A stretch of 32,000 nucleotides of DNA, taken from NCBI RefSeq assembly GCF_900232105.1, contig NZ_LT934425.1, forward strand, positions 1,410,001 through 1,442,000, in the 5' to 3' direction. Positions 1-32,000 of the stretch are shown piece by piece (position 1 is the stretch's first letter; each line of letters starts with the position of its first letter). Source of the DNA: Candidatus Kuenenia stuttgartensis (lineage in GTDB: Bacteria; Planctomycetota; Brocadiia; Brocadiales; Brocadiaceae). The notes under the pieces are model-generated. The model made no database searches, was not told where the DNA came from, and saw only the letters and a program-made list of their open reading frames with translations. A program made the position numbers and the translations under genes.

Positions 1-19
1 GGACTGGGGACTGGGAACA

Positions 20-264
20 TCTCTCGTTCCCAAGCATCTCTCGTTCCCAGTCTCTCTCGTTCCCAAGCTCCGGCGTACACCCTTGTTCCCAAGCTCCGGC
101 GCACACCCTTGTTCCCAAGCTCCGGCGCACACCCTTGTTCCCAAGCTCCGGCGCACACCCTCGTTCCCAAGCTCCGGCGCACACCCTCGTTCCCAAGCTC
201 CGGCGTACACCCTTGTTCCCAAGCTCCGGCGTACACCCTTGTTCCCAAGCTCCGGCTTGGGAAT
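20..264 (+). repeat. REP array 1: degenerate lead-in, then 8 head-to-tail copies (starts 59,85,111,137,163,189,215,241) of the 26-bp unit GTTCCCAAGCTCCGGCG(C/T)ACACCCT(C/T). The last copy closes as hairpin TTCCCAAGC-TCCG-GCTTGGGAA
   Basis: Read directly; exact 26-bp period; abuts the 3' end of the RAYT gene. Confidence 0.9.
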
Positions 265-293
265 ACGCTTATACCAGAAGCTCCAGCTTCTTT

Positions 294-827
294 TCATAAT
301 TCAATTTGATCTATCTCGATACATCCTTTGCCATAAAGGTAATTCCCTGCGCTCGAATAAACCCAATGTCCGGCATCTTCTACCAGCCCCCTTCTTACAG
401 GATTGCAATGTATATATGCAACCTTTTGTCTAAACACATCCTCCTGCGCAACCACCTGCGGGTGGAATCCTTCCTGCCATACCTGATATTCGCTGGTAGC
501 CTTGTGTCCTTTTTTATAAAATTCAAACTGTTTCAGAAGCCGCTTCCTCTGATTCTCTTTTGCTATCCGTATAATTTCCCGCGCAGTATAGCTCTTAAAA
601 TCTCTTATTATTCCAGACACCGCCTCTGACGAAACAAGAAGGTGTATATGGGTATCCATTACAACATAAGCAAACAATCGCAGCCCTTTTTTCTGTCTGC
701 AATAAGTTAACGAATTGACTATGATGTCGCAAAATATCTTTTCTGTAAATACCGGTAGCCACCCGACAATTGTAGAGGTTATAAAATACAGGTTGCTGTT
801 TTTTACTATTTTGTAACGTGATCTCAT
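294..827 (-). CDS. rayT: REP-associated tyrosine transposase (RAYT, IS200/IS605-like Y1 HUH transposase), copy 1
   Basis: 177-aa ORF. HUH motif in VVMDTHIHLLV and Tyr motif VAYIHCNPVRRGLV. Flanked by REP hairpins in inverted orientation. Confidence 0.85.
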   Translation of the reverse strand: MRSRYKIVKNSNLYFITSTIVGWLPVFTEKIFCDIIVNSLTYCRQKKGLRLFAYVVMDTHIHLLVSSEAVSGIIRDFKSYTAREIIRIAKENQRKRLLKQFEFYKKGHKATSEYQVWQEGFHPQVVAQEDVFRQKVAYIHCNPVRRGLVEDAGHWVYSSAGNYLYGKGCIEIDQIEL

Positions 828-864
828 GATTTTCCGCGCAAAGCATCGCTTTTACCGCATGTAC

Positions 865-921
865 GTTCCCAAGCCGGAGCTTGGGAACGAGGGTGTGCAC
901 CGGAACTTGGGAACGAGGGTG
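865..921 (-). repeat. Inverted REP pair upstream of RAYT-1: hairpin GTTCCCAAGC-CGGA-GCTTGGGAAC, one reverse-oriented 26-bp unit, then GAGGGTG
   Basis: Reverse complement of the 26-bp unit found on the other side of the gene. Confidence 0.85.
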
Positions 922-931
922 AAACAGTCCT

Positions 932-1029
932 CAATCGGCAATCGGCAGTCAGAAGTCAGAGGTCTGAAGTCGGCAGTCGGCAGTCGGCAAATTACAGATT
1001 GAGGATTGCAGACTGGGGACTGGGAACAC
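932..1029. repeat. Phased heptanucleotide block of 14 consecutive 7-mers: CAATCGG x2, CAGTCAG, AAGTCAG, AGGTCTG, AAGTCGG, CAGTCGG x2, CAAATTA, CAGATTG, AGGATTG, CAGACTG, GGGACTG, GGAACAC
   Basis: Unbroken 7-bp register counted base by base. Confidence 0.85.
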
Positions 1030-1067
1030 CTCTCGTTCCCAGGCATCTCTAGTTCCCAGTCTCTCTC

Positions 1068-1169
1068 GTTCCCAAGCTCCGGCGCACACCCTCGTTCCCA
1101 AGCTCCGGCGTACACCCTTGTTCCCAAGCTCCGGCGTACACCCTTGTTCCCAAGCTCCGGCTTGGGAAT
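1068..1169 (+). repeat. REP array 2: 4 copies of the 26-bp unit (starts 1068,1094,1120,1146), with a terminal hairpin
   Basis: Same unit as array 1 at lower copy number. Confidence 0.9.
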
Positions 1170-1198
1170 ACGCTTATGCCAGAAGCTCCAGCTTCTTT

Positions 1199-1732
1199 TC
1201 ATAATTCAATTTGATCTATCTCGATACATCCTTTGCCATAAAGGTAATTCCCTGCGCTCGAATAAACCCAATGTCCGGCATCTTCTACCAGCCCCCTTCT
1301 TACAGGATTGCAATGTATATATGCAACCTTTTGTCTAAGCACATCCTCCTGCGCAACCATCTGCGGGTGGAATCCTTCCTGCCATACCTGATATTCGCTG
1401 GTCGCCTTGTGTCCTTTTTTGTAAAATTCAAACTGTTTCAGAAGCCGCTTCCTCTGATTCTCTTTTGCTATCCGTATAATTTCCCGCGCAGTATAGCTCT
1501 TAAAATCTCTTATTATTTCAGACGCCGCCTCTGACGAAACAAGGAGGTGTATATGGGTATCCATTACAACATAAGCAAACAATCGCAGCCCTTTTTTCTG
1601 TCTGCAATAAGTTAACGAATTGACTATGATGTCGCAAAATATCTTTTCTGTAAATACCGGTAGCCACCCGACAATTGTAGAGGTTATAAAATACAGGTTG
1701 CTGTTTTTTACTATTTTGTAACGTGACCTCAT
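1199..1732 (-). CDS. rayT: REP-associated tyrosine transposase (RAYT), copy 2
   Basis: 177 aa; differs from copy 1 at 4 residues (AVSG/AASE, QVV/QMV, DVF/DVL); same HUH and Tyr motifs. Confidence 0.85.
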   Translation of the reverse strand: MRSRYKIVKNSNLYFITSTIVGWLPVFTEKIFCDIIVNSLTYCRQKKGLRLFAYVVMDTHIHLLVSSEAASEIIRDFKSYTAREIIRIAKENQRKRLLKQFEFYKKGHKATSEYQVWQEGFHPQMVAQEDVLRQKVAYIHCNPVRRGLVEDAGHWVYSSAGNYLYGKGCIEIDQIEL

Positions 1733-1769
1733 GATTTTCCACGCAAAGCATCGCTTTTACCGCATGTAC

Positions 1770-1826
1770 GTTCCCAAGCCGGAGCTTGGGAACGAGGGTG
1801 TGCACCGGGGCTTGGGAACGAGGGTG
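1770..1826 (-). repeat. Inverted REP pair upstream of RAYT-2
   Basis: Near-identical to 865..921. Confidence 0.85.
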
Positions 1827-1836
1827 AAACAGTCTT

Positions 1837-1948
1837 CAATCGGCAATCGGCAATCGGCAATCGGCAGTCAGAAGTCAGAGGTCTGAAGTCGGCAGTCGGC
1901 AGTCGGCAAATTACAGATTGAGGATTGCAGACTGGGGACTGGGAACAC
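1837..1948. repeat. Phased heptanucleotide block, 16 x 7 bp (CAATCGG x4, then the same series as 932..1029)
   Basis: Paralog of 932..1029 with two extra CAATCGG units. Confidence 0.85.
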
Positions 1949-1986
1949 CTCTCGTTCCCAGGCATCTCTAGTTCCCAGTCTCTCTC

Positions 1987-2036
1987 GTTCCCAAGCTCCG
2001 GCGCACACCCTTGTTCCCAAGCTCCGGCTTGGGAAT
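1987..2036 (+). repeat. REP array 3: 2 copies (1987, 2013), with a terminal hairpin
   Basis: Same 26-bp unit. Confidence 0.85.
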
Positions 2037-2065
2037 ACGCTTATACCAGAAGCTCCAGCTTCTTT

Positions 2066-2097
2066 TCATAATTCAATTTGATCTATCTCGATACACC
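2066..2097 (-). pseudogene. RAYT remnant: only the last ~10 codons (GCIEIDQIEL) and the stop remain
   Basis: Matches the 3' ends of 294..827 and 1199..1732; homology stops at about 2097. Confidence 0.7.
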
Positions 2098-2156
2098 CTC
2101 TTGACGTATGCATGAGTGTCAAATACGTGTAGATGCGGCATAATGGGCTACCTGCT

Positions 2157-2472
2157 AAAAATGTTAAAATACGAAATACGACGCTCGAAATCCGAAACAA
2201 GTTCCGAAATACAAAAATACAATGACAAAAACATTGTTTGCTGCACGATGTAGTCATGTAGTGCGACGAGGTTCGTCGCACTACAAATGATAATTTCCCG
2301 TTTCAAAAGACTAAAGTACTACGGTTTTTTTCATTGGGATTTTGTATTTTTGAATTTGTTTCGTATTTCGTACTTCGAATTTCGTATTTTTTATTTCCTG
2401 CTTGTTTGGTTCTGTCTACGCCAGCTCATGGCTCATGGTTCGTGGCTCATGGTTCAAATCGTACTTCGTACA
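2157..2472. repeat. E-family heptamer-built imperfect palindrome (E0). Left arm is AAATACG/AAATCCG-type 7-mers and right arm is TTTCGTA-type 7-mers. It carries the motif GCTTGTTTGGTTCTGTCT, followed by GCTCATG-type 7-mers
   Basis: The arms are reverse complements by eye; 7-bp register throughout. Confidence 0.65.
2258..2284. repeat. Perfect hairpin GTAGTGCGACGA-GGT-TCGTCGCACTAC at the centre of E0, followed by AAATGATAA
   Basis: 12-bp perfect stem read directly. Confidence 0.85.
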
Positions 2473-2497
2473 TCTTCTGTCAAGGTTCATTTATGTT

Positions 2498-2980
2498 TTA
2501 CAGCAGGTTGAATTTCTTCAGGATGCCGGCGACTTTTTCATCGGTCTTGCTGAGGGTTCTGAATGCATCTATGAGGGTATGCAGTTTGTTACGGTTTGTT
2601 GCTATGTCGTCCTCTATCTTCTTAACCTTGTCTTCAAAGGGACGTATCATGGTGCGCCTGTCCCACAGGGCAAACCATATTGTGCCGCCACACAACGTCG
2701 CAAATGCGCCAAAGATGCCCAGCATTATATGGACCAACCGGTCAAATTGTTTATCTATGCGGTCAAATTGTTTATCTATACGGCCAAACTGGATATTTAT
2801 GTCTTCCCGGAGTTGTTTTACTTCTCCGCGAAAAGCAGACTGCCCTTCTTCAAGCCGTGTAAGCCTTTCCACTATCTCCCGGTCGCTGATGTGGGGTGCT
2901 GCCTCTATGGCAAATGTTTGGCTATTACAGGCAATAAGAGCGGACGCTATGAATAGAATAATAATGGATAAATTCTTCAT
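2498..2980 (-). CDS. Paralog P1 of a signal-peptide / coiled-coil / TM protein with 3 QFxRxDx heptads; no family recognised
   Basis: The ORF track gives 2498..3016 from a TTG. I prefer the ATG at 2980, which gives MKNLSIIILFIASALIAC (signal peptide, LIAC lipobox), one TM helix IMLGIFGAFATLCGGTIWFALW and a 55-aa tail. Confidence 0.7.
   Translation of the reverse strand: MKNLSIIILFIASALIACNSQTFAIEAAPHISDREIVERLTRLEEGQSAFRGEVKQLREDINIQFGRIDKQFDRIDKQFDRLVHIMLGIFGAFATLCGGTIWFALWDRRTMIRPFEDKVKKIEDDIATNRNKLHTLIDAFRTLSKTDEKVAGILKKFNLL
2739..2801 (-). repeat. In-frame 21-bp tandem repeat x3 inside P1 (CGGTCAAATTGTTTATCTATG type)
   Basis: Counted directly; encodes the QFDRIDK units. Confidence 0.85.
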
Positions 2981-2987
2981 AAACAGC

Positions 2988-3016
2988 AGCTTAAATTTGA
3001 CATGCGGTTTTGTCAA
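2988..3016 (-). promoter_or_regulatory. Candidate sigma70-type promoter of P1: TTGACA, 17 bp, TAAGCT, then ATG 7 nt downstream (possible leaderless mRNA)
   Basis: Perfect -35 hexamer, 17-bp spacer, -10 with T1/A2/T6. No Shine-Dalgarno before the ATG. Conserved in all four copies. Confidence 0.35.
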
Positions 3017-3031
3017 GGAAATTAGTCATTG

Positions 3032-3087
3032 GTCAGAAGTCGGAAGTCGGCAAATTGCAGATTGCCGATTGAGGACTGCGGACCGAT
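3032..3087. repeat. Heptanucleotide tract upstream of P1: 3 variable units (GTCAGAA, GTCGGAA, GTCGGCA) plus a constant 5-unit tail AATTGCA GATTGCC GATTGAG GACTGCG GACCGAT
   Basis: Counted base by base. Confidence 0.85.
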
Positions 3088-3217
3088 TTTATAATCTGTT
3101 CCTGCCCCATAAAATCCTTTTTTTATTTCATCTGTGAAATCTGTGGTTTCCGTTTTTCAATCTGTGGAATCTGTTAAATCTGTGGTTTCTCTTTTGAAAG
3201 TCGGGAACCGGTAGTTT

Positions 3218-3721
3218 TTACAGCAGGTTGAATTTCTTCAGGATGCCGGCGACTTTTTCATCGGTCTTGCTGAGGGTTCTGAATGCATCTATGAGGGTGT
3301 GCAGCTTGTTGCGGTTTGCCGCGATGTCGTCCTCTATCTTCTTAACCTTGTCTTCAAAGGGGCGTATCATGGTGCGCCTGTCCCACAGGGCAAACCATAT
3401 CGTGCCGCCACACAACGCCGCAAATGCGCCAAAGATGCCAAGCATTATATGGACCAACCGGTCAAATTGTTTATCTATGCGGTCAAATTGAGCATCTATC
3501 CTGCCAAACTGGGTATCTACACGGTCAAACTGTTTATTCATGTTCTCGCGGAGTTGTTTTACTTCTTCGCGAAAAGCAGACTGCCCTTCTTCAAGCCGTG
3601 TTAGCCTTTCCACGATTTCCCGGTCGCTGATGTGGGGTGCGGCTTCTATTGCAAATGCCTGGCTATTACAGGCAATAAGAGCGGACGCTATGAATAGCAT
3701 AATAATGGGCAAATTCTTCAT
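3218..3721 (-). CDS. Paralog P2, 4 heptads
   Basis: The ORF track gives 3218..3757; ATG at 3721; same architecture as P1. Confidence 0.7.
   Translation of the reverse strand: MKNLPIIMLFIASALIACNSQAFAIEAAPHISDREIVERLTRLEEGQSAFREEVKQLRENMNKQFDRVDTQFGRIDAQFDRIDKQFDRLVHIMLGIFGAFAALCGGTIWFALWDRRTMIRPFEDKVKKIEDDIAANRNKLHTLIDAFRTLSKTDEKVAGILKKFNLL
3459..3542 (-). repeat. In-frame 21-bp tandem repeat x4 inside P2
   Basis: Counted directly. Confidence 0.85.
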
Positions 3722-3728
3722 AAACAGC

Positions 3729-3757
3729 AGCTTAAATTTGACATGCGGTTTTGTCAA
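3729..3757 (-). promoter_or_regulatory. Candidate TTGACA-17-TAAGCT promoter of P2
   Basis: Identical to the P1 site. Confidence 0.35.
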
Positions 3758-3772
3758 GGAAATTAGTCATTG

Positions 3773-3877
3773 GTCAGAAATCAGAAGTCAGAAGTCAGAA
3801 GTCAGAAGTCAGAAGTCGGAAGTCGGAAGTCGGAAGTCGGCAAATTGCAGATTGCCGATTGAGGACTGCGGACTGAT
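3773..3877. repeat. Heptanucleotide tract upstream of P2: 10 variable units (GTCAGAA, ATCAGAA, GTCAGAA x4, GTCGGAA x3, GTCGGCA) plus the constant 5-unit tail
   Basis: Counted base by base. Confidence 0.85.
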
Positions 3878-3968
3878 TTTATAATCTGTGCCTGCCCCAT
3901 AAAATCCTTTTTTTATTTCATCTGTGAAATCTGTGGTTTCTCTTTTGAAAGTCGGGAACCGGTAGTTT

Positions 3969-4514
3969 TTACAGCAGGTTGAATTTCTTCAGGATGCCGG
4001 CGACTTTTTCATCGGTCTTGCTGAGGGTTCTGAATGCATCTATGAGGGTATGCAGCTTGTTGCGGTTTGCCGCGATGTCGTCCTCTATCTTCTTAACCTT
4101 GTCTTCAAAGGGGCGTATCATGGTGCGCCTGTCCCACAGGGCAAACCATATTGTGCCGCCGCACAACGCCGCAAATGCGCCAAAGATGCCAAGCATTATA
4201 TGGACCAGCCGGTCAAATTGTTTGTCTATTCTGTCAAACTGAGCATCTATCCTGCCAAACTGGGTATCCATCCTGCCAAACTGAGTATCTACCCGATCAA
4301 ACTGTTTATTCATGTCCTCACGGAGTTGTCTTATTACATCCGCATTTGCCCTGATTTCTGCCCGTAGTGCGTTTTGCCCTTCTTCGAGCCGTGTAAGCCT
4401 TTCCACAATTTCCCGGTCGCTGATGTGCGGTGCGGCATCTATGGCAAATGTTTGGCTATTACAGGCAATAAGAGCGGACGCTATTAATAGAATAATAATG
4501 GATAAATTCTTCAT
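3969..4514 (-). CDS. Paralog P3, 5 heptads plus one extra upstream heptad (EIRANAD)
   Basis: The ORF track gives 3969..4550; ATG at 4514. Confidence 0.7.
   Translation of the reverse strand: MKNLSIIILLIASALIACNSQTFAIDAAPHISDREIVERLTRLEEGQNALRAEIRANADVIRQLREDMNKQFDRVDTQFGRMDTQFGRIDAQFDRIDKQFDRLVHIMLGIFGAFAALCGGTIWFALWDRRTMIRPFEDKVKKIEDDIAANRNKLHTLIDAFRTLSKTDEKVAGILKKFNLL
4210..4314 (-). repeat. In-frame 21-bp tandem repeat x5 inside P3
   Basis: Counted directly. Confidence 0.85.
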
Positions 4515-4521
4515 AAGCAGC

Positions 4522-4550
4522 AGCTTAAATTTGACATGCAGTTTTGTCAA
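4522..4550 (-). promoter_or_regulatory. Candidate TTGACA-17-TAAGCT promoter of P3
   Basis: Same hexamers and spacing. Confidence 0.35.
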
Positions 4551-4565
4551 GAAAATTAGTCCTTG

Positions 4566-4635
4566 GTCAGAAATCAGAAGTCAGAAGTCAGAAGTCGGCA
4601 AATTGCAGATTGCCGATTGAGGACTGCGGACCGAT
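4566..4635. repeat. Heptanucleotide tract upstream of P3: 5 variable units (GTCAGAA, ATCAGAA, GTCAGAA x2, GTCGGCA) plus the constant tail
   Basis: Counted base by base. Confidence 0.85.
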
Positions 4636-4726
4636 TTTATAATCTGTGCCTGCCCCATAAAATCCTTTTTTTATTTCATCTGTGAAATCTGTGGTTTCTC
4701 TTTTGAAAGTCGGGAACCGGTAGTTT

Positions 4727-5188
4727 TTACAGCAGGTTGAATTTCTTCAGGATGCCGGCGACTTTTTCATCGGTCTTGCTGAGGGTTCTGAATGCATCTA
4801 TGAAGGTATGCAGCTTGTTGCGGTTTGCCGCGATGTCGTCCTCTATCTTCTTAACCTTGTCTTCAAAGGGGCGTATCATGGTACGCCTGTCCCACAGGGC
4901 AAACCATATCGTGCCGCCACACAACGCCGCAAATGCGCCAAAGATACCCAGCATTATATGGACCAGCCGGTCAAATTGTTTGTCTATACGGTCAAACTGT
5001 TTATTCATGTCTTCCCGGAGTTGTTTTACTTCTTCGCGAAAAGCAGACTGCCCTTCTTCGAGCCGTGTAAGCCTTTCCACGATTTCCCGGTCGCTGATGT
5101 GCGGCGCGGTCTCTATGGCAAATGTTTGGCTATTACAGACAATAAGAGCGGACGCTATGAATAGAATAATAATGGATAAATTCTTCAT
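4727..5188 (-). CDS. Paralog P4, 2 heptads; the signal peptide ends LIVC (non-canonical lipobox)
   Basis: The ORF track gives 4727..5224; ATG at 5188. Confidence 0.7.
   Translation of the reverse strand: MKNLSIIILFIASALIVCNSQTFAIETAPHISDREIVERLTRLEEGQSAFREEVKQLREDMNKQFDRIDKQFDRLVHIMLGIFGAFAALCGGTIWFALWDRRTMIRPFEDKVKKIEDDIAANRNKLHTFIDAFRTLSKTDEKVAGILKKFNLL
4968..5009 (-). repeat. In-frame 21-bp tandem repeat x2 inside P4
   Basis: Counted directly. Confidence 0.85.
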
Positions 5189-5195
5189 AAACAGC

Positions 5196-5224
5196 AGCTT
5201 AAATTTGACCTGCAGTTTTGTCAA
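5196..5224 (-). promoter_or_regulatory. Candidate TTGACA-17-TAAGCT promoter of P4; it has no GTCAGAA tract upstream, only ATTAGTC x2
   Basis: Same hexamers and spacing. Confidence 0.3.
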
Positions 5225-5350
5225 GAAAATTAGTCATTAGTCATGCATAGCAAGATTTGCCTGTGATAATGACGGGCCAGCGAAGGACGAGGGACGAAGG
5301 AAGAGGGATATCTTTCGTCTGTAGCATCCTGGCTATACCAGCTTAGGATT

Positions 5351-5689
5351 TCACAACACAATGTATAGGATGATATTTGTCATTAGGTATGCGGGTATGA
5401 GCAGCCATACGAATATAATAACGAATGTGGTATCTGTACAAAACAAACCATAGCGCACATCCAGAGCAAAGAGGATAAGGCAGACCGTGGGGAAGAGTAG
5501 GAAGGGTGTTATTATTATGTAAAAAAGTATGGGGTGAGAATGATAAAGCAATATTTGAGAAAGATACGTATTGCATGCGTAAAACAGGAGTAACGCAAAA
5601 GAAAATATCTTCGTTTTCGCAAAAAAATAGCTCGCTGCCGCTATGATGAATAAAAAACACGCTATTATGAATAACCCGCTTATTGGCAC
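5351..5689 (-). CDS. Hypothetical small integral membrane protein (about 4 hydrophobic segments), GTG start
   Basis: 112-aa ORF, strongly hydrophobic. AT-rich DNA can mimic this, and no family was recognised. Confidence 0.3.
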   Translation of the reverse strand: MPISGLFIIACFLFIIAAASYFFAKTKIFSFALLLFYACNTYLSQILLYHSHPILFYIIITPFLLFPTVCLILFALDVRYGLFCTDTTFVIIFVWLLIPAYLMTNIILYIVL

Positions 5690-5734
5690 TCGTATTTCTC
5701 TTTGTATGTTTATGAAGCAATCTACAATCTACAG

Positions 5735-5830
5735 CCGGCAAATTGCAGATTGGGGACTGGAGACTGGAGACTGGAGATCAGTAATTTCTTTGTATTTTTT
5801 GGCAAAATATTTAATGCTGAAATCCGAAAT
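5735..5830. repeat. Heptamer block (CCGGCAA ATTGCAG ATTGGGG ACTGGAG x3) followed by the G-repeat GTAATTTCTTTGTATTTTTTGGCAAAATATTTAATGCTGAAATCCGA
   Basis: Paralogous to the two flanks of tRNA-Val (6581..6651 and 6745..6795), with no tRNA between them. Confidence 0.75.
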
Positions 5831-5982
5831 CCTCAATACTCACGCAAAATTACGAAAGGGGGAACCCCGGATTATATAGATTTTTCAGGCAGGATGGAGA
5901 GCCGGTTTCTTCCCCTCATATTGCAGCCGCTAAGCGGTCTCGCCGTAAGCAACGCCGAAATTTTCCTACTGTCATACTGCAA

Positions 5983-6261
5983 TTATTGATGAGCTGTTAT
6001 GGCTATGATGGTAATCTGTTTTTTGTCAGGGCCATAGCACCAAAATATTCTATATGCTGCCGGTGTGGATTGTTCAGCATAAGCCTCAAAAACCTTTTCT
6101 CCTTTCGGCCCTTTCAATGTGGTAAACTCATGGGTTTGCAAGCCCGGATGCCTTGGATTTTGAGACAGAAACTGAATGGCCTTTTTTACCGCCGTGTATC
6201 TCTTGAAAAGTCCCTTGTCGGTTTTGAGTTTGTCGAGGTCGGTTAAGAATATTTCAAACAA
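5983..6261 (-). CDS. Type II toxin, RelE/ParE superfamily
   Basis: 92 aa; C-terminal AYRIFWCYGPDKKQITIIAITAH pattern typical of the fold; lies 9 bp downstream of a small partner ORF. Confidence 0.7.
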   Translation of the reverse strand: MFEIFLTDLDKLKTDKGLFKRYTAVKKAIQFLSQNPRHPGLQTHEFTTLKGPKGEKVFEAYAEQSTPAAYRIFWCYGPDKKQITIIAITAHQ

Positions 6262-6270
6262 GGGATTTTA

Positions 6271-6570
6271 TTATAGGTCGTCAAGATTGAGTTTTGAGAT
6301 TTTTCCTTCCGATGCCTCTTTTAAACCTTTTTGGACGTCTTCAAAGGCTTCGCTATTTTGATAGAGCCATACCTCTGATGATGGAATATTCTTTAACACT
6401 TCTCCCAGCCTACGAAGCTCTTCAATGTCAATTATTGCAGCCACCTTGTGACCCTCACTATCGATGATGTATTGCCTGACTTTGATAAGACCGGTTTCCT
6501 GCTTTATGGTTGTAGTAATAATACATTCTCCTGACAAAAACGCATATAAACACAGGGGTTGGAGGGGCAC
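6271..6570 (-). CDS. Cognate antitoxin; start uncertain (GTG at 6570 or TTG at 6537)
   Basis: Small ORF immediately upstream of the toxin; charged C-terminal half (IDIEELRRLGE...KGLKEASEGK); family not assigned. Confidence 0.55.
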   Translation of the reverse strand: MPLQPLCLYAFLSGECIITTTIKQETGLIKVRQYIIDSEGHKVAAIIDIEELRRLGEVLKNIPSSEVWLYQNSEAFEDVQKGLKEASEGKISKLNLDDL

Positions 6571-6580
6571 GCAGTTCCCT

Positions 6581-6651
6581 CAGAAGTCGGCAATCGGCAA
6601 ATTGCAGATTGAGGATTGTGGTCTGTGGACTGGAAACCGGGGATTTGAAAA
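6581..6651. repeat. Phased heptamer block abutting the 3' end of tRNA-Val (TCAGAAG TCGGCAA x2 ATTGCAG ATTGAGG ATTGTGG TCTGTGG ACTGGAA ...)
   Basis: 7-bp register read directly. Confidence 0.8.
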
Positions 6652-6728
6652 TGGTGGGCGATATAGGACTCGAACCTATAACCCCTTGCTTGTAAGGCAA
6701 GTGCTCTAGCCGATTGAGCTAATCGCCC
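6652..6728 (-). tRNA. tRNA-Val, anticodon UAC, with CCA encoded
   Basis: Cloverleaf folded by hand: acceptor GGGCGAT/ATCGCCC, D stem GCTC/GAGC, anticodon stem CTTGC/GCAAG with loop CTTACAA, T arm ATAGG-TTCGAGT-CCTAT, discriminator A, CCA; 77 nt. Confidence 0.95.
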
Positions 6729-6796
6729 CCGTAGTACCTTATCGGTAATTTCTTTGTATTTTTTGGCAAGACATTTAATAGTGAAACCCGATGATT

Positions 6797-6992
6797 GTGA
6801 AATCCGAAACAAATTCTAATGACAAAATGATTTGAAATTCTAAACAAATGCATCTTTTGTATCTCGCATTTCGTGCTTCATAATTGTTGTATGTTTTGAA
6901 TTTTATGTTTTGTTATTCGGATTTGTTTCGTATTTCGTGTTTCGGATTTCGTATTTTTTATATCTTGCTTGTTTGGTTCCGGCTATTCCAGC
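6797..6992 (-). repeat. E-family heptamer-built palindromic element (E1), ending GCTTGTTTGGTTCCGGCT
   Basis: Inverted copy of 15500..15707; arms AAATCCGAAAC / GTTTCGGATTT. Confidence 0.75.
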
Positions 6993-7040
6993 TTTGGTTT
7001 TCTATATATATCATTTCATATTTTATGAGTCAACACAATT

Positions 7041-8525
7041 CTACCTTTTCCACGTTACCGGTAAAAATATAAGGAGAAAGCTGTAAATTTCCAGCCTGCC
7101 AAGGAGCATGCAAAAGCTTAAAATCCATTTACAGAAATAAGAAATTTCGCTGAAATTAAGCGATGGGCCAACTTTTGCAAGTCCGGGACCGCAATTGGAC
7201 ATACAGGTGCTTACGGCAGAAAAGGAGGTCACCATGTCAAGATTTGTCGCCATCAATGCCAGCGAACACACCCCGAAAAATCCAAGGTACACCACGAAGA
7301 ATACCGAGCAGCCGGTAATAATTTCCCCACTCACCGATTCGCCGTTAATCTTTACATGTTTTACCATGCGCGGCCTTATTACACGTACTATTTCCCGCAT
7401 GCTGGACTTGAGCAGTATCAATATCCTCACGCTTTTAATGCCGCCGCCGGTTGAACCTGCGCACGCACCGATAAACATGAGCAATACGAGCAGAAACCGG
7501 CATATATCAGGCCATACGTCAAAATCTGCCGTTGAGAAACCCGTTCCGGTGCATATTGCAACTACCTGGAAGAACGAACGTCTGAGGGAATATTCAAAAT
7601 GCTGATGATACTCACTGCCGGCTTCATTATGAAAGCTGCCAGGCTGGCCGAGGTATAAAAACACGGCAACAAAGACAATTGCTATCAGATTGAGTCCGGC
7701 AAAAAAACGCAGTTCGGAATTTTTCAGTATTTTTTTGAAATTTAACTGAAAACACTGATAATAAAGCCCGAAATTACAACCACAAATAAACATAAAGACG
7801 GCGGCTACAATTTCTATATAAAGATTATCAAAATATGCAATACTGGTGTTCTTTGTGGAAAACCCTCCCGTTGAGACCGTGGCAAAGGAATGGCAAATGG
7901 CGTCAAAAAACGGCATGCCGCCCAGGAAGTACAATAGCGTCACTGTTGCCGTAAAAACAAGATAGATAATCCACAGCACCTTTGCCGTTGCCGCGATCCT
8001 GGGCTTCAGTTTGCCTACGGTAGGGCCGCTTACCTCTGCAGTAAAGAGCGGGTATCCGCTTACGCCCATAGCGGGGAGTAATGCTACAAAAACGACAATA
8101 ATACCCATCCCGCCAAGCCAATTGGTAAATGTCCGCCAGAAAAGTATGCTTTCCGGCAATATTTCCACGTTTGTAAGAAGGGAAGACCCTGTTGTGGTAA
8201 AACCGCTTGTTGTCTCAAAAACCGCATCGGTGTACGTTGTGCATACCCCGGAATACCAATAAGGAACTGCTCCCAGGAATATACAGATGAACCAGCTAAA
8301 CGTTACAATGGCAATGCCTTCTCTGATGCCTATTTCTTCTTCAATTTTCCGGAAGAATAGTTTATTAAGTCCGCCCAACATGCCGGAAAGAACTATCGCC
8401 AGGATAAAGGCCCATAAGGTGTCGTAGTTTTTATAAAACAACGCAACGCCCAGCGGGATTAAGAATATTGCGGAAAGCATTAACGCAAGATTAGATACCG
8501 TACGAAGTACTATCGAAATGTTCAT
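7041..8525 (-). CDS. trkH: Trk-type potassium uptake protein, membrane subunit TrkH
   Basis: 494-aa polytopic protein with TrkH/KtrB-like repeated GxG selectivity-filter-type segments; adjacent to trkA. Confidence 0.85.
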   Translation of the reverse strand: MNISIVLRTVSNLALMLSAIFLIPLGVALFYKNYDTLWAFILAIVLSGMLGGLNKLFFRKIEEEIGIREGIAIVTFSWFICIFLGAVPYWYSGVCTTYTDAVFETTSGFTTTGSSLLTNVEILPESILFWRTFTNWLGGMGIIVVFVALLPAMGVSGYPLFTAEVSGPTVGKLKPRIAATAKVLWIIYLVFTATVTLLYFLGGMPFFDAICHSFATVSTGGFSTKNTSIAYFDNLYIEIVAAVFMFICGCNFGLYYQCFQLNFKKILKNSELRFFAGLNLIAIVFVAVFLYLGQPGSFHNEAGSEYHQHFEYSLRRSFFQVVAICTGTGFSTADFDVWPDICRFLLVLLMFIGACAGSTGGGIKSVRILILLKSSMREIVRVIRPRMVKHVKINGESVSGEIITGCSVFFVVYLGFFGVCSLALMATNLDMVTSFSAVSTCMSNCGPGLAKVGPSLNFSEISYFCKWILSFCMLLGRLEIYSFLLIFLPVTWKR

Positions 8526-8558
8526 AGACGATGAGGTTTAAGTGATGATGAAATGAGT

Positions 8559-9914
8559 TCAGACTTTTCCATTGGAAAAGAGGGTTTGGACTTTTTCGAT
8601 GGCATTTGGAAGTGCAAAAACAATCACGCTTTCCCCAGGATTTATTATGGTATCGCCTGTGGGCAGTTTCATAACTCCATTATGTGAAATAGCGCCAATA
8701 ATAGCACCCTTTGGGAAGTGTACCTCTTTCAGGGGCTTGCCTAAAATTTTTGAGTGTTCCGATGCTATCAACTCCATGGCCTCGGCTTCGCTTTGCTGAA
8801 ACTTTACCACGGAAAGGGTATCGCCCCTGCGGATATGCTGCAAGATGGAACCTGCGGTGATGAGCCTTGGGTTTATTACCACGTCAATACCCAGAGAATT
8901 AATAATAGGTACAAACGCGGGGTCTTCCGTGAGCACAATGGCCTTTTTTGCTCCGAGCCTCTTTGCCAGCAATGCGGCGAGAAGGTTGCTCTGTTCGTTT
9001 TCAGAAACAGCCACAAAAAAATCCGCCATGTGAATAGAAGATTCCTTCAGGATATCAATATCCAGGGCATCGCCCTTCAGGATAATTGTTCTGTCCAGCA
9101 CTGACGCCGCTTCTTCCGTTTTTTCCTTGAGTGGTTCTACAATGGTAACCCCGATTTTTCTATCTTCCAGTTTCTTCGCCAAATTAAGGCTTGCCCGGTT
9201 TACGCCATAGATAACGACTTTTGCGACTTCATCTGCCCGCCTGTTCACCATCGGAAGGAAGAATGGCAATGCCTCTTTTGCCATAACCACATAGATGTTA
9301 TCGTTCGGTTTAATTTCTGTTTCTCCCGTAGGAATAATCATTTCATCATTCCGTTGGATAGCGACGATAAGAAAAGAATCCGTGTATTCAATTTCTTCCA
9401 GATCGGCAAGTTTTTTACCGACTATCGGGGCATCCGCAGGCACGCTAAACCCTCTCAGCAGAACGTCCCCTCCTTTAAAATCGGCCACATAGTTTGCGCC
9501 AGGAGTGCCGATGATATTCATGATAGAATTAATTGTTATCATTTCCGGGTTTATTATGTAGTCGATATGAAACCCGTTTTGGTGTACAAATGGTTTTTTT
9601 TCCGAAAATTCCGGGTTTCTTATTCTTGCAATCTTTGTTTTTACATTATATTTATACGAAAGTATACACGTCACGATATTTATCTCATCGCTGTTTGTTA
9701 CGGCCAATACGACGTCGGTATTCTTAATCCCGGCTTCTTCCAGGATTGAAGGAGACGTGGCCATTCCCAACACTGCAGAAACATCCATTTTCTCCGTAAT
9801 ACGGTCGACCATGTTTTGGTCTTTGTCTATAACAGAGATATCGTGTCCCTCTTTAGACAATTGTTTTGCGAGATTAAAACCTACCGCACCTGCTCCTACG
9901 ATAAGGATTTTCAT
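8559..9914 (-). CDS. trkA: Trk system NAD-binding subunit TrkA (two RCK/KTN domains)
   Basis: 451 aa; N-terminal MKILIVGAGAVG Rossmann motif and a second VIYGVNRAS half. Confidence 0.9.
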   Translation of the reverse strand: MKILIVGAGAVGFNLAKQLSKEGHDISVIDKDQNMVDRITEKMDVSAVLGMATSPSILEEAGIKNTDVVLAVTNSDEINIVTCILSYKYNVKTKIARIRNPEFSEKKPFVHQNGFHIDYIINPEMITINSIMNIIGTPGANYVADFKGGDVLLRGFSVPADAPIVGKKLADLEEIEYTDSFLIVAIQRNDEMIIPTGETEIKPNDNIYVVMAKEALPFFLPMVNRRADEVAKVVIYGVNRASLNLAKKLEDRKIGVTIVEPLKEKTEEAASVLDRTIILKGDALDIDILKESSIHMADFFVAVSENEQSNLLAALLAKRLGAKKAIVLTEDPAFVPIINSLGIDVVINPRLITAGSILQHIRRGDTLSVVKFQQSEAEAMELIASEHSKILGKPLKEVHFPKGAIIGAISHNGVMKLPTGDTIINPGESVIVFALPNAIEKVQTLFSNGKV

Positions 9915-9944
9915 TTATATTTCAAACTCCTGTTAAAAATTATT

Positions 9945-10078
9945 TACGATTTACGATTTTTTTAATCTGTGTAATCGTTCGACTGAGCTCACGACGAAGT
10001 CTGTGTAATCTGTGGTTTCTTCTTTTATTAACTTACGATTTGGGATTTCAGGTCGTACCTCGTAAATCGTACTTCGTT
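9945..10078 (+). repeat. F-family repeat (F1): TTACGATTTACGA...ATCTGTGTAATCGTTCGACTGAGCTCACGACGAAGTC...ATCTGTGGTTTCTTCTTTT...AAATCGTACTTCG
   Basis: Homologous to 21556..21698 in the same orientation. Confidence 0.8.
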
Positions 10079-10079
10079 A

Positions 10080-12155
10080 CTATTTTGCATTGGCGACGCC
10101 AATTTCAATTTTGTCATTTAATGCCTGAAAATGGGGTAAAAATTCTTCGCCGCCAAGATTAGGGTCCTCCGTCTTCAACAGGGCGATAAGGTCCTTTACC
10201 TTTTCATAGTTACCCTGTTCAAGCATGGCAGTGGCAATGTCCAAACGACCTTGCCAGCACCATTGGCAATTCCGGGGATTCTCTTCAAGCCACACGGTGA
10301 ACCATTTTAGCGCACGGTCAAACTGTTTCAGCTCTTTTGCGCACTGAATAAATTCTTTTTTTATTGTGTCATCAACGGAATTATGTTTTAAAATTTCCTC
10401 ATAATTATTGAGTGCGTTCTGCCAATCTTTTAACGCAAATAATGTTTTTGCCCGTTTTATCCTGATTTGCAAGACCTTATCCTGTAACTCCGGGAATTTT
10501 GCATATTTTGCCATTATTCTGCCAAGAACGATTTCTGCCCGCTTATAATCTGCAATATTATAAAAACTAGCCGCCACGGACTCCATAATATCAAACGTTG
10601 CGTCTTCAATATTCACCAAACGCCCGGCCGCTTGTTCCACAACCCGTTTATCAACATCCTGAAGCGCTTTTATCAAAGCCTCAATTGCCGGCAGATTTCC
10701 AATCTGGCCGAGAGCCGTCACCGCCGACTCTCTTACTCGGGCACTACTGTCGGACAGGCGCTTAATAAGGGGTTCCACACATACAGGGTCGCCGATTTTC
10801 CCTAAACTATCTGCCGCATACCACCGGACACGTTCTTCCCCGTCGTTCAGGGCGGCAATTAAGTACGGCACCGCGCGCACATCGGCGAGTTTCCCAAGAG
10901 ACGCCGCAGTACACTCCCTTATTTCGGGCTTCTCGTGCGTTAGAAATTGAATCAACGTATCAACCGCTCTTAAATCTCCCGTCTCGCCTAACGATTCTAT
11001 TATCGTAGACACAATGGGGGCATTTGTTTTATTGTTTAACGCTTCGATGAGAACCGCCACCACCTCATCATTCCCAAATTGTCCAAGCGCCCTGGCAGCC
11101 TTTTCTCTCACAATCAAACTTTCATCACCCAGGGCACGAATTAAAGGTTTTAGCGCTTTTTCATCGTTAATCACCCCTAGTGTCTGAACAACTTCAATAC
11201 GTACTTCTTCTTCTTTGTCTGATATGGCATTAATCAATATATCGACAATTGATGAGTCTTTTATCTTTGCCAATTCCTTTGCGGCAAAAATTCTTACTTC
11301 CGGATAATCACTTTTAATCGCTTCACTCAACAATGCAGTGTCTATTTTGTCATGTCCAAGTTCAATGAGCTTAATAGTCTTTCGCGCCACTTCCTGTTTT
11401 AATTGTTCAATCTCTGCCTCTAATTGCTGGGTCTTTTCTTCCTGCTTCAGCACAATTTCATCCAGCCATTGTTCCCGTGTTTTCGACTTATTACGCAGCC
11501 ACCATTCCCTCCACCATGAGGAATCCTTGTTGCTTGATACTTTTGTAATTTTCTCCAAAGACGCCATCACGGTTTCCCGCAAATCACTATCATCAGACCG
11601 AAGCATTTTAATAAGCGGGTCTACGGAGTCCTGGTCATTCGTATTGCCTAATGCCTTTGCCAACAGTATCTTAACATCCCTTGACTGCTTAGGGTTAAGC
11701 ATGGCGTCCGCCATCATATTTATTGTTTTTTTTGTTTTAATCCTCCCAAGCGCATTCAAGGTAACGGTTCTTATTTGTTCAGATTCATCGCCCAACAGGC
11801 GGATTAAATATTCAACCGCACGATCATCTCTGGCAAATCCGAATGCCCTTATCACGGATATTTTAATATCTTCCCGCACTTTTGCATCTTTTAATATGTT
11901 TGTTAAGGGTTCCTGCGCATTTTGCAAATTTAATCCCAGCAAAGAAACTGCCGCAAAACTTCGTATCGTGGGGTCATCTGAATATAACTGAAGGGTCCAT
12001 TCGTCTATATTCCTGCGCAGTTTTATATCCGCTTTTGGCTCTTTTTCCTCAATAACCACCTTTTTCATTGGTACAGAGGCACATCCCATAGTGCCAAATA
12101 CACACATGGGATATAACACCATTCCGAATAGCATCAGTTTTATTTCTCTTCGCAT
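10080..12155 (-). CDS. Secreted HEAT-repeat (PBS-lyase-type) protein with a central coiled coil and a C-terminal TPR-like region
   Basis: 691 aa; N-terminal signal-like segment; many VRxxAAxALGxIGDxxAVxxLIxAL repeats. Confidence 0.8.
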   Translation of the reverse strand: MRREIKLMLFGMVLYPMCVFGTMGCASVPMKKVVIEEKEPKADIKLRRNIDEWTLQLYSDDPTIRSFAAVSLLGLNLQNAQEPLTNILKDAKVREDIKISVIRAFGFARDDRAVEYLIRLLGDESEQIRTVTLNALGRIKTKKTINMMADAMLNPKQSRDVKILLAKALGNTNDQDSVDPLIKMLRSDDSDLRETVMASLEKITKVSSNKDSSWWREWWLRNKSKTREQWLDEIVLKQEEKTQQLEAEIEQLKQEVARKTIKLIELGHDKIDTALLSEAIKSDYPEVRIFAAKELAKIKDSSIVDILINAISDKEEEVRIEVVQTLGVINDEKALKPLIRALGDESLIVREKAARALGQFGNDEVVAVLIEALNNKTNAPIVSTIIESLGETGDLRAVDTLIQFLTHEKPEIRECTAASLGKLADVRAVPYLIAALNDGEERVRWYAADSLGKIGDPVCVEPLIKRLSDSSARVRESAVTALGQIGNLPAIEALIKALQDVDKRVVEQAAGRLVNIEDATFDIMESVAASFYNIADYKRAEIVLGRIMAKYAKFPELQDKVLQIRIKRAKTLFALKDWQNALNNYEEILKHNSVDDTIKKEFIQCAKELKQFDRALKWFTVWLEENPRNCQWCWQGRLDIATAMLEQGNYEKVKDLIALLKTEDPNLGGEEFLPHFQALNDKIEIGVANAK

Positions 12156-12246
12156 GCGTTAATGATCCGTTATTTAAAAGTAATTTTCAGGTAAATACCG
12201 CCACCATAGAAGTGGAAATCCGAAATGCTGAATACAAATCCACCCC

Positions 12247-12303
12247 CTGCACCACCGCCAGCGGGGGACATTCTCCCCCTTTGGAGGGGATTAGGGGGAG
12301 GAT
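12247..12303 (+). repeat. H-family repeat CTGCACCACCGCCAGCGGGGGACATTCTCCCCCTTTGGAGGGGATTAGGGGGAGGATT
   Basis: Homologous to 23758..23817 (same orientation) and 24744..24785 (inverted). Confidence 0.75.
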
Positions 12304-12887
12304 TTTAGAATTTGCTTTGTGCTTTGTGCTTGTTTGGTTCCGGCTTGTCCATGGCAGGATAATACCTTTTCTCCCTGCAAAGGTATGCGCTACACAATTA
12401 TGGGCTATTTGGGTTGAGGCAGCAAAAAACACCTTGGTAATCAGGGCTGGGTATATAGTATTACCCCGTAAAAACTTCTTTTTTTGTAGGTTTTTCTTTG
12501 CATCCTTTGCGTTCTGTATATCCTTTGTGCCCTTTGTGGTTAAACTATTTTTGATTGCGGCTTTTTGCTGCATTATGACGTTTCTGTAAGAATAGCTGAC
12601 TGAAAGACCGCTTGATGGTAACAAATTCCACTTTTTCGGTCAATATAAAAAGATTTGGGAGGTACGAGGCTGGATTTATGGTTTTTGTTTGCATAAGTTT
12701 TATAAAAACCAGTTAAACCACGGAACACAAGGCTCCTCTATCAACAGGAAATTTAAGAAATGTGTTTATTATTCTAAGACCAGACGCTTTTGGCTACAAC
12801 AACTCGCGGGAACATTGTGTAGGTTTACAAGGTACGATTTAAATCCCAAATCGTAAATCAAACTTCGTACTTCACAAATCTACTATG

Positions 12888-13838
12888 CTAAAAAGGTGAT
12901 TCCTTAAATACCTCTTTAAACCGCACCTTAAATTCATCTGCTGTGAAGTGAAAGTTTTGCGTCCCATACACTTCAACTGCATAGGCGGCACAAACGGCGC
13001 CTATCTTTGCCGCATGGACAATCCCCTTGCCTGAAACCAATCCTTTTATTAAACCGGCTCTGTAAGCATCTCCGGCGCCGGTGGGGTCCTTTACCACGGA
13101 TACTTTTGCGGCAGGGACGTCATATGTCTTTGTGGTTCCGTTTTCTCCGCATATAATTGCGGACCCGTATTCCCCTTTCGTTATAATCAAAATATCCGTT
13201 CCCCTTATAATATCTTCGCTTGTCATGGAAGTCTTGTCTTGCGTAAGCTGGAATTCGTAGTCATTGCAGATAAATATTTTTGCCCCGTCAATGGCTTCCA
13301 TTAGATGCTCTTTTGACCATGCAGGCAAGGACTGTCCCGGGTCAAAGATATACTCTATTCCTTTTTGTTTATATATTTTTGAAAACTGCATCATATCATC
13401 CAAATTTCCGGGAGAGACAATTGCCAAGGACACTTCTTTCGCCGCAGCATCAAAATCAAACCAGGCGCTATATTTCATGGCACCCGGATTAAACGCCGTT
13501 ATTTGATTGTCCGATCGGTCTGTTGTAATATATGCCCCTGCCGTCAATTCTTCCTCTATCATCTTTATATGCATGGTAGATATTTTATGGTCTTCCAGCC
13601 ACTTTTTGTACGGTTCAAAATCACGTCCGGAAGTTGCAATAATTTTGGGGGTTTCGCCAAACAAGGAGAGCGCGTAAGCAATATTGCCCGCAGTTCCTCC
13701 AAAATTTTCTTTCAGTTCATTAATCATAAAACATACATTCAGCAGGTGTGTTTTTTCGGGAAGAATGTGATCTGAAAATTTTCCGGGAAAATCCATAATT
13801 CTGTCATATGCCACTGAACCTGAAACAAGTATATTCAT
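12888..13838 (-). CDS. PfkB-family carbohydrate/nucleoside kinase
   Basis: 316 aa; DPTGAGDAYRAG motif; GGTAGN near the N-terminus; AAGGA Shine-Dalgarno upstream. Confidence 0.85.
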   Translation of the reverse strand: MNILVSGSVAYDRIMDFPGKFSDHILPEKTHLLNVCFMINELKENFGGTAGNIAYALSLFGETPKIIATSGRDFEPYKKWLEDHKISTMHIKMIEEELTAGAYITTDRSDNQITAFNPGAMKYSAWFDFDAAAKEVSLAIVSPGNLDDMMQFSKIYKQKGIEYIFDPGQSLPAWSKEHLMEAIDGAKIFICNDYEFQLTQDKTSMTSEDIIRGTDILIITKGEYGSAIICGENGTTKTYDVPAAKVSVVKDPTGAGDAYRAGLIKGLVSGKGIVHAAKIGAVCAAYAVEVYGTQNFHFTADEFKVRFKEVFKESPF

Positions 13839-13915
13839 TGCTTTTCCTTCTCAATAATGAAGTGATTAAAAAAAATCGTAACAAGTAGGGACGAAGTATT
13901 TGCTATAAATTCGAG

Positions 13916-14142
13916 CTCGTTCCCAAACCTTGTACTGAACATAGTGAAGTATCTGTTTGGGAACGCAATTGCACTGGAAACTTTGTTTCCAGTGAGGGTC
14001 TGGCTTGACAAATTACAAACTGTCTTAACCCTGTGATTTTATTCCCTATCTATCAGCAAACAGGCGAGAAACCGGAGTTTCTCGAACAAATGCATTCCCA
14101 AACAGATACTTCACTATGTTCAGTACAAGGTTTGGGAACGAG
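13916..14142. mobile_element. D-family foldback (MITE/REPIN-like) element. It has two 46-bp inverted arms, GTTCCCAAACCTTGTACTGAACATAGTGAAGTATCTGTTTGGGAAC, and each arm is itself a hairpin
   Basis: Arms 13919..13964 and 14094..14139 are reverse complements; stem ends GTTCCCAA/TTGGGAAC as in the RAYT REPs. Confidence 0.7.
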
Positions 14143-14247
14143 CCGTGTATCGTTTACGCTGAATAGTTACTGATGCTTCGTCAAAATCGTTAAATCATCT
14201 CAACCATTTGGCCATTAAAATGGAAGCAGGAGCTTCCAATACAATTA

Positions 14248-14275
14248 CGTTCCAAAACCGGAACTTGGGAACGAG
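14248..14275. repeat. Solo REP-like hairpin GTTCCAAAACCGGAACTTGGGAACGAG
   Basis: Resembles the unit at 889..921. Confidence 0.6.
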
Positions 14276-14355
14276 CGTTAGTAGGTGCGGAGTATTTGTT
14301 AGTTTGGGCATGAAAACATTTATGCCAATTTACAGCAAATGCTTTGCCCCTACAG

Positions 14356-15306
14356 TTATTTTTCCTTCTTTAAACAACTATCGTCAAGCATATGTATTAA
14401 TTTATTCATCTCCGGTTTTGTTACATAGTTGTCAGCGCCAACACTTTCACATTTCACCACCATCTGATTATTTATCAGGCTGGAAAACATAATCACAGGG
14501 ATATTTTTGAGCAAGGCGTCGCTCTTTATCCTTTTGCATAAGGTTAATCCGTCAAGCTCCGGCATTTCTATATCAGATATTAATACATCGGGTAGTTCTG
14601 TGGAAAAAGAATCTTCCGCTTTTACTTTGTCACGTATTCCCATCAGTGCATAAAACGCCTTTTGACCATTTTCAAACACACGGACATTACTATACCCCGC
14701 ACTGCTCAGTACGCGAACAACATTGTCACGAATAGTCTTCGAATCCTCGGCAAAGAAAACCACCACATTTTCACGTCCCTGTTTTTTTTCTATTTGAAAT
14801 GTCTCGCTGGCAGCCTCGCCAATCGCCAAGTGTGGAAATATTTTAGAAAGAATATGTTCCAAATCGATAATCATAATTTCTTTATTATCGATATGCACCG
14901 ACCCGATAACACCTGACCCGCTGCTGTTGATAATATTGCTTATTGGAATAAAATCGCTCCAGGAAAGCCTGTGAATCCGGTTCACTCCATCTACCAAAAA
15001 GCTATTAATTGAATTATTAAATTCAGTTACTATTACCACCGATATGCTATTTGCATCATCGCTGTTTTTCTTCTGTATATCTAGTGCGTTTGCCAGATTA
15101 ATGAGGGGTATTGTTTTTCCCCGGTGCAGCATCAACCCCATCATGGCCGGAAGAGACGTAGCCACCTTAGTGACTGTTTTTGGGTCATGCTGTACTATCG
15201 ACTGTACTTTTGCAACATTTACACCAAACGACTGATCTCTTAGGAGAAACTCCAGCAATTCCATTTCATTGGTGCCGCTTTCCAGGAGAATTTGTTGTTT
15301 TGCCAT
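14356..15306 (-). CDS. cheV: Chemotaxis protein CheV (CheW-like domain plus receiver domain)
   Basis: Start taken at MAKQQILLESGTNEMELLEF (ATG at 15306). Receiver signature VLISDIEMPELDG. Confidence 0.85.
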   Translation of the reverse strand: MAKQQILLESGTNEMELLEFLLRDQSFGVNVAKVQSIVQHDPKTVTKVATSLPAMMGLMLHRGKTIPLINLANALDIQKKNSDDANSISVVIVTEFNNSINSFLVDGVNRIHRLSWSDFIPISNIINSSGSGVIGSVHIDNKEIMIIDLEHILSKIFPHLAIGEAASETFQIEKKQGRENVVVFFAEDSKTIRDNVVRVLSSAGYSNVRVFENGQKAFYALMGIRDKVKAEDSFSTELPDVLISDIEMPELDGLTLCKRIKSDALLKNIPVIMFSSLINNQMVVKCESVGADNYVTKPEMNKLIHMLDDSCLKKEK

Positions 15307-15499
15307 AGCAATGCTCCTTCCGTTAGTACTTCCCCGGCTCGAAAATAAGACTACAAAAAATAGCTTAAGCACATACACTACAACACAATATGGTTATAAA
15401 ACCATTTTCATCGTTTCCGGGTGTTGCAAATGCAAAATGATGACTGTTTTTAAAATACGAGGGGGAACCATAGACTGCTCTTATTACATATATTATTAA

Positions 15500-15707
15500 G
15501 CTGGCATAGCCGGAACCAAACAAGCAATAAATAAAAAATCCGAATAACAACGAATAAAATTCGAAACAAATCCAAAACATACCTATCTGCGTGCAATCAC
15601 GCGCAGGCAGGCAACAAATATTAAGCACGAAAAGCAAGATAGAAAAGATGCATTTGTTTAGAATTTCGAATCATTTTGTCATTAGAATTTGTTTCGGATT
15701 TCGCGAG
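15500..15707 (+). repeat. E-family element (E2), with a 38-bp internal hairpin-bearing insert relative to E1
   Basis: Aligned by eye to the reverse complement of 6797..6992. Confidence 0.75.
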
Positions 15708-15804
15708 TATTAACCCCTGGCAGCGTTGTTTTGCCCCAATCACACAAACGGTTACAAAAAATCGTGAATGCTCCTTTGACAAAAAGACAAAAAGTGCACG
15801 AGCT

Positions 15805-16218
15805 TTATGGCTGCAGCAATTTTCGTAATTTTTCCGGTATTGCCGCAGGTTTACGTTTTGCATTAAGGCATGCGAGCTTTGTGTATCCTTCGGCAACCAA
15901 TGTATCACCCTCTTCCCTGAATACTTTATAACTAAATTGAACCGTTGCATGTTTCAATTCGGAAACCCATGTTCGTACAATAAGTACGTCGTCATAGTAA
16001 GCAGGGGAACGGAAATTACAATGCACTTCGGCCACTGGAAAATAGATGTGTTCCTTTTCCATTTCGGAATAAGGCAGTCCGCATTGCCGCAAATATTCAG
16101 TACGCCCCATTTCAAAGAAAACAAGGAAATTCGCGTAATAAACAATCCCCATCTGGTCTGTTTCCTGGTATCGCACGCGCGTTTTTATTTCGTGTATTTT
16201 CCTTCGAAAATCGTCCAT
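15805..16218 (-). CDS. Acyl-CoA thioesterase, 4HBT/YbgC family
   Basis: 137 aa; the RVRYQETDQMGIVYYANF motif carries the catalytic Asp context. Confidence 0.8.
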   Translation of the reverse strand: MDDFRRKIHEIKTRVRYQETDQMGIVYYANFLVFFEMGRTEYLRQCGLPYSEMEKEHIYFPVAEVHCNFRSPAYYDDVLIVRTWVSELKHATVQFSYKVFREEGDTLVAEGYTKLACLNAKRKPAAIPEKLRKLLQP

Positions 16219-16240
16219 GATGTTTTATAGAACTTCAGGC

Positions 16241-16655
16241 GGGTTTAGGTTTGCAACCCAATGTCATTAAGTTAAACAAACGGCCGCAAAAGTCCCCATT
16301 AATAAAGGGGGGAAAAAGGGAGTTGTTTTTGATCAAATAATTCATAGCACCTTAGTTACTTGAAAAATCCAAGGGGATATAAAAAACAATGTAGCCCCTT
16401 TAGGGGCGGTCTGTTTGTAGCGCAATAAAATTCAACAGGTAAATAGCTCCGTAGGAGCGGCCTGTATATGATTGACAGGAAGACAGGCCGCTCCTGATTA
16501 TAGAGACAGGTTTCAAACCTGTCTCTACGATCTGTTATGGTATCCTATCTACAAACAGGTTGCTCCTACGGAGCTTATCGGCAATACGCTTTTTTTAAAA
16601 ACCAAAGTGTTACAATAATTCTTAACTTAATGACATTGGTTTGCAACCTGAACCC
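16241..16655 (+). mobile_element. MITE-like element copy A (415 bp) with ~34-bp terminal inverted repeats GGGTT(T/C)AGGTT(T)GCAA(C/A)CCAATGTCATTAAGTTAA and nested internal hairpins
   Basis: Both termini read directly; no ORF; copy B is its reverse complement. Confidence 0.75.
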
Positions 16656-16780
16656 ATAGTTTATTTGGCGAATAGCGCTCTATGTATTTAAAATGGCTAA
16701 AATCCCCCTACTGACAGTAATGCTGCAAACCCGAACCCGTCTGGAGGTACGAGGTACAAATCCCAAATCGTACCACCCTA

Positions 16781-17566
16781 CTATTTCCTGAATGCGGTAA
16801 GGTAGGAATCGCTGTAAACATTTTTGTTCATAATAATCTCTGCTGTAATTGCAGCATCCATCAGGTCATTATCAAGGACGTCCATCAGTGCGGCATTTAA
16901 CCCATATGCGATTCCCATAGTCAGGAAGGTGCGGGCAAGAAGTTTTTTTTCTTTTGTACCCTGAGAAAAATTGCTCAATCCCACGTTCCTCTGAGGCGCC
17001 GGGTCTGAGATCATTTGTATTTGGCTGAAAATATCAAACATGAGTGCTGGTTGTTTCTGGTCTACATTGATGGGAAACAATACCGGGTCAATCAGGATTT
17101 TTTCCATGGGAAAATTATGTTCAACGGCCTTCTCTACAATCTGCATTACAAATTCCATACGCTTCTCCACGTCCTGCGGAATGCCGTGTTTATCCATGGT
17201 AAGGCATATTAAAGAGGCGTTATAGTCCTTTGCTATGCCCATGTATTTATCCAGTTCTTCCGGATCGCTCTTTGTTGAATTGATTAATACATCATTTTTT
17301 ACTACCGACAAACCGGCTTCCACTATGTCCCACTTTTGACTGTCAATGGCAATAGGAGTTTTTACGGTATCCTGAATAACCTCAATCAGCCATTTCATGG
17401 CGTCTACCGGGTCAGTTGCAGCAGGCCCCACATTCACATCCAGATACGTGGCACCTGCTTCCGTCTGCTTTTTTGCCAGTTCCTGTATCGCTTTCGGATC
17501 TTTATTTTTAATACTCTCCCTCACGTCTTTAAACATACCATTAATACGTTCGCCGATAGAAATCAT
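16781..17566 (-). CDS. acsE: Methyltetrahydrofolate:corrinoid/iron-sulfur protein methyltransferase AcsE
   Basis: Pterin-binding-domain protein; start at MISIGERING (ATG at 17566); last gene of the acs cluster. Confidence 0.9.
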   Translation of the reverse strand: MISIGERINGMFKDVRESIKNKDPKAIQELAKKQTEAGATYLDVNVGPAATDPVDAMKWLIEVIQDTVKTPIAIDSQKWDIVEAGLSVVKNDVLINSTKSDPEELDKYMGIAKDYNASLICLTMDKHGIPQDVEKRMEFVMQIVEKAVEHNFPMEKILIDPVLFPINVDQKQPALMFDIFSQIQMISDPAPQRNVGLSNFSQGTKEKKLLARTFLTMGIAYGLNAALMDVLDNDLMDAAITAEIIMNKNVYSDSYLTAFRK

Positions 17567-17597
17567 CGAATGTTTTCCCCTTTTTAAAATCGTAATT

Positions 17598-18554
17598 TTA
17601 GTATAAACGGTCAATACATTTTTTCACTGCGGCTACGGCCTTCGGGTGATTCATGCGGATAATATCAACCCCGGACTGCAAAAGGCTTGTTGCGGTAATC
17701 GTTTCCCACATGGGGCCTCTTTCCTCACGTGGCCCCCATTGAGGAGCATCTTTATCGTCGGATTTTGCTTCTTTTGCCCGCCATGCTTCATGGCCAACGT
17801 CACAAATTACCGGCATTGCCATTAATTTATCTCCGGTTAAGGCGGCGATTCTTTCACGCTCTTGTATAGAATACGTGTATTCCATACCGTATCCCAATGC
17901 GCCCGTTGTCTGGAACATGACGATGCGCTTGAGTGGAAAATCCATTTCAGAGACAAGGATGTTTACCTGTTTCGCAATATTAATATCTACCGGCGAGAGT
18001 GTTATAATGCTATGCCCGTCCGCAAGACAGGTAACGGTAAGCGTTTTGTAATTATCCTGAGTTACTACCCCTATCAGGCAATTTTCTCCTTTTAATGCCT
18101 GGCTCACCTTTGGCAAAATCTCATTATCTTTTTCATCATGTTCGCAACCCCAGATGATTAAGGGAACTCCGACGGCGGCAAGGATAGACTTTGCGACGTC
18201 CACGGTTTCTGCCGCAGATTTGTTTCCTTTATCCGGATGGATGCCTTCCAGTTTCAAACAGATTAAGTCCGCTCCATACTCTACGCACTTTTTTGCCCAT
18301 TGTGCGGGGTTGTCCAGGACGTCCGCAAAAGGTTTTTTTAACGTTTCAGGCCAGTCGTCGGGCGATATATCGTAAACATCCATTGCAATTACCGGTTTGT
18401 GTCCCTTGCTGCCGTCAAAATCCATAAAAGGAATGCATTTTGAGCCGCCGATAGTAACCGTTTTTTCTCTTGTTCCCCCCTCTTCTTTTGTTGCTCCGAT
18501 GGTAATTTCGTTTACGCTACTTGTCCATTTTTCAGCTACATTTGGTATTTCCAT
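17598..18554 (-). CDS. acsD: Corrinoid iron-sulfur protein small subunit AcsD (CdhD-like)
   Basis: 318 aa; TIM-barrel CFeSP delta-type sequence; synteny. Confidence 0.9.
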   Translation of the reverse strand: MEIPNVAEKWTSSVNEITIGATKEEGGTREKTVTIGGSKCIPFMDFDGSKGHKPVIAMDVYDISPDDWPETLKKPFADVLDNPAQWAKKCVEYGADLICLKLEGIHPDKGNKSAAETVDVAKSILAAVGVPLIIWGCEHDEKDNEILPKVSQALKGENCLIGVVTQDNYKTLTVTCLADGHSIITLSPVDINIAKQVNILVSEMDFPLKRIVMFQTTGALGYGMEYTYSIQERERIAALTGDKLMAMPVICDVGHEAWRAKEAKSDDKDAPQWGPREERGPMWETITATSLLQSGVDIIRMNHPKAVAAVKKCIDRLY

Positions 18555-18616
18555 GAATCGTTCTCCTACTTATCCAGGTCTAACGTACCTTGTAAATCTA
18601 AATTATGTTCTCACGA

Positions 18617-18704
18617 GTAGGGTGGATTAAGCAACAGCGAATCCACCTTTTTCGTTATTATTGGTGGATTCGTCGCGAAAAGGCCGCGCCTTAATCCACC
18701 CTAC
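18617..18704. repeat. Nested palindrome GTAGGGTGGATTAAG...GCGAATCCACC...GGTGGATTCG...CTTAATCCACCCTAC, followed by AAATGATAA
   Basis: Outer 15-bp and inner 10-bp inverted repeats read directly; lies between acsF and acsD. Confidence 0.85.
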
Positions 18705-18739
18705 AAATGATAAAATCATATTTTGCCGGCAGCGCCTTT

Positions 18740-19510
18740 TTAAAGCACGGTTGCGGGCAAATGTTGCCGTAAAAAATCTCCCAATTTCCGATAAAATTTA
18801 CTCTCCCGTGAGATTTCAAAGACGGAGACTCCACAAGCCGCAGAATTGTATATTTCCTGATCGAATGGGAATATGGCAGAAACTTTAATCCCCAGGCTAT
18901 CCAGTTTCTGCTGCATATTTTCATGAATACCCTCTTCAGGCACGCGGTTTAACACGCAAAATTTTTCCTTAATCGTTATTGGTAGGGATTCTGCCAGTTT
19001 AATGATACGCTGCATGGTCAAGGCACCTACAATAGTAGGTTCGCCGACGATCATCAGAAAATCAATATTATTTGTTGTCCTGCGTGAAAGATGTTCCATC
19101 CCCGCCTCGTTGTCCAGCACAACAAAAGGATAGGTAGTTCCTACTTTATCAAGATATTTTCGCAGGAGATTGTTAACATAACAATAGCATTTTGGCCCCT
19201 CGGGCCTGCCCATGGTCAAAAGGTCAAATTTGTCTCTTTCGACAATCGATTCCTCGATACAATATTCTATGTATCTGTCCTTCGACATGCCCGCAGGAAA
19301 CTCCGCTTTTTTTTCAATAATATCTTCCCGTATGTCCGCAACAGTGCTGTCGATGTGCAGACCAAGCAATGGTCCCAGGGAAGAGTTAGGGTCCGCGTCA
19401 ATTGCTGAAACGGTCTTTTTTAATTCTTCGGTGATGTATCGTATGATAAGCGCGGAGATAGTAGACTTCCCCGTACCACCTTTTCCTGCAACTGCAATGT
19501 TATATGCCAT
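18740..19510 (-). CDS. acsF: CooC-type P-loop Ni-insertion ATPase (AcsF position)
   Basis: 256 aa; AVAGKGGTGKST Walker A; MinD/CooC-like; synteny. Confidence 0.85.
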   Translation of the reverse strand: MAYNIAVAGKGGTGKSTISALIIRYITEELKKTVSAIDADPNSSLGPLLGLHIDSTVADIREDIIEKKAEFPAGMSKDRYIEYCIEESIVERDKFDLLTMGRPEGPKCYCYVNNLLRKYLDKVGTTYPFVVLDNEAGMEHLSRRTTNNIDFLMIVGEPTIVGALTMQRIIKLAESLPITIKEKFCVLNRVPEEGIHENMQQKLDSLGIKVSAIFPFDQEIYNSAACGVSVFEISRESKFYRKLGDFLRQHLPATVL

Positions 19511-19524
19511 GATATGGATCTCCT

Positions 19525-21459
19525 TTATTTTTTACTCACCATTAATTCTTCTGCCACGGAGGGGAATTTTTCAATATTCGTGTGAGGAAGAAAGTTTGCC
19601 GATACATATTCTTCCATGTATTTATTGTTGCTCATCAGATCAATATAGGTCATTTTCGTACCGATTTCTTTTGCAACTTCGTGGGCCTCCGCGGAGAATA
19701 AGGTCATTTTCGCACCGATTATTGAAGTGTTACCGACAAAATGTACTTTTGCGATCTCAATATCAGGGAGCATGCCAATGGTAACGGCACTTTTCGCATC
19801 CAGATAGCTTCCGAACCCGCCGGCGAGGTACACCTGTTCGATACTTTCCACGTCCATTCCCATAGATTCCAGTAAGGTGGAAATCGCGGAATAAATAGCC
19901 GCTTTGGACCGGATAAGGTTCTGTATATCCGCCTGCGTAATAATGATGTCTTTCTTTTTTGCCGTTTCTTTCCTGTCTACAAGGAGAAATTCCTGTCCGT
20001 TATCCGTAGACCGTAATCTTTCCGTTTTTATCCCTTTTTGAAAATTCCCCGTCCGGTCAATGACGCCGCTTCTTACCAGATTTGCCAGGCATTCCAATAA
20101 CCCGGAGCCGCAAATTCCGGAGGGAGGGGCGTCACCGATTGTTTTGTACATTACGTCAAAGTCCGGTGTAATGGTTATTTTTTCAATGGCGCCTTTTGCT
20201 GCACGCATACCACAGGAAATTCCGCTGCCTTCAAAAGACGGGCCGGCGGACGCGGAACAGCATACAAGCCAGTCCTTGTTTCCCAGCACAATTTCACCAT
20301 TAGTGCCGATATCTATCAGCAGTGATAATGCCTCCGCCTTATCCAATCTTATGGATAAAACGCCGGCAGATATGTCTCCGCCGACATAAGCCCCAACGCA
20401 GGGCAGCGTGTAAAGCAGGCCATGACTGTTAATCCTGACGTCGATTTCACTTGCCCTTATTGGCGCAATAATATTGACAACAGGAAGATACGGTTCCTTT
20501 CTTATATTAGTCGGGTCAAGGCCCATGAGAAAATGAGTCATTACCGTATTGCCTGCGCAAACGACGGCATTGACATTGTGGATATTCAGGGTATTCCTTT
20601 TCACCAGCGTGGATATGAGGTGGTTAACATCCTCTGTCAGCATTTCGTGCATCATTTCCATCGCATTATTTTGGGCAGCATACATAATTCTCTGGATGTA
20701 ATCGTCACCGTACTTGATCTGTGAATTATAGGTGGCTTCGGCGTCAATGGTTTCCGTTGTGGACAAATTAATCAGATGTGCTACTACTGTTGTTGTTCCA
20801 ATGTCAACAGCTATCCCATAATTGTTTGCGCTTACGTCACCCGGCTGCACCTCGATTATTTCAAATAATGGGCATCTGTTTGCCAGGGTTACTGTTATCT
20901 TCCAGTCGCTGCTTCTTAGCAGCGCCGGCAATTGCTTTAAAACAGCGAGGTGTATGGATAATTTTTCCGCAGAAATAGTTGTTTCCGAGGAAATGCCCTG
21001 GCAGAGCCTTTCATAATCCGCCATGTTGTCGTCCATGGTTGGACGCGGCAATTCAAGATATATCTTATTTATCAACGGGGCATGTTTAAACTGTTCTACT
21101 CCCGGATTAATGGCCGCCTGAGAACCGGAAAACAGCATATTATCCCCTACCAGTATCCGGCTCTTGTCCAGCCGTGACTCTTCGGGAATAAATACTTCAA
21201 GGTTATCATCTATTAATGTTTTGCATGCAAGCACATATCCTTTTTCTGCTTCTTCTACAGAAATATGGGAGGAAGGCCGCCTTTGTGTTTTCCCGGACTG
21301 AAGAATTACCTTACATTTGCCGCAGGTGCCATCCCCTCCGCACAAGGCATTAATAAAGAGATCGCCTTTGTATGAGGCATCAAGCACCGTCTTTCCCGGT
21401 TCTATTTCAACAGTTATATCATTAGGGAGAAAATGTATTGTATAGTGTGAATCTTCCAT
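19525..21459 (-). CDS. Reductive activator of the corrinoid Fe-S protein (RACo / orf7-type): N-terminal 2Fe-2S ferredoxin plus an ASKHA ATPase domain
   Basis: CGGDGTCGKC ferredoxin motif; ATG start at MEDSHYTIHF (the ORF track extends to a TTG at 21486). Confidence 0.85.
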   Translation of the reverse strand: MEDSHYTIHFLPNDITVEIEPGKTVLDASYKGDLFINALCGGDGTCGKCKVILQSGKTQRRPSSHISVEEAEKGYVLACKTLIDDNLEVFIPEESRLDKSRILVGDNMLFSGSQAAINPGVEQFKHAPLINKIYLELPRPTMDDNMADYERLCQGISSETTISAEKLSIHLAVLKQLPALLRSSDWKITVTLANRCPLFEIIEVQPGDVSANNYGIAVDIGTTTVVAHLINLSTTETIDAEATYNSQIKYGDDYIQRIMYAAQNNAMEMMHEMLTEDVNHLISTLVKRNTLNIHNVNAVVCAGNTVMTHFLMGLDPTNIRKEPYLPVVNIIAPIRASEIDVRINSHGLLYTLPCVGAYVGGDISAGVLSIRLDKAEALSLLIDIGTNGEIVLGNKDWLVCCSASAGPSFEGSGISCGMRAAKGAIEKITITPDFDVMYKTIGDAPPSGICGSGLLECLANLVRSGVIDRTGNFQKGIKTERLRSTDNGQEFLLVDRKETAKKKDIIITQADIQNLIRSKAAIYSAISTLLESMGMDVESIEQVYLAGGFGSYLDAKSAVTIGMLPDIEIAKVHFVGNTSIIGAKMTLFSAEAHEVAKEIGTKMTYIDLMSNNKYMEEYVSANFLPHTNIEKFPSVAEELMVSKK

Positions 21460-21555
21460 GCTATTTCCACGGCTTTTTATAGCCAAAAGTATATGATTTT
21501 CTAAAAAATTTAGTACGGTATATTGATACTGAACATCTTGGATGAACGATTTACG

Positions 21556-21698
21556 ATTTTAGATTTTTTTGATCTGTGTAATCGTTCGACTGAGCTCACG
21601 ACGAAGTCAGTGAAATATGTGGTTTCCTTTTTTTATTAATTTATGATTTACAATTTGGAATTTTAAAGCGTAAATCGAACCTCGAACCTCTAATTATG
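21556..21698 (+). repeat. F-family repeat (F2)
   Basis: Homologous to 9945..10078. Confidence 0.8.
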
Positions 21699-23030
21699 CC
21701 ACTCGGTCTTCAGGTAAGAGGGTATTCCTGAGGCTTCTCTAGGTCCTACAAGTATTTCCCACCCAAGGGTTTCCTGCAATTTTCCAGACATTGCAGCAAC
21801 AAGCCCGGGAATAATCAACTTCTTGTGTTTCACCTTAGAGGCCACCTGTGCAGCCTCCATGGCCTTTGCTACCGTTTTATCATTTAACTTGTCGCCCGAA
21901 TAAGCGGTCAGCACCGAAGTGCCTCCCGTATCAACGGACAGTATGTATGCGGGAACACGACTCGCCTCAACCTCTCCTAATACGGTATAATAAGTAAGAG
22001 AGAAATTGGTAGTGAAGATAACCGGTGAATCTTCTTTCACATCGCCTATACCATACAGCTTTGGTTCGACCTGTATTGGCTTTTGCGGGTCGGTATATAA
22101 ATTTGTTCTGACGGTAAGCAACGGCATAATGCCCCATGGTTCACAATGATCCACCACCACAATGCCAGCGTATTTCGCCACATATGTTGCGGCTAACGAA
22201 ATTTCCATGAACGGGTCTTCTTCTGAAACAAGCGTAATGGCGGGGTATCCGATGGCACGAAAGTTTTTCTTAAGGGCTGCGCGTCTTATTTTTGTTAATT
22301 TTTGCAATACATCCCTGGGATTATCACCGCTCACATCAAGGACAATCTCTTCCACGCCTGCTTTTTTTGCGCATTCGGCAAGGTCTGCAAGCTCTTCAAG
22401 AGTAGGGGCGGTCACCGTCATCGGGCATTTATTTTCTACCGCTAATGCCGCCATCGATGCACAATTTTGCGCATTTGCTCCATGCAGCAAGGGTCTTTTC
22501 TCCGCGCAATTTGCGAGTGCAGATTTCATATTATCTACGGAGGTGCTGCTTAATATAATACAATGGTGGGAACCTTCGCTTATTTTTTTTGCCGCATCGG
22601 CAAATTTTTCCGGCGTATTGCTTTTATTAATGAGTGTTATCAGATCAATTTCGATCTCAGTGCCAACCCTTGAAACCTTCATATTGTTAATTTTTTTCAG
22701 GCGTTCGTCGAATGCTTCATTGCTCAAATCGTCACAAATAGTAATCCCTATGCCGGTGGGATGATAAAATTTTTCATCATGCCGGAATAGGACGTTTTCT
22801 TCGCCTACCTGCACCTTTTTGCCGTTTGCTCCAATGGTTACCAGTTTTATCGGGGGAGCCGAAGCGGCGCCTAACGTATTTTTAGCCTCTTCACTTACGT
22901 CAGGGCAATCCGAGAGATTTGCCTTCTTTTGCGCCAGTTGCATGGCAAAGGCAAGGCACGTAGGCCTCCCACATTTTTTGCAATTTGTTTTTGGAAGCAG
23001 CTTATAAATATCCAGTCCGGTTAAAGCCAT
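21690..23030 (-). CDS. acsC: Corrinoid iron-sulfur protein large subunit AcsC (CdhE-like)
   Basis: 446 aa; N-terminal CKKCGRPTCLAF 4Fe-4S motif. Confidence 0.9.
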   Translation of the reverse strand: MALTGLDIYKLLPKTNCKKCGRPTCLAFAMQLAQKKANLSDCPDVSEEAKNTLGAASAPPIKLVTIGANGKKVQVGEENVLFRHDEKFYHPTGIGITICDDLSNEAFDERLKKINNMKVSRVGTEIEIDLITLINKSNTPEKFADAAKKISEGSHHCIILSSTSVDNMKSALANCAEKRPLLHGANAQNCASMAALAVENKCPMTVTAPTLEELADLAECAKKAGVEEIVLDVSGDNPRDVLQKLTKIRRAALKKNFRAIGYPAITLVSEEDPFMEISLAATYVAKYAGIVVVDHCEPWGIMPLLTVRTNLYTDPQKPIQVEPKLYGIGDVKEDSPVIFTTNFSLTYYTVLGEVEASRVPAYILSVDTGGTSVLTAYSGDKLNDKTVAKAMEAAQVASKVKHKKLIIPGLVAAMSGKLQETLGWEILVGPREASGIPSYLKTEWHN

Positions 23031-23165
23031 TCGTCAACATCCTTTCGATAAAGAAGTTAGCAATTTTTTTTATATAAAAAAAATACCCCTTTGCCATTAT
23101 GTAATATATAAGGAAAAGGGGTAAATATTCTATACATGATTATTTAAAATATCAAGTAATTATCC

Positions 23166-23256
23166 GTAACTATTCAGCGTAATCTATTAAACTACCGAAG
23201 CACAACTCGTTCTCAAACCTTGTACTGAACATAGTGAAGTATCTGTTTGGGAACGT
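23166..23256. repeat. D-family half element: GTAACTATTCAGCGTAA tail plus one 46-bp arm (23209..23254)
   Basis: Matches 13919..13964 and the tail at 14152..14170. The partner tail TTACGCTGAATAGTTAC is at 23694..23710, on the other side of MITE B. Confidence 0.7.
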
Positions 23257-23280
23257 AATGGCGATGGAAACTACATTCGC

Positions 23281-23674
23281 GGGTTCAGGTTACAAACCAA
23301 TGTCATTAAGTTAAGAATTATTGTAACACTTTGGTTTAAAAAAAAAACGTATTACCGATAAGCTCCGTAGGAGCAACCTGTTTATAGTAGATAGGATACC
23401 ATAACAGATATTAGTTCCGTCAGGAGCGGCCTGTCTTCCTGTCAATCATATACAGGCCGCTCCTACGGAGCTATTTACCTGTTGAATTTTATTGCGCTAC
23501 AAACAGACCGCCCCTAAAGGGGCTACATTGTTTTTTATATCCCCTTGGATTTTTCAAATAACTAAGGTATTAAGAATTATTTTATTAAAAACAACCCCCT
23601 TTTCCCCCTTTATTAAGGGGAACTTTTCTGGCAGGTTGCTTAACTTAATGACATTGGGTTACAAACCTGAACCC
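23281..23674 (-). mobile_element. MITE-like element copy B (394 bp), inverted relative to copy A and apparently inserted inside a D-family element
   Basis: Aligned by eye to the reverse complement of copy A; lacks the 16501..16527 hairpin. Confidence 0.75.
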
Positions 23675-23757
23675 GCCGGGAGTCGTGTAATGTTTACGCT
23701 GAATAGTTACAATTATCCTGCCTAAACAGACATAGCCGAAACGAAACAACTTCCAGA

Positions 23758-23817
23758 CTGCACCCCCCGCCAGCGGGGAACATTCTCCTCCCTTCTGGAG
23801 GAGGTAAGGTAGAGGAT
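23758..23817 (+). repeat. H-family repeat, 57 bp downstream of the clpP stop
   Basis: Homologous to 12247..12303. Confidence 0.7.
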
Positions 23818-23874
23818 TCGTACAAATATTTTGCCAAAAGATGCCATGAAATTACTGATTAAGGCACTCTATCT

Positions 23875-24501
23875 TTATACTTTTAAGTCATCGCTGGAGG
23901 ATATAATTTTATTGACCAAACCATACTGACAAGCTTCTTCGGCAGACATCCAAAAATTCCTCTTTGTGTCTGTCTCTACTTTCCCTATCGGTTGACCGGT
24001 TTCTACGGAAATCATACGATTCATTTTTTCCCTGCATTTCAGTATTTCGGTTGCCTCGATTTGAAGATCCGATGCAGTTCCATGAATACCGGTGGAAGGT
24101 TGATGGATAAGTATGCGCGAACTTGGCAAACTATACCGATCCTCTTTTTTTGCTCCTAAAAGAATAATGACCGCCGCACTGGCAACTACCCCCGAGCAAA
24201 TAGCCTTAATTTTCGGTTTAACAAAACGCAGCATGTCGTACATCGCAAAACCCGCGTCGGCATCTCCGCCCGGAGAATTAATGAATACCCTGATATCTTC
24301 GTCATTATCCGCCTCGAGGAGTAATAGTTGCGTTATGACCCTCTCTGCCATTTTTTTATTTACTTCATCCGTAACAATAATCGTGCGTGTCTTAAGCAAT
24401 CTTGCAATTAAATCTCCACCGCCACGTTTTTTTTCTTCTTTCTCTTCTTTCTCCTCTTCGCTATCACCCCTGGTGTTTAAAAATGGCATTTCAAAAATCA
24501 T
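23875..24501 (-). CDS. clpP: ClpP-family protease subunit, atypical: Ser and His conserved, Asn at the Asp position, charged insertion near the N-terminus
   Basis: INSPGG, VASAA (Ser), LIHQP (His); TDTKRNFWMSAEEA aligns to ERDTERDRFLSAPEA of E. coli ClpP; GGAG Shine-Dalgarno before the ATG at 24501. Confidence 0.85.
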   Translation of the reverse strand: MIFEMPFLNTRGDSEEEKEEKEEKKRGGGDLIARLLKTRTIIVTDEVNKKMAERVITQLLLLEADNDEDIRVFINSPGGDADAGFAMYDMLRFVKPKIKAICSGVVASAAVIILLGAKKEDRYSLPSSRILIHQPSTGIHGTASDLQIEATEILKCREKMNRMISVETGQPIGKVETDTKRNFWMSAEEACQYGLVNKIISSSDDLKV

Positions 24502-24586
24502 ACATTCACTCCACGATAAAATCCTGTAAAAAATAATTTAATTCCACTCTCTGTTGAATAATAAAATTGCTGTAAACTACATTCGC

Positions 24587-24681
24587 GGGTTCAGGCTTTA
24601 GGCGGTTTTTTTAATAAAACAGCGAGCCGCAGTGCATAGCCCCATTATTCAAATAAACGCATGGGTTGCAAACCTGAATCC
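24587..24681. mobile_element. MITE-like element copy C, a 95-bp internally deleted derivative that keeps both termini
   Basis: Left end plus the 13-bp flank AAACTACATTCGC are identical to copy B; right end GGGTTGCAAACCTGAATCC. Confidence 0.6.
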
Positions 24682-24743
24682 ACCTGGATATGCTTTAATA
24701 GGCTGGGTTTTAAAAAGACAAAGCCCAACGGCATTCATTTTCA

Positions 24744-24785
24744 CCCATCCCTAACCCTTCCCTGGAGGGGAATCAGACATGTCCC
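24744..24785 (-). repeat. H-family repeat, inverted copy upstream of clpP
   Basis: The reverse complement aligns to the GGGACAT..CCCCT..GGA..TTAGGG core of 12247..12303. Confidence 0.55.
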
Positions 24786-24866
24786 TATTGTGAGGGGCTA
24801 GGAACGGGTTTGTTAATTAGCAGTTTCCAGACGCATGTAATGCGTCTCTGCAAAGATGGGGGGTTC

Positions 24867-27050
24867 TCAGAACATTGGATCCATGGATAAGGCAGGGTGG
24901 TTTATTTTTTGCATATATTCCACTACTTCTTCTTCCGTCTGGGCTACAGTCTCATCGGCTATTTTATCCAGAAAATTCTCCAAATCCATTTCTTTTGACG
25001 CCTTTTCAAGCTGTTCCGAAAGTTCTTCTTTTAATGCCTTCGGCATCCACACTACCCTTGCCAAACCCCCGTCGGCGGAAATAAACTTTTTGCTTCCCAA
25101 ATAAAATTTGCTGTGCCCCATAAACCCCGGAGTTTGGAGACCACCGCCTACAGTGCCTGCCATTGTGGAAAACTTCATGCCGCTTGGGGTCATTTCCGTA
25201 AAATCACGGTCTACCACCATAATCCCATTTGCCATGGGCAGCATTGCAGAAATACATTCGAAGCATCCGCAGCTTGTCATAGGATCAGTCATAATGCTGT
25301 ATAAACTGACCTTTTCCAGCGCCCGATTAGAACTGCTATATAAAAATTCGTTTGTGCCGTCCCACTGACCCAGTCTGTCGTCAATCACCTTTCTTTTTTC
25401 TATGGGCTGGTTGGGACCTGTTGGGTTTATTTCATAACCCGCTTTCCCGTCAAGCCAGCTCACGGAACCGCACAAACCAGACCGTTCAGGGGTAACAATA
25501 CAGACATGTGATGGCGCAAAACTCTGGCAAAGCGTACAACTGTAAAAGAGATTTACAGAATCATCCGTCATATCCCCTAACCGCGCATCACGCTCTGCAA
25601 ATGCGGCGCGTACCTCTTTTAATTTCCCTTCCACGTCTTCTTTTTTTGTATACAGGGTTACCTGTACCTTATCAATAATGGCACCAAATTCTCCGTGAAA
25701 TTTAGCATGAATGATTTTCCCGATATGTTTCAGCCGCAAACCGGCCTTAAATGCGTCTTTGCTTATACGGTGCCGAATAATATCCCTCTGTCCCATATGG
25801 AAAATACCCTGCGCCTCACCAAGAAAACGATGCATCTGACGTTCAAAAATGGGTTCAAAATCAGGTTGCATCTTTCTGCCTGTAACCTCTGCAACAATAC
25901 CGATAGATACGCCTGGCCCTTGTGGCATATCGTCGAGATCCGGCCCTATTACCTGTATTTTGCCGTCTTCCACTTCATCTGCTTCCTTTGTGCAAACAAA
26001 TTCAAAGGCGGGCACACCAGGTCCACCAATTTCTATCTGCATGTCATCTTTTCTGATGCGCTCCCCCTCGAAGGCCGGCCCGTATGCTACCGGAATATCG
26101 ACCTTGTGGATGGAAATCTTAAGCCCTCGCACCTCGATGCATCTATCCACAATTTTATCAACAGGCACCCTTGATACTACGTGTTCATAGGTGCAGACTC
26201 CCGTAGGCAAAATTTCAGGTATGTCAATATTGGTGATGGTCGGGAAGCCATAGTTGATAGCCCCGGCGGCATTTGCATATTGTTCATCGGTCACTGCAGT
26301 TCCCAGCGCCAGAACAAAGGCAAAAATGCGGTTTTTATTATAAAGGAGATTCCTGCGCGCCTCACCCGGAGGTACGTTTCCGAATGAAAGGGCTGCCCTG
26401 TTTGCAAATCCCAGCGAATACACGGCAGCGGATGTTTCTTTTCCAAAAGGCACCAGACGTGTGTCCCATCCCATTTGTACCCCTTTTTCTTCCAGTTGTT
26501 CGGCAAACGAAATTCCTAAATTGTCCGATTGCATGAATACATACAGATTCTTTTCCTGAAGTTCCCTTGCGATTTTCACTGCGGTATCGGCGTCGGGAGC
26601 GCAGCCTACAATTGCGGCAAATCCAGGCGCAGTGCCGTCCACAAACTCAATTCCTCTTTCACGCATAATAATATCGTCCGCGGCGCCCAGCCAAATTCCA
26701 TCAACAGGCGGAGGCCCTATCAGGTATTTGCAAACCTCGTAGACTTCTTCAGCAAAGAGAGTCGCCATGCCGGCATCCAGCGTATGTCCCAAATAAGGAA
26801 CCCAGTGTTTTTCCGCAGGCAGCGGAGGCAGCATGCTCCTTGCCATACCTATTATGTGAACACAATCTTCCAGTGTTTTAACGGGAATACCCGTCATGGC
26901 ATATATGATAGGCAGATAATACGCGGTATTAGGAAATTCGACTTTACAATCTCTCCCTTTTTGTTCAATTGCTTCGGTAAGTTTTTTATCCGCCTTATCC
27001 ACGATCTGATATGCTCCGCGTATTGCGGCAGAACAAATTATCTTTGACAT
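24867..27050 (-). CDS. acsB: Acetyl-CoA synthase (A-cluster subunit) AcsB
   Basis: 727 aa; bacterial ACS-type sequence including the CGCFEC region; adjacent to acsA. Confidence 0.95.
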   Translation of the reverse strand: MSKIICSAAIRGAYQIVDKADKKLTEAIEQKGRDCKVEFPNTAYYLPIIYAMTGIPVKTLEDCVHIIGMARSMLPPLPAEKHWVPYLGHTLDAGMATLFAEEVYEVCKYLIGPPPVDGIWLGAADDIIMRERGIEFVDGTAPGFAAIVGCAPDADTAVKIARELQEKNLYVFMQSDNLGISFAEQLEEKGVQMGWDTRLVPFGKETSAAVYSLGFANRAALSFGNVPPGEARRNLLYNKNRIFAFVLALGTAVTDEQYANAAGAINYGFPTITNIDIPEILPTGVCTYEHVVSRVPVDKIVDRCIEVRGLKISIHKVDIPVAYGPAFEGERIRKDDMQIEIGGPGVPAFEFVCTKEADEVEDGKIQVIGPDLDDMPQGPGVSIGIVAEVTGRKMQPDFEPIFERQMHRFLGEAQGIFHMGQRDIIRHRISKDAFKAGLRLKHIGKIIHAKFHGEFGAIIDKVQVTLYTKKEDVEGKLKEVRAAFAERDARLGDMTDDSVNLFYSCTLCQSFAPSHVCIVTPERSGLCGSVSWLDGKAGYEINPTGPNQPIEKRKVIDDRLGQWDGTNEFLYSSSNRALEKVSLYSIMTDPMTSCGCFECISAMLPMANGIMVVDRDFTEMTPSGMKFSTMAGTVGGGLQTPGFMGHSKFYLGSKKFISADGGLARVVWMPKALKEELSEQLEKASKEMDLENFLDKIADETVAQTEEEVVEYMQKINHPALSMDPMF

Positions 27051-27079
27051 AGAACAACGCCCCTTTAATCCATTTTTTT

Positions 27080-29041
27080 TTAATGATGCCCGGCAGGTTT
27101 ACATTCCTGCTCCAACGCTCTTCGTTCCGCCATATCGTAAAGCTTCCTTTCTTTCTTTACGTTTATACCAAGAGCCTCTCTTTTCATTTCGATATGGTCC
27201 ATCAACATCTTGCCGATTTTCTTTATATCCTGCTGGAAATCCCATCTTGCGCCTACCTGTTCTTCCAATTCCTTTGTGAGCAGGTTCTGCAAGTCAGGCG
27301 CACCGGCAACCGGGGAATTCATACCAAATACAGTATAAATTCCGGAAGCTACCAAAAACTGCCCGATAGCGATAGCCTTTTCGCTCATCCACTCCAGACA
27401 TGCCCCTGCTACGGGGAGGTCGCTGATATCATTCCCCAGGCCGCCCTCTTTTGCCATTTCAGAACAGGCAATAAGAATGCGGCTGTTATCCACACAGGCG
27501 CCGGAATGCAGGACTGGTGGTATGCCGACCGCCTCGCAAACCTCTTTTAATCCCGCCCCGCACTGATCTTTTAATTCGGGGAGCATCAGACCGCCGGAGG
27601 CGCATTGTCCTGCTGCACAACCGGTTGCAACAACCAGGATATTGTTTGCAATGAGTTCCTTCGCCAAATCAACATACGATTGTGTGCATTCTCCGGCTTT
27701 CGGGCTTGTACAGCCTGCAATCCCAACAACGCCCCGGATCCTTCCGTTGATGATATTATCATTTAAAGGCCGGTAACTTGCCCTAAACCTTCCCCCAAGC
27801 ATATATTTAATTGTTTCATGGCTAAATCCTGCAATAAGGTTAGGTTCGGAAGCGTCCGGGATAAACACCTTTTTTTTATCACGATTTTTGTAATTACCGA
27901 TGGCCATAAGGATTATTTTTTTGGCGGACTCCAATGCATTTTCATCTTCAAATTCAACGTGTTCCGCACCGGAGATTTTTGCTTTGGATAATGTAGTGAC
28001 GAGCTTTGTGTGGAAATGTTTTGCCGTTTCCGCAAGCGCCTGCATTACGCATTGGATATCAACAACCATCACCTCCACAACCCCGGTTGCCATTGCCCCC
28101 TCCTGCATCGTCATGTGTCCCGCCATTGGGATGCCATGCCGAACAAGAAGCTCGTTTGCGGTACAACAGAGACCGGCAATCACAATGCCTTTTGCGCCCA
28201 CTGCCGCCACTGCTTTTTCGATATCGGGGCCAGTGGAAGCCATAACAATTGCTTCCGCAAGCTGAGGCTCGTGTCCGTGAACAACGATATTTACGTAATC
28301 CTTCTTCAACACGCCAAGGTTTGCTCTTCCCTGTACCGGCTTAGGAGTTCCAAACAGAATGTCCTGAAGTTCGGTGGCAATCATACTACCGCCCCAGCCA
28401 TCTGCAAGAGATACACGCATCGCCTGCTTTGTAAGATTCCTGTAATCCTGGTCTCCACCCATGCCGGTACGGTGCATGCTTTCTGTGACCTCCCGGTCAA
28501 TAGCCCTGGATGCAATTCCTAATTTTTCCCATATCTTTTGGCGTGCCGCAGGGGCACGTTTGAGAAACAAAAGCGTTCCGTAAGGTTTTCCGAACTCCAT
28601 TAATGCCATCTCTCCAACTTCTTCGGCAATTTCGTTTATTTCCCTGTCCTTGGTTTTAATATCAAAACACTCGGCAATCATTTTAAGTTTTTCTACATCT
28701 TTTATGCGGTAACCGGGGGCCTCGCCCCTTGCCGTTGCAACTAAAAGATGGGCAACCGCACGTCCATGATCAGAATGGCACGCAGTTCCCGCAGCACTCA
28801 TACGAAGGAAATGCCTTGCGGCAAAAGTATTTGCATCTGCACCGCAAATGCCTCTTTTAGGACCAGGGCCAAACGGATCTATATTGCATGGTCCGTAGTT
28901 GCAATGTCTGCAACATAGAGCAAGGCTTCCATAGCCGCATTGCGGCTGCTGAGCCTTGTATCTGTCATACATAGTCTCAATCTTCGATTCACGCATTTTA
29001 TCAAGCATTATTTGGTCTGTTGTCTTTTGTTTATCTTCCAT
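27080..29041 (-). CDS. acsA: Ni-Fe carbon monoxide dehydrogenase catalytic subunit AcsA/CooS
   Basis: 653 aa; N-terminal CGYGSLALCCRHCNYGPC cluster motifs; GGAGG Shine-Dalgarno. Confidence 0.95.
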   Translation of the reverse strand: MEDKQKTTDQIMLDKMRESKIETMYDRYKAQQPQCGYGSLALCCRHCNYGPCNIDPFGPGPKRGICGADANTFAARHFLRMSAAGTACHSDHGRAVAHLLVATARGEAPGYRIKDVEKLKMIAECFDIKTKDREINEIAEEVGEMALMEFGKPYGTLLFLKRAPAARQKIWEKLGIASRAIDREVTESMHRTGMGGDQDYRNLTKQAMRVSLADGWGGSMIATELQDILFGTPKPVQGRANLGVLKKDYVNIVVHGHEPQLAEAIVMASTGPDIEKAVAAVGAKGIVIAGLCCTANELLVRHGIPMAGHMTMQEGAMATGVVEVMVVDIQCVMQALAETAKHFHTKLVTTLSKAKISGAEHVEFEDENALESAKKIILMAIGNYKNRDKKKVFIPDASEPNLIAGFSHETIKYMLGGRFRASYRPLNDNIINGRIRGVVGIAGCTSPKAGECTQSYVDLAKELIANNILVVATGCAAGQCASGGLMLPELKDQCGAGLKEVCEAVGIPPVLHSGACVDNSRILIACSEMAKEGGLGNDISDLPVAGACLEWMSEKAIAIGQFLVASGIYTVFGMNSPVAGAPDLQNLLTKELEEQVGARWDFQQDIKKIGKMLMDHIEMKREALGINVKKERKLYDMAERRALEQECKPAGHH

Positions 29042-29081
29042 GACACATCCTCCAATATTTTATTTGTGAAAAATTACCGTC

Positions 29082-29134
29082 AGGCCCTAGTAAATGTATG
29101 CAAAGGGCCTAACTTCTCAACTTATTGAGAAGTT
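29082..29134 (-). other. Two adjacent stem-loops between cooC and acsA (AGGCCCT..AGGGCCT; AACTTCTCAA-CTTA-TTGAGAAGTT)
   Basis: Perfect 7-bp and 10-bp stems; only a weak downstream T run, so the terminator or processing role is uncertain. Confidence 0.35.
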
Positions 29135-29240
29135 GCCGAAGAAACGCCTACTATCTATTTCATCTCCCTGATAAAGAAGATAGAAACATTAATTATAATT
29201 GTTCATATATTGAAATCAAGTTAAAAGAACACTACTTTTT

Positions 29241-30014
29241 TTACTTCTCTTTAACAATCTCCTCTAACTTGTTTTTAATTTGGCAGATTTCTTCTAACAA
29301 TTTGTTGTTTTCCGCGAAAGCGGCTATTCCCTTAATATCAGATTCGAGTATTTTCTCATCATATGAAATAAACCCCAAAAGGGGAATACCATCAAGTCCA
29401 TTTTGAATGAAAGCCTTATGCTCTTCGGAAGCTACTTTATTACCCACCGCATAAACAGAGGTAAGACCGATATCTTCAGCCAGTTTTTTTACCTGAAACG
29501 CCGTTTGTATACTTTTAGAACCAGGTTCTACTATTACGATCAATACATCTACGGCTTTTACGGTGGCCCGCCCCAAATGTTCCACGCCTGCTTCCATATC
29601 TACAAGGACGACCTCGTCTCTTTGCACTATCAAATGGCTAAGCAGTGTTCTCAAAAACGCACTTTCCGGGCAGGCGCATCCGCTGCCACCATGCTTTATG
29701 GCGCCCAATACCATTAGCTTGATGCCCTCATGTTCCAGAGAAAGTTTTTCCGGTAAATCAGAAACAGTGGGGTTTAATTTAAAAAATTTACCATACTCAT
29801 CTGATGCGCCCGTACGTTCTTTTATCAAGTCCTTCATCTGGCTGATGGGGATTATTTCAGACCCCTTCATAAAACCAAGCGTCACCGCCAGGTTAGATAC
29901 CGGATCAGCATCAATGGCAATGACTTTCTTTCCGGCTTCTTTAAACACCTTCGCCAATGCCGCAACGAAAGTCGTTTTTCCCACCCCTCCCTTCCCTGAT
30001 ATCGCAATTTTCAT
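29241..30014 (-). CDS. cooC: CODH nickel-insertion accessory ATPase CooC
   Basis: 257 aa; ISGKGGVGKTT Walker A; CxC motif (GSGCACPES). Confidence 0.9.
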   Translation of the reverse strand: MKIAISGKGGVGKTTFVAALAKVFKEAGKKVIAIDADPVSNLAVTLGFMKGSEIIPISQMKDLIKERTGASDEYGKFFKLNPTVSDLPEKLSLEHEGIKLMVLGAIKHGGSGCACPESAFLRTLLSHLIVQRDEVVLVDMEAGVEHLGRATVKAVDVLIVIVEPGSKSIQTAFQVKKLAEDIGLTSVYAVGNKVASEEHKAFIQNGLDGIPLLGFISYDEKILESDIKGIAAFAENNKLLEEICQIKNKLEEIVKEK

Positions 30015-30253
30015 ATACCTTCCTCATACTCTGCGAAAATGGATCTTCATCAAAGAAACAAAGCCTCAGATACTGAATACCAAACGCACTAATATGCAAC
30101 AATTACATATTAGAAATCACTACAGCATTAATTTTAGCAAATTATCTGTTTAATTACCAAGCAAAATTACTGAAATAACCGCCGGGTTACTATTTATAGT
30201 TTAAGTTTTTTATAAATCTTTATTCTTCATAATACTTTCATGGAACATGACAA

Positions 30254-30760
30254 CTACTCCAGACCCAGCTTTGCCCTCAACCCCTGATCTTTCCTGGAAA
30301 CAGCATTAGAGAGTTGCTTTTTATACATAACTATTTTTTGCCTCAAAGCCGGATTCGCAACACTTAATATCTGTATTGCCAGTATTGCGGCGTTAATTGC
30401 CCCTGCCTTTCCAATACCCATGGTAGAAACGGGGACGCCAGATGGCATTTGTACGGTAGAAAGAAGCGAATCCAAACCTCCCAATTCTGGCGTTGGCATA
30501 GGAATTCCGATAACAGGAACAGGCGTCAGGCTGGCAATTACCCCTGCCAGATGTGCAGCCCCCCCCGCCCCAACAATGATTACTTCGTATTTTTTTTCGG
30601 CTTCCAAAGCATAAGAATGGGCACGTTCCGGTGAACGATGGGCAGATATGACATTTACATCGAAATCCAATCCAAATTCTCTTAACGTTTGTACAGCCTC
30701 TTTAATTATTGGCACGTCTGAATCACTACCCATTACTATACCAATCTTTTTCATTTTCAT
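30254..30760 (-). CDS. purE: N5-carboxyaminoimidazole ribonucleotide mutase PurE
   Basis: 168 aa; GSDSD and SAHRSPE motifs. Confidence 0.9.
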   Translation of the reverse strand: MKMKKIGIVMGSDSDVPIIKEAVQTLREFGLDFDVNVISAHRSPERAHSYALEAEKKYEVIIVGAGGAAHLAGVIASLTPVPVIGIPMPTPELGGLDSLLSTVQMPSGVPVSTMGIGKAGAINAAILAIQILSVANPALRQKIVMYKKQLSNAVSRKDQGLRAKLGLE

Positions 30761-30815
30761 AATTTATCCGCCCAAAAAACCGGTAAATCAATGTATTTGA
30801 ATACCCTCACCGTTT

Positions 30816-30848
30816 AACCCTGACAGGGTTCCAAACCCTGTCAGGGTT
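30816..30848. terminator. Strong hairpin AACCCTGACAGGGTT-CCA-AACCCTGTCAGGGTT downstream of fdhA (candidate terminator or mini-palindrome repeat)
   Basis: The 15-bp arms are perfectly complementary and each is self-palindromic; no clear U tract. Confidence 0.35.
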
Positions 30849-30926
30849 GTTTCATTCATATACTGGTGAAGCATATATACAATCGCTGCTATATCTCTGA
30901 AATAAAAATATAATCGTAGTGTTTGT

Positions 30927-32000
30927 TTACATTTTCTCTACCTTAACGGCACACACCTTATACTCCGGTGTAAGCGCAAGCATATCTTCTCCAGGCCCAG
31001 TTAACACATTCGTCGGTGTTTCAGGATAATGGAAGGACAGGAATACGCTTCCCAACCGGGATTTCTCCGTTAACTCCGTCTTTACTTCCAGCGAACCTCG
31101 CCTCGAAGATACTTTGACCTTCTCGCCTGATTTTATATCCAGTTTCGCCGCATCCGCCGGATGTATTTCCATAAACTCCTCAGAGTTTATGGCGCATATC
31201 TCCGGATTCCTCAAGGACATCGAACCATTATTATACTGATACAGCCGCCGACCGGTTGTCAGCAATAACGGATACTCCTCGTCCGGCAATTCTTCTGAAG
31301 GGGTATACATCAGGTCGTTAAACATCCCCCGCCCCCTTTTAAAGGTGTCTTTATGCAGTATCGGCGTTCCGGGATGATTCATGTCCCACACAGGCCACAC
31401 TAACCCGTCTCCCTCCAGACGCTTGTAATTAATACCCGCCATATCAGGCGTCAGCTTCGCTATCTCATCCATAATCTCACTCGGATGATTATAACTCATA
31501 GGGTATCCCATTGCCGTGGCGATTGAACAAATAATATCCCAGTCCGATTTCGTTCCCTCCGGCAACGGTATAGCCTTATGTAGCCTCCGTACTCTTCTCT
31601 CCGCATTGGTAAACGTACCATCCTTCTCAAAGTAACAACTCGTTGGCAATACCACATGCGCAAGTTTCGCCGTCTCTGTCATGAATAGCTCCTGCACTAC
31701 CAGAAATTCAAGCTTGCTTATTGATGCCCTTACCTTGTTTATATCCGCCTGTGATATCGCCGGGTCATAGCCTATTATATACATCGCCTTCAAATCCCCG
31801 GATTCTATCGCACGGTACATCTGCGGCTCTTTCAAACCGGGCTTCTCCGGAAGCTTCTTTACCTTCCATGCTTCAGCATGCTTACGGTTGGCTTCCGGAT
31901 CGTCCACCCTCTGGTAACATGCATATACGTCCGGCAATGCACCCATATCACACGACCCCTGTACGTTGTTCTGCCCACGCAGAGGGTTTATACCCGTATT
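30927..32000 (-). CDS. fdhA: Formate dehydrogenase alpha subunit (molybdopterin oxidoreductase), C-terminal part; the gene continues beyond the window
   Basis: The reading frame stays open to the window edge (NVQGSCDMGALPDVY...); molybdopterin-binding C-terminal domain. Confidence 0.85.
   Translation of the reverse strand, partial: NTGINPLRGQNNVQGSCDMGALPDVYACYQRVDDPEANRKHAEAWKVKKLPEKPGLKEPQMYRAIESGDLKAMYIIGYDPAISQADINKVRASISKLEFLVVQELFMTETAKLAHVVLPTSCYFEKDGTFTNAERRVRRLHKAIPLPEGTKSDWDIICSIATAMGYPMSYNHPSEIMDEIAKLTPDMAGINYKRLEGDGLVWPVWDMNHPGTPILHKDTFKRGRGMFNDLMYTPSEELPDEEYPLLLTTGRRLYQYNNGSMSLRNPEICAINSEEFMEIHPADAAKLDIKSGEKVKVSSRRGSLEVKTELTEKSRLGSVFLSFHYPETPTNVLTGPGEDMLALTPEYKVCAVKVEKM

What the first reader, a model, noticed from the sequence alone, without database searches (positions are those of the whole stretch)
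2498..5224. Four tandem paralogs of a signal-peptide / coiled-coil / TM protein whose lengths differ only by whole heptads (165, 172, 179, 193 aa)
Seen: four co-directional ORFs with stops at 2498, 3218, 3969 and 4727 (unit period 720-758 bp). They share a near-identical signal sequence (MKNLSIIILFIASALIAC), TM helix (IMLGIFGAFAALCGGTIWFALW) and 55-aa C-terminal tail. They differ almost only in the number of 7-aa units QF(D/G)R(I/V/M)D(K/T/A) just N-terminal to the TM helix: 2 units in P4, 3 in P1, 4 in P2, and 5 plus one extra heptad (EIRANAD) in P3. Every length difference is a multiple of 7 aa, which preserves coiled-coil register. Inference: the proteins form an extracytoplasmic helical stalk of four discrete lengths (about 1 nm per heptad), anchored by the TM helix. 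An N-terminal lipid anchor is possible, since three copies have an LIAC lipobox. The fourth has LIVC, which is non-canonical, so SPase I cleavage after TFA is an alternative. A lipoprotein signal combined with a C-terminal TM helix is the layout of unimolecular spanins. Length-graded periplasmic coiled coils recall Lpp acting as a periplasm-width ruler, and repeat-variable membrane paralogs recall Borrelia Bdr. I recognise no family. This is a candidate envelope-spacing or length-variable tether system.
Basis: partly seen in the sequence, partly recalled or inferred. Interest (0 to 1): 0.85.

Follow-up and report, generated by a model that had tools for sequence, protein, structure and literature searches.

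The report
Length-variable membrane coiled-coil paralog array
Four neighbouring genes of the anammox bacterium Kuenenia encode almost identical membrane proteins whose rod-like outer part differs only by whole 7-residue units. They belong to a widespread bacterial family that no curated library names; the pattern is real, but what it is for is unproven.

Summary
Four co-directional minus-strand genes (stops at 2498, 3218, 3969 and 4727) are 92-95% identical. They differ by 2, 3, 4 or 5 QF(D/G)R(I/V/M)D(K/T/A) heptads, plus one separate 7-residue indel.

The window is Candidatus Kuenenia stuttgartiensis (kustd1521-1523, KSMBR1_1305-1308). A conserved TTGACA-N17-TAAGCT-N7-ATG footprint suggests leaderless mRNAs, giving true lengths of 153, 160, 167 and 181 aa.

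The proteins are not anammox-specific. Their family has no Pfam or NCBIfam model and includes 717 clusters at E<=1e-10. It occurs in Brocadiia, Binatia, Nitrospirota, Nitrospinota, Desulfobacterota, Aquificaceae, Aminicenantes and Bacteroidota. The shared layout is a signal peptide, a capped tip, a variable coiled coil, a TM helix, an invariant FALWDRRTMIRPFE motif and a helical tail.

Whole-heptad steps follow from 21-bp DNA repeats. Other lineages step by 11 residues, so "multiples of 7" is not general.

The lipobox Cys is not conserved, while the SPase I site is, and there is no phage link, so the spanin reading fails. Published proteomics places the proteins in the membrane fraction.

Paralogs are under purifying selection (dN/dS 0.10-0.21). 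Distinct lengths within arrays are no more frequent than chance, so the "graded ruler" idea remains open.

The parts
4727..5188 (-). Copy 4 (kustd1523 / KSMBR1_1308 type). 153 aa from ATG 5188, with 2 heptad units. The signal region has LIVC.
   Evidence: Locus-tag mapping comes from PMC7709395 supplement.
3969..4514 (-). Copy 3 (kustd1522 / KSMBR1_1307). 181 aa from ATG 4514, with 5 heptad units plus the extra heptad EIRANAD.
   Evidence: (P0001 is 100% identical).
3218..3721 (-). Copy 2 (kustd1521 / KSMBR1_1306). 167 aa from ATG 3721, with 4 heptad units.
   Evidence: P0002; AlphaFold2 model of this copy.
2498..2980 (-). Copy 1 (KSMBR1_1305; not annotated in the 2006 KUST genome). 160 aa from ATG 2980, with 3 heptad units.
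2739..2788 (-). 21-bp tandem DNA repeats that encode the heptads of copy 1.
   Evidence: period 21, 2.4 copies, 93% matches.
3459..3537 (-). 21-bp tandem DNA repeats that encode the heptads of copy 2.
   Evidence: period 21, 3.8 copies, 74% matches.
4225..4291 (-). 21-bp tandem DNA repeats that encode the heptads of copy 3.
   Evidence: period 21, 3.2 copies, 84% matches.
4958..4999 (-). The two heptad-coding 21-bp units of copy 4 (QFDRIDK, QFDRLVH).
   Evidence: Read from the sequence and the alignment.
5196..5224 (-). Putative promoter of copy 4: TTGACA, 17 nt, TAAGCT, then 7 nt to the ATG. This implies a leaderless mRNA.
   Evidence: One search shows both hexamers conserved and the spacer variable across more than 10 Brocadiaceae loci. 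This is an inference; no transcription start has been mapped.
4522..4550 (-). Putative promoter of copy 3, with the same architecture.
3729..3757 (-). Putative promoter of copy 2, with the same architecture.
2988..3016 (-). Putative promoter of copy 1, with the same architecture.
3773..3838 (-). 7-bp DNA repeats (GACTTCY on the gene strand), 9.4 copies, just upstream of the copy 2 promoter. The same repeat is present at 2.7 copies at 3032-3050 (copy 1) and 4.4 copies at 4566-4596 (copy 3). Copy 4 instead has GACTAAT x2.3 at 5229-5244.
   Evidence: Their function is unknown.

Best explanation
The array encodes four paralogues of an unnamed, widespread family of small single-pass membrane proteins.

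Shown:
- Each gene is intact and under purifying selection.
- The products have an N-terminal Sec signal, a conserved tip (APHISDREIVERLTRLEEGQ), a variable block of 7-residue repeats, a Gly/Ala-rich TM helix in the same register, the near-invariant motif FALWDRRTMIRPFE, and a 45-residue helical tail.
- The proteins are made and they sediment with membranes.
- Length changes come from gain or loss of 21-bp units (33-bp units in other phyla).

Inferred:
- Each gene has its own sigma-70-type promoter and a leaderless mRNA.
- The signal peptide is cut by signal peptidase I after xFA. This leaves an N-out, C-in protein that is essentially one long helix.
- The chains self-associate into a parallel coiled-coil bundle that crosses the membrane. 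With Phe at position a and Ile/Val at d, the bundle is probably trimeric or larger.
- The external rods would measure about 6.7, 7.7, 8.7 and 10.8 nm. The cytoplasmic rod would measure about 6 nm.
- The conserved tip, TM face, juxtamembrane motif and tail carry the function. The repeats act only as a spacer, and only 7- or 11-residue steps keep the tip in phase with the TM helix.

Most likely role (the weakest step, about 0.3): a structural envelope strut or scaffold in diderm bacteria. It would hold its tip at a set height above the cytoplasmic membrane and couple to a conserved cytoplasmic partner. The different lengths of the four copies are best read as a tolerated by-product of repeat slippage and unequal recombination, not as a proven graded set.
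For: Anatomy:
- Searches give the layout.
- AlphaFold2 gives mean pLDDT 83.8, a signal helix at 4-20 and one helix over 33-153.
- periodicity is 3.55 in the ectodomain and 3.45 in the tail.

Selection and age:
- dN/dS 0.10-0.21 at dS 0.17-0.28.

Family:
- 910 and 862 relatives.
- 717 clusters at 50% identity with E<=1e-10, all of the listed ones 80-265 aa.
- found in eight or more diderm phyla, including cultured Desulfacinum infernum DSM 9756.
- P121, F122, E123, T107 and I108 are conserved.

Signal processing:
- Ala at -1 in 229 of 248 sequences; Cys in 98 of about 260.
- W, R or Y replaces the Cys in relatives at least 75% identical.

Repeats:
- 21-bp units.
- tip-to-WDRR distances are 60, 67, 74, 81, 88, 95 and 102, plus series offset by 11 residues. 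165 of 168 unique sequences fit 60+7a+11b.
- tandem arrays with different repeat numbers recur in Binatia (five copies with 0-4 units of 11 aa), Nitrospirota, Bacteroidota-type contigs and others.

Expression and location:
- PMC11897245 Table S1: the group KsCSTR_09890/09900/09910 is 90.3% in the membrane fraction. KsCSTR_09920 is 64% membrane.
- In the same table kustd1521 carries the value 44 in the de Almeida 2016 membrane-abundance column (porin 1, S-layer protein 3, HzsA 38) and an RPKM of 739.

Context:
- linked to the S-layer gene in three Brocadiaceae lineages.
- sits inside the rplK-rplA-X-rplJ-rpoB cluster in Aquificaceae.
- promoter footprint.
Against: - No oligomer was modelled or measured. 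The AlphaFold2 model is a monomer with pTM 0.35.
- No partner, ligand or phenotype is known.
- No neighbouring gene is conserved across phyla, so the function is inferred from anatomy alone.
- SignalP 6.0, as quoted in PMC11897245, predicts lipoprotein signals for three of the four copies. That would change the picture of the N-terminus. The same table also labels the hydroxylamine dehydrogenase HOX (to my knowledge a soluble enzyme) as LIPO.
- An earlier proteome of 1,189 proteins did not detect any copy.
- Whether the stalk faces the periplasm or the anammoxosome lumen in Kuenenia cannot be told from sequence.
- Long-term retention of four copies with different lengths would also fit a length-specific function.
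Confidence: 0.55

Rival explanations
1. The graded ruler set is adaptive. The paralogues are kept because they differ in length, giving the cell rods of several fixed heights. These could be struts or tethers that set or sense periplasmic spacing, possibly tied to the S-layer or outer envelope in Kuenenia.
For: - All four copies are kept under purifying selection at dS of about 0.2.
- Lengths are identical in strains KUST, MBR1 and CSTR1.
- In 16 of 17 arrays from other loci, all lengths are distinct. One Binatia array has exactly 0, 1, 2, 3 and 4 units.
- The gene is linked to the S-layer gene in three Brocadiaceae lineages.
- The family is confined to diderm phyla.
Against: - Two random family members share a length only about 10% of the time (my arithmetic on the counts). 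All-distinct arrays are therefore expected by chance.
- One array has two copies of equal length (L122).
- Many genomes carry a single copy.
- Array composition differs between related strains (L161: 153 and 167; L162: 153, 167 and 160).
- A stalk of 7-11 nm anchored in the inner membrane cannot reach an S-layer that lies outside the outer membrane.
Confidence: 0.2
2. One reading: lipoprotein plus C-terminal TM helix. The N-terminal Cys would be acylated and sorted to the outer membrane while the TM helix stays in the inner membrane. The coiled coil would then bridge the periplasm like a unimolecular spanin or an Lpp-type tether.
For: - Copies 1-3 have a canonical L-I-A-C lipobox.
- SignalP 6.0 calls them LIPO in PMC11897245 Table S1.
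- There is a weak PHROG match to an Rz-like spanin (E 3.6e-4, no stretch passing).
Against: - Copy 4 has LIVC and is called SP.
- Close relatives have W, R or Y in place of Cys, and most others have L or F at -1.
- The SPase I site six residues downstream is 92% conserved.
- There are no relatives in 2.9 million viral contigs and no lysis genes nearby.
- The stalk is all-helical, unlike the u-spanin gp11 (my knowledge).
- 7-11 nm is short for spanning the whole periplasm.
Confidence: 0.08
3. A hypervariable contingency locus. Repeat slippage would rapidly change protein length, and the 7-bp promoter-proximal repeats would change expression, to generate population diversity.
For: - Tandem 21-bp coding repeats are present, along with 7-bp repeats of variable copy number (0, 2.7, 4.4 and 9.4) directly upstream of each promoter.
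- The neighbouring S-layer gene is highly variable between strains (PMC7709395).
Against: - Coding repeats are imperfect (74-93% matches).
- Lengths are unchanged between KUST, MBR1 and CSTR1.
- Both the coding repeats and the 7-bp repeats are identical in MAG L162.
- The protein is not expected to be surface-exposed.
Confidence: 0.07
4. A SNARE-like or organelle-specific fusion or shaping protein of the anammoxosome. UniRef labels one copy 't-SNARE coiled-coil homology domain-containing'.
For: - The UniRef name appears.
- The coiled coil lies next to a TM helix.
- Kuenenia has an internal organelle.
Against: - A signal peptide places the coil outside the cytoplasm.
- The family occurs in Aquificaceae, Bacteroidota, Binatia and other groups without such organelles.
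- No SNARE or Syntaxin Pfam hit reaches its cutoff.
- Coil length is variable.
Confidence: 0.03

Closest known systems
Borrelia Bdr (Borrelia direct repeat) paralogue family
   Same: Many near-identical paralogues per genome. They differ mainly in the copy number of a short central repeat. They have a C-terminal hydrophobic anchor in the inner membrane. Their function is unknown. (Characterisation of Bdr is from my own knowledge.)
   Different: Bdr proteins have no cleavable signal peptide and are plasmid-borne in one genus (my knowledge). Here there is a signal peptide, an extracytoplasmic repeat block, a conserved cytoplasmic tail and a distribution over eight or more phyla. No sequence relation appeared in any search.
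Lpp (Braun's lipoprotein), the periplasmic-width ruler
   Same: A short parallel coiled-coil rod in the periplasm whose length in heptads has a physical meaning. Three Kuenenia copies have a lipobox-like LIAC.
   Different: Lpp is anchored in the outer membrane and linked to peptidoglycan by its C-terminal Lys (established knowledge). These proteins end in a TM helix plus a cytoplasmic tail. The Cys is not conserved. No Lpp family hit was found.
DUF1640 / CCDC90B / MCUR1 membrane proteins
   Same: A coiled-coil stalk runs directly into a single C-terminal-side TM helix, in a prokaryote-wide family described by the Lupas laboratory (PMC4786415). Locus L038 carries two DUF1640-like-topology proteins that use the same KRFEQVD heptads and also differ in repeat number.
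   Different: DUF1640 proteins have no signal peptide, so their topology is opposite, and they have an N-terminal head domain. PF07798 does not match the window proteins. The only hit is a 'weak' precomputed one on a 76-aa fragment in L161.
Unimolecular spanin (phage T1 gp11) and the i-spanin Rz
   Same: A lipobox-like signal plus a C-terminal TM helix in three copies. There is a weak PHROG hit to an Rz-like spanin.
   Different: These are not phage genes and have no lysis cassette. There are no viral relatives. The Cys is not conserved. The stalk is helical.
SNARE proteins
   Same: A heptad coiled coil lies immediately before a TM helix. UniRef gives a 't-SNARE coiled-coil homology' label.
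   Different: Signal peptide, extracytoplasmic coil, variable length and a long C-terminal tail after the TM helix. Pfam SNARE and Syntaxin models stay below their cutoffs.

Membership tests
Unnamed family defined here (FALWDRRTMIRPFE family) | N-terminal signal peptide with Ala at -1, followed by a conserved tip ([ST]-D-R-E-I-[IV]-E or FTQEDRDRLIR) | tested here: met
   All four window copies have xFA|IE followed by APHISDREIVERL.
Unnamed family defined here (FALWDRRTMIRPFE family) | A variable block of 7- or 11-residue repeats running in register into one TM helix | tested here: met
Unnamed family defined here (FALWDRRTMIRPFE family) | The juxtamembrane motif F-A-L-W-D-R-R-T-M-I-R-P-F-E and a helical tail of about 45 residues ending in hydrophobic-L-L | tested here: met
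   Hits to the HMM built from A2 reach E values down to 1e-101 for the window copies.
Unimolecular spanin (T1 gp11 type) | A functional outer-membrane lipoprotein signal (lipobox Cys) | tested here: inconclusive
   LIAC in copies 1-3 and LIVC in copy 4. SignalP 6.0 gives LIPO for three copies and SP for one. The Cys is present in only 38% of relatives and is replaced by W, R or Y in close ones.
Unimolecular spanin (T1 gp11 type) | Encoded in a phage lysis cassette with a holin and an endolysin | tested here: not met
   The neighbours are TrkAH, a tRNA-Val, a toxin-antitoxin-like pair and IS200-like ORFs. No relatives were found in viral contigs.
Unimolecular spanin (T1 gp11 type) | A C-terminal TM domain | tested here: met
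   A TM helix is present at residues 92-113 of copy 2. It is followed by a 54-residue tail, which spanins lack (my knowledge).
Lpp / Braun lipoprotein | A C-terminal Lys cross-linked to peptidoglycan, no TM helix, and a match to the LPP family model | tested here: not met
   The C-terminus is a TM helix plus a cytoplasmic tail ending in FNLL. No LPP model appears among the Pfam or NCBIfam hits up to E=10.
SNARE (t-SNARE coiled-coil homology) | A cytosolic SNARE motif on a tail-anchored protein without a signal peptide, with Pfam SNARE or Syntaxin above its cutoff | tested here: not met
   A signal peptide is present. No SNARE or Syntaxin hit was found for the window copies. For a Desulfacinum relative, Syntaxin scored 23.1 bits against a cutoff of 26.7.
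DUF1640 / CCDC90-like (PF07798) | A match to PF07798, an N-terminal head domain and no signal peptide | tested here: not met
   PF07798 is absent from the hit lists up to E=10. A signal peptide is present.
Haemolysin XhlA (PF10779) | A match above the Pfam gathering score | tested here: not met
   Best score 14.6 bits against a cutoff of 34.7, with E 0.037-0.13.
Borrelia Bdr | Sequence relation to Bdr proteins and the absence of a signal peptide | tested here: not met
   No Borrelia family appears among the Pfam, NCBIfam or PDB hits. A signal peptide is present. Which Pfam model represents Bdr was not verified.
Parallel coiled-coil oligomer (generic) | Self-association into a bundle of defined stoichiometry | not testable with these tools
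   Only monomer prediction was available. The heptad pattern has F at a and I/V at d, and the periodicity is 3.55.

The most novel reading that the evidence does not exclude
Diderm bacteria from several phyla keep sets of otherwise identical inner-membrane coiled-coil rods. The lengths of these rods are quantised in 7- or 11-residue steps and are selected to differ. In Kuenenia the rods would be 6.7-10.8 nm, the protein is abundant in the membrane, and the array is genetically linked to the S-layer gene. Such a set would be a multi-length ruler or strut system that sets or reads distances within the cell envelope. This would be a new class of envelope-architecture protein.
Probability: 0.18. 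Interest if true: 0.8.

Novelty: new variant of a known kind. Interest (0 to 1): 0.55.

Why it matters
If the structural reading holds, this is a large bacterial membrane-protein family that no curated library has named. It has 717 clusters at 50% identity with E<=1e-10, occurs in eight or more phyla, and appears to rank among the more abundant membrane proteins of an industrially important anammox bacterium. Its only variable feature is the length of a coiled-coil rod. That makes it a natural test case for how far helical spacers matter in the bacterial envelope, a question so far studied mainly with Lpp. The same arrays also offer natural length series in 7- and 11-residue steps, useful for coiled-coil engineering. 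If the length differences are neutral, the finding is still useful as a clean example of repeat-driven length drift constrained by helical register.

Tried and rejected
- Pfam, NCBIfam, PHROGs and PADLOC scans gave only sub-threshold coiled-coil noise: DUF16, DUF948, XhlA, ssr2422, Rz-like spanin and LmuB. The TM-plus-tail segment alone gave zero Pfam hits.
- A profile search of PDB sequences returned only generic trimeric coiled coils (coronavirus S2 HR1, influenza HA2) at E>=1.5e-4.
- A Foldseek search of the AlphaFold2 model against the PDB gave no match. This is expected for a single long helix.
- A search for a conserved neighbouring gene across 77 genome loci found none. The second-largest 'cluster' was the antisense shadow ORF of the family gene itself.
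- A viral-contig scan found no relatives.
- A full-text search for the repeat and motif strings, and for kustd1521-1523 or KSMBR1_1305-1307, found no paper. The genes appear only in supplementary tables.
- De Almeida et al. 2016 could not be read.
- I considered whether all-distinct lengths within arrays show selection. I rejected this as evidence because the chance of two random members sharing a length is only about 0.10.
- I considered an uncleaved signal anchor that would give a two-TM hairpin. I rejected it because Ala at -1 and the residues after the cut are strongly conserved, and because the model shows one unbroken helix through EEGQ.

Full report
**Observation.** The window carries four co-directional ORFs on the minus strand: 2498-3016, 3218-3757, 3969-4550 and 4727-5224 (172, 179, 193 and 165 aa from TTG). 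They are 92-95% identical. The signal region, TM helix and tail are the same in all four. The only length differences are 2, 3, 4 or 5 copies of QF(D/G)R(I/V/M)D(K/T/A) next to the TM helix, plus a separate 7-residue insertion (EIRANAD) in the copy ending at 3969. At the DNA level the units are 21-bp tandem repeats with 74-93% matches. The whole gene-plus-spacer unit of 720-758 bp is duplicated. The long plus-strand ORFs over the same DNA are antisense shadows.

**Gene starts and promoters.** Homology between the 5'-most unit and the other three begins only about 50 bp upstream of the ATG of MKNL. In more than ten Brocadiaceae loci, TTGACA and TAAGCT are conserved. The 17 nt between them and the 7 nt before the ATG vary. 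This is the footprint of a sigma-70-type promoter whose transcript would start at the ATG. It is an inference; no 5' end has been mapped. The listed TTG start is the TTG of TTGACA. The likely products are therefore 160, 167, 181 and 153 aa. The step sizes are unchanged.

**Organism and annotation.** The best hits are Candidatus Kuenenia stuttgartiensis. The copies correspond as follows:

| Window copy (stop) | CSTR1 tag | MBR1 tag | KUST tag |
|---|---|---|---|
| 4727 | KsCSTR_09890 | KSMBR1_1308 | kustd1523 |
| 3969 | KsCSTR_09900 | KSMBR1_1307 | kustd1522 |
| 3218 | KsCSTR_09910 | KSMBR1_1306 | kustd1521 |
| 2498 | KsCSTR_09920 | KSMBR1_1305 | none (found only in the six-frame translation) |

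They are annotated only as hypothetical or exported proteins. One UniRef entry carries an automatic 't-SNARE coiled-coil homology' label.

**Protein anatomy.**
- AlphaFold2, run with an 89-sequence alignment, gives mean pLDDT 83.8. It predicts a signal helix at 4-20, a low-confidence cleavage region at 25-27, one unbroken helix over 33-153, and a short terminal helix.
- Hydrophobic periodicity is 3.55 residues in the ectodomain and 3.45 in the tail.
- In the repeats, F occupies position a and I/V/M occupies d. The same a/d phase continues through LVHIMLGIFGAFAALCGGTIWFALW.
- Basic residues follow the TM helix (DRRTMIRPFEDKVKK), which favours an N-out, C-in orientation.
- Taking the helix from residue 33 and a rise of 0.148 nm per residue (textbook value), the external rods would measure about 6.7, 7.7, 8.7 and 10.8 nm. 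That is about 1 nm per heptad.

**Lipobox or signal peptidase I.** Copies 1-3 have LIAC and copy 4 has LIVC. PMC11897245 Table S1 lists SignalP 6.0 calls of LIPO for three copies and SP for one. The same table also calls the hydroxylamine dehydrogenase HOX LIPO; to my knowledge HOX is a soluble enzyme. Across the family the Cys is present in only 98 of about 260 sequences. Most of those have L or F at -1, and relatives 75-87% identical carry W, R or Y instead. In contrast, Ala at -1 of the downstream xFA|(I/V)E site is present in 229 of 248 sequences, and E at +2 in 255. Signal peptidase I cleavage is therefore the family rule. Acylation of three Kuenenia copies is not excluded, but it cannot be essential.

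**Family.**
- Neither Pfam nor NCBIfam has a model for it. The TM-plus-tail segment alone hits nothing.
- The family is not anammox-specific. A scan of one genome per GTDB species found it in Brocadiia (Kuenenia, Scalindua), Binatia, Nitrospirota, Nitrospinota, Desulfobacterota (including cultured Desulfacinum infernum DSM 9756), Aquificaceae, Aminicenantes and Bacteroidota.
- A profile search of 1.84 billion representatives found 717 clusters at E<=1e-10. All of the 150 listed are 80-265 aa.
- All members share a signal peptide, a short conserved tip, repeats, a TM helix, FALWDRRTMIRPFE and a tail ending in L-L.
- No relatives occur in viral contigs. PHROGs and PADLOC gave only noise.

**Repeats and register.**
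- In other lineages the unit is KRFEQVD (7 aa), or QLREDMNRQNQ and QLRAEMQGQLQ (11 aa).
- The distance from the tip motif to WDRR takes the values 60, 67, 74, 81, 88, 95 and 102, plus series offset by one, two or three hendecads. 165 of 168 unique sequences fit 60+7a+11b.
- 'Multiples of 7' is therefore not general, but '7 or 11' is. This is what a continuous coiled coil tolerates.
- Most of the pattern is mutational: 21- and 33-bp units can only add whole repeats.
- The EIRANAD indel lies outside the repeats, and the longer form is the common one in Binatia and Nitrospirota. This is the one piece of evidence that points to a register constraint beyond mutation.

**Arrays elsewhere.** Tandem, near-identical paralogues with different repeat numbers recur.
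- A Binatia contig has five copies with 3, 2, 4, 1 and 0 hendecads (L017).
- Scalindua rubra has four copies of 158, 165, 176 and 197 aa.
- Nitrospirota and several hot-spring and Bacteroidota-type contigs have pairs or triplets.

In 16 of 17 measurable arrays all lengths differ. However, two random family members share a length only about 10% of the time (my arithmetic on the counts). This gives no significant evidence that distinct lengths are selected.

**Selection, stability and expression.**
- Pairwise dS among the four copies is 0.17-0.28, with dN/dS of 0.10-0.21. All four are old enough and constrained enough to be working genes.
- Lengths are the same in strains KUST, MBR1 and CSTR1. 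A further MAG has identical coding and 7-bp repeat numbers for the three copies it contains (L162). More distant Kuenenia contigs have different sets: 153 and 167 in L161, and two copies in L159. The repeats are not hypermutable.
- A 1,189-protein proteome did not detect the proteins (PMC7709395).
- A 1,698-protein fractionation study did detect them. The group KsCSTR_09890/09900/09910 is 90.3% in the 130,000 g membrane pellet and elutes in the early SEC fraction F2. KsCSTR_09920 is 64% in the membrane fraction (PMC11897245).
- The same table gives kustd1521 the value 44 in the column for membrane-protein abundance from de Almeida et al. 2016. On that scale the porin has 1, the S-layer protein 3 and HzsA 38, so the value looks like a rank. 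The table also gives an RPKM of 739. I could not read the original paper.

**Context.**
- In the window the array lies between a tRNA-Val (6652-6728) with a small toxin-antitoxin-like pair on one side, and two IS200/Y1-transposase-like ORFs with repeat arrays on the other.
- In strain CSTR1 the S-layer gene is five genes beyond the array (KsCSTR_09970 = kustd1514). It would lie just outside the window.
- Homologues of that protein lie 0.5-2.5 kb downstream of family paralogues in two other Brocadiaceae lineages, L158-160 and L079. They are 53% identical to a 1,576-aa protein that carries the published Kustd1514 glycopeptide.
- Across phyla no neighbour is conserved.
- In Aquificaceae the gene sits between rplA and rplJ in the rplK-rplA-X-rplJ-rpoB cluster. 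This points to constitutive expression there.

**Mechanism.** The best-supported picture is a Sec-exported, type I membrane protein that is essentially one helix. It self-associates into a parallel coiled-coil bundle crossing the membrane. Its conserved ends (tip cap, Gly/Ala TM face, WDRRTMIRPFE, tail) do the work, and the repeats act as a spacer. Shown: gene integrity, constraint, helical prediction, periodicity, membrane association, and the origin of the steps in DNA repeats. Inferred: the cleavage site, orientation, oligomerisation, and any role as an envelope strut or scaffold. The function itself is the weakest step. The tip resembles the x-[ST]-x-polar-[DE]-hydrophobic N-capping beta-layer motif described for trimeric coiled coils in PMC4786415. 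This is a lead only.

**Comparison with known systems.** The array works like other repeat-variable, membrane-anchored coiled-coil families: Borrelia Bdr, DUF1640/MCUR1, and Lpp as a ruler. It fails the defining features of each, and of spanins, SNAREs and XhlA (see the membership table). It is best filed as a new variant of a known kind.

**Verdict.** The structural reading is largely right. The lipoprotein/spanin layout and the strict 'multiples of 7' claim do not generalise. The envelope-ruler idea is open, at roughly one chance in five. Interest is moderate to high: this is an unnamed, widespread family that appears abundant in the Kuenenia membrane, and it has a clean, testable length polymorphism.

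Noticed in passing
window 935-989, 1840-1908, 2359-2397, 2424-2456, 3773-3838, 4566-4596, 5747-5777, 6926-6956: Eight arrays of 7-bp tandem DNA repeats with TRF score >=40 lie in the first 7 kb. The units include TCGGCAG, TTTCGTA, GCTCATG, GTCAGAA and AGACTGG. There are none in the remaining 25 kb. They resemble the short tandem heptamer repeats of cyanobacteria (my knowledge). Those next to the paralogues abut the putative -35 box and differ in copy number between copies, but not between two strains.
   Followed up: partly
window 294-827 and 1199-1732 (minus strand); repeats at 18-68, 59-256, 1030-1079, 1065-1161 and 1949-1998: Two near-identical 177-aa ORFs match the IS200-like Y1 transposase model (Pfam Y1_Tnp, E 2e-7). 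Each is flanked by 26-bp and 16/17-bp tandem repeats. This looks like a REP-associated tyrosine transposase with its repeat arrays.
   Followed up: partly
window 2988-3016, 3729-3757, 4522-4550, 5196-5224: A TTGACA-N17-TAAGCT-N7-ATG footprint is conserved across Brocadiaceae while the spacer varies. It implies leaderless mRNAs, and it means the published 193-aa and 165-aa gene models start at the -35 box.
   Followed up: partly
just outside the window start; L158 2187-6950, L159 3357-6639, L079 8048-10501: The family paralogues are linked to the S-layer glycoprotein gene (kustd1514 homologues) in three Brocadiaceae lineages. The meaning is unknown. The linkage is not seen outside this group.
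   Followed up: partly
L048, L049, L051, L056 (Aquificaceae): The family gene sits between the genes for ribosomal proteins L1 and L10, in the rplK-rplA-X-rplJ-rpoB cluster.
   Followed up: yes
L038 9867-10385 and 10665-11309: Two adjacent proteins of a different architecture (no signal peptide, a C-terminal TM helix) use the same KRFEQVD heptads. They also differ in repeat number, at 172 and 214 aa. Pfam gave only generic coiled-coil hits for one of them.
   Followed up: partly
window 5983-6261 and 6271-6570 (minus strand); 6652-6728: A small gene pair with a toxin-antitoxin look has no Pfam hit at E<=1e-5. It lies next to a tRNA-Val gene, between the array and trkH/trkA (TrkH is annotated in the syntenic loci L161 and L162).
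   Followed up: partly
window 19525-29041: A CO dehydrogenase/acetyl-CoA synthase cluster is present, with matches to RACo, CdhD, ACS beta and the Prismane/CODH family. This is ordinary for an anammox genome.
   Followed up: partly
protein cluster of copy 1: A 131-aa partial copy is deposited under Staphylococcus aureus (MZH08964.1). This is most likely contamination of that assembly.
   Followed up: no
L005 5965-6548 (Kuenenia sp. Bin_40): The orthologue is split by a frameshift inside the TM helix, giving ORFs of 144 and 65 aa. It is either a pseudogene or an assembly error.
   Followed up: no
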